Source of the DNA: Orbicella franksi
Taxonomy: Eukaryota
Direction: 5' to 3'
DNA: 64,000 bases
NCBI GenBank assembly: GCA_964199315.1
Contig: OZ116699.1
Span: forward strand, 15,128,001-15,192,000
Shown here: piece by piece, positions 1 to 64,000 of the stretch
Position numbering within the stretch: the stretch's first letter is position 1
Layout of the letters: each line of letters opens with the position of its first letter
Notes under the pieces: model-generated
Told to the model about the DNA's origin: nothing
Seen by the model: only the letters and a program-made list of their open reading frames with translations
Database searches by the model: none
Made by a program: the position numbers and the translations under genes

Positions 1-25
1 ATCTTTACTTGATTTTCTATTAAAG

Positions 26-3000
26 GAACTGATGTTCCACTTTTGAGCCCGGCCTCCTGGCCGTCCGCGGAAGATCTGGAACTGGATGACTCTCAGTTTA
101 GGGCTCTACAGATGGCGCTGACCAAGGAATTCGCTGTCATTCAAGGACCGCCTGGAACTGGGAAGACGTACATTGGGTTGAAGGTAGATTAACAAACGTC
201 CTCTCGTGAAAAGCTTTCATGTCTTTTTTCGCAAGAGCTAGTGGCCATTCCTCTTGTCTCCAATCTAGTCGTGTTATAAAGCATTTCTTGTGGATAGAAA
301 TAAGTTTGCCTTGCATTTGCACGTGCAAGGTTATCTTGAAAAACAGGTAACGAGCAACCTGGAAATGGTGACCAGTTAACGCCTTTAATCATACTCATCA
401 CAAAACTAGTAGATCCGGTTTATTCTGTAACACAAGAGGCCCAGACGTTCAACATGCCTAGTCCTATGCAGCAAAATGCTGAGATTTCAATGGAAATATT
501 TATCGCTAGTCAAGATTAAAAGATGCCATTCGAATTCGATAATGACAGAGACCTCAAGAGCTTGCCTTGGCAGAATCCACAGAACCAATTTTGTTTGCTT
601 CAGATTGCCAATGTTTTGTTACATAACAAGTTGAAGTGGGACACTGGAACAGAATTGCTTGGCGATGATGGTGACCAGGCCCCTCTGGTGTCTGAACGAC
701 GGCCCATCCTTGTTGTCTGCTACACAAACCACGCCCTTGACCAGTTTCTAGAAGGAATCCATCGGTTTCATCCCGAGGGGATTGTGAGGATTGGAGGAAG
801 GAGTCAGAGCGAGATTATGAAGGCATGCAGTTTGTCGGAATTGAAACACAAAATGCACAAGGTGACTATACGCTGAAAGCTCAATGTTATTTTATCAGTG
901 CCATTGCGATGAAAGATGCAGCCTATTAACGAGGGCTTTCGTTCCTCAAGAATAATTGGAGAAAATAAGGACAGAAAAAAATTAAGATGGGTTAAACTTA
1001 ATTAGAGTACCTCTGGTCAATCCCGCCCGTCCTACCACGGTGAGTCGAGATGAGGGTTGGTAGTCGAGAGGAATAGAAGCAGTCTGCATGAATTATGGGA
1101 CACAAAGGTTATGAGAAAAGATGGGGTCTGAGAAAATGAAAACAAAATACAGTTGAAGCGGCTTTCAATTTAGTATGCTTAAAATTAAACCACTAGAAAG
1201 TAGTTACGTTTCACAGAGAGCTTGCACAACACAACGAACCAGTGAGAATTCTTGACAAATACACGTATAGCCGGTGCTAGACATGACTAAGTCGTTGGTA
1301 TGTTTTGGTTTCGTATTTGATTGTCTGAGTATGTCGAGCGAGAGTGTAGTAAACTGGAGCAAAACCAAAGCCATTGACACTCAGTATTTCTTTTTTGAAA
1401 TAATCTCACTTTGGTTTCTCTGATTTTTGGCGGCTCTTGTCTTGTTCTATATTCTGCAGGATAAGTCAGTTCCTCTACACATCAGAAGGGCTTTTTACGA
1501 TGCTCATTCGGAAATGGACCACACCACGACAAAACTGCAAGGTGCAGCAGAAGATTTAAAGAAATGTCTTGAAAACGTTCTTCACGAAGACGACTTGCAC
1601 AACCGTGCTCCTAGTATGACTGCTGCTCATTACCAGTCTTTAAGGCAGGTGTTTGCTGGAAGAGTTGGACATAAAGAGAGTGCAATGCTACACTGGTTAC
1701 AGCTGTCTATGAACTCGGAAATTCCTGGTCAAGGTAATGAACGGATAAGTCAAGGAAACAACTATATTGTGCAGTGGTTTTAGGCTGGTTTTTAGTAGCC
1801 CCGTAAACATAGCGAGAAGAACAAGAATAAGTATAAAGACACGAATGATCATTGCAGTTATATGCACAACTTAAGCAACTGTGAAATTAAAGATAATATA
1901 TGGTCTTTCGTATATTCAGTGGCAAGAATTAATATAAATTGATGACGAAAGGAGCGAGACAGTGCAGACAAAAGCTTAAAAACAACGAACACGCTCGTTC
2001 CTTACTTCGAATCACTGCGGCCTAAAGGCGGCATTGTTGCACTATGCAACTTGTTTCTGAAATTCAATGTCGGATTTCATTACTTGTTTTCTCAGCTTCC
2101 GTTCAGCCTGTTGCCATATTCCCACTCAACAAACATTGCGGTGGACTGGAAAAAACTTCACGAGCCAATCTAGCCACTCTGTCTCGCGGCGTTACATGGG
2201 CCGCTGAGTCTGATGGGATACACAATAAGCCACTACAACTACGAGGAACACCCGATTCATTCGTTGAGATTCCCAACCATCCCGGAAGTTTCATGGACAC
2301 CAGGACGTCAATCACCTTCTTGATGGACATTTTCCCAACCGGAAACAGAGGATCAATCCTAAGCTTTCGAGAGTCGGGTGGGGGGCTCCAAATTTTCCAA
2401 GATGGCGTAGTGGATGGAAAAGGAGTTTTGACAGTACACTTTGCACGCAGGGATCTTTCCCAGACCCCCGCTCTCACAAAGGCGGTTCTTAACATGAACG
2501 CCTGGAACTTCATTGGCGCCTCTTATGATTATGACTCTGGGATTGCGCGCTTGTGGCATGATGGGAATGACGTGGAAGCAAAGTACATTGGGAGGAAACT
2601 GGAGCTAGCCACTCAGTTTTCTATCAGGATTGGCGCTTTAAACGTCCTTGCGCAGCGTTGTTTTGAAGGAAGAGTCACTGATCTACACATTTTTGCTGAA
2701 TCACTTGGAAAAGAAACTGTGAGAGCTTTTGGCGGAATTGTCTCGCATGGTAAGCTAGTTTTTCCTCATGCATCGCTCGACGGATTAAAAGGCCAAACAT
2801 TATCATTAATATTATTACAGGCACTGTGAAAAGTGACTGCCAAAACTGAGTTGAAAGAAACGCGATGAAGTTGGCAAGGCTGCTACTTTTGAGACCACTG
2901 TTATTAATTTTAAGACTTAATGGCGTTTGAAGATACAACAATTACGACAAAAAAGCTGTTTGTATGTATGTATAGTAATATAGCAAGTTTGTTGAAAAAA

Positions 3001-6000
3001 AGCGAAAACAATTACTGCTGCCTTAATTAAGCACTGACGCAAAATTCTCCAGCAGCCAGCGCCAGTAGTAGTGGTGGACGGGCATGCAGTTGCACAAGAA
3101 ACCACTGAACAGTTGAACAAAACCGTGACCTTATGACTAGAGCCCTGACAGAGGCAATGTCTTGCAGCGCGACATGTTTACAACGTAGAGTTTTGCTTTT
3201 CTTTCAAGATGGAGCGGGAGCGGAAGGAGAAGAAGCTGAAGAGGAAGAAGAAGAAGACGAAAACCCGGATGTGCTGTACGAAGCGGATGTTATGCAGGAT
3301 CAGAGAATCCTCGACGTTGATGACGTCAGAGTGTTCGGTTCCAAAGCACTGCCGGGAAAAGGCGGGAAACTCAGAATCGTGAATCCTTTTGCCTTTAGCG
3401 GAGTAACTGAAGACGGATTTCAATTCCAGAAGCCTGAGCGACTTAAAAAGAAATTGAAGAGGATCATGGTTTTCGAATTGAGCAGAAAAGATGTCATGCC
3501 TGATGAGAGAGCAAACGCGGTAAGCAACAAAAAGGTTTTTCAAAAAGAAAAAGCTTCAAATGTCGTTGTTTGTAGTGATCATTGCGCTCAGCTGCTCCTC
3601 GCTAGCTCACAGGTGTGTCACTTAAACTGAAAGAAACAAATATGTCAGCTGAACATAATAGGCTTAAAAATCCCAACTGGATGGAGACAGACCAGATTGC
3701 TATTCATCACAAACATAACCAAGGAGTTGAACTAGGGTCTGCCGAGGAAAGACTCCAGCTAAGTGGTCAAAGTCCGGCGCCCTGAACACTCGGCCACGCT
3801 GCCTCCTGATTTTGTTATTTGCTGTATTTGTAGCAAGTTACAGTGTTACATAGCAGACACACTAGTAGTCTGGGCAAACTATATTTTGGCCAGAAACAGC
3901 TGGTGTAAGTCCGGCTGCCCTCGTTCGATTGCCTCCTATTAACTCGCTAACTTTTGCAGCTTTGATATCTCTAACATAGCAAAGACCTGCTGCTCTAGCC
4001 AATACCAAATTTTTAATAAACCTCTTGACAGGTCCACTTTATGCTAAAGACGAATTATCCGCATAAATTCGGCCACTACCCTGACTATGTTTTATTTAAT
4101 TTTATTATCTACCTGTTTTATTTGTTCTCAACTGCAGGTCCGAGATGTGTGGCACTTGGGCCTTAAAGATCGCTGGCGCCTGTATCGTCGTTGGCTGGTG
4201 GACGTGACTGAGGAGTACCGTCGCACTATATCGTTATTCCAAGAGCAATTTGAGGAGGGAGCCAGGCGACTGAAGGACATCAAAAACATGGAAGACTTCG
4301 AGATACTCAAGAAAGCTGATGTGGTTGGCATGACTACGACAGGTAAGCAAAGTTAGCGCAGTCCTCTGATGCCTGGTCTACGCATGGCCTATCACGCAGG
4401 TACTCTTGGAAAGATTGCGTGACAAGCCTAAAAAGAATCTGCGCGAGGCCCAGGTTTCAATATGTTAGGATTTTGGGTACTAGAGTGGTAGTCATGTTTC
4501 GTTCTCTAGGTTTCGCTTATGGGTTTAATAAGATTATTCTTTTAACTTTAGGCGCTGCCAAGTTTCGTAAGCTTCTGCAACGGCTTCGCCCGCGAATAAC
4601 GATTGTGGAAGAAGCCGCTGAAGTATTGGAGTCACACATTGTTACATCGTTAACTCCCGGATGTCAGCACTTGATTCTGATTGGTGATCATCAGCAACTC
4701 CGTCCCAATCCCACAGTCTACGAACTCGCCAAGCACTACAACCTGGACGTGTCGCTGTTCGAGAGAATGGTGAAGAATGGAATGCCTTTTGAGCGACTAC
4801 GTTTGCAGCATCGCATGCGACCTGAAATCTCCAAAATGCTGGAGCACATTTACGTCAATCCAAAGCTGGAAAATCACGAATCGGTGATGAATTTTGACAA
4901 CATTAAGGGCGTGGCTCGTAATATGTTCTTCGTGGACCACGCTGAGAGTGAGGTAGGCAGCCAGGAATTTGCTATCGTTATGAAGTGATAGTTTTACCTA
5001 ACCGTAACTCCTTAGTGAGCTTCGGCGCCATATCAAGTGAGTTTGGTGGAGCCAGGGTTAGTGGTTTGGTGGGAGGCATTCGAGCCAAAATACCAATATG
5101 CCTAGACTAAACGATCCGATGCCTTCCACTTGGTACGATTACTTATTTACCGCATCCAAACTCGGTCATTTATTTTGCCATATCAGGTCAGCGAGAGCAG
5201 GACAATAGACTCGGCTTCTGATTGACTGACTGTGTAGTTGAGAACAGTAACATTTTAATATGAGCTTTGATTGGTTGACAAGGGTACTTTCTTTCTTAGT
5301 ACGCGATGGTAACTAGACTAGTTGTGGTGGGTAGTAACGTTACTGTAAATCACTCCGTTAACTTTTAGGTCTTACAAACTTAGGACTTGGCCAACCTATT
5401 CAGAAGGGTAAACAGATATTTCTTGGTAAACACATGGACATGCCTTGACCAGAAAATATTTTCGGGAGTCTGTTATATCTACTCGAGACAGTCGAGTGCA
5501 ATGACGCCTCTCCGCTGACAAAAACGCCAGTAAATTGGACACGATATGGGGCCGATCAAACTTAAAGTACTTGCAAGGGAAGCTAAGAGGTGGGGGAAAG
5601 TCTCTCTGCTAGCTAGCGATATCACTCCATGGTGCTGTTTCGACTAACCTGGCTTCTAACTTTCTTCCCGTTTTTGATCACGCTACTGAAGGCCATCCTA
5701 CTATCCTTTATGAACCAATGAGTTGACATGTTATTGGTATAAACTGAACACCTTTCATTCACTTCGTTTCAGGATTTCACCGAAGAGGGAAAGAGTAGGT
5801 CAAATGAACACGAAGCTAAGTTCATAGCCGCTCTTTGTCGCTACTTCATCCTTCAGGGTTACCAAAGAGAGCAAATCACAGTCTTGACAGCCTACACTGG
5901 GCAGTTAATCCAGCTCAAAAAGGAAATGCCCAAAGATTTCTTTCGCGGGGTTCGAGTCTGCGCAGTGGATAACTTCCAGGGAGAGGAAAATGACATCGTT

Positions 6001-9000
6001 CTTTTGTCACTTGTTCGAAGCAACGAAGAAGGCAAAATCGGTTTCCTGCAGACAGAAAACAGGGTTTGCGTGGCGCTGTCTCGCGCTAAGAAAGGGTTTT
6101 TCTGCATCGGTAACATCAGCCTTTTGGAAACTAAGAGCCAGTTGTGGAACGAAATTGTCAATGATATGCGAGAGCAAGGAAACGTTGGAGAAGCACTGAT
6201 GCTTACGTGCCAAAACCACCCGCTAAACGTGATTCACGCGTCACGTGCTGAAGACTTCAAGAAGGCACCAGAGGGAGGTTGCACTGTGCCATGTGCCACG
6301 CGACTGGAGTGCGGTCACGTGTGTGACATGGTGTGTCATCCGACAGACCCAGAGCACAAGGAATACAAGTGTAATAAGCCTTGCGCTAAGACGCTGTGCG
6401 CTCAAAAGCACAAGTGTACCAGGAGATGTTACCAGGAGTGTGGGCCTTGCATGGAGCTCGTGACAAAAATCCTTCCTCTCTGTGGCCATGCTCAGAATGT
6501 CCCTTGCTCCAAGAATCCTGTTGAAGTGAATTGCCAATCACCCTGCTCAAAGATTCTATCGTGTGGCCATCGGTGCAAGAATAGGTGCTCTGAAGAGTGC
6601 AGTGTGAAGTGCACTGCCATTACAAAGAAATACTGGCCTTGCGGACATGAAAACGAGACGGAATGTCATGTGAATCCACTACACAGTCCATGTAGGGCAC
6701 CTTGTGGTGTGACCTTAAAGTGTGAACACCCTTGTGCTGGTAAGTTCTGAAAGTGCCTTCTAACCGACAGAGGATATACACTGTTACAGGTTCCCAAATT
6801 GCAATCTTAGGATTTCGTTCACTGATAAAAATGACCGAGTAGAATATTCAGTAACAGTCCTGACCGGTTGTTTCGAGTAGTGAGACCCTTAAAGGAACTT
6901 CAGCTTCAATTTGATTTAATCATGTCTACATACTTTAAACTGTGACTTGTGTTTTCAGACAAAGGTTCCAAAGATGAATGAATGAGAGCGCAACTTTCTT
7001 TAAAATTCAGTAAATTGCTTTAAACATTTTAAAATTCTTCTTTTCGATCCCCTGTGGTATAATGTTAATTATGTTTATTGTTACCGCAATACAACATACT
7101 GTAGTTATAGTATTTATTATTGTCAGTATCTATGTATGTTACAGGAGAAACAAGATAGTAATTGTTCTTGGAACATAATTGACTGACTTGTTTGCGTCAC
7201 AAAGTGTAGAGTAAAACCATATAATTTTATTAAGTAGTTCCTAATTCCTGCTTTACATTATAGGTGACTGCTTTCGTTGTCTCCGTGGTCGAGTCCACTT
7301 GCCATGCAAGGCTGAATGTGGCCGCACTCTCTTCTGTGGTCATAGCTGCAGTGAACCGTGCACTAAAAACTGCCCTCCATGCAAGGACAAATGCGGCAAC
7401 TACTGCAAGCATAGCAAGTGCACGAAGAAATGTGGTGAGCCTTGTGATCTTTGTAACGAGAAATGCATCTGGCGTTGCGAGCATCATAAATGCACGAAAC
7501 TATGCGGGGAACTGTGTAATCGTCCACGATGTGACGAACCATGTACAAAGCAACTTACGTGCGGGCATCCTTGTATCGGTCTCTGTGGGGAAATATGCCC
7601 AAAAAAATGCCGAGAGTGTCACAAAGACGAAGTGACGGAGATATTTTTCGGAACCGAAGATGAGCCGGACGCAAGATTCGTGGAGCTGGCAGACTGCGGT
7701 CACGTGTTTGAGGTTAAAATGATGGATCAGTGGATGGACCAGGCGGAAACAACGGATGACGGGAAGCCTGCTGATGTTCAACTCAAGCTCTGCCCAAAAT
7801 GCAGGGTTCCCATCCGCACCAGTTTAAGGTACGGTAACATTATTAAGAAGATTCTGGCAGACTTCGAACGAATAAAACAAAAGATTTTACTCGGCAAAAG
7901 ACGGCGTGACCAAGAAACCGCGAGGCTCAGATTGAAGGTGGAAAAGATTGACGAGTTCCCGGACGACAAGAAAGACATCATCAAGTCGCTGGATCATAAG
8001 AATCTCACAGATGAACAAGTCAATGTGGTTGAGAACCAGATCAACTTTTTGACTTTCCTTCAGCAACTCAAGGTAGTGATAGTTAAAGGAGAAGAGGCAG
8101 AACAGGCAAGACCAAAAAGCCATGAATCAAGATTTCTGCTTCAGGAGACGAAGGAAGACCTGGAGAGTAAGGTGGAACAACTCCGAAAACGTGTGATGAG
8201 GTTTCGAGTTCGATTTAGCGACCAAGAACTTGAAGAGCTCAACGAGGAAATGTACAGAACACAGCTTCTGATCGACTTCAGAATGCTGAAGATGCAACTT
8301 GACATCCGGGGTATTAAGTTGGGAGTCACTGACACTGTCAAGGTTGATCTTCTTAAAACAGCATTGGATTCAGAGAAACCAATTGGTAAGAGGACAGAAG
8401 TCAGTAAGTTTTTAACGCGCTATAGATAACGACTTTTTACCCGAGTAGGCGTTTTCTCTCCGTTTGTTCCTGCCTGTTTTATCCCTGTGTGTTCTGAACG
8501 CGAGTTACTGGAACTGCGTAGAATCTCAGTTCTGGTGTTGTTTTTCTCTGCTTGGGCAGTAAGAATCAGGGAAAAAGGGTGCGAGATTTTCAAGGAATTT
8601 CCAAAAACGACTCTTTTATCCTCCTTCAGGAAAAGTAAAAACCAATTTATTTCGCTATTTGCGAAATGTATTCTCTTCGCTGCACTCAACGATGTGCAAG
8701 ATTGTGGATAGTTAGTGACTCAGTAATCACATTCATTTTAAATGACTACTTTGCAACATTTTCAGACAAAGATCATCGAGAGCGTTACTTTAATCGTATT
8801 AAACGTATCAGAAGAGAACAAAATCTTGATGTGAGTTACCTTGCTGTTACAAGAGAGGAGAAAGATCTGATTGTGAAGGCTATGGGGCTGACACAGGGAC
8901 ACTGGTTTAAATGTCCAAAGGGTAAGTTGAATGCTTTAGTGTGAGATGATCACGATAAAAATTCTCCTTACGAGTTTTTAGTTATTTTCTATATTGGCCC

Positions 9001-9758
9001 TTGGGAGAAAATTCTGTTGACCCTTGCACTTGCAAGCGCGCATCGAGACGTGTTTTTGTAACTTTGAGTTAACAAGAGTTGAACATTATCAGCTTGATAT
9101 TTTGTAAATATATTTATAAATGGAAAAAGTGAAACAAACAAACAAACAAACAAACTAGCTGTCATTCAAGTGCGATCAAACGAGGATGAGGGTGATCGAG
9201 AGTTGGTAAAATTCACGTAGTGCGTGAATGCAAGCCCTCCTCGATTCTCAAGAATATTTGAGCTGTTTTCAAATTCGTTGACGTAGCCGAGAGTTGTTAA
9301 GAGCCGTATGAGAGCTTGCGGGAGTAGGCTGGCAAACAAGGTATACGTTGAAAGTTTACTTTCGTAAGCAATTTAAGCTGGTAGATATTTAAAGGCATTC
9401 TCCATTAGTGTAGCCTGCGAGAGCATCCTGTGTGTGGGCTCCTTTATACGTCTGTGTTGGCAGGCTACCATCCCTATTTTCCTACCTCAGTCCTTGTTTC
9501 ATATAACTGGTTTCAATCAAGGTGAAAATTAAGCTGTTTTTCCTTTCTATTCGTAAAGGTCACATCTACTGCATCACAGAGTGTGGTGGAGCGATGGAAG
9601 AAAGCAAATGCCCGGAATGTGGCTCAAGAATTGGTGGCCATAACCATCAGCTGCGAGCTGATAATCGGCTTGCCAGTGAAATGGATGGCGCTCGATACGC
9701 TGCCTTCTCCGATATGGCTAACATCCATAACTTTGACCCGCGCGAGTTTCAGTTTTAA
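26..9758 (+). CDS. ZNFX1: ZNFX1-like SF1 RNA helicase / E3 ligase, copy 1 (5' part lies upstream of the window)
   Basis: Exons with GT-AG sites and consistent phases: 26-183, 604-861, 1460-1733, 2096-2749 (LamG), 3209-3519, 4138-4342, 4552-4952, 5773-6739, 7264-8385, 8766-8921, 9559-9758. Motifs: Walker [24 protein letters not shown], Walker [46 protein letters not shown], many CGH-type NF-X1 fingers, RING-like DCGHVF..CPKC, and RZ finger [31 protein letters not shown]. Confidence 0.95.
2096..2749 (+). CDS. In-frame cassette exon encoding a LamG/concanavalin A-like (pentraxin-fold) domain within ZNFX1 copy 1
   Basis: 654 nt, stop-free. Acceptor ttgttttctcag and donor catg|gtaagc; phase 1 at both ends, matching the flanking exons (1733 and 3209). 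The peptide [70 protein letters not shown] is a typical LamG_3-like beta-sandwich. Confidence 0.8.
3655..3806 (-). mobile_element. tRNA-derived SINE-like repeat in an intron
   Basis: The minus strand begins ggaggcagcgtggccgagtgttcagggcgccggactt (tRNA-like A-box head) and continues into a non-tRNA body ending in ccagttgggatttttaagcc. Confidence 0.55.
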
Positions 9759-9915
9759 TTTCGTAATTTAATTATATGCCAGCAATCAGCTAGGGAAGCC
9801 GTTACTTAGCAGAGCTACAATCGTTGTCATAAGCCGTTGGAACACACACCCCTTCAGTCCCTCACATGCAATGTTGCATAGCGCATTGTGTCCGAAATCC
9901 TTGTTCGATGCGTTT

Positions 9916-10278
9916 TACATTACTTGCCAAAAACTTTCGGACGATTATAGTTTCGGAATGAAAAAAGTGTCCGAAAATAAAACCGTCCGAAACGTTTAAG
10001 CGTCCGAAATATTAAGCTTTTAAGTAGCTCCAAAGCTCATAGTTTCCTTTTTGGGAGGAACACTAATTGAGACAGTGCTTGAGATACGTATAACGGCATG
10101 ATGGAATTTGTGCCATTTTCATGTCTATGTATCTGTAACACTTTGAGGGGGCAGTTAAACTACTATTTTCAAAGCTGTTGTTTTAGTCTAATTGTTTTTG
10201 TACGCGTAAATTTACTTTAGCTATGTTTCAGCGAAGTGATCGAAATTTTAACGTCCGAAATTGTTTGCAAGTAATGTA
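9916..10278. mobile_element. MITE with ~28-bp TIRs and TA flanks (Tc1/mariner-like)
   Basis: tacattacttgccaaaaactttcggacg at the left end and cgtccgaaattgtttgcaagtaatgta at the right end are inverted repeats. Several internal gtccgaaa motifs. Confidence 0.6.
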
Positions 10279-13200
10279 GTTTTGTAGACAACACTGAACG
10301 TTGAGAGTGGAAGGAGAATGATTAACAAGCCAGTGTACCAACAACATGTCAGCGATTGTTGTACATCTCCTCACCATCATCACGCATAGCTAAAAGAGAA
10401 ATGGGCCATCAGAATTTACGGTGGCAACAAGAAGAGATCAAAACGACTTTTAAGGGTGAGGGGAAGGGGGTCGTGGGGGGGGGGAAGGGGAGGTGACCGT
10501 AAAGTGTCAGGGAAGTAAGGCTACTTTTCAGTTCAATGCCTTAGTTCTTCCAGAGCGATAGAATCATAACAGCTTAAAATTCGAGGCTGATTTAGTTAAG
10601 ACAGCGGTTAAAGGTGATCCTATTCTTTTGATTTTTAAACTGGGATTTAACCCATTTAATTTTAATTTTGACTGCGTATTAAGTCGTTCTTTCCCTTTTC
10701 TGACAGCTTAGATTGAGGCTTTAGAGGCGTTAAATGCCCTCGAAAAGTTTTTATTGTTTTCATTTTTAAAGTTTAATTTCACTAAGGAGTCACCATGAAG
10801 TGTGTAGGGAGGGGATACGGCCTAATTCTGGGCTACTTAGTCCACTGTGACAAGGGTTTAACTCTACTGATAGAGATTCATCCTACAAAAACGTAGTTAT
10901 ACGTAAAATGCTTTCCAGATATTGGGATGAAACCATTACAGTCTTAGATTATGTAAGCTTCGTTTTCATTTGATCTAGGTTATGCTTAACATTCGAATTT
11001 GCACTGATTTTGAAGATGAAAGCAAAGTCGAGAAGGACCTGGTGACGAGGTGACGTAGAGGAACTTGATTTCCCGGAAATGACTTTAGTCTTTCTGAGAA
11101 TTTTGACTTGAAAATCTGTGTTCCCGATACGGAATAAACTTTGATTTCTGGACCTTATTGCTTTAAGAATAAACGAAGATGCATAATGATGAAACTGTTG
11201 TCTTTTTATCTGTTTTGATCGGGTTATTTAAAACCTCCAGAGCTTGTTTCAGGCAATTTAATTTAATAACAGAAATCTGTGCTCACAAAAGTGGTGAATT
11301 CCCCCCCCCCCCCCGCTCCGCTACCCCTTCAAAATAACAACTAGTCTATCTTGATATCATTGTGTTCAATTTGAACCGGCGAAAAAAGAACGAGGTGTTT
11401 TATTGCGAAGGTATTTTGTAGTTTTTATTGATAATTTAACGTCCTCCGTGTTTTTTTTAAAGCCCCTGATTTCCGGAAATGAACTTTGGGTTTCTAAGAA
11501 ATTCTGCCTGTGATTTGATTGGCTCACGACCCATATTAAGTTTAAGTATCTTAGACACTTGCCCCAGCATATTTTCCTTCACTTGCTCGAAAAGTGTTCC
11601 TTTCTGCATTTGGAAACCAGTTTTTTACGTAGATTATTACGCAGGCGAGGTATGCGATGATTGAGGAATAACTTTGCTATCGACAAGTCCTTGCAAGTTA
11701 CGCCGAAAACAGAGCACCGCCGACATCTGGCTTCCTCCTTGGACATTTGAGGTAACCTAGCTCAACTTTAATAATGAATCACTGTAACTGATATTTACAA
11801 TACTACATCTTATATTTACTGTTAGCGGATTCGTTAATTAAATAGTCATTCACCTCTCAGCGCGGTGTCTTAAGTCTAGGCTAGCTAGAGAGAAGAAAAG
11901 AGGTATAAATAGGAAATAAATCAAAAGCGAATAATGCTTCTCCAAAAAATGGTGGCCATTGAGGAAACGTTGCCCAGAGGTCCACTGATCTTTCACTTGT
12001 GAATGAACTGTCCAATGCCGGATAGAATTGTTAACAGAAACGTCCTCAGTTGCAGTAGGTGCCCACAGAGTAACTAAGCTGGTGGTTGTTTGAGCTAAGT
12101 TGCTGCTAAGATGTAGTCCTTAGACTTAAGATACGATGCATTGTTCATGTATGGAACATAAGTTAACTTGTATCGCCGTTTTCTTTGCGAAATGTGACAT
12201 ATATATTTTGCACGTATTTTGTACAAGTCCAAGTTAGGCGCGAATATATATCAACTCTCTGTCATTGGGAATTAAGACCAGATGAAAAACATCACTAGAG
12301 GCCGAGAGTGCAACTGGGAAATCAAGACTAATTGTTTGCTCGTGTAGAACGTAACCGATTTATGATATGACTCGCTGGAAAGAGAGTGATTGTGGGTAGG
12401 TAGTCAAAATTACACTGGTTTTTGGAAGTTATTTAACTCGAATTACTTTGAAATTACAAGCTGAAAATGAAATTCGTGAGTAATTATTAACGAAACATTC
12501 CACCATTACCAAGGATGTTGCAACTTCCCATCGTCGTCGAGATCCCCTCGAGTTTCCCGTCGCTGCGGGGAAAGTTTTTTCTCTGCTACTTTTCCTACCG
12601 AATCGAATTGGCTTAATATGCCGGTACAAGTCCCTATGAATAGTCCACGTCGTCCAAAGAAAGTAAAAACTAGACAGTGTCCCAGCAACCAGTTTCTTCG
12701 TTAAAATACTCTTTAATGACCTTTGGAGTCGAGTCAGAGACAGCTTTTTTGCTACACACATCTCTCTTGTGTGCTGATTAGTACAACACTGAAATACCTG
12801 GTGACCATACTTCGGAACTGCGGTGAATTGAATTGATATGTGACATATACCTATCTGGTCCTTTTAAATGCTGTTTTCGACCTTTTACGCGTTCTATACT
12901 ATGCGACTTCGGCATACCGTGGAATTCAATAACACACTCATCAGTCATGCTTCAATGCAAAGTTGCATTCATAGCTGTCTCACCATTTAAAAATGCAGAG
13001 TTTTGGCAATGATCAGATGCTGTCCAGGCTTTTGGCAAAATTGTTTTCAGATTCTAGTTTGGAACGCTTCGTAAATCTGATTCCTCAGCTGTAGATTGAT
13101 TTTCTTCACAAGTTAATGCATAGAACTCTTTAAACTGGTTCGGCTGCATTTGCAAACCAACTAAATCAATAGCACAGGATTCCCTACAAACGGGAACTAG

Positions 13201-13504
13201 CGACAGGGAGTAGAAACGAGGAGTAGTGTTTGAAATTAACAAATGAGTGAAGAGTGGAGGCTTCATAGGTTTTTCAGCTGCATAGAGTCCTGGACTTTGA
13301 TCGGGAAGATTTTGATTGAAGTGAACGATGCCGTTCTCGGGCAACTAAATCAGACTAGATTCTTTGTTATCAACATTTTTCTAAAATTTATATAATTATA
13401 CATGTAGCGGAGCAAAGGCGTTTTACAGCCTCACAGCCAATTAAAAATTCTCATAATCATTTTTTTCATTCTTTAAACTCTATTTTGTTTCAGAGGTGCT
13501 GTCA

Positions 13505-16500
13505 ATGGACGACTGGCGAGGCCAAAGAGGCAGAGGAAGTGGGGGTGGAAGAGGCCGTGGGAGGGGCGGTGGAAGAGGCCGCGGAAGAGGGGGTAGAAGG
13601 GGTCGTGGTGGCGGCGGAACTCCGAGAAACCAACCTGAGCTTAAGCTAGGATTCGGGGAACTTCAAGCCCTTGAAACCAAAACTTCGGACGAAATAATCC
13701 TCCACTTAACATCGAGTCGATGTTTCCCAGCCACAGAGTATTTATTAAAACAGCAGTCAGTAATGGAAGATCACTGGATTGTCTTGATCGTTAGCATTGT
13801 TACGAAAGCCTGTGACTGCAGCTCTAAGGAGGACCTGTTAAAGCTACTCAACCTGTTACGAGGGTCGTCGTTTCTCAATTTGCAACTCAGACCATATTTA
13901 AACATGCTATCTGCTAACAGCTTACCTCCTTGTGACGTCGCAGTGTTTTTGAAAAATGTTGTCAAGATAATGAGCGAATTGCTCCGAAGATTCCCGAGCT
14001 GTTATGCTGATCTTCCGGTGCCCGACCTGTACTGTGGAACAAAAAGGCTGTCTGACACGAGACAGTTGGTTGATGGTGCCCTCGTCACAGAGGTAGATGA
14101 ACTAATGAAATTGAGATCCGAGAAGGCCGAGGAGCGGAAGAGAAAGGAAGATGAAGAACGTCAGAAAAGAAGGCAGCCTCGCAGAGATGGTGAGATAGAT
14201 AAGAAACATTTCCATTCTTTGTATTTCTCATCTATTCGTGCAGTGATGAAATATCTCTGTACTTTTTAGCTGAGATGAACGATGATGTTGATCCACCCGA
14301 TAGTTTCCGCTGTCTCTCTGTTGTTCCAACTCAGGAAGACATCTTGTCTGAAGGACGGCCCTTTCTCAGAAGGAACAAAATTGATGGGAGCTACAACGAT
14401 GCGGAACATTATTTGGACGTACAATTTCGACTCCTTCGTGAAGACTTTGTGCGGCCCCTCCGTGAGGGGATCGCGCAGTTGCTGGAGCGTATGGGGTCCA
14501 CTAGGATTGGTGCACTACAGTCCTTACAAGACATACGTGTGTACAGTAATGTTCGGTTGTTGTATCCTGTATGTACCTCCAACGGCATCCGCTACCGGAT
14601 CAAGTTTGACAACTCCAGACTCAGGCATGTAAGCTGGGAGAACAGCAAACGGCTCATCTTCGGCTCACTGATTTGTTTGTCCAAGGACAACTTTAATAGT
14701 TTTGTCCTTGCCACTGTGGCCGATCGAGAGCTGTGGGACATAAGCTGCGTAAGTTCTGAACATTATTCATTTTGATGAAGGTTTGTTTAGCATTTAGTGG
14801 GTGATCATTGCAGGCCCTCTCTCCCCTACAGAAGGCTTCTTTTGTTTTCTCTTGAAAGCGCTCGAGGATATGCAAGTAGTAGTAACTGGCGAACGAGCCC
14901 CAAGAGAAATCGTCAGCTACGCAGATTGATATGCAAGAAAAGGGTGGAAAGGTTGGAGAGAGGCGGCAGATTTCCTTCCTCATGACGACGGTGTGTTCCC
15001 GATCAATAGTGACATCTTTACGAAATAAGTTATACCGGTCTTTAACACGAGTGAAGAGGACCGAGTTGTTCGAAAAGCAGATTAACACTAATCCAGAGTA
15101 AAAAGTCAGCAAGGCTCAGGGCTGTGCACTACGTGTACATCTGCGTCTGCAAACGCCTGCAATTTGCTTTTGTCCACACGAGTTAATTCGACGATCTTTT
15201 ACGCATAATCAACACGCAGGTAGCCAGGTGGGTTCAACTGGACCCTGAAAAGTTAGAAACCTTGAATGAGAATCAAACTAAATCAATGTTTTTCCTGGAT
15301 TACCTTAATCCTGCTTTGAGAAATAAAGAAATTTCAAAACTTTACGTTTCTTTGCGAACGGCAAAATTTCCACTTGGAGTTCGTCTTAAATGATCACTAA
15401 GGGAGCAGTTTTGTGAATTTTCTAAACGTTTTTTTGTCTTTTCTTCTGAAAATGACAATGCAACTTTTGTTAGCTCTTACTACCCTATCTGCTTACTATG
15501 TGGGTGTAAAATAGTGGCAATTGTTCCTGTCTAGGGAATACTGAACATTCAGGTTATACGTCTATACGATCAAGTAAGACTTGAAGAAGGTGACGTGTAC
15601 CAGATGGTGGAGAGTATTGCCTTCTTTGAAACTTATCGTCATGTGCTGGAGGGCCTGAAAGAAATTGATCCAGCAGAACTGCCCTTCCAGGTGACATATC
15701 AATGCCATTTTTATAACCAATTTCCCGCAGTACATTATTCGGTCGTTTATTTACATTGAGCCTCCTTATGTGTATTGAGGTAAGAGATTGTACGAATCAA
15801 TCGTTGATGATCTACACAGTTGAAAACATTGTGATTTTGTTGGCCTTCGTATCCATCACGCGTTCCCTGAACAAAACCCTGGTGCACCATCGCACAACTA
15901 GAGCCGTTAGTCACACAGGTTAAAAGGAACAGCTAGTGTTTATTTTTCATTTTTTACTATGTATTGTGCAAAGTGCCTTTGATCATCATGCGTGAACCTT
16001 TCGCTTTACTAATTTCAACTATTATTAGAAATTGCTCTGAAATCTACTTGGATTTATAAAGAAAACGCTCCTCCAACCCTGATTTAACATCCGTATGATG
16101 TGGTTCTATCAAAACAGAAGTACATTGTAAATTGCCAGAAAGAAGTGGAACCTCCTGCCTATGTAAACCAACACGGGACCTTTGATCTGACACCCATCAT
16201 GAAGAATCCACACCGGACCCCCACTGCTAGGTATAACAAGCAAAAATTGAAGAAATTGTGATTGACTATATTGTGCTCTTGGACATGCTGTACATGTTGA
16301 CATGTCTAGCAAGATATATATCTACCTCATTCAATGCAGCACAGCTGGCGAAATATCCGTGTGTATGAGGTGGACATATATCTTACTAGACATCTTATTA
16401 GTAGCTGGTGTTTAGGCTTTCATAGTGCGGAACGAGCCGCGAAGACCATGCCGCGAGAAGAATGTCACGGCTTCGCTCACGTTCCGCGACACGAAACCCC

Positions 16501-19500
16501 ACTGAAAAAGCACACCAAAACCGCCAGCTACGCAGGTTATGTCGCTTTATATTTCTACGATTCTTACGAAATTGCTGTGATCGTTGTTATCGCTCTGGCA
16601 AAATATTGAGTGATCCTTACGACTGGCAGTTTCCATATGATATACAATAAAAAATGTCGGAGAGGACTCGGATAAAATAAGAACGCACTGCATTCTGGTA
16701 TATTTGTCATCGCAGCTATTGCTACAATCTCTCGAGAGTGGTTTCCATATGATCGCAACGTTGACTTCAGTTTCTACAATCGTTGAGGTAGATCTGAGGT
16801 TTGTCTCAGTGAACGTTATCCATGATCGCTCGTTTAAGAGTAGTTCCCATTTGCATGGCAACGATCGCTGTTTTTTTTTTCCCTCAATGATAGAAGCGAT
16901 CAAAAGGAAGCCAGCCTACGCGTTAATGGTTTTGTTCAATTCTTTCTATAGCACTGCAACACCGCTACAAAGGCTGAAACTACGGCGTTCACTCGGCTTG
17001 GGCATTAGAGACGCGGTTGGAAAAGGTAATTTTAAGTTTTAGCGTGTGTTGAATGTTATATGTCCTTCACCATTAGAGTCGATTTACTCTCAGATTAAAA
17101 GTCACAAAAATGGCCCTACTCCTAAAATACTGGGCGTTGTCCTCGAGATCACCTTCTTCAATGATTTGTTTCTGATCTCTTCAGCTAACACCGCTAACAC
17201 TTTATTTCTATCGAAGGAAAAAATATTCCACTCCTGAACCTAGCCTCCTGGCCGTCTGCGGAAGATCTGGGTCTAGATGACTCTCAGTTCAAAGCGCTTC
17301 AGATGGCGCTGACCAAAGAATTCGCTGTCATTCAAGGACCGCCGGGGACTGGAAAGACGTACATTGGTTTGAAGGTAGATTGACTCTATGGATCCTTTTT
17401 GTAACTTTGCCAGTTTTGGAGTAGCTGTTGGAGAAAGATGATCATATGTTCTTTAAAACTTGGCATGTTAGCAAAACGAAGACAGGACGAATAGTTAATA
17501 ACAAACAGATGAGTCTGCGGGAGAGAGAGAGAAAAAAATTACCATAATAATAATAATAACAATACAAAATGTTAGTAAAGAAAAAGTTTTTCACTGCCAA
17601 CGTTTTCATTCAAGGCTGGCTTTAAATCACGAATTAACAATGTTTCCTTAATTTTACAATGTATATCTGACCTACCAGTTGCTAAGATATCAAAATTGGT
17701 TATCCCCGTGGTATCATCACGTACAACATGAACGATGTAGTGAATAGACATCAAAACAAACCTAAAGACCCTATCACTACAGTTCCCAAGAGAGAAATCT
17801 TCATTGTTTTACCATTTTTAGGGTTCCAAAGTAAAGTAATTACCCGGCAACTTAAATCTTGTATTTATAAGTTTTATGGTTGTTTAACGTTAAAATAATT
17901 TTCCGAAACACCCGCCGAATTAAGTCTTTTTTCCCGTACAGGACAGGTTCAGCCGTTCTCAGATGTCTAAGGTGGTTTACAAGGCAAGCTGCTGGGACTG
18001 TGATGATTTTTATATAGGAAAAACAAAGCGTCGACTACACGATAGAAAAACTGAACATTTTAAGGCCCTTGCTAAAAGCAGTCACACCTCAGCCATTGCG
18101 GATCACGTTACTTCCACGGGTCATAATATTAAATGGGACAATTTTGATATCTTAGCAACTGGTAGGTCAGATATACATTGTAAAATTAAGGAAACATTGT
18201 TAATTCGTGATTTAAAGCCAGCCTTGAATGAAAACGTTGGCAGTGAAAAACTTTTTCTTTACTAACATTTTGTATTGTTATTATTATTATGGTATTATTT
18301 TTTCTCTCTCCCGCAGACTCATCTGTTTGTTATTAACTATTAGTCTTGTTACATATTATTAGATACCAGTCTGTTTCTTTTTCTTCGCGTTTAAATTAAG
18401 ACAGGACGAATTCTTTTCTTGCAGATTGCCAATGTTATATTGCATAACAAGGAGAAGTGGGACAGCGGTAGAGCGTTTCGACTTAACACCTATCTGTATG
18501 GCCACCGAGTCTCTTCTGGGCATCGCTCAATCCTTGTTGTCTGCTACACAAACCACGCCCTTGATCAGTTTCTGGAAGGAATCCATCAGTTCCATCCCGA
18601 CGGAATTGTGCGAGTTGGAGGGAGGAGTCAGAGTGAGACTATGAAACAGTGCAGTCTGTCGGAATTGAAACACAAAATGTATCAGGTGAGGTTCACCAGC
18701 AAATTTTGATAACGTTCACTCCAGCGATCGTACCAAACAAGAATTCACTGAGAATGGAGAAATCACGATCAATTCCTGAAAAACAGAGTCGTTAGTTCCA
18801 TTATGGATTGTAGTCCTTTACGCCATCCTTGTCCCAAGCTCTGAACATTTGGTTGGAAAGACTCTTATCGGAAAAGTTGCTAATTAGACCTGGAACAATT
18901 CAACCGGGTTACTTCTCGTTCCAGCTAACAGGAGCCTCCGTTTGCTCGCTAACTTTGTTTGCTAAAACGTGCACTCGTTTCGAAAACAAAAATTTTGTTC
19001 AACCGTCTTGAGACTGAAATGCGCTGAAGTTTTGCGACAGTGTGGTCTTCAGTTTGAGGTTCTTTTGTGTTTTAGTTTCCTTTGTATGCGTCCAAGATTA
19101 TACATATTTTCACAACTGTGTCTACATGTTGTCCATTTTATACCACGGGTACCTTTTTCACTGCTACTTTTGTTCTTTAAAACTTGCGATAGCGTTCTAA
19201 GCTGTAGTACAATCGTTGAAGGCAGCTGAAGTTGGTCGGTCGGTTAAGATAAATATTGCAATATTTCAATTTCCGTAGGGATATGCGAAATATGCACGAA
19301 AATATAGAAATAGGTTTGCTTGTTTTTCGCAACCGTGGTGGGTAATGAATTTGGTAATTTGAAGAAGACCCTCCAAAGGTAGTGGTTGTTAACCAAGAGC
19401 AACATACCATTGTTGCCCGTTTTCTTGTCTCCATATCAAGGATTCAAATCGATACGAACCAACGGATGTTTTGTAGAGCTAAAATGCTAAGTTTGATTTT

Positions 19501-22500
19501 CATCCGTTTTGAGAGTTCGGTTGTCAGTCAACCTGTATGTATCCTCCTCCCAACGCGTGTGGCACGGAACGCGCACTCACTAAAGGGCCGGATATCGAGT
19601 CTACTACAACACTTGACATGCAGCTCTCGGTAAAACTCAAAACATGCAACGCCATTTCCAGTTTTTGCTGCAGCAAAGTTTGTGAGGATTTGAAGGGAAA
19701 ATGTGCAACACTTTTGTAAGAAAACGTTGTAAAACGAATAGTGGTAAATCAAATCACAAGCCGATAAACAAGGTGGATAAAAATTATTTTTTTCTATGTA
19801 TATGTGGGGACAAGATCATAATCTCTTATGGGGGAGTAAAACGTTACTTCTCCAGTGACTGTCTTCACTTCTGGCTTGAAAGTAGAAGAGTTCTAAACTT
19901 CATAATAAGCGTTAGTTTAGGCTGAAACCGTGCGTGCGCAGTGGGTTTAATTGTTGTGAACTAAAACAAATATTAAATTGTCCACTAACCAGCCATAGCA
20001 GACATTGTTCACAAGTAACCCTATGATGACAAGGAAAATAAGCATTCGATTTTTATTTATGAAATTACCTCGGGTATTGAAAAGAGTTTTTCTGTTTCGC
20101 TAATGAAAAGTAGTTTTCAATCATTACAGCATGGGTCGATTCCTGTTTATTTCATATATATATAATAACATTTTTCCAACTGTTTGCTCGACAGGACAAA
20201 AACGTTCCCGATGACATCAGATCTGCCATTAGCGACGCTCGTGCGAAAATGGACATCACCCAGTCAAAAGTGGACGATGCATCTTACAGGTTACGGAGAT
20301 GTCGCGAAGACGTACTTGATGAAGACGAGTTGCGTGACCACGCTCGAAGCATGACGACCGCTCATTACGAGTCTTTGAAGCAGCCATTTGTTGAAATAGC
20401 TGAAAATAACGAGAGCTGTATCATGCACTGGTTGCAGCTGTCCATGGACTTGGCAAATCCCAACCAAGGAGGTAATGAACAGTTATAGATGCAGGTGAAA
20501 ATAAACGCTCCTTTGTTGTTCTTGAAGAATGATTGAACATCGCAGTTATATAAACAACTTAAGCAGTTGTGAAATTAAAGCCTGAAAAAAATTCAGGCTT
20601 TAACGGAATTCGAACCCATGACCTTAGCGATACCGGTACACTGCTCTACCAACTGAGCTATCAAGCCAACTGGGAGATGGTCACATTGTGAGTTCGAAAT
20701 ATACCCGTAGATGGTGAAGAATGCAAGTGAATATATGAAAGATCATATATTTGAACTGCGGAGAAAGGTATGAAGACATGCCGGATTGATCATCGCAGTT
20801 ATACACACTTTTTTCCGGCTTTAATTTCACAACTGCTTAATTTGTGTGTATAACTGCGATGATCAATCATGTCTTCATATCTTTCTCCGCTGTTCAATGA
20901 TGATCTTTCATATATTCACATGCATTTGTTGTTCCTGTTACTAGAACTTAGTATCCAGCCTTTCTCAGACGTAGTCATCCCTATCACAGTCGAGTCCAGG
21001 GTCCAAAAAATGAGCTGCTACATCTATCTTTCTGATCTTTGGATTTCCCGAGAAGCCGCTTGAAGAGAAATCGTTATTAGTGGAGGATGCTTTTAATATG
21101 CGAAGTCTGCATTTTGATTCTACAGTCCAACCTCCCGTAAGCGACCACCCAAAATGTCAAGCCTTGGTAGCCGTTTAAGGGAGGTGGTCGCTTACAAGAT
21201 CTTAGACCATATTGGGTCAAAATTTTGCCTTATTAGCATATGGTGACTGCAGAGACTTACCCCATGTTTGAAATGTCTTATTCATGTAAAAAGTACATTT
21301 CGTGAAAAACCCCGGTACTTCCTATTAGGAAATTTCAGTCTCTTGTACTATCGAGGAATGCGATAATGTTACAACACGTTATTATCTGCTTTCCGCTCTA
21401 TTATGTTGAGAGTAAATGTAAAATGTGTGACCATCAGAGATCACATTTAAAAATTTTAAAATGCATGCGTAAATTTTGGTGTCCCTTAGAAAGGGCGAAA
21501 ACAAATACATTAACAGGAACGCAACTTTTTTAGCGCTACTGCGCGCCCTTGGTGATTGTAGCGAAGGGGATATAACTTAAACATAGAGGAACATTGCACT
21601 AATACACAGAAGTATATACAACTGATCATGAGTGGGAATTTTTAATGAGACGGCAATAACTAATATGAATTGGTATTAATCAAGGGGGAGAAAATACGGG
21701 AGAAGAAGCGGAAGCGGAAGTGAAAGAGGAAGAAACAGCAAAGGAAGATGACGATAACGATCAGAATCCGGATGTGCGGTACGAAGCTGACGTCATTCAG
21801 GATCAAAGAATTCTAGACGATGACGACGATGATGATGATGTTGACTTTGAGCACAGTTCGAAGCCAGCTAGGAAAAAGGAGGAACTGGGCGCTGAGGATC
21901 CTTCCGATATTAGCAGGAAAAGCGAGGATGGATGGAAAATTCAGAATTTTTATCGACTGATGAAGAAGATAAAAAGGATCACGATTCACGAAGTGAGCAA
22001 AAAAGATGTCATGCCAGATGAGAGAGCAAAAATGGTAAGCAACTAAAAGCAAGGCTCTGACTATGAGAGAAAAAAGGAAAATTGCAAATAATTTATCAAC
22101 CTACCTATAGGTGATTATGAGATCTATGATTATTAAATCTATGTTAACAGAATCTCAAAATTTGAATTAGAAAAGAAATGGAAAAAGCTCTGGAATTAGG
22201 GTACGAGGAAAACTAAAGCAATTCAATTAGAGATTACTTACTCCTTTTAATATATGTGATTGACCGAACTGTATTGCCATCAATACCGTTATAACAGTTA
22301 ATTTGACCATTATTTCCCCTCACACACTGCAGGTCACGGATGTTTGGAGTTTGAGCCTTGAAGACCGCTGGAGTCTGTACCGGCGATGGCTGATGGATGT
22401 TCGCCAACACTACCGTCGCACCATATCCAACCATCAGTATGAATTTAATTGGGATGTCATGCGACTGAAGGAAGAAAAAGAAAAGTTAGACCTGAACATA

Positions 22501-25500
22501 CTTATTGGTTCCGATGTAATTGGGATGACCACGACTGGTAAGAAATTTAAAAAGTTACAATTGAAAGGAAAAAAATGAATAAAGCAACTTGACATATACT
22601 CTGATATATATTTTTTCATGTCTACATCCTTAATTGTTGTGAATTGTAATTTAGCCGGGCGTTGTAAAAATATTCTAAATAGTGCGAGATAAAAATCTGA
22701 AATCTAGTGGAAATCTTCTAATTGTACACAGCTTCAACGTTCTGTTTCGTAAACAAAAACAGTTTCCTAAGTCTTTCGGTTCTCAGGCTGTGCTGTAAAT
22801 GAAAGGCCCATCAGATTATGGCGCGACGCAGAAACATATTCTTCTTTCGCTATCGTCGAAATGGCAAGATTTAGCTCCTTACATAAAACAGGTGTTTTTT
22901 TGTTAACTTCCATCAGAAGAGTAATCAATAGCCTTTTCGCGGATATCCGTCATAATTTAGTTTTCCCTTCTTACTTATATCAAATCATTCTTTTAAATGT
23001 AGGCGCTGCCAAGTATCGCAAGCTTTTGCAACAACTGCGACCGCAAATTATGATTGTGGAAGAAGCCGCTGAAGTACTGGAGTCCCACATTGTGACATCG
23101 TTAACTCCTGGATGTCAGCACGTGATTCTGATTGGTGATCATCAACAACTCCGTCCCAATCCCACAGTCTACGACCTCGCCAAACACTACAACTTGGACG
23201 TGTCGTTATTCGAGAGAATGGTGAAGAATGGGATGCCATTTACAAGACTGCGTTTACAGCATCGCATGCGACCTGAAATCTCCAAAATGCTGGAGCACAT
23301 TTACTTTGATCCAAAGTTGGAAAATCACGAATCGGTGCTGAATTTTGACAACATTAAGGGCGTGGCTCGTAATGTATTTTTTGTGGACCATGAAGAAACT
23401 GAGGTAGGTACCCGAGCACGTATTGTCTCTATGAATAGGTTATATTTCTATTCTTGGTATTAGACTGGAACCAGCTAGCCTAGCAACTGAGACTAATGCA
23501 GGGAGTCTTTTCTAATACGAATGACAGACATTAATCTTTTTTTAAATAATATCCCCACGCACGAGCCTCCGTTGCTACAATCCTGGCCAAACAAAAGTCC
23601 TTGGGACACTTGACAAAATAATAATTCAATTTTCCTACCCCATCCCCTCCCCCCAAGCAATGTTGGAATAGTTGGTCTACTTTGGATAAATCAATCAACA
23701 TCAACATTGTACTGGGGAGAGGGAGTGGGGGTAGGTTGACACTGAGAAAGATCATATGTTGGCAAAAGTGCAAAGTGTCCCAAGGCTTTTGACCAGGATG
23801 ATAGTATGTAATTTTCGATGGTTTGACAAGCGGGCTCGTGTTCTGGTTGAGTGATATAAACTTGCGAGTGTATTTATCAACAAACAAAGGGGAGCCCTTC
23901 AACTCACGAAATCTGTTACAATTGTTTTTTCATGAGAAAATAGAACAAGCATGCCAGCTTGCTGCCTTAGTCGTGTTTCGTAATTTGCACTCAAGTAAGA
24001 CTAAGAACAAAATTCGCTCAGATAGTTTTTTTTTGTAACAAGTGGCACCTTCATATACAGTTCTGGTTGATCGTCTAGCATAGGTACTGAAAGTAAATAT
24101 TGAATAAAATTGGTAAAACAGTTCCTCTTGTTTTCGCCAACCCCTTGTTGTGTTCTTTCATTTTGGGATAACTGCTGGTAACAAACTACGTTTACTTTTT
24201 ATGAAAAACATTACAGGCAACACGAAGCCAGATTCATAACCGCTTTCTGTCGCATTACCCTACTTAAGCAATTGCCATCCCTATTTCCTTTCCTTTTTGT
24301 CTCTTAATTCTCCAATGCAGGATCGTACCCCAGAAGGAAAGAGCAGGTCAAATGAACACGAAGCTAAATTCCTGGCCGCCCTTTGTCGCTACTTCATCCT
24401 TCAGGGTTACAAAAGAAAACAAATTACAGTCTTAACAGCTTACGTTGGCCAGTTAACACAGCTCAAAAAGGAACTTGTGCCTAAAGATTTCTTTAGCGGA
24501 GTTCGAGTCTGCGCAGTGGACAATTTCCAAGGCGAAGAAAGTGACATCATTCTTCTGTCACTTGTTCGAAGTAATGAAGAAGGCAAAATCGGTTTCCTCC
24601 AGATAGAAAACCGGGTTTGCGTGGCGCTCTCACGCGCTAAGAAAGGGTTTTTCTGCATCGGAAACATCAGCCTATTGGAGGCAAAGAGTACACTGTGGAG
24701 CAAAATAATCAAAGACATGCGAGAGCGCGGGAATGTGGGAAAAGCATTAACGCTCACGTGCCAAAACCACCCGCAAAACGTGAGCGACGGGTCATGTGCT
24801 GATGACTTCAAGACTTGGGCACCAGACGGAGGCTGCACCGTGCCATGTGCCAAGCTACTCAAGTGCGGTCACGTGTGTGAGATGTTTTGTCATCCGACAG
24901 ACCCAGAGCACGAGGACTACGACTGTAAAAAGCCATGCACCAAGAAAAAGGCGCACTGCCCACTGATTCAGAAGTATTCCGGGAAATACTACCAAGCATG
25001 TGGGCCTTGTATGAAAAGGTTTAGAGAGAACCATTTTCAGGGTGGTCCTTGCTACATCTGCAAGAATCAGTCTACATCGATGTGCTCCCGTGTGTGCTTA
25101 AAAAGATGGCCTTGTGGACATGAAAACGAGACGGAATGTCACGTGGATCCACTTCTTACTCCATGTAAGGCACCTTGTGGTGTGACATTAAAGTGTGGAC
25201 ACCCTTGTGCCGGTAAGTCTTTCAGGAACACAGTCACATCTATGAACTTTCGGATCAGGGTATCGGGAGGTCAAACTCCAAGAAGTGAAGTAACAGTATA
25301 ATAATTCAATCCAGTGCTTCTCTTCTAGTTCAAATTAAAGTTTGTTTCAAAACGAGCTTGTATTCCTAGCTGTGAATAAAACCAGAAAATTTTAATCCTA
25401 CTTCGTCTCAGGGGCGGATTTGGGGAAGGGGTGGATGGGGTGGCTAGCCATCTCACTCGTGGTGCAGCGGAAATGAAACAAAACAAAAAAATGAAGATTG

Positions 25501-28189
25501 TGAATATTTGGCAGAAGTAAAGGCAATAACTCAGGACCGGTACCTCATTGTAATTTCTAGTTTGTGGCATTGCTAGTATTTCTGTTGTAACAGTTTTAAA
25601 TTGGGTTTTAATTCTCAAATTGCAACATTTTGGAGCCATGTTTCATTGTTCTGCAACCCCAAAGTACTAACCACCCTTCCCCTCTTGAAAAATACTGGAT
25701 CCGCTCTTGCGTCTTCCTTGGAAGTTGAGCTGAGACACTCTCAGCGTTCCGAGTGTTTAAGTTCACGCGTGAATGACCATCGTATTTGTAGAGATTCCTC
25801 TGTTACAAACGTTCAACTTTGAAACTTGAACGGTGATATTGAGATTAATATTGACAAGTTTAGAAGTTTCAAGTCTAACTCTGACTAAATACTGATGTGT
25901 AGCTTTTTTATGTATATTAGGTGACTGCAGTCGTTGTTGGTGTGGTCGAGTCCATGAGCCATGTGAAGCAAAGTGCGACCGTACCTTGTTTTGCGGTCAC
26001 AAGTGTAAAGGACGGTGCAACAAAACCTGCCCTCCGTGCAAGGAACACTGCGGCAACTATTGCAAACACTACAGGTGTAACAAGAAATGTGGTGAGCCTT
26101 GCGAACCTTGTAACGAAAAATGCATGTGGCAGTGTCAGCATTACACATGCACGAAATTGTGTGGAGAGCTGTGCGACCGCCCAAGATGTAACATGCCATG
26201 TACAAAGCTACTTAGGTGCAGGCATCCTTGCATCGGTCTCTGTGGGGAAGTATGCCCGAAGAAGTGCCGAGTGTGTCACAAGCAGGAGTTGACAGAGAGT
26301 TTTTTCGGCACCGAGGGCGAACCGAACGCAAGATTCGTGGAGCTGGCAGACTGCGGTCACGTGTTTGAAGTTCGAATGATGGATCAGTGGATGGAGCAGG
26401 CGGAAACAACGCATGACGGGAAGCCTGTTGACATCCAACTCAAGCTCTGCCCAAAATGCAGTGTTCCCATCCGCATCAGTTTAAGGTACGGCAACATCAT
26501 TAAGAAGATTCTGGCAGACTTCGAACGAATAAAACAAAAGATTTTACTCCGCAAAGGGCAGCGTGACCAAGAAGTAGCCAGGCTCAAATTGAAATTCCCC
26601 AAAGACCAAGATGTAATCGGGAGGTTGCTGGATCGTAAGAATCTCTCGGATGAACAAATCAACGTGATTGACAACCAAATCAGTTTGCTGTCTTTCCTTC
26701 AGACACTCAAAAATGATATAAGCTATTTTGAAGCTGATGAACGGTCTCAGGAAACGAAGGAAGACCTCCAGAGAAAAGTGGAACAACTTCGAAAACGTGT
26801 GTTACGGCTTCAGGTTCGATTCAGTGACCAAGTAATGGAAGAGCTCGGAGAAGAAATGTACAGAACACAGCTTCTGATCGACTACAGAATGCTGAAGATG
26901 CAACTTGACATCCGGGGTATTAAGCTAGGGGTCACTGACACTGTCAAGGTCGATTTTGTTAAAGAAGCATTCGATTCAGAGAACACAATTGGTAAGAACA
27001 GAAATTGAAAGGAAATTAAGATTTAGGAGCTGTTTTGTTTAAGTAACTGCCGTGAAAGGCTAGAAAAAAGGGAGTTATTGCCAACCAGAAGAATTTTCGT
27101 TTCCGCTTCTACCTGCCTAGCACAGAAATGCATCATAATGGAAGGAAAGGCAGGTTTTGGTCTCTCGCATTTAAGTTTGGATTCCGCTGTTTGAAAAAAA
27201 GTGTATTTGTACGCGCAAGCGCAAGATTTTACTCTTACAGTAGTCCTTGCAATATTGAATCGTCTGAAAAATTGGAAACTCTTGGGGCGGTTTTACTCCA
27301 GATCCACCATTAAAAAGCTACATGTGCTGTCCTAGCATTTTACTGTACTACAGGCACGCTATCTCGATATAATCACGTACTATTGGTAAGTGTAAGAAAT
27401 TTAATAGTTTTTTGTTTTGCAACATTTTCAGACAAGAAACGCAGAGAGCGATACAGGGCTCGCATTGAACGAATAAGACGTGAACAAGGCCTTCAAGAGC
27501 TTAACCATACTGTAGCAAGAGAGGAGAAAGATCTGACCGTGAAGGCCATGGGGCTGACACAGGGACACTGGTTCAAGTGTCCAAACGGTGAGTGTGACTT
27601 AAACATCAATGTGCAAAATTAAATTAATGCTTTTCATACAAATTCTCTTTGGGAAAATTTGGATAGTAACTTTTTTTGAAATGACTCGTTCGTTTTTGAC
27701 GTACCGTTCGTGCAGGAATGTCCGTTTGCCGAACTCGTCACACAGACAAGAGAGTCAGACATATTAAAAAATATCGTATTAGCCCTTGGTCCGTATACTG
27801 AAAGTTACGGATCCTCGTATTTTCCACTTCGATTTATACCCACGCGAGATCAGAAGCGCGCGTGCCGTAAATCAAGGTCCGTAACTTATAGTACGGACCT
27901 CAATCTCGGTTTGTAAGAGGCATCAATCTTCTTTATTTTGTACTCATAGCTGCATTAAAGGTCCACACTATACACTATATTTCAATCGACTGATTAGATC
28001 TTAGTTGATTTCACTGGCTTTCCAGTTATGTTCCTTTTCTCTCTGCCCCGATCTTCTCTCTTTACTCGTTTTTTGTTTCCCATCCATAAAGGTCACATCT
28101 ACTGCATCACAGAGGGTGGAGGAGCGATAGAAGAAAACAAATGCCCAGAATGTGACTCAAGAGTTGGTGGCCATAATCATCAGTCATGA
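13505..28189 (+). CDS. ZNFX1: ZNFX1-like helicase, copy 2 (full length; RZ finger altered, C-terminus truncated)
   Basis: Exons: 13505-14189, 14270-14748, 15535-15690, 16118-16230, [one phase gap unresolved], 17217-17374, 18425-18685, 20195-20471, 21685-22034, 22333-22537, 23003-23403, 24321-25212, 25921-26991, 27432-27587, 28092-28189. Several exon lengths equal those of copy 1 (158, 205, 401, 156 nt). N-terminal RGG tract, YLDVQFRLLREDFVRPLREGI, RLIFGSLICLS, MVESIAFFETYRHVLEGL, and all helicase motifs are intact. Confidence 0.88.
17490..18397 (+). mobile_element. 5'-truncated Penelope-like retroelement (GIY-YIG endonuclease end) with an inverted 3' duplication
   Basis: 17699-18265 encodes YPRGIITY..LPFLG..KVVYKASCWDCDDFYIGKTKRRLHDRKTEH..FDILATG..KETLLIRDLKPALNEN (GIY-YIG domain, with frameshifts upstream). 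17490-17698 is an inverted copy of 18139-18341. The 14-bp direct repeat aagacaggacgaat flanks the insertion (17479-17492 and 18398-18411). Confidence 0.85.
20524..20925. mobile_element. tRNA-derived SINE-like repeat in a head-to-head arrangement
   Basis: Minus strand 20596-20667 has an A box (tagctcagttggta) and a B box (ggttcgaattcc). 20726-20806 and 20841-20920 are inverted copies of each other. Confidence 0.65.
21121..21400. mobile_element. Tc1/pogo-type MITE fragment
   Basis: Begins ta-cagtccaacctcc and contains the internal inverted motif taagcgaccacc / ggtggtcgctta. The right end is not identifiable. Confidence 0.45.
23576..23803. mobile_element. MITE with TA flanks
   Basis: Inverted ends tacaatcctggccaaacaaaagtccttgggacact and agtgtcccaaggcttttgaccaggatgata. 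Confidence 0.55.
25409..25709. mobile_element. Degenerate MITE with CAGGGGCGGAT-type termini
   Basis: caggggcggatt at the left end and ggatccgctcttg at the right end form an imperfect inverted repeat. No clean TSD seen. Confidence 0.4.
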
Positions 28190-29478
28190 GCAAGAAGCCA
28201 GCTACTTGGAAAACGTCCTATGCGACGACTTCTTCTTGGCCAACAAACACAACAGTTTGTTAACACCCAAGAGACTTTCTGTGACTTTCTGTAACTAAGG
28301 TACCAGCTTAGGCATTATGACTGATCTAACAATTAATCATTTAGCAAAAACTAGCCAAATGTAAGGAACTTTTCCTCGCGCTTTAATTTGATGAAACGGG
28401 TCTTTGTTTCGATTTTTAAGTGGCGAACTGAAAAACTTGTTCTCCTGTGTGGTAGCTTTTAAAATTGCTTGTATTTTGCCTTGAAATTTTAACAGTTCTG
28501 CTTTAAAGTAAGAAATTTTATCTACATTTTTCAAGCAAGAGTCCTATCAATTGATTTTTTCGTTGCTTTTTGCAATTTTGCCGGGCTAAAATCCAAGCAG
28601 GGTCTTGAGTAGATAATGTTCTAATCGGCGTAGTTAACCGAATATTAAGCGTGTTAAGTCGTTTCATTTGTGATTTTTATCAATTGAACATAGCGAATAA
28701 CATAGATAGAGATTAAGGTTGAATTCAAGGTATTCCTTTAATTTGAAACATATTGGTTACCAGATTAGATTGCAAAGAAGCCCTGCAGGCTGGGAAGCTA
28801 AGAAGGGCTTCTCGACTAAAGTTATTCTCAACATAATACCGGATTCCGATTAAACAGTTGACGTTTTTTCACTGGAGCTCCTTCGCTTTACTGGGTGCAA
28901 CGAGAATTGTCCGTTTCTTTTTTGGATCGAAAAGTGGTGTAATTGTCCTTAAAAAACGTCCAAAACAAGACTCTTCAATGTCTGTTTTTATTTTAATTCG
29001 TATTTTCTGTATTCCTCAGAGCTTCAAAGCGAGTACCTCAAACACTAGCTAACCCATTATGTGGATGATCACTTTACACAATTACTGTGTATACTACATG
29101 AATTAACAAGAAAATATTAAACTCCTCTGTCTTCCCTCACTCCAGAAACGTCGGCGTTATTGGTTTCAAGCTTTGGTGGGCTTTTGAGTGTTAAGAAAAA
29201 AAAAAATGTGATATGTGAAAGTTGTACACCAATTTGAAAAGTTATTGTTTGTCTTCATAGAGGTAAAGGAAAGTTTTTAATTTGTTGTGACTTTTTTTTT
29301 CGGTGAACTCGTTCCAAATGTGGAGTGAGAGGGGACTAAAAAAGGAAAGATGCTGGGAACAATATTTTTCTTTCCTATCCGTGTTGTCGCGATTTGAACT
29401 TTTTTCCTCACCCACCCAAATGATCTCAAAAGCCTCCAAAACACCGTGTTTCTGGAGTGGTAAATAGTCAAAGTTCAA

Positions 29479-32400
29479 TTAGGAGTCCACGACAACCTCG
29501 GTAACAGTGATCTGTCCCATGTGACGTCGGTTGGAGAAGTTGTTATTGCGCGTGCTCATGTAACAGTACTCCCCAGGCTTCTTGATGCGGAAACACGGCG
29601 GGTTGCAGGAGGCTGGGGCGTTGTTCAACTGATTCTGAAGTGGTTTATTCTCATCTGTGTAACATCCCTTGTTAAGGTGAAGATTTAACGTAGCAGCGTC
29701 AAAATAAACTGAATCAACCACTTCAAGAGGCAAGCTGTAACACGCTGCTGGCTTGAGAGAGCTGCATCCTTCCTTTACCCAACACACGTTAGTGCGATCC
29801 GTACCTGAAATGAAAACGAAGTCAATTTCGTCTTATTGTTAGATTAGGTACGTGTTGTTTTGTGAAAGTTTATGTTTGATTGATGCCTCCCTGCAAGGCA
29901 TGCGAAATGAAATTGCCCCACTATCAAAGCTAAGTTTTTAAGGAACACCTTCAATGACATACTGAATCGGACAATTAGGAGCCAGTTGCCGAAAGGTGTT
30001 AATGCTAGAAACTCTAAACAATAGAACACTTTTTTATAACACCTTGGTTTTAGCTGAATATTATTTGAACTATCCAGTTAAGTGTATAGCACCCCGAGGT
30101 GGTGTTACTGAGCAAGTTATCTCAGATACTTGTCAATAAACGTCCATATGGTAATGATATTCTCATAATTGTTCGATAAATTAACTAAATTATTCCAGCA
30201 AAGGTCTAGGGAAGGTGAAGGAAATAAGCAGATAATTGGGCGCATTTCTTTCAAAATTGTTTACTTTAGTTTCTTCTCTTTTGATCTTGTTTTCGTCTGT
30301 TGTGTCAAATCAAGGATTTTGATTTCGTTTCGCGTGTTAATTATCTTTCGGCAATTGCTTCCGTGGTTCTGAAATTGGCATTTGCTGCTCAGTTTTTTTT
30401 TTCCCTAAAATCAGTGTTTGCAAAGTTCGTCTTTTCCACTTAGATGTACTTTGGATTGCAGTGTTTTTTGTTCTTGATTAGCCTCTTCCAGGAGTTCAGT
30501 TGGTTGGGGCGGAACGCGAAAAACGGTCGCGCTTTTTTTTTTATTATTATTATTTTTTCGCGCGCTGTTTTTCGCGCTGCGTCCCAACTAACGGAACGCC
30601 TGGAAGAGGCTAGTCGTAGATGAATACCTAGCTCTTTACAGTGCACAAACCCATGGAAAGCTAAAATTTAGGCTTTTAACTTGGTGCATTCGTATGCGTT
30701 TAAGCCCAATGCAATTGGAAGTTGGAGTAGAACAGAACTTGAGTAACAGAAATAAATTAGGAATTCTTCTTACGTGCTGTTCCTTCTCCGTCGTTGTTGG
30801 CATTGTTGTTTGAACCTGAAAGATCATACAAAAACAACAGTAAGACCCAGTAAGCCATAGATTGCGGGTGGCTATTATCAATGCACAGACATTACATGTA
30901 CATAGGTTGAGCCAGTAAAATTGCAAGATAGGACACCAACCGTAATAATTGTTTTAAAAATCACTTTAAAAACACTAAATGAATCTAATAGAATTAATGG
31001 CTTTTTTTCAGAAAGCTCTTTCCCAAAAAATCAGTTTCGTATAGCTTGTTCTCACCAGACCAAACGAAGCACACCACATCATCCGTTGTAACTGTAATGC
31101 GTTCAGGAGTGAAACGATATTCCATGGCTCGATAAACGTGCGCAATGTTTCCTCTCTTTCCCATTTCTCCGACGTAGGATATGTTGGAATGCTGGAATTT
31201 TGGAGGAAGGAAACTCCGCGGTTTAAGGAGAAACACGTGACTTCTGTCCTGGAATGTTCGGCCGAGCTGCGCGGTGTTCAAAGCGAGCTGTAGATCGGTT
31301 TTACCATCAACTGCTTTGGTTTTAGGGTCATTCTGGACTCTACAAAAAAAAGGTGGTCAAATCTTTACAAGAATGATTCAAACGGTGAACGACAAAAGGG
31401 CGTGGTTATCTTTATTAAATCGATTGATCTCTTCATTTGCAGGGTGATAAGATGAATTAAGATCTAGATATGGCGGGCCGCGGAATCTGCTTTTATAATT
31501 AGCCACTTATTACAGGGCATAAGACTAAGAATTAAACAATTCTCAGGAGTTTCTGGTTGATAAAATGCAATTCAATAAAATTCTCAGCAAAATCATTCGT
31601 AATATGCTTCTGATTATAACTAACGATAATTTGAACTGAAGATCTTTGGTTTAGACAGCCCTAATACTTTTAGAATATGTGTTACAAATCACTTACTGAT
31701 CATTTTTACTGGCATTAAATTCTCGTGGGACGTCAGCGGTTGTAATATTGTACCTGAAGCAAAGATTCACGAGTTATCTTCTCCAACAGAACAGTCAACC
31801 ATACAGAGAAAAAAAAACACTGTGTCACGCTAGATGTCACTCCTGAGAACAAAGGAGGCGACGGCTCGAATAAAAGCGGTTCGATTTAATTCTTATGCGG
31901 AGCCTGTATCTTGAAAAAGCATTCAAGTCTGTTGAATTATCCGCTTTCTACTCTATTTAATAACTCAGTCTTTATATAACTTTCATCATCAGAAAAGAGT
32001 TTCTGGCCGAAAGCTTATTGTTATCATTCGTTGCCTTTAAAATTGGAAAGACTCGGAAAAGGATTTCAGTGAAAATATCTTCGTTCACATAACATTGCTG
32101 GAGATGTTTTAGTCTACCTGTTTAATTTACTTTGCAACCGTAGAAATGAAGCTAAAGCCACTGATTTTAAATTTGAGAGAACATGGCGTCTACACACCAT
32201 TTAATATCTTTCCTCACCTTATTCGTAACCGGCGCAACGTTGAGTGGTGTTGGTTGGGAAACATGGAACCTTCCACTTGTACGACGAAAACTTTCCCTCC
32301 ATGTTCATTCCGTTGTGGTTAACGACAGTGGATGGGGCGTAGATCACATCCGGGGTTTCATGAAGAACAACATACTTTTCCTTTTCGTCCGATCCTTGCG

Positions 32401-35017
32401 AGTGCATGTGAGGCTCGTACGGTAAGCCTTTCGCCAGCCTCTTGTAGCCCTTCTTCTAGCACGTTTCCAATACGCCCTGGGTTTTTTCCAAGTAGTTAGT
32501 GATAAATTTCACCCACTTTCCCCCGCTCAGTTTACACGATGTGGTAGTAATGTACTTGGCAACGCAACTAACAGCCGGGCGATTGTCTTCTTTTTTTGGA
32601 CAGTCATGGTTACCAGATAGCTTTGATGGCATGATACATAAATCTAAAGAAATGTAAGCAAACAAATGCCGAGTAAAAAAGGTATGCTGCAGTATATTTT
32701 GATTGTCCAAAAGACCTGCACGCATAAAGTGGTTAGGGGTATTTATTCTTGCTATAGATGTTCTCTTTCCGCAATAACAGCAACAAAAACAACAACGTCC
32801 AAAACCTGTCTATCTATTTGTACTCGTAGTTACATTTTATAGTCAGAAAAAAAAGTAACATTTAATTAAATAGAGTCATCGCTGCCTGGAAAAACCATAG
32901 GGGCTAGTGAAGTCAGGGAGCCCATTAGGTATTATATATAGATAAACTGAAATAAAGGTCGGTTGACTGAATTCACATGTAGTGTACACGTAGCTTAGGG
33001 CTGAAAACAAAAAACACCTACACAACACTCACAGCACCCGCGCAGCCAGTATCATACATTCACTGTCTCAAAACGAATGACACATGTAAATTAGCAGATC
33101 GCTGATGGTAGCCATTTATACTCCTGAAGAAAGGCGCTCAGTGTACAATAGAGAAGTCCTTTGCCCGAGATTACGGCAAAAGCAGTGTTCTCAGTAGATG
33201 CTTGAAGTCAGATCCCCTCGGTCTGAGATCCAGTTGTCCAACCACGATGTCGCTGCCTATCTCTTAATTAAGCTAACTACAGCAGTGATTTGAACTGCTC
33301 AATAAATACTCACATTTGTATCCATATTCAGGACTGTTGACGTAATTTTTCATCAAATCCTTGGTCTTTTTATCACTCATCATGATAGCAATGTCCTTCC
33401 ACGGGGTGGGGCCCCAGTAAGGATAGTAATCGCGCTCCTCGGGGACCTCCAAGCCCCTCCTTGTTCCAGCAGGGTTTTGTCGCGTGTAAATCGGAAAATC
33501 GCCTCTTAGTTTCTGGTCAGCAGTGAACAAACCTAAAACATGAATAAAGGCATTGCTTGTATTTTCTTTTAAGGCGCTTTTCAAATTTATCCTTTCTCGG
33601 GCTAAATGAGCTAGGCAGAATACCTTTCTAAAAAGAATATAACTTAAGTGAAAGGTCGTGCTGTTTCTATGGTAACCTCTATACATGATAACCTATTATG
33701 CCATGAAGAAAATAACAACTTGGGGCAATTTGTTCACTAATGATTTGGTGCAATACCAAGATTGTAGCACCACCTGATAAAGCGTCGTACTATTGATCCG
33801 TCTTACCGCAGACACTTTTTATGACGTCGATTTCTTATAAGGCCTTATTCATTTTTGCTGTAAACGTTTATCAAACGCCGAGGCCAGGAAAACGGGGGGT
33901 GGCGTTCGATTTTTTATTTTAATTTCCCCTTTGCGATACCTTTGTTTCTTTCTCTGCGGTAATACGCCTGATAGTAAGAGGCTGGCTCGTGAAGTCCACG
34001 TTCTCTTGCAATGTAGGCATTCTCTCTCGCTCCGTTTGCAAAACCCTGAGTATTCAGTGTTTGACCGTTACGTATGGTATGATACTCGAATTCTTTTTTC
34101 ACATCCGCTTTCAGCGGTAGCTTGCCGTTGGGGAACTTCTCGTCAGGAAAGGCTTGACACATGAACTGTAAGATAACTTGTGTTTCCACTCTGTCGTCAG
34201 TTTTTGGGCCGGTCCCGTGTTGATTTGTCCACATGATGTCCACATTGATGGATTTGGCCTTGGCTTCACATCCACTCATGTAGAACTCCTTTATAACGAA
34301 TGGTGGCAAAAAAAAAAACAAACAAACAAACAAACAAACAAACAAAATAATTCATATCTGTGAATTCAGTGGATGTATAAACACTAGTATGTGACCATTC
34401 AAAGACAGGGATTGAGGACTATACAATAAAAATGTATTTAATTGATACTACCATTGGTAACTGTCTGTACTCTTTAATATTATCTCCAGGGTTAGTATGC
34501 TCAGCATCGCCAACATTGTATCCAGCCTTGTCGTTATTCTAGAGAGAAAGTAAAGTCTTATCAACACTTTCTGTTTTCAACAAAAGATAGAATTTAGAAT
34601 AAGGGTAATTATTATTTTTTATTGTTATCAGATATATTCTCAGTAAGGCCTTTTCGTTCCATTCTAAAATAATTTCACGAACAAAGGTCGCAGATGTTCT
34701 CTCGTGACGTTTTTTATCGGACAGATTGCGTGACGAGTCCAAAGATCGTTCGCCGGGATTCTGGGTAATATAAGATCGTAATGGTGAGGTGATGACGTCA
34801 AAGAACAAGTACTTGGCCAGCTCGAAACAAATAACTACTATGTATCTTTGAAATTGCGTTCTAGCTGTGAATCAGACAATCTGTTTGCGTTCCTGACGTT
34901 ATCTTGGTTGCCGTTCAAACGATTGTTGGATCCTGGTGGAAAATGCAGGTACATGTCCGACATGCAGGGCTCGATAAGTACAGCCAGGAGGCAGCACCAA
35001 ACGAAAATGGTCCTCAT
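29479..35017 (-). pseudogene. DD3-3-like secreted protein gene, apparently disabled
   Basis: Exons (-): 34865-35017, 34452-34538, 33940-34288, 33314-33532, 32218-32643, 31697-31753, 31056-31339, 30774-30815, 29479-29804. Signal peptide followed by family motifs DMYLHFPPGSNNRLN, YNVGD, WTNQHG, RERNKGLFTADQKL, YTRQNP.GTRRGLEVPEERDYYPYW.PTPWKDIA, NTAQLGRTFQDRSH, NVGEMGKRGN-like, TDRTN, MSTRNNNFSNR. Lesions: CT instead of GT at the first donor, in-frame TAG at 32456-32458, and a frameshift near 32229. Confidence 0.8.
30479..30612. mobile_element. Small MITE with TA flanks
   Basis: Perfect inverted ends ta-gcctcttccagg and cctggaagaggc-ta. Confidence 0.65.
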
Positions 35018-37339
35018 GACCTGTTCTAATACAGAAAAAGCAAAACATCCTAGATGCTTCAAAGTAAGAACTGTGAGCTCAGAGTCGTGATTAGTCAATA
35101 CGCAGGTCAAAACAGAATGAAAACTAAAAATCTGATTTCGCCTTCACTATATCAACATATGGTCTTCTAAACAAGTACTAGTGTTACGAATAAATAAAAT
35201 CATAAGAGAGTCTTGATCTTTCTCCAGATTCTTTCAATTAACTGCAATCAAAAGAAGTGCTTTAGCTTAAGTAACGAGAATTACTACCTTGGAAACGGAC
35301 AGATTAAATATTTTGAGAACTTGATTTCTGTTTTGAACTTTACGAACTCTGAAATCACCCCTCTCGCCTTAGTATGAGTTTTTGTCCGTGCGCGTAACTT
35401 CAGGTGATTTTAATTAGTCAATCGTGGCTCAGAATGCGCTCGCGCGTACAATTGAACTTCGCTGTTCTAATTTTGCAGATTTTCATCTTCGTTGTATTTT
35501 CTTGCCGTGTTTAACATTTTAGGCCAGCCTTGCCGCTGTTTTTGGAGTTTTGAGTTTTAAATTATTTTTAATATTGTACCTACCTACCGTTTTTAGCCAT
35601 TGTGATTCGTTGTTTATTGTATGTTCTGGATTACGTGGCTGGTTCATTAAATAGTTCGTTTATTTGGAGTCTGAGCCTACAACTCACTGAATACAATTTC
35701 CAACGTTACAATTTCGATGTTTTTTTTTAAGTTTCCAACTTGTTAGGTGCTGGCGGAATTCTTTTTTAAGGTGCTGGGCAATTACATTCGGGCTCCAATT
35801 TCAACTAAAATGTTAACTCTTTTAACTGAACTGAACTGTCGCTATCTGCCATCAAATTTTTAAAATTTACGTTCAGAAAAGTTCCGTAAGGAAAATTAAC
35901 GTTTGGAGCTTGGAGCAAATGGGCAAGAATGAAACGAATAAAATTATATCAAATTAAATTGATCTTACCTTTCACTTGAATAACAATCCGTAGTTTCGAA
36001 TTTGAAGTTTGGCTCGTTGAGTTAGTCACAGCGAAAATGAGTTAAACTAAGCTTGCTAGCCTTGTTATTATCAGTGTTTTGCATAAGTATGCGATAAACC
36101 ACTTGCGTCAGTAGATAAAACAAAAGTATTTAACAAAAAAATGTTAATCTAGATGAATGAAGTTAAATGCTATCTACTTGCCTAGTTTTGACGAAAACGT
36201 ACATTTATAATTTATTTTCAGTCTCGGTTTCCCACGTGGCTTTTAAAAGTGTAAAAATTCTTTAAGACTCTTTAATAAGGAAACTCTTCGAAACAATTCA
36301 TCGACAAGCGTTTTTCGCAATTTTCTATGACTTTGGAAATCACAGAGGTTCCCTAGTGAAGTTTTTAATAACTATCCAAATCAAGCTTTTTGTTCCTTCT
36401 GTAAGGTGACACAAAAGTTTTTCCGCATTCTGCGCGTTTGAAATAACTTGTGACGAACAAGAATTTTTCACTCCCTTTTTTTTTTGTTCGCGGCGCGAGT
36501 TACACAGAGGTACCCTAGTTAGCATAACAAATGAGACCACATAACAATATTCATTGTGGACAAGATTAAGTTATAATAAACAAAACAAAACGTAACAATA
36601 AACAAGTGTATAAGTAGAGTGTGTCGAATGATACGTTAATTAAACTCTTTCTTCTCAATTCATTTAGCTTTCCTGATTATTATATAAACCTAGCATCTTT
36701 GAAGCCATATTCGTCATATCAATATATGTGTTATTTCAAGGTCCTAAGCACATCGTTCTAGAGTTTGTTCCTGCTGTTAATTAATAGTCTAATTTGCGAA
36801 GATCAACCACAGTCGATTTCTTTTTTACTTTCATATATATAATGTTAAGCCCAGGGAGTTTTAAACAAACCTCTTTCTTTAAATTTACACCGGCTAAGCT
36901 CCTTTGTCCATTGTACCACGTGCTGGTATAGTTACCTTTAGCACAAAAGAGTGTTTTCCGCATTCAGACGAAAATAATTCTGGGCACCCTGAGGAAAATA
37001 ATACTTGCAAAAAGAACACCCTTGTACGCTTACTTATCTGATGTCTCTATCTTTTCAGTTTTTTATACAGTGAAACTGACCCCATTAAGTTTAAACACAC
37101 GAGCCCCTCGCTAGTGTCCTCTGTTGTCGCTTATAATTATAATTAAGCCAAGGTATTTTTCAGTACAGAAATGAGGGATAGGGTTTGGAACTTAGCGACG
37201 GCTAGTGTACGTTTAGTTAATATGGAGTTTAATAATTGAAACGCGGGGTGGCTAAAAAGCTAAAGGGCGCTAAAGGATGAGTATACTGTAGGGTGCTGGG
37301 CAAGGAATCTTTAAACGACCAAGCCATTTTGTTGATGCA

Positions 37340-37524
37340 TGTAGAAAACGTATTCAAACGACACTTTCGTAGATAAAGACTCTATTCAAAGACAAAAAAA
37401 CTCCAGAATACAATTCAAGAACAACGACTTCGCATTAGTTTTGCATTCGTTCCCTTTCAGTTCAGTGTTCGAGGGGGGTCAAATCGTGTAAGTCACGTGA
37501 CAAGCTCGGTCCCAGTTTTCAACA
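37340..37524 (-). repeat. 3' LTR
   Basis: Direct repeat of 43208-43392. A polypurine tract (minus strand gggggagtg, 37525-37533) abuts it. Confidence 0.97.
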
Positions 37525-37635
37525 CACTCCCCCGCGTTGATTGACGTCATCAATCAAAGTTCAAAGTTCATTTAAAGTTGAAACAATCTTACGAGCATAA
37601 ACTCTATATAACAGAATGAACTCAATACATCTATC

Positions 37636-40600
37636 TTAGTCAGAATTCACGACGACAACTGGGACATCCTCGTCCCTCACTACTGTAACAGGAACATTTG
37701 CCACTCGGGGCACAGGGTTGGCAGTTCCATTATCCAACCTCACTTCCAGGGGATAGAGCCTCTGCAATGGGCGTCTCCATTCCGCGGTTGGCGAATTACC
37801 AGACTTGACTCTCACCACTGCACTTCGAACATGACCATCTCGACCAGGAAGTAATCGTTCGATCTTCCCAAGCCGCCACTGCTGTCTCGGGGTTTTGCTC
37901 TCATGTAGACACACAATATCTCCCACTTGCACTTTACGGACAGAATTTGCTCTCTTTGAGTAGCGATGGTACTCTCTAAGTTGTGTGAGATACTCAGACT
38001 TCCATCGGTTCCAAAAATGATTCAGTGTTCGCTGTAAGAATTTGGCTCTTCTTGTAAGTGTTCCCTCAGTTTGATCAACTTCGTTCGATGAGTTCTTTGA
38101 TGGTACTGACAAAATTCTGCGGCCCACAATCAGGTGTGAAGGTGTTAATGGTTCCTCCATTTCATCGAAGACATATGTCAAGGGTCGTGAATTCAAGGCT
38201 GCTTCCACTTCTACAAGGACAGTAGACAGCTCGTCATAGTTTAACCGGACATTTCGTATGACCTTCTTCAAACTCAACTTGACAGATTTTACTAGACGTT
38301 CAAAGAAACCACCCCACCAAGGGGCCGCTTCGACATTGAACCTCCACTGTGTACCGTCGCACTGACAATATGCCTGCACTCTTGAATCCTTAAATGTTTT
38401 CCCATTGTCACTGACAATCAAGACAGGAATTCCTCGTCTCCCTTTAAAGCGAGTAAGGGCTCTGATAAAACTTTCCGCACTCAGATTTGGGACAAGTTCC
38501 AGATGAACAGCTCGGGTTGCAGCGCACGTGAACAAAGCTATATAGACCTTGTTCAAATCTCCATTCTTTGAGAATACATCCTTGACATACATGGGCCCAG
38601 CGAAGTCCACTCCTACTCGAGTAAAAGCAAAGTCATCGCTCAATCGAAATTCAGGAAGAGGTGGGGGAGGAGGAACTGCATAGCTTCTGCCCTCTAACTT
38701 CTTACAAACAGAGCATTTTCCTATCGCAGTTTTCACAGTCTGCCTTCCTTTTGTTACCCAGAATCTTGACCTTAGCTCTGTGAGAGTGTCCCTCACACCA
38801 TTGTGAAGAACCTTGAGATGACAATCATTTATCACTAGGTAAGTTAGTCGTGAACATCTTGGAAGGAATATTGGAAAACGAGCATCATACGGAATCGGGG
38901 CATTTTTAAGACGACCACCACACCTCAGAATTCCCTTGTCATCTGTAAACAGTGATAATGAGATCTTGACCTGGTCAAAGTTCTTGTTGTTGTATACAGA
39001 TTTCTGAACCTCCTTGATCCAAAGCTCTCTTGCACAATCCACCTCTTCATGCCTTATTACTCCATCCACTAACCTCTTCTTCATTTTACTTTGCTTGAGA
39101 TTAGAAACAAATCGCACAACATATGCAGTGACTCGCACAAGTCTTTGAAGACTACTGAACCTTTCCAAGGGAATGATGCAATCAAGATTTAGTGACTTTT
39201 CTGACGTCACCTCTCCAGAGGCAATGTTTGCAAGAACTGTACCATCATGCTGCTTTGTGTGGCTGTTACAGCTTCCCTTCTTCAGTTCTAGGCAAGGATC
39301 TGAATCGTCACTTGTGACTTCAGCAGAGTTCATTGCAAGACTTGGCCACCACTGCTTTTCCTTTCCAAGGAACTCAGGACCACTCCACCACAATTGGTTG
39401 GTGATCAGTTTCGAGGTCATCGTACCACGTGAGCAGATGTCAGCTGGATTGGATTCTGTGGGGCAATAATTCCACTGAGTTGGCTTTGTAAGTCGACGGC
39501 TCTCAACCACTCTGTTTTGAATGAATTGCTTGAATTCTCTGTTTACACCCCAAATCCACCACAGAACAATTTGAGAATCTGACCAGAAGAACACAGCATC
39601 AACTTCCAATGTTCCGTCAAATGCTGTCAACACAGTATTGACCAGTCGGGCCAGAACAAGAGCACCTAGTAACTCCAATCGAGGTATGGTTTCTCCATTT
39701 ATCGGAGCAACTCTGGTTTTTGACGATAAAAGCTGGGTGAAGACAGTTCCAGTAGTTGTTTCAAGGCGTAAATACACAACTGCTCCATAGGCTTTCTCAC
39801 TTGCATCCGCAAAACCATGGAGTTGAATGCTTTGTAAATCTCCTGATGACAAGCCAAGGTGGTAGTGTCTCCTCACTTCCACCACCCCCACCTTCTTAGC
39901 ATCTTGAACAAGCTTTAACCACTGTTCATGGATGAATGAATCCACGGGGTCATCCCAACCCACTCTTGTCTTGCAAATAGATTGAAAGATGATCTTCAGT
40001 AGAATGATGACTGGACTAATTAGTCCCAGGGGATCATACAACTTGCTTGTTGTACCAAGAATTGCTCTCTTCGTAACTGGACAAGTATTGCTAGTTTCTA
40101 GTGGAGAGGCCAGATCCAAGAGTAACAAATCATTTCGTCTATCCCATCCAACTCCCAGTACTTTCAGTTTTGCTGCGCTGGGGTTCTTTGACGTCTCAAA
40201 CAGGGAACTCGAGAAGGTTTGATCTTCCTCTTGAACAGGGTGCTCCTTGACAGACTTGCTTGTAACTTGAGAAGACTGGCTTTCAGATTGTTCAATTCTT
40301 TCCTGAAGGGCTTCAGAGTTGGAGACCCATTTTCTCATATTGAAGCCTCCGCTCTTGAAGGATGACTTCAGATTCTCATACATCTCGAAAACAGAATTGT
40401 CAGAATCATCTCCACCAACAAAGTCATCCACATACAGACTTTTCAGAACTCTCTCAGCAAATTCTTTGGGGATGTCAGCAGAAGTCAAGTGATGACGAAT
40501 TGTTGCATTCAATAGGAACGGACTTGCGGAGACGCCAAATGCAACTCTTGCAAATCGATAAACTTGTAGGTTCGGGTGGCTGCTTGTGACATCATCAACC

Positions 40601-43092
40601 CACAGGAAACGAAGATAGTCACGATCTTTGGGGTGAACTGAAACATTTAGAAAAGCTTTCTCAATGTCTCCTATGAGGGCTGTCTTGTGAGCCCGGAACC
40701 TCAGGAGGATGTCATAGATGAGGGGAGATAGTGGTGGACCAGCATACAAACAGTCATTGAGACTTGATGTGTTCTTTCCTGATCGTGCACTTGCATCATA
40801 AACAATACGAAGTTTTGTGGTGTCCTTGTCCACGCGAATCACTTCATGACGAGGAATGTAATGTACTTTTCCCACACCATTGTTGACACCTTGATCCACA
40901 GGTTCCACAATTCCTTGTTGTTGCTGATCTTGGATGACATCATCATAGTGCTTTAACATCTCGGGCTTTAATTTCAGACGTTTCAGTAGTGAGACCAACC
41001 TTGATTTGCACAAAGCAAAATTATCTGGAAGCAGCTCATGGTCCTCTTTGAAAGGTAGCTGTACTTGATATCTTCCTTCAGTGAATCCAACTTCGCTAAC
41101 AAATTTGTCATACAGAGACGAACCTTTATCTCGAATGCCAAGTGACTCATAGTCCCAGAATTTTCCAAGTTCAGAGGCGAGTTCATCTTGACCGACGACA
41201 CTTGCTTCCACTTTCAGTACATGCGTCGCAGTAAGATTCACAGTGTTACCATTGTCACGGTTAGACACAATCATAGTGGGTCCGGAGAGGACATATCCTA
41301 GCTTTGTAGCAAGAGCAACAGGTTCCCACGGTGCACCTCTCACAATAGTACCTTCGACCAATGACCAATAATAATCAGCACCAATGAGAATGCTGATGGG
41401 CAAATCTCTGCCGCCACACCTGTCGGCTAAACTGAGGTCATGCAGATGTTCGTAGCTAGACTGAGCAAGCTCTGTGGGTTGTTGGGTCAGAGGGCCACAT
41501 ATGACTGGCACCACATAGGCTTGAATGTACACAATTGCATCGCATCTGGTTTTGATACCCACTTGAACAATTTCACATGTTCGTAGCCTGGCGTCAGACT
41601 CACCAAAGGTTTTGATTAGAAGTGACTCTCTACCAATTACTGATAACCCCAGTTTGTCTTTAAGGTCCTTAGTCATGTATGATCGCTGACTGCATGAGTC
41701 AAAAACCAGACGAACACTTAGTGGAAAACTGTCATTATCCGGACGCACAACTTCAGCGGTTGCGGTTTGCAACAACACCGACCCTCTAGACTGATCCACA
41801 TACATACTAGTAGAGACACTGGCCACATGTTCTCGATCTTGCCCACCCAGGGTTGGATCAGGGTTACCACAAATTGCTACATGATGGGCACCTTGACATT
41901 TAAGACACTTCATAGGTGCTTGACAGTTACGTGCCAAATGTCCTTGCTTGAGACAGAGAAAACACTTGCCCTTCCTTTTAAGAACTTCCCTTCTAGATTC
42001 AATACTTGTGACAACATTACATTTAGAGCTCTGATGATTTTGATTACAGAATGAGCACCAAACACGAGGAGACTGTTTATTCTCAGAACTGTCAGTGTAC
42101 AAAGCTGATGTAGAAAATGGCGACTCACCTCTCTGATGTGAAGGCCTGGAATCCTTGTTATTGACAAGACATTGTTCTCTCAGTTGCAGTTCCTTGTGAA
42201 ATTCACCCAAAATATCTTTCAGATTCCATGTCTCCGATTCCAAATTTCGTGTGATAGCGATCCGAAATTCCTCCGGTAATTTCTGCATAACGATTGGTGT
42301 CAAGAAGCAACCATACATTTCAGATGAGATTTCCATACTTTCCAATCCACGAACATGAGATTCCACTGTGTCGTACAAGCTTCGGAGTTTCTTTACTTCG
42401 CTTATCGATTCCACCTTGGGGAGTTTAGTGAGCACTTCCATGTGGCTGGAGATCACTATCTGTCGATTTCCGAATCTTTGTTTAAGCAGTCCAACTGCCT
42501 TTTCGTAGTTTGCACTCGTCAGGGCCAGACCAGCGATCGTACTACGCGCGGTGCCAGTAAGAAGTGACTGCAAATAATTGAATTTATCCACTGAAGACAA
42601 ATTTGGGTTCTTATGAACCTCAGACTCGAAAGATTCCCAAAAGGGATACCAGTGTATGGGATTTCCGTGAAACTTCTTAAGCTCGAGCTTCGGCAACTTT
42701 GCCTTCGAAACGTGATCTTGAGAAGTTCCCGCGCTTTCGGAAGGAGGAAGTTGCGCCACAGAAGGGAATTCCTGACTCTTACCCCGCATTTCGTGAGCTT
42801 CCAAAACAGATTCTAACTCAACAATACACTCCTGAATGGAACTCATTATGTCACAGCTCTCAGAGACTTCGGTATCGATGGTTTTTACGTCGTCCACCAG
42901 CTCCACAATTTCGCGGTCGAGCGATTGAAGTTCCGACATTTTCGTTTCAAGGGCGGTTCGAAGAAATTTCAGCCTTTTCACTCCGATGGAATTGCCTTCA
43001 GAGATTAGCCCTTTGGCTTGTTCGATAGTTTTCTGGACGAACTTTCGGTGACCATCGCGAAATTTTTTCAAATTCCTCAATTTCGGCGGCAT
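37636..43092 (-). CDS. BEL/Pao Gag-Pol polyprotein, 1818 aa
   Basis: DUF1759-like Gag (FHGNPIHWYPFWESF), three Cys/His knuckles, protease LVFDSCSQRSY, RT DIEKAF and YVDD, RNase H LHGFADASEKAYG, integrase H..H..C..C plus VDFAGP / SDNG / FFERLV, and a C-terminal DUF5641-like region. The domain order PR-RT-RH-IN is that of BEL/Pao. Confidence 0.96.
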   Translation of the reverse strand: MPPKLRNLKKFRDGHRKFVQKTIEQAKGLISEGNSIGVKRLKFLRTALETKMSELQSLDREIVELVDDVKTIDTEVSESCDIMSSIQECIVELESVLEAHEMRGKSQEFPSVAQLPPSESAGTSQDHVSKAKLPKLELKKFHGNPIHWYPFWESFESEVHKNPNLSSVDKFNYLQSLLTGTARSTIAGLALTSANYEKAVGLLKQRFGNRQIVISSHMEVLTKLPKVESISEVKKLRSLYDTVESHVRGLESMEISSEMYGCFLTPIVMQKLPEEFRIAITRNLESETWNLKDILGEFHKELQLREQCLVNNKDSRPSHQRGESPFSTSALYTDSSENKQSPRVWCSFCNQNHQSSKCNVVTSIESRREVLKRKGKCFLCLKQGHLARNCQAPMKCLKCQGAHHVAICGNPDPTLGGQDREHVASVSTSMYVDQSRGSVLLQTATAEVVRPDNDSFPLSVRLVFDSCSQRSYMTKDLKDKLGLSVIGRESLLIKTFGESDARLRTCEIVQVGIKTRCDAIVYIQAYVVPVICGPLTQQPTELAQSSYEHLHDLSLADRCGGRDLPISILIGADYYWSLVEGTIVRGAPWEPVALATKLGYVLSGPTMIVSNRDNGNTVNLTATHVLKVEASVVGQDELASELGKFWDYESLGIRDKGSSLYDKFVSEVGFTEGRYQVQLPFKEDHELLPDNFALCKSRLVSLLKRLKLKPEMLKHYDDVIQDQQQQGIVEPVDQGVNNGVGKVHYIPRHEVIRVDKDTTKLRIVYDASARSGKNTSSLNDCLYAGPPLSPLIYDILLRFRAHKTALIGDIEKAFLNVSVHPKDRDYLRFLWVDDVTSSHPNLQVYRFARVAFGVSASPFLLNATIRHHLTSADIPKEFAERVLKSLYVDDFVGGDDSDNSVFEMYENLKSSFKSGGFNMRKWVSNSEALQERIEQSESQSSQVTSKSVKEHPVQEEDQTFSSSLFETSKNPSAAKLKVLGVGWDRRNDLLLLDLASPLETSNTCPVTKRAILGTTSKLYDPLGLISPVIILLKIIFQSICKTRVGWDDPVDSFIHEQWLKLVQDAKKVGVVEVRRHYHLGLSSGDLQSIQLHGFADASEKAYGAVVYLRLETTTGTVFTQLLSSKTRVAPINGETIPRLELLGALVLARLVNTVLTAFDGTLEVDAVFFWSDSQIVLWWIWGVNREFKQFIQNRVVESRRLTKPTQWNYCPTESNPADICSRGTMTSKLITNQLWWSGPEFLGKEKQWWPSLAMNSAEVTSDDSDPCLELKKGSCNSHTKQHDGTVLANIASGEVTSEKSLNLDCIIPLERFSSLQRLVRVTAYVVRFVSNLKQSKMKKRLVDGVIRHEEVDCARELWIKEVQKSVYNNKNFDQVKISLSLFTDDKGILRCGGRLKNAPIPYDARFPIFLPRCSRLTYLVINDCHLKVLHNGVRDTLTELRSRFWVTKGRQTVKTAIGKCSVCKKLEGRSYAVPPPPPLPEFRLSDDFAFTRVGVDFAGPMYVKDVFSKNGDLNKVYIALFTCAATRAVHLELVPNLSAESFIRALTRFKGRRGIPVLIVSDNGKTFKDSRVQAYCQCDGTQWRFNVEAAPWWGGFFERLVKSVKLSLKKVIRNVRLNYDELSTVLVEVEAALNSRPLTYVFDEMEEPLTPSHLIVGRRILSVPSKNSSNEVDQTEGTLTRRAKFLQRTLNHFWNRWKSEYLTQLREYHRYSKRANSVRKVQVGDIVCLHESKTPRQQWRLGKIERLLPGRDGHVRSAVVRVKSGNSPTAEWRRPLQRLYPLEVRLDNGTANPVPRVANVPVTVVRDEDVPVVVVNSD

Positions 43093-43187
43093 AATTGGTC
43101 GCCCACGTGCTTTCAGCTAGTGCAGCTTTGACTTCACAACAGCTTCCTTTGAGACGTTCTTCACAACGCTAGAATCCCAGTTTCAAT

Positions 43188-43205
43188 TCCCGGGTCTCGG
43201 CACCA
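43188..43205 (-). other. Primer binding site, tRNA-Phe type
   Basis: Minus strand TGGTGCCGAGACCCGGGA, 2 nt inside the 5' LTR. It is complementary to the conserved eukaryotic tRNA-Phe(GAA) 3' end (..TCCCGGGTTTCGGCACCA) with one G:U pair. Confidence 0.8.
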
Positions 43206-43207
43206 AA

Positions 43208-43392
43208 TGTAGAAAACGTATTCAAACGACACTTTCGTAGATGAAGACTCTATTCAAAGACAAAAAAACTCCAGAATACAATTCAAGAACAACGACTTCG
43301 CATTAGTTTTGCATTCGTTCCCTTTCAGTTCAGTGTTCGAGGGGGGTCAAATCGTGTAAGTCACGTGACAAGCTCGGTCCCAGTTTTCAACA
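43208..43392 (-). repeat. 5' LTR
   Basis: Direct repeat of 37340-37524, 184/185 identical by eye. Confidence 0.97.
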
Positions 43393-44527
43393 ATGCATAC
43401 TATTTGTAAAACGTTATTCCTACGTTTTTTACGTTTCAGGCTTTTGAAGCCACAGGGTTTTGTAGCGTACATCGATCAGGTTTAATAAATACCTTTGCTT
43501 TACTGTTCTTGCTGTCATCTGCGTAAGTGTTCCGTATATGTTCACCGCAGTTAATCTCGTCCTCGCAGGCTTCACAGCGGTATGTAAACACAGCAGCACG
43601 GTGAGAGGCAAGTCTGATAAATGTCGATATTAGACCTTCGCACGAAAGCTTTTACCAAACTATCCATTCTCTTTCAAAATTGCGTAGAGCATCACACAAC
43701 AGCTTAGCGTTTGTTTAGAAAAGTTTATAAGTTTTGCAAGTTTCTTGTCACATAATTCTCAGTTACATAATCTTTATTGTCGAATGCAGGCGAGAGTACT
43801 ACTGATCATCAATAAATCTTCTTATCAGGCCTCGTTTTAGATTAAACCATATGCTCACTGTTGCTGGTAAAAATGTCTAACCAAAAATAATTTTTTCCGC
43901 AATCTTTTACCTATCGGTATCGTAGCTATAAAGAAGGACACAAAGGCCTCGTGCTGTCATGCCGCTAAGAATTAACCAAGCCTTTGGGGTGATTTCATTC
44001 ACGGCGGTGCCCAATGTAATCAAAGAGTTCTCGGTCCTGATCGGGCTGATTGATTTAAACAGTTAAAATAGTTTGTTGACAAAATATCCTTAACGCTAAT
44101 ACATGCAGTCTATAAGCTGCCGTGGCAGGGCTATGTTTCAATATCTACCCGACACGTGGATTCCGTAACATTTCTCCAGATGGAGCCGGAGGTTTCATGA
44201 CCAACGACGAAAATCCTTGTTCGTGCTGTTAATACTGATATATCTTAAAACCCTTCTAAATGAGGTTTTGTTATGAATTTCTAAACTTGAGCAATATGAG
44301 ATGAATTTTAAGGTACAAAGTCTCTTGAAACATCCTTTTATGATTTCAAGGGAACAACTACACAATACAGGGTCACTTTTGAAGCTGCATAAATTGGCTT
44401 GGCAGTGGATAAAAGAACGAGGAATAATCTATATATGCGTTAAGTCCTAGCTCTATGTATTTAGTAGCTCGTTTGGCTAGGCAGTGGATGACATCTAGTC
44501 CACCTTACTCCTTTCGTTGTTCCCGTC

Positions 44528-45015
44528 GTGCGCGAAAGCGCTAGAGCGACTGGAGCATCCGCTACTAGCTTTCCTATCTTTGTCCCCAACAGATGTAGAA
44601 CTACAACATATCAGAAATCTTTTTTTATTAGAACAACCAGAATCTGGAGCTTACTCACCGGCAGAAAGGAGTTAGCTAATGCTACTCTTACTAGTTTCAA
44701 ATCTCTTCTTTATGACTACTTCTCTCGTGCTGTCAAAATGAACTACAATCCGGACAATCCTTGAACGTTTAAATCCATGTGTTTGAATTGCAACTCCACA
44801 AGATTTCTAGACGTACCAATAATACGCTGCATGTAATGTGGTTTTTCTTTTTTTCTTTTTACATATATTTTATTTCTGGGCCCGCAATTATTGGCTACTT
44901 AGCTGTTGCGATGTCCCTGCCAAACCTCTACATATTGATTGTAATAGATTTTTTTTCTTTTCTTTTTTTTGTATCATAAAGGCAAAGCTAATATAATAAA
45001 AAAATAAAAGTAAAC
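44528..45015 (+). mobile_element. 5'-truncated LINE (CR1/L2-like) 3' end
   Basis: The frame reads RCRTTTYQKSFFIRTTRIWS..SFKSLLYDY..NPDNP*TFKSMCLNCNSTR, resembling ORF2 C-termini (SFF.R..R.WN motif). It is followed by a short UTR and an A-rich tail near 44990-45015. Confidence 0.65.
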
Positions 45016-46187
45016 AAAGGAGCAAACGAGCCAAACGGAGCCGGCTCATTTGGTGGATGATTAAATTGGCCCTGTATTCTGTAGTTTAACCAATTCAAGT
45101 ACAGAGCAACCCCTATAATGGGGTCCAAGCCGGCAGAAAGTTATAGACTAAGGAAGGGTGGGAGGGGAGGGAAAAGAAAAGAAAGGAAAAAGGAAGAAAC
45201 TGCATGAGCCCTCTTCCGCTTCTCTCCTGCAGTCCTCTCCTCTACGTACCTCTTTCCCCTCCCCTTAGTAGGAAATTGCGTAATAAGATATAGTTCTGTA
45301 AAAGAAACAATTCAGCTTTGTCTCGTTAATGATTAGCCGTTTTTTCGTAGTTTGCTTTTGTAAAGACAAACGGATAAAATATTCTCAGTACATTGATTCT
45401 TTTCCATAATTTGCACTTTTCACGCAAATTTAATTTATTCAAGATTCATCGCACGTGACAAAATTTTCGTTCGTCAAGCTACGTTTCCGCAGAGTCGCCG
45501 AGCCAAAGAGGTGGAAAGATGGACTACGACTTTTTTAACGCACAGAAGAACAAGAAGTGCCTTTTGTTTTATCCGAGAAATGTTACTAACGAGAGACACA
45601 CTTGTGGAACGTTGAGCTTGGAAATGGCCTTCAAACAACTCGGGTTCATAGCGTGCAACAAACGAGTCAATTTTGCTATGGGTGGTTCTCTTTATGAGGT
45701 AATTTATTGTCTGAATATTTTAGTACACTGAAGTCCGTGTGTTTAGTTCTTTGTGAGGCCAGTGTTGTTGCTTGAATTTAGTAAGGTTCGAACATTTAAA
45801 ATGTATTGTAACATGGCGGCCATTTTGAATTTTAAAGATTCGCTTTCGAAATTCTACCTGGTGAGGTAAATGAATCTAAAACATACATTAACAGATCCTT
45901 TAGAGGGTAATTTTGGCATTCAGTAAGAACTGGGTAGACACATAGGCGGAGTCGCACTCCTTTGATTCTACTAGCTGGCTACAGGCAGCCTGCTTATTGG
46001 GGACACCCAAGACTAATGTGTACTCATCATTGAAAATTGAACATATAGATTAATCTAAATTTTACTCGACGATATTTACAACATTGAGGAGAAATATGTA
46101 CTTTATTCTCATCACCTGACTGCTTGATAATTTATTGTTGTTGTAAGGAGAAACTTGATTCTGATCCCTTATTTTGTGCTCTGTCAG

Positions 46188-46905
46188 CTGGACACTACAT
46201 GTAATAACAGTGTAACAACTCTCCCTCCAGCCGTACCTCGAGAGGACATCAGTTCCCTGCAGCGTTCTTCATTCGAGCATCAGGATTGGATAAGGTTACT
46301 ACAAACATTTGTGTATTGATCAAGGTTTTATCACGTGACTCTGGCGAAGTGTGCATTGTGATTGATTTATTGCGCATGCTATATCTCCTCGTGGGTGTAC
46401 GCTGACGTATCGGATATGTCTTTCGCGCGCCTTGAATGCTTCACTCATCGCTCACAGTCACTTCTCGCCAGAGCATCAAATTTTTGATTTTAAGCAAAGA
46501 TCTTGCAACATCAATAATAAATCGGCTGTACCGAGCTTTGCCAAAATGTCGTCGGAAAGGACCATTATGTATTATCCACAAGAGAGGTTAGTTCAGAAAC
46601 CTTGCTTCTGAAATTTACTTTCTAGTGAATGAGCTAAAGAGGAGGCAGACTCTCGGAATGAGAACAGCTGTGCAGTTTCTAGATAAAATCGATTTTTTTT
46701 ATTGTTTAGGATAGACTTTTGATTTCGTGAGAGAGCTGCCAATATTGACAGATTGTCTTTGTCCTTTTAGCATGGTATTAACTCCAACAAGCCACTTTGC
46801 TTCTCACACTTTGACATTGCTGGATTAAGTGGCGATTTCCCACAAGTACCAACTGGTGCCCCTCTGGCTGCCATGGCGGAACACTTCTTGAAAGACCACT
46901 GCTAA
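46188..46905 (+). pseudogene. Last two exons of an M17 leucyl aminopeptidase (W07G4.4-like)
   Basis: Exon 46188-46294 reads ..M**QCNNSPSSRTSRGHQFPAAFFIRASGLDK|. Exon 46771-46905 reads HGINSNKPLCFSHFDIAGLSGDFPQVPTGAPLAAMAEHFLKDHC*. The phase-0 junction joins them as GLDK-HG, and H.DIAG and PTGAP match M17 C-termini. Two in-frame stops; no upstream exons found. Confidence 0.75.
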
Positions 46906-48006
46906 ATGGATCATAAGCTCACAACACAATTTTACCTCGTTAGAGTTAAAACACCGTGATAATGTCAAGCTTTTTATAGCTCAGCTGCTGATAGCTTTTG
47001 TTTTTGTTTTGCTGAAATTCTGATTATTTGTAGGTAAGGACAGTCGGGGGACAATAGAGCTAGAGACTGAAAGAGTCGCCTTAACGTTTGTAATGATCCA
47101 AAACTGAAGTTTAGATGCAAGATTTTTCAAACAATTGTACGTGAACTGTTTAAGACTGGCCTGTGAAACGAACTGTCTGGTCTAAGTTAAACCTACAACT
47201 CGCTTATGACTTTCCTGATATAAAAGTTTTAACATCTCTCAAGTCACGTAAGAAAGTCGCAGTGAAAAGTCGCACTGTCTAAATCCACTCTTAGACATCA
47301 AGAAATGAGAAATTTTGGTGTAGCGGATAATGACACTATTCAAAAGCGAAAGAAAATTTAAGATTTGAGCGATGACAACTTTTTTTTTTCGTTGAGTGAT
47401 AGGGAAAGTGGGGAGAAAGACTAGCAAAATCATATTTGCAGATCGTATAGAAAGTATGCAGAAAAAGCGCGACAAAATTTGATACAAATATATTGCTAGG
47501 CTTTTCAAGAGTTTTTTGCTAGATATTTAATGACAGGATTTGTGCTAGGAAATGAAGAAATTCAATAAAATGACAATCCTATTCTTGACTATGGAATTCA
47601 CAGACTTAGTATTTATTAATTTTTTTTTACTGTCATCCCCAGCTGTTCAGATAGAAGGCTTTACAGCTTATAAATCACTATCCAGTGGATAGCTTGGTTT
47701 GTTTTGTCAAAAATCTACATGCGATAACCATTTATCCGGTGAATAACGTTATCCACTTGAAACTTTGAACAACTGGGTTTTGAAGTTGAGCCGCCCGACT
47801 CCAAGCTACCACTGAGAGGGCATGACTGAAATCGAGGCTGTCTTCTTTTGAATTCAGTGAAAATCCTTTCAGGCCCCATAAATGCAAAACAAAGTTTGAA
47901 CAGTTACCCCATGTCCCAAAATGTTGAAACACAAAACGAACTGACTTCTTAGTATCATTTATATGGTCGCATTAGGGTTTCACCCAATGAGTAGAATGTT
48001 TCAGCC

Positions 48007-49106
48007 ACGTAAACGCGCAACATATATAATTATGCAAGGGGGGAGAAGGAATGAACAAGTAAACGCGTGGAGAACGTTGAAGGGGTGGATTAGGAGAAGA
48101 ATGATGGAGCAAACGGCGAAGGATACAGAGAACGCGCGACAGAGTGAGTAGGGAAAACCCGTAGGGAAGAGAAAGAGGAACACAGGATAAAACGAATGAG
48201 GGAAAGTATAAGAAAAGCCGCAGGGACTGAAGACACAAGAACATACGGGGAAATGTATGAAAAAACGCAACCGGGAAGTCGAGTGAACAAACGAAATCAC
48301 TGACTAGAAAACGTATTGAGCAACGACTGGTGGGGAGGGGAGGGGGGGGCAATATAAAACGCACAGGGAACATGGAGAGTACCTACACAGGACGTCATTT
48401 CAGGGGCTTCCCTCAGAACTTTTCCCGTGAGTTCCCTGGTTAATCCTTCCCGAAAATATCCACTAGGTGACCTACCTCTAACGAAACCTGCTTCATTACA
48501 GCGCCAACAGACCTTTAACAGATTAAACCAAAGGCGATTTGAAACAGGAGTAAACTTCAGGCTGGAAGTGGTATTCAGTGTCTCCACAAGCACTTATTCC
48601 TCTTGTACAGGCCCTCCCGGCTAAGAGTGACAGGTAACTCAGGGGACAAGAATATGGAAAAACTTTGAACGAAAGACGGAACGCGGGGGAAATATTCTCA
48701 GGAAAGCCCCTGAAACGACGTTCTCACGTGTGTGCTGTGTACGTACCCTTCACGTTCCTTATGCGCTCCTAGTAACCCCCCTCCAACCACCATATATTAC
48801 CAGTAAGTTCTACGTTCGCTCACTGTAGTCCTCCCAGTTGGTGCGTTCTCTCATACCTTTCTCCATGTGTCCTTGTAACTTTTCTGCGGGTTTTCCCGAT
48901 GCATTTCCCCATACGTTTCGTTGTGCATTGCTCTTGTATTTTCACTGCAGATTTCCCTTTCAGTCTCTTGAGTGTTCCCCCTACCCATACCCCTTTTATT
49001 CCATCGTTCTTTTCCTAACCCGCCCCCTTTCAACGTTCTCCATGCATTTACTTGTACATTCGTTGTTTCCCCCTAGCAGAGTAAAATTTATCATGCAAGT
49101 TTGCGT
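48007..49106. repeat. Degenerate long inverted repeat (foldback-like)
   Basis: Arms ~48007-48445 and ~48650-49106 match in reverse complement. Examples: gaacaagtaaacgcgtggagaacgttgaagggg versus cccctttcaacgttctccatgcatttacttgtac, and gacgtcatttcaggggcttccctcagaac versus attctcaggaaagcccctgaaacgacgtt. Confidence 0.7.
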
Positions 49107-49254
49107 CAAAGCACGAGAGATTCTTTAAGAGAAACACACAAGAGGAATGTATGAGTGACGAGTGAAGGTACAGAGGAATGTACGAAGCATCAGACAAGGA
49201 AATTCATAAGGGAACTTATGAGGTACTCCAAAGGGAAATGACGATAGAAGTTAC

Positions 49255-49740
49255 CAGAGAACTCACTGCAGAACTCACGAGGGAAATATGGAGGGAATTG
49301 CTGAACACCCTAGAGAACTCACGAGCAAACGCACTAGCGAACTAACAGGAGAAATCACCAGAGAACTCAGGAGAGAATTGCCGAACACCCAAGGGAGCTC
49401 ACGAGAGAACCCGAGGGAACTCACGAGCAAACGCACTGCCGAACTCACAGGAGAACTCACCAGGGAATTCATCATGCAGGGAACTCAGGAGGGAAATCTG
49501 GAGGGAATTGCCCAACACTCTAGGGAATTCACGAGGGAACTCGAGGGAATTGACGAGCAAACGCACTAGCGAACTCACGGGAGAACTCACCAAGGAACTC
49601 AGGGAGGAACTCAGGAGGGAACTCGGGAGGGAATTGCCGAACACCCTAGGGAACTAACGAAGGAAGATATGAGGTAATTCACGAGTAAACGCACTAGGGA
49701 ACTCACGAGAGACCCACCGCTAACACAAGGGGAACTCAAG
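49255..49740. repeat. Minisatellite array of GGGAACTCAC-type units
   Basis: Many ggaactcac / ggaattcac units, with a higher-order repeat containing gagcaaacgcact recurring four times. Confidence 0.85.
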
Positions 49741-52700
49741 ATGAGTGAAACGACAAGGGCTGGGATTGAAAAAGTATCTGACTGAAGAATGGTTCGTCCA
49801 GTCGCTCACTTCTCGTATTCGAGTCCCTTAGGTAGAATGCCGCAAAATAATTATTATCCATAAATTGTCTTGGCTCAACTTCTTGGGAACGTAATAGGGG
49901 AAAGATTCGATGGCTCTCAATAAAGCAGAGAGGAGAATTGTAAAAAAACACTTAAGTTTCACACGAGGAGGGGGGGGGGGGGGTAAAGGGCGAAAGTTAA
50001 GTAGGCATTTAAGCTCCCCGAGTAGAGCCTTTACGGGAGCCGCGCGCCCAGGGGATAAGCTATTGTATGAAAGGGTATCCATTTCTTTAATACGCGCAAT
50101 CGCTTAATGTGTCCAAAGTCAACCAGTTTCGGCGCTCAAAAGTAATCAACGTTTCTTAATTGGCTGTCATAATGTTAAATCATTTAATTTCGACGAGTAG
50201 CAACAGCTACATTACTACGGTAACTAGAATTTGAAAAATTCTCAGTCACGAAATATTGTCTAATGTGGGAAAATTTGGCTCAAAAGTGTCAACGATCTAC
50301 ATAACAGGTTTAAGTCCTAAAAGTAATAAAATACACAATTTCTTATTCCTGTAAGATTTGCTCTGCTGTTACATGCGCGCATTTTCTCCAGAATAAGGAA
50401 CACTAATTTCGCATTAAAAAAATGATGTTATCCCTCGCTGTTAACTAAGCGCGTGAGGAAATGACAGTAACTAAGGGGTAATTTCTGGCTTCAGTAATGA
50501 GTACCCCCCTCTAAGACTGCTACTCCATGTGCTTTCACTAATGTAGCATGAGTATCGGGCGGGTAGTATTACCTCAAGCTTTCTACCCACCTCCTCCCGT
50601 CTTGGTCTTTTCGTCTCTTTGCTTTATTATTACATTGCTGTCGCAGTTCATTGGGGGTTCAGTGCACTCAACTTTGAAGGCTCAGCATTTATTATCATTA
50701 TTGTTACTTAATTTTTACAGAACATTCTTGAATATTAATTAAAATGGTTATGAGTTCTTCGCTCTTGGCCAAACATTAATCTAAACGAAAAGTTTAGTGT
50801 GTTTTCATTTTAGCCCTTCAAAAATGAGCATACATTTTCGGATTAATATTGATATAATTCAGGAACATTACATGAATATTTCCGTCATAAAATTCTTTCT
50901 CATTTGAAATGCAAAGTTTTACAAACCACACAACATATCAACTGAAAAAAGACACAAAAGAATGGTTAAATTATGTATTGCGCCCGTACGAAGTCTTTCT
51001 TTAATTTGATTTGATGGCCAAAAGCGTGTAAAGGCATTCCGCACCAAATTTGTGGTGTATTTGTCAGTGATTGGTTCTAGTTTGTAATCCATATTCATAA
51101 CAAATTGTAGATTTTGCGTCAAACCACGCTGTCGGTGGATGTGTGAAGACGTGTCGTCCCGCTGAAGGCAATTTTGTACTCCTGAAGGAAGAACCATGCT
51201 TTGTTTATGCTGGGAAGGAACTCATCGAGCTTTTGCAACAGAAGGTGCGTATTGCTTTACTTGAATTTGTTCGGCAAAGTTAAAAATTCACAACAACGAG
51301 TAACCTCGTGTGCTCGTTGTGCGTTTGAGAATCGCTTCAATTCAAATCGTTCGTTTCGTTAGCAACAAAGCAAGGACGGAAGCCCTGGAGACCTGTATTG
51401 TGGTGGGAAAACACTCTGAAATATTTCACGAAAAATTACGAAAAGTTTGATGGCTTAAATTGTATTTGCTCCGACGAAGGCGTAACGATCACAACATTTT
51501 TTATGAACCTCAAGTTGAACGCCAATAACACGTTTCTAAACGTATACGTATATGTGATATTTGTACTTCTAATTGCCAAGGACAACTGAGTTTTTCTGCT
51601 CTGACAAATTTCCCAGGTTTTTGTTAAATTTTCTTTTCCTTCACGCCGGAACTTTCTTTACAGTGAGGAGACTATGAAATTTAACCTTTGGAAGTTTCCT
51701 TAGCCCTCGTACATTTTCAGGCTTATGTTTCTCTCGTTTATTTAGTTTTAAAATTAACGCATTTCAGTACTTATCATGGTTTGATCTTTTTTTTTTCAGA
51801 ACGACTCGCATCTTGAGGAGAACGGGAGAAGAGAATCTTCTCAAGACTGGACAAGCTGGAATCACTGATCAGAAGGAAATATATACTACAAAGATAAGAA
51901 CTTTGAAATTATTAAAGAATTCAATTATCAAAAATGATGGCTGTCCAGATGTTAAATTTTTATAGGAGATTTTGTTTTTTTGTTTATTCATTGGTATTGA
52001 TTGTTTGCATCGAGACGTGAAAACACAAAGTTGAGATTTAGACAATTGGCATAATGTCCTTTAAAGCTAGTACAACATCAGCCACCATTTTTGAAGTTTT
52101 TTTCAAAGGGTACTTTTTACAAACTTTTTGCGATCGTACATGCGAGCTGCAAATGATTGGATTCAGATTACCTCGACAAACTTGTTATCTGATTGTCTTG
52201 ATGTATTCTAAATTGGTAGTTTATTGAAGGTTGAATACCAAAGCAAGTGTCAATTCTTCAATTTTAGTCGGCGATCTGTAGCGTTTTTTTTTCCCTGAAG
52301 TAGTTACTTTGGTGTACCCTTTCACTATAATATGCTATAGTTACAACGTAAGTTGATGGCGCAGGGAAGTGAAGTTTTTAAAGTGGCACTGCAAGACGTG
52401 ACAAAAGACACGACGAAACGAACAAACAGACTAACAAACAAACAAGTTAAAGAATCAAGGTCATCGTGTTTGGAAACCATGTTTTTCAAAATACTTTGGA
52501 AAAGCCGAATTTTTACTCACCAATTTTAATCAACTTGGAAGTCACGACGATAGAAATTACTTAACTGCTTTCTAATACTGGTAAAATTTTTCTCTCAAAA
52601 CTTGAAATACTATAATTGTTATTCAGGTACTCAGTAACGACACCGACTGAACACAACGTCGACGAAAAATAATACTTATGACACTCACACATTGCAAGAC

Positions 52701-54019
52701 TAAATTTGGATTCTGCTCACCATATAACAGTTTGACAAAAGTACAAACAACGTTTAGCGGTGACTGTGGAAATCAAACAGAAGATAACAACCTGCACATA
52801 CAATACTGACGACTTTTTGACGAACTCAACGAAACTGATGAACAAACTTTGAATTTAAGAAGAATCGAATTGTTTTACACTTTTAAACGACTGCTATACG
52901 ATAATACAACTACAGTGCCACGTTAAAAGATTCTCATTTTTGCTTCATCGACTTACTTATTAGTAAAAATCGACGAGAGAACACTGGCTTCCTTTACTAC
53001 AAAAATATTATTAAACAATGACAACAAATCTAATTTATCACCGATTGTGCAACTCTGAATTCGTCTATACCAGCATGAACAGAAATTATTGGGTTTTTTT
53101 TCTGAATTTCGGCTCAAGTGTTTTGGCTGAAACGTTTAAAAACGTAGAGAAATAATTATAAAGTGCCTATGTTCTCCTGTCGGTTTGAGATCTTTAGTGT
53201 AAAACACAGATGTCTCTTGGGAAATTAAGCACCATTTTCGGTGAAGTTTGGATTTATTTTCATAGTTATACAGACCACAAAACATAAACCAACAAACAAC
53301 GATGGCAAATCAAATCACTGGCTGTAATTAATGAAGGAAACAAGCAATCGAATCGTAAAAAACAAATTTATACAGTTCGCATCTTGCAAAATTGTCTCGG
53401 TTATCGCTGAAATTTTTCTCATGCAAATTTGTATCATTGTTCTTGCAAACTTCGAAGGTTTCAGTTAAAAAACATTTGAAATGATCATCGAGTCAGAATT
53501 TTGTTTGTTTTATTTTGCTTAAGGCAAAATTATATCGGTTATCCTCAAAAGTTTATTCTTCCAAAAAACTCTTAATCAGTTAACTGAAACTGTATAGCTT
53601 TTCTTGCTACGTATTAAGATATTAAAACAATTCGTAAGGATCTTGTTTGTTTTACGTTGCTTGAAGCAAAACTCTATCCATTATCCTCGAAAGTTTATTC
53701 ATCTGAAAAATTCTGTTAGAACATTTAGATGTATAGTTTCGCTTTCTTTCTCATGGTCTGTATAACTATTTTAAATCATTTTCTTGTATTTAACAATTTG
53801 TTGGCAAAAGTTCGTGTTAAGGGTGGGACAAAACTCGGAACAACCCCGGTTTGTTTTCCTGGAGCAGACATCTGGATTTTATTACGATTTCTTAGCTTAA
53901 TTACAAGTGGATAAAGACCCTTTACTGTCGACGTTCAGTGTAATACAGGACAAAGCAATAATCGGAATTACAAGAAATAAAACTGAATAACTTGGAATTT
54001 ATTTTTGACCAAATGAATT

Positions 54020-54620
54020 TTATATTTTCAAAATATAACTGAAGAATGTTATCACGAGAATTGATAAGCAACATGGACCTAAGCAATTGATGTAATTGCA
54101 ATAGTTTTACGGCTAAAACCACACTTGAATTTGTCCATGTCGTCGTTATGGCTTCAGAAAGGAAACAATTGCAAATTTAAGGTGTTGTTCCAAATTCGTC
54201 TTTCAGTTGGATACAAATCACGTCGATTTCTCAGCATCGCCTGAGTTCACAGTTTCAAATTTAACTGAAGAATATTATCACAAGAATTGACAAGCAACAT
54301 GGACCTAAGCAACTGATGAAATAGTTCTTGTCATAGTTTTTGCGGCTAAAACCACACCTGAATTTGTTCATGCAATCCTTATAGCTTCAGAAATAAAGAA
54401 AACGATCACAAATTTAAAGTCTTCACCAAAATCTTGTTACAGTTAGATACAAATTGTTTCTATTTCTAGTCGTCTAAATTCATATTTTCAAAATATAACG
54501 AACTGGAGAATGTTGTCACAAGAACAGCATTTGTCTGTGGCTTTAGAGAAAAATAGATAACAAATTTAAGGTCTTTGCTCTAAAATCTTACAGATGGATA
54601 AAAATTGCTTCGATTTTGTT
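54020..54620. repeat. Degenerate tandem repeat, ~226-238 bp, about 2.5 copies
   Basis: The anchor actgaagaatgttatcac recurs at ~54038, 54264 and 54502; aagcaacatggacctaagcaa and ggctaaaaccacac are also repeated. Confidence 0.75.
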
Positions 54621-54669
54621 TAACATGTCCTGTATTACAAGCTAAACTCGATGGTTGAGGTCTTTATCA

Positions 54670-54817
54670 GAGGCAACATGGCAAGTTCTACACCTTTTAA
54701 AAGTCTAGAATTGATTGAAAATTTTAAATACTGAGCGGCGGGAACACATCGTGCACTGTTGGCCAAATAATTAATGTTTGAAGTAGACTTACCTTTTTAA
54801 ACTTGCCATGTTGCTTC
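54670..54817. mobile_element. Small MITE-like inverted repeat
   Basis: gaggcaacatggcaagtt and aacttgccatgttgcttc form an 18-bp inverted repeat with one mismatch. Confidence 0.5.
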
Positions 54818-56340
54818 TTTACTGTAAAATGTTCACATCTTCTCGTGCGAATTGTAAACTTTAAACGTTTCGGATGGTAATGTTTGATTCCAAATTTGAT
54901 TTTTACAAAGTACTAGGGGTTTAAGAAAGTTATTCTCTGATTTTTTTTCGGAGTAAGAAAGAAATTGGCATTTCAGTTAATTTTTTTTTTGCACGAGGAG
55001 ATGTTTACATGACTTTTGGCGTAAAATTCTAAGGAAGCCATTTTGAATATTTTGCCGAAAATGTTGTCAGGGGAAACTCTGTGCAAATTTCTTCAAATTT
55101 TCCCGCCAAAAGTCTTAGTATATATAAGGCAAAATTTTTCTTCACACCTTTTAGTTTAATTTAACTGATTTTCAATTAATTAATTAAATTAACTAACCAA
55201 TTATTGCAAAACAATAAAATGTGATTAATTAAAAACAACAAGTGGTGGTTTCAATTGTGTACATTTAATTGCTGCTATAGCATTGCTGCTGTTGCTAATT
55301 TCTGCTATTTTTATTGACTTGCTGCTAAAGTAGCAATTCAATACTTAAATAAAAAAAGACATTAAAAATATCACAGCAAATAGAAGTCAATTACACACGC
55401 GCCTTCAATGTAACTTTTATTGGCTTTTCAACAATACAATTAAAATTAATTACAAAAAATTTGAATAAGTAAACAAAATAAAAAAATGCGCTTTTAAAAG
55501 GGCCTGGAAACTAGTCAAAATGTAGGCTATCTCTTTTACTACTTTTTGACTATGTAGGGTTGCCAAAAAGAAAAAAAATTCTGCGCTTTTGAACAGAGTC
55601 TAGCCAGAAACCAAACATATACTTTGACTTTTGATGGGATAAATCCTGCTACATATTAAAAGATTTTTTCCACCAAAAGACTTAGTATAAATTTGACTCA
55701 AAAGCCATACACCATTTAAAATTGCAGACTTTTTTTTTCAAGAACAATTTTACTGCCAAAAGACTTTTCGATTATTTTATTGACCCTTTTAAAAGCGCGA
55801 CCTTTCCATCAATCCTATCCTCCTTGGAAACTGGACAGATTTTGCTAAAATTTGTGAAAAAAATTCTAGACAATTGAACAGTACATTCCATGTGTTGTTT
55901 GAGAACTAAATTCTGATAGTCGAATTTTGTTTCACGGGTTTTGTGAAGAAGCTAAGAAGACTTCCAGGCTTGAAATATCTTATCGCAAAAAAATTAATCG
56001 AGATAAAGTAATATCTGCTACCTTGCATTTAAAGAGAAAACTTGTAATTGAATCCACAGCTTGCTCGAAAAACGACTCGATATTAGTAACCCGCGAAATA
56101 GTCACTAGATAATTTGCAATAGCTCCGGTAATTCCTTTGGACTCTTGAGTTATGTGAAAAACAATTTTGATGAATGAAAACTAATCGTGATAAATCTAAA
56201 TCTACCTCATTTATGATACATGATCCACTGATGAAACATCTAAATGAATTAGTTTGGTTTCCTTTGCTTCTTTCTCCATGTTAATGTTGATGTCCTGGTG
56301 ATGTACATTCAGCATTTGAGATGGCAGCCTGAAAGAAATA

Positions 56341-59202
56341 TTAAGAACGGCTGACTGTTAGGATCGAGAAACGCCGGTCAACGACCCATTTGGCAAATCG
56401 CTCATATTTTGCCCAAAGATACCCTTAGGTGACCTAATTCTAAAAATCATATTTAAAGGTTCCAGCGAATTTTTATTTTTCAGAAATTCGCGAAAATTTG
56501 AAAGGGCGGTCAAAGTGCGGTTTTTGGTGTAATAAAATGACCGAAATAAGGTGCGAGGACGAAGCGCTGCTTAAGTCTTAAAATAATTTCAATTGACTTC
56601 AAACTTCACATAAATGTGGAACAACCACTCTAATTTATTCCTCGTTTTAAACTAATCTCAGAGATGTCGATATAGTGGTTTTCCGAATCATTTTAAAAAC
56701 ACCTATGAAGCGTGTGAAAAATAACGGCAAAATATAGGTCATGTTTAACAGCATCAAAATGCATCTGGTACCTCACTTTCCGATTATTTTACTTTACAGC
56801 CTTAAAATATCATTATTAAGCATATATCATGCCAAGTTTCATGCTCGAACTCGCAGTATTTCCCTTTGAGAAAAACGAAAATCCTGCTACATATTAGAAA
56901 AACATACAAAAACGAAAAACGAAAATCTAATGAATCTGTTTTTACTATATCGGCAACCATGCTGCGGGGCTGATATTCGAGACTTAGTGTAAAAGCTGTC
57001 ACACAACCGTACGAGCAGCCCAGTCACGCTTTCACTGCTCTTGCGCAAATGTTCAACATTTCGCGATTTACATAAACTGATTACCAGTTTAAGGTAGTGA
57101 CAGTAGATTGAAATGCGCTTTTTAAAGCTGCCCTATCCAGGAGCAATTATTTGTTGTTCTTCAATGGCTCTTAGCTGTAGCTACAGTCCGGCGGGGGGGG
57201 GGGGTACTCCGGGAAAGGTCGGATATCAGTATGCCGTGGAAGATTAAGTGGTCTTCAGCTCTTAACGCCGACATTGAAACACCAGATGATTCTCGAAGTA
57301 TTACAGGGATCACTAAGCTAAACAATTTTGAGTTTAGCTCCGCTGAGTCAATTACCTGTTGGCGCGCATATTGCATTGACCGTGGACAGGTGGGAAAACA
57401 GTTCAAGCGGAAAAGCCCGTTGCACATTGTAATTTAGCGTTGTCCAACACGCAATCGGTCTGGTTGTAATGCTAATCGTATTTGATAAAATCTCAAGTTT
57501 TCTTTCGACACATGCTGGGGTGACATACTACTAGATGGGCGTGGCAGGGAGCCACGAGTCAAGTCAGTCAACTCCCAAAGCTTAACAGAAGAGTGATAGT
57601 GAACCACTGGTGGAAGGACTGCAGATTGTCCCTACGCTTTACCCTGATAGGGCTCTGTGTTATTCTAATGAACTGATGCTGTTATAATGATACTGTGTAG
57701 CTTTATGAACACGCTAATGGTCAAGGGTTTCTTTTTCAGTATAAAAGAATCATAAATAAGTAGTTCTTTGTGAAACACTATTTTAAGGAAAGTAGGCTGT
57801 TCGCAATATCTATGTTTTCCGATCTTCTAGAATGATTAGTTTGTTAACGCACTGTTGCGCTGCGTCTGCACGCAGTGTCGGAAACAAAGTACATTAGATC
57901 ATCTGTTTTTAAGTTGATAAAGGTAAATTAATCGCTTCAGCGAATTTGGAAAGGGTGACGATTCCAACCTCATTCCCAGAGAGGTTGAGACGATTCGGCC
58001 GTTAGTTTTTCCTCTAAAGGGTCTTCCTCCTCTACTCCCTCTCCCTCTCTACAAAAATTTAACGATCCTCCCCCCCCCCCCCGCCGCAAGAGATGTTGCT
58101 AAATATCGAAGAAACCAAACACCGACAGTTCCTAAGAATACTTCCGGCAAGTGCAGTTGTTAGTAAAATACTTCAGAAGCGCCGAGGATGGCGCTTTTCC
58201 GCGCGCGAGTGAGAGAGGTATATCTAGTTCCATGTCTTCGCAACCACACCGTAGCAAAGGCAGTTTCAGGTTCTTTAGGCCAATGCGGAATTTTGCTATA
58301 AGATACGATTTCTGCTGTTCACTGACTGTCCTGAAAGCCTAACCCTGAATCGAAAACATTAATGTTGCAGGAAATCTCTTGTGTTTGTTATGACAGCCAT
58401 TCACAGTGTTGTTTGCACGAAATACACGCGATGACAAACTAGACATGACGGCGGACAGGAGATCAAACAAAGTTAACGCGCAATGTTCCTAAAACGTCTA
58501 AAAACATTTTTTATGCAGTGGACATTATGTTTCTACTGATAGCAGTGAATTAACGGGATTTTAATTAACGACAGCCTTTTACTTTCGCCGTTGAAATTGA
58601 TTTGTCTCTTGTTCGTGTATAATTATTGTTATTTGCGCCCAACACATTGACGTAGATTTTCGTTTTCTCAAAGGGAAATACTGCGAGTTCGAGCATGAAA
58701 CTTGGCATGGTATATGTTTAATAATGATATTTTAAGGCTGTAAAGTAAAATAATCGGAAAGTGAGGTACCAGATGCATTTTGATGCTGTTAAACATATAT
58801 TAAACCTATATTTTGCCGTTATTTTGCACACGCTTCATAGGTGTTTTTAAAATGATTCGGAAAACCACTATATCGACATCTCTGAGATTAGTTTAAAACG
58901 AGGAATAAATTAGAGTGGTTGTTCCACATTTATGTGAAGTTTGAAGTCAATTGAAATTATTTTAAGACTTAAGCAGCGCTTCGTCCTCGCACCTTATTTC
59001 GGTCATTTTATTACACCAAAAACCGCACTTCGACCGCCCTTTCAAATTTTCGCGAATTTCTGAAAAATAAAAATTCGCTGGAACCTTTAAATATGATTTT
59101 TAGAATTAGGTCACCTAAGGGTATCTTTGGGCAAAATATGAGCGATTTGCCAAATGGGTCGTTGACCGGCGTTCCTAGATCCTTATAGTCAGCCATTCTT
59201 AA
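56341..59202. mobile_element. Non-autonomous DNA transposon with ~540-bp TIRs and TTAA flanks (Sola3- or Kolobok-like)
   Basis: 56345-~56883 and ~58654-59198 are near-identical inverted repeats, with TTAA at both ends and GA..TC termini. The 1.8-kb interior has no long ORF but contains a remnant peptide ITGITKLNNFEF..CWRAYCIDRG (57231-57395). The superfamily assignment is inference. Confidence 0.85.
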
Positions 59203-60079
59203 TAACAAAACAAATTAACAATGGTTAAATCAAAAACCAACGAACAAAATAAACGCAATTGTATACTCGATTTAAGTTTACAACTTATTGTTAGTTGGTC
59301 TTAATTCTCCTCACGTGAATGTTGCGTTACCAAGTTAGTCACGCAACGTTTCTGAAGTAACGTTTCTGCGTTCCATACGCTCCGTTCTTGAGACAATTTG
59401 AGGAAAGTAGAAACGTGTATCAACATTCACCCCTAGATTGAACATTATTCCGCTTTATATCGCGCTGCTAGCTCTATAACCTTCAACAACAACATATTTC
59501 AGGGCACAGTTGCTGAAAACGAGATTATACTAATCCAGGATTCGTGAAATTTGAATTCTATTGTTTTTCAAAACACGAAGACGCATAAACGACGGGGCTC
59601 GACACCCACCCTCATCACCCACCCAACTTTGACAATTGTTGTACTCCTTTTTCGAACGTTTAATATCCACTGAATATCAAGCTTGAACCTTCCTAGATGG
59701 TCTTCTATAATATAAGATTTATATCAAAACATTTAGGAAAAAATAATCCGTTAAGGTATGAATCGGTCTGAATTTCGTTAGGTACATAAAATTTCTTGCA
59801 AAGCAAAATATTTCATGGGACTGCTGAAAAAGAATGATTATTTGCCGAATTGAAGCAAATAATCATCGACAAAGAAAAACAAGTATTGTTTTACAATTTT
59901 TTTTCAGCTGTTGGTTTGTTTGCTGTTGAATGGCAGATAATTCGTGGTCGTCCTAGCCAATCCCCCTTTCACAGTACGCCTAGAGCACAGCTTAGGTATA
60001 TTAGGTTGCTCTCAGTAATTTTTGATCGGCATCAGTTAATTTCAAATTAAAACTTGTGAGTGAAAATATTTGTTGACTT

Positions 60080-61945
60080 GTAATCCTGAATTAGTAAATC
60101 TTCACTTCACTTTTAACCCCCTGGTGGTATTGGGCCGGCGGTTATTGATTACGGAAACTTGGATTAGTAAATCTGCGTTCGAACAACTAGCACCGAATCT
60201 ACAGCTTAATGCAAAAAGTAAGAAACTAACCTCATTGGTAAAGTCACTCGGAAGTTGTCCTTGTCTCCCAAGCCAGAAGAGGTTTCTTGCTTTGCAGCTC
60301 AGTTTTTCATTCCATGCTTGATATTCTCCTAGCGAGAGAGAAATACATACTCTGTAAATTACGTAAATTAAAAGCTAGGGGAGTTAACTAAATAGACTTT
60401 CTGGACTTCAGAGGGTACCAATGTCTTTCTGGAATCCTCATTCATAGTCCGCTTTTATGACAATTTCGTGCAAGTTGCTCGCCCTTATCATTTTCTAACA
60501 TATTAGAAAAAACCTTTTATTCCATTTATAATTCTGAGCATTTCTGTTTTAGGAGAACTTGGAACAAATCTACAGCTTGATGCCGTTACGTTCAAGAAAC
60601 TAACCTAGTCGTGTGTGCTATTAAAAAGTTGTCCTTCTCTCCTACACCAGAAGCGCTTCCCACTTTCCAGCTTTTTCCATTCCAGATATTCTCCTAGTGA
60701 TGGAAAGAAAAATTCCGTGTAAATTTTATAAGCTGGATAACATAAACTACTAAAGAGCTTGGGAAGTTTCCTAAATAAACTTCCAGCATCAGAGGTTAAG
60801 TATTTCTGGGATCTCGGGTTCATAGTGCGCCTTCAGTAAAATTTTCGTAAATTTGTCTGCCCTTATTTTTTACTTTGGCTAATCTCAAATTCAAACCTAT
60901 CAGAGAGAAGTTTTTTTGTTAACTTATAATTCTCGATAAGTAAATTTGTTTTTGAACAACTTGCGTGAAATCTACAGCTAATAACAGTAAAGCAGGAATC
61001 TTACCTCACTGATGTCATTCACAAGTTCTTGTCTCGTACGCCAGAAGCTTTCTCCATTCCAGGCTTGATATTTTCGTACAAAAGAGGCAAATGCAGCGTT
61101 AACTATACAATGCAAGCTAGATACGTAAACTAAAAGATATGGTAGTTTACGAAAGAGACTATAAACATCAGAGGTCACTGATGTATTTCTGGAATCATCC
61201 GTTCATTAAGCGCCCCCGTTAAAAACTGAGTAAATTTGTTTGGCCTTATTTTTTAACTTTGGTTAATATCAAATTCCAACTTATTAGAGAATCGTTTTGT
61301 CCGCTTATAATTCTGGATTACTAAATCTGTTTCCCGACAACTTGAAACAAATCTACAGCTAAATACGTTCAAAATAAGAAACTAACCTTATTGAATATGT
61401 TATTCAGAGATTCTCCTGCTCCCAATACCAGAAGCGTTTCTTGATTCCCAGTCTCCCATTCCATGCTTGATATTCTCCTAGCGAGAGAGAGAGATAAATG
61501 CTGTGTAAACTACACAAACAAGATAACGTACACTAAAAGTAAAGGGAGCTTTACATAATAGACTTTCAACATCAGAAATCCCCCGTTCATAGTGGGATTT
61601 CATTACAATCTTTTGATTTTCTCAAAATTTAACTTATCAAAAATTATCAGTAAAAACTTTTGTCTACATGTAATCATGGATTAGTCAATTTGTTTCCTAA
61701 CAACACCAGTCAAATCTACAGCTTAATAAGCTGATAATATAAACTAACCTCATCGAAATGGAATCCAGGAAGCCTTGTCCTTCTCTTCTACGCCAGACAC
61801 GTGTTCAGTTTCCCATTGGCTCATGCTTGTTATTTCCCTGGCGAGACAGAGGGAGTATAATTCGTAAATTATAGATACTGGCCTAACGTATAGTAAAAGC
61901 TAGAGGAGTTAACTAAGTAGACTTTCCTCATCAGAGGTACTGAAC
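60080..61945 (-). repeat. Five-unit ~380-bp degenerate tandem array with exon/intron-like internal structure
   Basis: The anchor aatctacagct occurs at ~60196, 60567, 60969, 61350 and 61713 (periods 363-402). Further shared blocks are aactaacct, ccagaag, ttgatattctcctag and tagacttt..catcaga. Confidence 0.8.
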
Positions 61946-63099
61946 CCTTCATTCTTTACAATACTTTAAAGCAGTGTAAGAGTCCTTGTCCATTGCTTGT
62001 AAGGTACGCGTCTACAGCCTTTCACAGCCTGCTGGCAAGTTTAAACAAAACAGAAAATGAATGTCTCGCCTTTAATGACGGACGAGCCCTCAAAAAGTCA
62101 GCTTTCCCCAAAACTTGCTACGAATTGATCTCTGTCATCAGTTGCAAATTGACAGTACCCTTGTAAGAGTCACTTGCAGTGTTAGAACAAACAGTTTCTA
62201 TATAATAATGTCCTTTAATCAAACTTAGGGTAACCGATAGGCACAGTCTCCACTCTCCATCCAAAAAACAAAAGCTGGAACGGGAACAGGGTCTACTCAA
62301 TACGTAATACGGATATTCAAAAAAGACACTGTTACAAAATGGCAGTCGATATAGAAAAAAAACTTTTCAAGCAAGGAAAGCAAGGCATAAAACTACACGA
62401 CATAAGGCACCATTATCTGATGGTGTGTCTGTCTGTCCAGGCCAATCGAACAACCTTTCAGCAGCAGTGTGACATCGAGTGATCAGTTTGATTTAGTATG
62501 AAAGATAAAGCGCGGATTAGATAAGGCAGCAACTGTTTTCAAAAATCTTCCCAGGAAGTGGCAGAACAGAAATGCAAAGTAACTTCCCCCAACCCCTCCC
62601 CTTCCCCCATGACCGTGTCTGAAAAAGTGTTGGGTGACAACCCTAATAGCAGCTATGGCTGAAATATAAATCGCAATAAACACAACTGGGAACCAAGTGT
62701 GCCGTAAAGTAACCTGTGTTCTCAAATATTAAATCCAAGCTAGCCATGATCCCACAACATAGACCTGTTTTTATAATAGTTACGACCAAGCCCAAAAAAC
62801 TGCACTCCTCTAACCTCGCTCGAAAATACTGACAAGTTACTAAACACTAACCTGTAGTTTGTGGAACATCATTTCTCCAATGACTGTCTGTCCACGTCAA
62901 TCACCAGAATTTCTCCTAGTCACACAGTAATGCACCAGATTAGCTTCTCACCTGATTACACAAAATTAGATGCCAATTACTTAAATGCGGACATAACTCT
63001 TACTGAGAGGTGGTTTCCACATGTTAAAGACTGTTTCATTGATTTTCGTTCGCCAGATCACAGCCTCGACTGAATCACTTCTAAATATTATTATTTTTA

Positions 63100-63190
63100 A
63101 TCTACTATTTCTTAAGCTTTTGCAATTTTATTTTTGCAGGGCCCCACTGAAAACCACATGTATGTGAAGTGGGCTCCCTGTTGAAAAATC

Positions 63191-63248
<58 letters not shown>
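63100..63248 (+). mobile_element. LINE-like 3' end with an (ATT)n tail
   Basis: cagggccccactgaaaac..gaagtgggctccctg is followed by about 19 TTA units (63192-63248). The microsatellite is certain; the LINE origin is inferred. Confidence 0.45.
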
Positions 63249-63250
<2 letters not shown>

Positions 63251-64000
63251 ATACGGGTAGGTCTAAGCCCTACAATATATAATTTTGTACCAGTTTTAGC
63301 AATTTCCTGGAATTTCGACTGTCATATGGCAAACAACATTGCACACATCTACAGTTAGCACTGCGAATTTACATAACAAGGACAATAAATGCCAACACAG
63401 AACTAGACGTGAGAGAGCGGGCCTCTAAAAAAATTAATTCACTTTATGTAAATTATCTCGAAATTGCCGTTAACTACATTACCTAAACCTAATATTCCTT
63501 TGCGTAGATATTTTTAAAAGTTGAGCAACAGGGAAACTAATCAGACCAGCTACATAAAACACAATAGAGACTGATTAACTTCTCAAGAAGACCTTAAATA
63601 AAACAAATTGCTGACTTACTTCGACGTTCAACGTCCGCGTGTTGTCGGTCATCGTTTCAAAGCAACTTTCTTGCGATGTAATCGTCTCCGCACCATGTCC
63701 GTGAAGTCTCGAACTAATGGACGTCCAACAAGTACGGCAGTATGCAGAAACCCTCAAAGCTGAAAACGTCGACTTGATAGGTTTAACCAAGGCCATATTC
63801 ATTTTTAACATCAACCGTACATTCACTCTCTCTTCATGAAGAGGTGATATCAAAAGTTGAATAAATTAAAATTAATGTGACTGTTCATCTGGGAGGTCCC
63901 GGATAATCTTCTTTTCAAATGCAAGTAATGTATGAAGGACGTTCCCGGAAAAACTTTCCAGTCGATAGAGTTTTTTTAAATTTTTATTTCAGTCAGATAA

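Follow-up and report, generated by a model that had tools for sequence, protein, structure and literature searches.

Results

The window analysed here, a stretch of 64,000 nucleotides from Orbicella franksi (contig OZ116699.1), holds two transcribed genes lying in tandem which, judged by the domains they encode, are both paralogues of ZNFX1, an antiviral-type RNA helicase and ubiquitin ligase of innate immunity, with an SF1 helicase, Cys-rich fingers, a Miz/Z-RING domain and an RZ finger (Table 1). The protein encoded by the last exon of the first gene (copy 1) ends in FQF, and a transcript-type protein, P0203, matches this exon up to its last two residues. In the second gene (copy 2), the upstream part was located by its open frames and with Montipora ZNFX1-like proteins, of which query residues 60-1629 fall over it in order by tblastn. 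Its helicase core is of the UPF1-like SF1 type, matched by AAA_11 and AAA_12 in Pfam, and the helicase motifs are kept and conserved, as the original prediction had held. The Cys-rich repeats align to named ZNFX1 proteins (full-length hits with E down to 1e-83), and no Pfam family matches the Cys-rich exon at E 0.01; about 27 residues of this stalk are lost or scrambled, and a LamG exon is missing. The copy-2 clade conserves the Miz region and, within it, the Phe that corresponds to human F1575; the linchpin residue of this region varies among paralogues, copy 2 having Ser, copy 1 Arg and the human protein Gln.

Table 1. Positions of the features of copies 1 and 2 within the window
Feature	Position	Strand	Basis or content
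Copy 1 penultimate exon	8766..8921	+	helix Ile ATT 8870-8872; holds first zinc Cys
Copy 1 last exon	9559..9758	+	complete RZ finger and 33-codon conserved tail; Cys TGT 9582-9584; stop TAA 9756-9758
Copy 2 upstream exons	13508..22536	+	approximate, by similarity; start MDDWRGQ... near 13508
Copy 2 Walker A	17336-17359		GPPGTGKT
Copy 2 E10 (23003-23403), E11 (24321-25212), E12 (25921-26991)	23003..26991	+	RNA joints, translation, Pfam AAA_11 and AAA_12, dN/dS
Copy 2 motif II	23056-23073		VEEAAE
Copy 2 Miz/Z-RING-like E2-binding domain	26298..26474	+	alignment to dolphin ZNFX1 P0464 (human numbering)
Copy 2 Phe equivalent to F1575	26304-26306
Copy 2 Miz linchpin	26460-26462		Ser
Copy 2 penultimate exon	27432..27587	+	ubiquitin-binding helix and first zinc Cys (27578-27580)
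Copy 2 residue at human I1835 position	27536-27538		ACC (Thr)
Copy 2 last coding exon	28092..28189	+	RNA joint, three runs; PF20173; RZ finger from zinc His to stop
Copy 2 zinc His	28094-28096
Copy 2 RZ nucleophile codon	28115-28117	+	GGT (Gly)
Copy 2 CxxC	28142-28153
Copy 2 general-base His	28178-28180
Copy 2 stop	28187-28189	+	TGA
Copy 2 decayed, untranslated RZ-tail remnant	28190..28295	+	frameshifted by net 8-base deletion, further indels

The RZ finger of copy 2 is split between two exons: the first zinc Cys lies in the penultimate exon (KCPNG/H, the slash marking the junction), and the last exon, whose first whole codon is the zinc His, translates as G/HIYCITE-G-GGAIEENKCPECDSRVGGHNHQS followed by the stop. 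The spacing of the finger, C-x3-H-x6-C-x8-C-x2-C-x8-H, is identical to the published numbering of RNF213 (C4505, H4509, C4516, C4525, C4528, H4537) and of ZNFX1 (C1849, H1853, C1860, C1869, C1872, H1881). By this spacing the Gly falls exactly on the transthiolation nucleophile, aligning with human ZNFX1 C1860 and RNF213 C4516, which published experiments identify as the transthiolation Cys; copy 1 has TGT here. It had also been proposed that the zinc ligands and the base His were spared, and this is what we found: copy 2 and every one of its orthologues have all four ligands (KC..GH, CPEC), and the second His of GGHNH, equivalent to H1881 and H4537, is kept in copy 2. The Pfam ZnF_RZ-type profile (PF20173; cut-off 27) scores 61.9 bits in copy 1 and 40.1 bits in copy 2, where the match spans only profile positions 17-47 of 54.

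The stop codon of copy 2 stands two codons past the general-base His and aligns with a CGA in copy 1, after which copy 1 continues for 33 more codons. Nucleotide similarity between the copies falls off at 28183, and past the stop a remnant of the tail can be recognised in another frame (FF-LANKHN versus FSDMANIHN) because of the net 8-base deletion; RNA contigs extend the 3' UTR beyond 28800. The conserved C-terminal extension, with its invariant Asn and Asp and its EMDG motif, is absent from the protein. A further difference lies in the ubiquitin-binding helix, where a Thr in copy 2 takes the place of human I1835; copy 1 has Ile here, and 109/109 homologues, like the nine further RZ fingers encoded in this genome, have Ile or Val.

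The Gly and the TGA are real. A contig from an independent DNA run (X7, 27569-28561) carries identical letters throughout the finger, and three studies contribute RNA contigs (X15, X16 and X17) that span 28091 to past 28700; these four differ from copy 2 at 0-1 positions, none of them within the finger, and the three RNA runs show a GT..AG joint between 27586 and 28091. The supporting runs, one of DNA and three of RNA, are labelled as three organisms and a coral metagenome. The proposed check of the base, made here on contigs of other runs, returned GGT and TGA again and ruled out a sequencing error, and that the two lesions represent a sequencing or assembly error, or else a rare allele, is extremely improbable: the same letters recur across these four runs, and nothing was found in favour of an error. 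The same spliced RNA establishes that copy 2 is expressed, so the original prediction does not fail for want of expression.

Elsewhere the residues lost here are very strongly conserved. The nucleophile Cys is invariant in 110/110 aligned complete RZ domains and in 109/109 full-length ZNFX1 homologues, and is found in 83 of the 84 representatives with strict spacing and in all 9 other RZ fingers of this genome; no Cys-less RZ finger with a complete tail was found among those surveyed. Complete RZ domains share an invariant Cys, His and helix Ile/Val and a tail with an invariant Asn and Asp, the C-terminal extension being invariant in 110 sequences. An AlphaFold2 model of a copy-1-type domain has a block-mean pLDDT of 92-94 over residues 61-80, which drops to 79 over 81-90; most of this segment lies past the end of copy 2 at residue 69, and the RZ domain is predicted to stay ordered through the first ~20 of the ~33 lost tail residues. 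The history of the coral subfamily, described below, suggests that the functional RZ unit includes this conserved tail. When the model of the RZ finger and tail was compared with the PDB by Foldseek, nothing reached E <= 0.001, and zinc ribbons and RING domains headed the list at E 0.3-3; a sequence search of the PDB found no ZNFX1 chain and weak matches to RNF213 (E 0.18), which still aligned the Cys to mouse C4462.

Genes related to copy 2 in other coral assemblies are collinear with it through the introns, with a clade support of 99%. Two of them, L011 and L013, come from the same metagenome sample; L015, L017, L018 and L019, whose sequences end short of the last exon, and P0180, for which no contig was traced, were left out. 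A Montipora foliosa gene model, P0389, which stops before the finger, at first resembled an orthologue of copy 2; it was rejected as being equidistant from both copies and a member of another clade, and was not used for timing.

The string CAG-TCA/TCT-TGA is common to L011, L012, L013, L014, L016 and L020, that is, to five members of the copy-2 clade and to the sister lineage L020; on this comparison the truncation is ancient and shared with related genes of other corals. Because L020 carries the TGA but none of the later tail indels, it fits the proposed change of CGA to TGA, which would be both the original nonsense change and the first lesion. The Cys codon is TGT in L012, L013, L014 and L016, AGT (Ser) in L011 and L021, and GGT only here; loss of the Cys, for which a search among related coral genes had been recommended, thus recurs. 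Judged from these codons, the change from Cys to Gly is lineage-specific and later than the truncation, and the Ser changes in the two other genes are independent of it. The comparison of L011-L014, L016 and L020 thereby reverses the order of events implied by the original prediction, in which the truncation came second.

The four orthologues with TGT kept the Cys long after the truncation, and their cut finger may have been, or may still be, active; if so, truncation alone would not be enough to kill catalysis. Other lesions in these genes are a change of the base His to Gln in L014, a frameshift that places a stop ahead of the base His in L011 and L020, and internal indels of 2-3 residues in the fingers of the copy-2 clade.

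These lesions bear on whether the finger of copy 2 could be a working transthiolation site that uses another nucleophile, such as the Cys of the YC pair four residues upstream, about which the original prediction had entered a caveat. The caveat is correct in that this Cys is present in both copies, and it is found in all copy-2 orthologues as well; the base His, too, is kept in this coral. However, the position is not conserved in the family: dolphin ZNFX1 has V there, and the remaining RZ fingers encoded in this genome have A, L or T. Copy 2 also lacks the ordered, invariant tail and has Thr at the I1835 equivalent, while the spacing indels in orthologues, and the lost base His of some, speak against selection for catalysis. 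We regard a substitute nucleophile as very unlikely.

Copy 2 as a whole is expressed and selectively maintained and is not a pseudogene. Its frame is open from E10 to E14 in four taxa, over ~870 codons at a dS of 0.2-0.35, with conserved AG/GT splice sites; dN/dS among copy-2 orthologues is 0.24-0.35 and falls to 0.11-0.24 in the helicase part; and the length of E11 is identical among them. The truncated tail, the lost catalytic residues, the missing LamG exon and the loss and scrambling within the Cys-rich fingers of E11 are what one might expect of a decaying pseudogene transcribed by chance, but with the open frame, the low dN/dS and the spliced RNA from three studies set against them, we consider that reading highly improbable.

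Constraint on the finger itself is milder. Relative to the divergence of E12, that of the RZ region is faster in the copy-2 clade, with a median ratio of 0.86, as against 0.19-0.37 in coral pairs with a complete RZ finger at similar distance. Mean identity among copy-2 orthologues is 0.90 in the finger and 0.83 in the remnant past the stop, dN/dS in the finger is ~0.2-0.4 in most orthologue pairs, and variable sites in the finger number 5, 4 and 11 by codon position, with 3/4 indels in frame, although all these numbers are small and not significant. The conservation of the finger hints at some retained function. It is conceivable, if rather doubtful, that copy 2 belongs to a stony-coral ZNFX1 subfamily in which one old nonsense mutation switched transthiolation off and the remnant of the finger was kept for a non-catalytic job. 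If so, the remnant might dock to RZ-competent paralogues or to ubiquitin in mixed polymers, and the tandem pair would consist of an active partner and a modulator, in which the two E3 modes of ZNFX1 are naturally separated.

Discussion

The original prediction took copy 2 to be an E3-dead pseudo-ligase with an active helicase. The loss of the nucleophile is as described, but the conclusion does not follow from it, since copy 2 has a second ligase domain that is intact, the Miz/Z-RING domain with its F1575-equivalent Phe. ZNFX1 has recently been shown to be a bimodal E3, RING-like via the Miz/Z-RING domain and thioester-based via the RZ finger, and which of these modes counts in vivo is debated. 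In human ZNFX1, F1575 is an E2 contact, C1860A/S mutants retain E3 activity through the Miz/Z-RING domain, and a construct without the RZ finger is still active; mutation of I1835 to Ala abolishes the activity of the isolated domain. By analogy with the C1860A/S mutants, copy 2 is probably not ligase-dead. Because the zinc ligands, the helicase and the Miz domain are kept, it is most likely a helicase with ligase activity of the RING type only. From these features we infer loss of transthiolation together with retained Miz and helicase activities, and we put at roughly 0.65 the probability that copy 2 is an expressed, maintained ZNFX1 paralogue whose RZ finger is past transthiolation and which acts in the RING-like mode only.

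A plausible course of events, its order taken from the related genes, would begin with the nonsense change, which would have cut the protein two residues past the base His and removed ~33 residues, a stretch under strong conservation wherever the RZ domain is complete. Afterwards the catalytic features would have eroded differently in different coral lineages, here by replacement of the nucleophile Cys with Gly, without loss of the zinc ligands, the helicase or the E2-binding domain. The resulting protein would most likely still bind RNA and E2~ubiquitin and pass ubiquitin on in one step, in the RING-like mode only.

Alternatively, copy 2 could act as a decoy, inhibitor or helper by co-assembling with an RZ-competent ZNFX1 such as copy 1. 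The two genes are transcribed tandem neighbours, and the dead finger retains its zinc scaffold. However, a pure decoy would have no need of a helicase and a Miz domain of its own, both of which are under purifying selection here, and co-assembly is not a given because the LamG exon and some of the Cys-rich stalk are missing from copy 2. We judge this reading unlikely, and the same holds for its variants, in which copy 2 would dampen the ligase output of a partner or borrow its RZ finger in trans.

Human ZNFX1 has the same domain order and RZ spacing as copy 2 and the F1575 Phe itself, and copy 2 can be seen as a natural counterpart of the C1860A/S mutants that keep RING-like activity. Unlike the human protein, copy 2 has lost the last 33 residues and part of the stalk and has Thr at the I1835 position; it is one among several coral paralogues, not single-copy. 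The RZ finger of RNF213 is of the same fold family (PF20173), and the position altered in copy 2 aligns with mouse C4462 and human C4516, but in RNF213 the finger is internal and is the sole E3 route, and binding of the E2 falls to a distinct C-terminal domain. RNF213 without this Cys is inactive, which is not true of ZNFX1.

A helicase and a Miz domain without a functional RZ finger are also found in C. elegans ZNFX-1, which has no RZ finger, and in the products of the human patient truncations E1727fs*11 and V1788fs*6. In these proteins the finger is wholly absent, whereas copy 2 has a zinc-binding remnant that looks mildly constrained; and copy 2 persists beside RZ-complete paralogues, while the patient alleles cause harm. 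Other ZNFX1-like proteins in the databases have degenerate RZ fingers (P0385, with Cys replaced by Phe; P0091, with Ser; and P0224) or zinc knuckles only (P0050, P0077, P0102, P0123, P0136, P0142 and P0147). Like copy 2, they keep the zinc ligands, have lost the catalytic Cys/His and have a short C-terminus, but they belong to unrelated lineages and were compared at the protein level, and some may be gene-model artefacts. Many database models of ZNFX1 that appear to be without an RZ finger merely miss the last exon.

We found no paper on RZ-defective ZNFX1 in cnidarians. Copy 2 is no new kind of system; it is one paralogue, within an immune gene family that has expanded, in which a catalytic residue has been lost. 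The coral subfamily amounts to a natural experiment, in which a single truncation of the RZ finger was followed by at least three independent cases of decay in its catalytic residues. Purifying selection on the helicase and the E2-binding domain persisted while the finger decayed, an argument that a selectable function can rest on the RING-like mode by itself, and the variants of the copy-2 clade are ready-made for biochemical comparison with the intact neighbour.

Results

The window, from the 497-Mb genome of a stony coral, carries two tandem genes on its + strand; copy 1 is incomplete, clipped by the start of the window, and copy 2 starts near 13508. Both contain AAA_11 and AAA_12 helicase domains and an RZ-type zinc finger by Pfam, and database searches group both with proteins bearing the name NFX1-type zinc finger-containing protein 1 (ZNFX1). 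The positions of the upstream copy 2 exons are approximate, being taken from similarity; Walker A and motif II are both found in this gene. In both genes an intron splits the RZ finger directly 3' of KCPxG, and the codons and coordinates originally predicted for the last exons proved correct.

Positions of features in the window
Feature	Position	Strand	Remark
Copy 1 last exon	9559-9758	+	30 residues, then 35 more
Copy 2 last exon	28092-28189	+	HIYCITE-G-GGAIEENKCPECDSRVGGHNHQS, then stop
I1835 equivalent, copy 2	27536-27538		Thr
Linchpin, copy 1	7803-7805		Arg
Linchpin, copy 2	26460-26462		Ser
LamG-like exon, copy 1	2096-2749
Flanking exons, copy 2	20485-21744		LamG-like counterpart missing between them
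E11 Cys-rich stretch, copy 1	6391-6634
E11 Cys-rich stretch, copy 2	24945-25107		~27 residues of NFX1-type fingers gone
Inverted repeat, 217 bases	17482-17698 and 18139-18349		96% identity; copy 2 intron
ORF between these repeat arms	17924-18262		GIY-YIG-like motif (YKASCWDCDDFYIGKT); looks like Penelope-type retroelement fragment
Direct repeats, 186 bases	37339-37524 and 43207-43392		99.5% identity, 5.9 kb apart, LTR-like
Inverted repeat, ~550 bases	56339-56883 and 58655-59204		97% identity

The Montipora isoforms that contain Pfam PF13385 match copy 1 but not copy 2. In copy 2 the Cys spacing of what remains of the Cys-rich stretch in E11 (E10-E14 being its last five coding exons) is broken; since E11 has the same length in orthologues, this finger loss is also old.

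We compared region 22900-28800 with contigs from four public runs. One DNA contig, of an independent study, matches 27569-28561 at every base; RNA contigs of three further studies extend from 28091 past 28700 and differ at 0-1 positions, never within the finger. GT..AG joints occur in the RNA runs at 23401/24319, 25211/25920, 26990/27431 and 27586/28091; none of the RNA-run contigs has a joint leading out of the copy 2 last exon 3' of the stop. Copy 1 RNA contigs aligned to the same stretch diverge at 28183 and continue into the copy 1 tail. Copy 2 thus yields spliced transcripts, and its Gly and TGA recur in samples labelled as several organisms; the RNA data, being assembled contigs, speak to presence and splicing, not expression levels.

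In RNF213, the zinc ligands are C4505, H4509, C4525 and C4528, with C4516 as nucleophile and H4537 as general base (PMC11549300). The human ZNFX1 equivalents are C1849, H1853, C1869 and C1872 for zinc, C1860 as nucleophile, a site mapped by an activity-based probe, and H1881 as base, while I1835 sits on a ubiquitin-binding helix and the isolated RZ domain requires it to be active (bioRxiv 10.1101/2025.10.14.682297, 10.1101/2025.09.05.674436). Dolphin ZNFX1 (P0464, 1918 residues) matches human ZNFX1 in every one of these residues and their numbers, and shares its RZ spacing with copy 1; the copy 2 Gly thus occupies the nucleophile position, bearing out the original prediction that it lies at the catalytic Cys site. 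The I1835 equivalent is also replaced in copy 2.

All 110 complete RZ domains in an alignment have the nucleophile Cys, as do 109/109 full-length homologues that contain the motif, 83 of 84 strict-spacing representatives, and all nine other RZ fingers of the source genome. A Cys four residues upstream, raised earlier as a caveat, lies at a position that is not conserved. Eight of the further fingers, none intron-split and all with the nucleophile Cys, comprise two sequence types on opposite strands, seven clustered on contig C15 at 1.75-1.83 Mb (L002-L005, L008-L010) and one on C13 (L007); the L008-L010 type has a divergent RZ tail (MPAFEMNNTRTRF). An unrelated ZNFX1-like protein (P0385, ENA, 1481 residues) carries Phe in place of the nucleophile and lacks the GG-x-N-H base motif, a further independent loss outside the copy-2 clade. 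The intron position after KCPxG is widespread among predicted ZNFX1-like proteins, and database proteins P0007, P0009, P0016, P0018, P0030, P0040, P0052, P0062, P0075, P0078 and P0115 end in KCPxG plus a few odd residues; such gene models run into the intron and skip the last exon, so annotated RZ absence is often an artefact.

Past the base His, complete RZ domains have a strongly conserved segment in which Asn and Asp are invariant and the EMDG motif nearly so. In an AlphaFold2 model of the copy-1-type RZ domain, from transcript-type protein P0203 (identical to copy 1 except for the last two residues), residues 61-80 have a block-mean pLDDT of 92-94 and residues 81-90 one of 79. Since copy 2 ends at residue 69 of this numbering and pLDDT stays high beyond it, the truncation takes away a part that looks structured in the model and may serve catalysis. 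A Foldseek search of the PDB with the modelled RZ domain and tail gave no match at E <= 0.001.

Discussion

Genomic contigs reached through exon-sized proteins of coral metagenome assemblies align to copy 2 across introns and the 3' flank, but to copy 1 in exons only, and in an exon E12 tree they form one clade with copy 2 (support 99), the copy-1 clade being separate. CAG-TCA/TCT-TGA is found in 5/5 clade members spanning the last exon (L011, L012, L013, L014 and L016), with identical dead-tail deletions. The sister lineage L020 has the TGA with a tail still resembling that of copy 1, which is consistent with the nonsense change CGA>TGA having been the first lesion, as originally supposed. 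With dS of 0.2-0.35 among orthologues, compared to about 0.5 for copy 1 against copy 2, the truncation event is old.

The gene is alive. E10-E14 are open in the window, L011, L012 and L013, with AG/GT at all boundaries and identical E11 length, and dN/dS between orthologues amounts to 0.24-0.35 overall, with 0.11-0.24 for the helicase part. Identity is 0.90 in the copy 2 finger versus 0.83 directly past the stop, and the finger's variable sites by codon position number 5, 4 and 11, which suggests that the finger is not evolving freely, although these numbers are too small for significance.

Later changes have accumulated in the finger. The nucleophile codon remains TGT in L012, L013, L014 and L016 and is GGT in the window only; Cys loss recurs among coral relatives: L011 and L021, a second sister lineage, both read AGT (Ser), and these are separate events because L013, the closest to L011, has TGT. 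In L014 the base His is replaced by Gln and three residues are deleted; two residues are missing between nucleophile and CxxC in L011 and L013; two-base insertions in L011 and L020 end the frame ahead of GGHNH; and L021 has stops immediately 3' of CxxC. Most members have a two-residue insertion between helix and finger; all retain the four zinc ligands. The RZ region diverges faster relative to E12 in the copy-2 clade (median ratio 0.86) than in complete-RZ coral pairs of similar distance (0.19-0.37).

The original prediction held copy 2 to be E3-dead. ZNFX1, however, has a second ligase element, a Miz or Z-RING domain binding E2 via F1575; C1860A/S retains in vitro activity with an intermediate antiviral phenotype, an RZ-less construct is active, and C. 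elegans ZNFX-1 is without any RZ (bioRxiv 10.1101/2025.10.14.682297, 10.1101/2025.09.05.674436). Copy 2 and its orthologues retain this domain and the F1575-equivalent Phe. The Miz / Z-RING linchpin, Gln (Q1623 at human numbering) in P0464, differs between the two copies; coral paralogues have R, K, N, S or T there. Because the Miz or Z-RING domain and its Phe are kept, the best reading of the sequence is that copy 2 is not E3-dead but a helicase with predicted RING-type ligase activity only, and it may modulate RZ-competent paralogues within mixed polymers.
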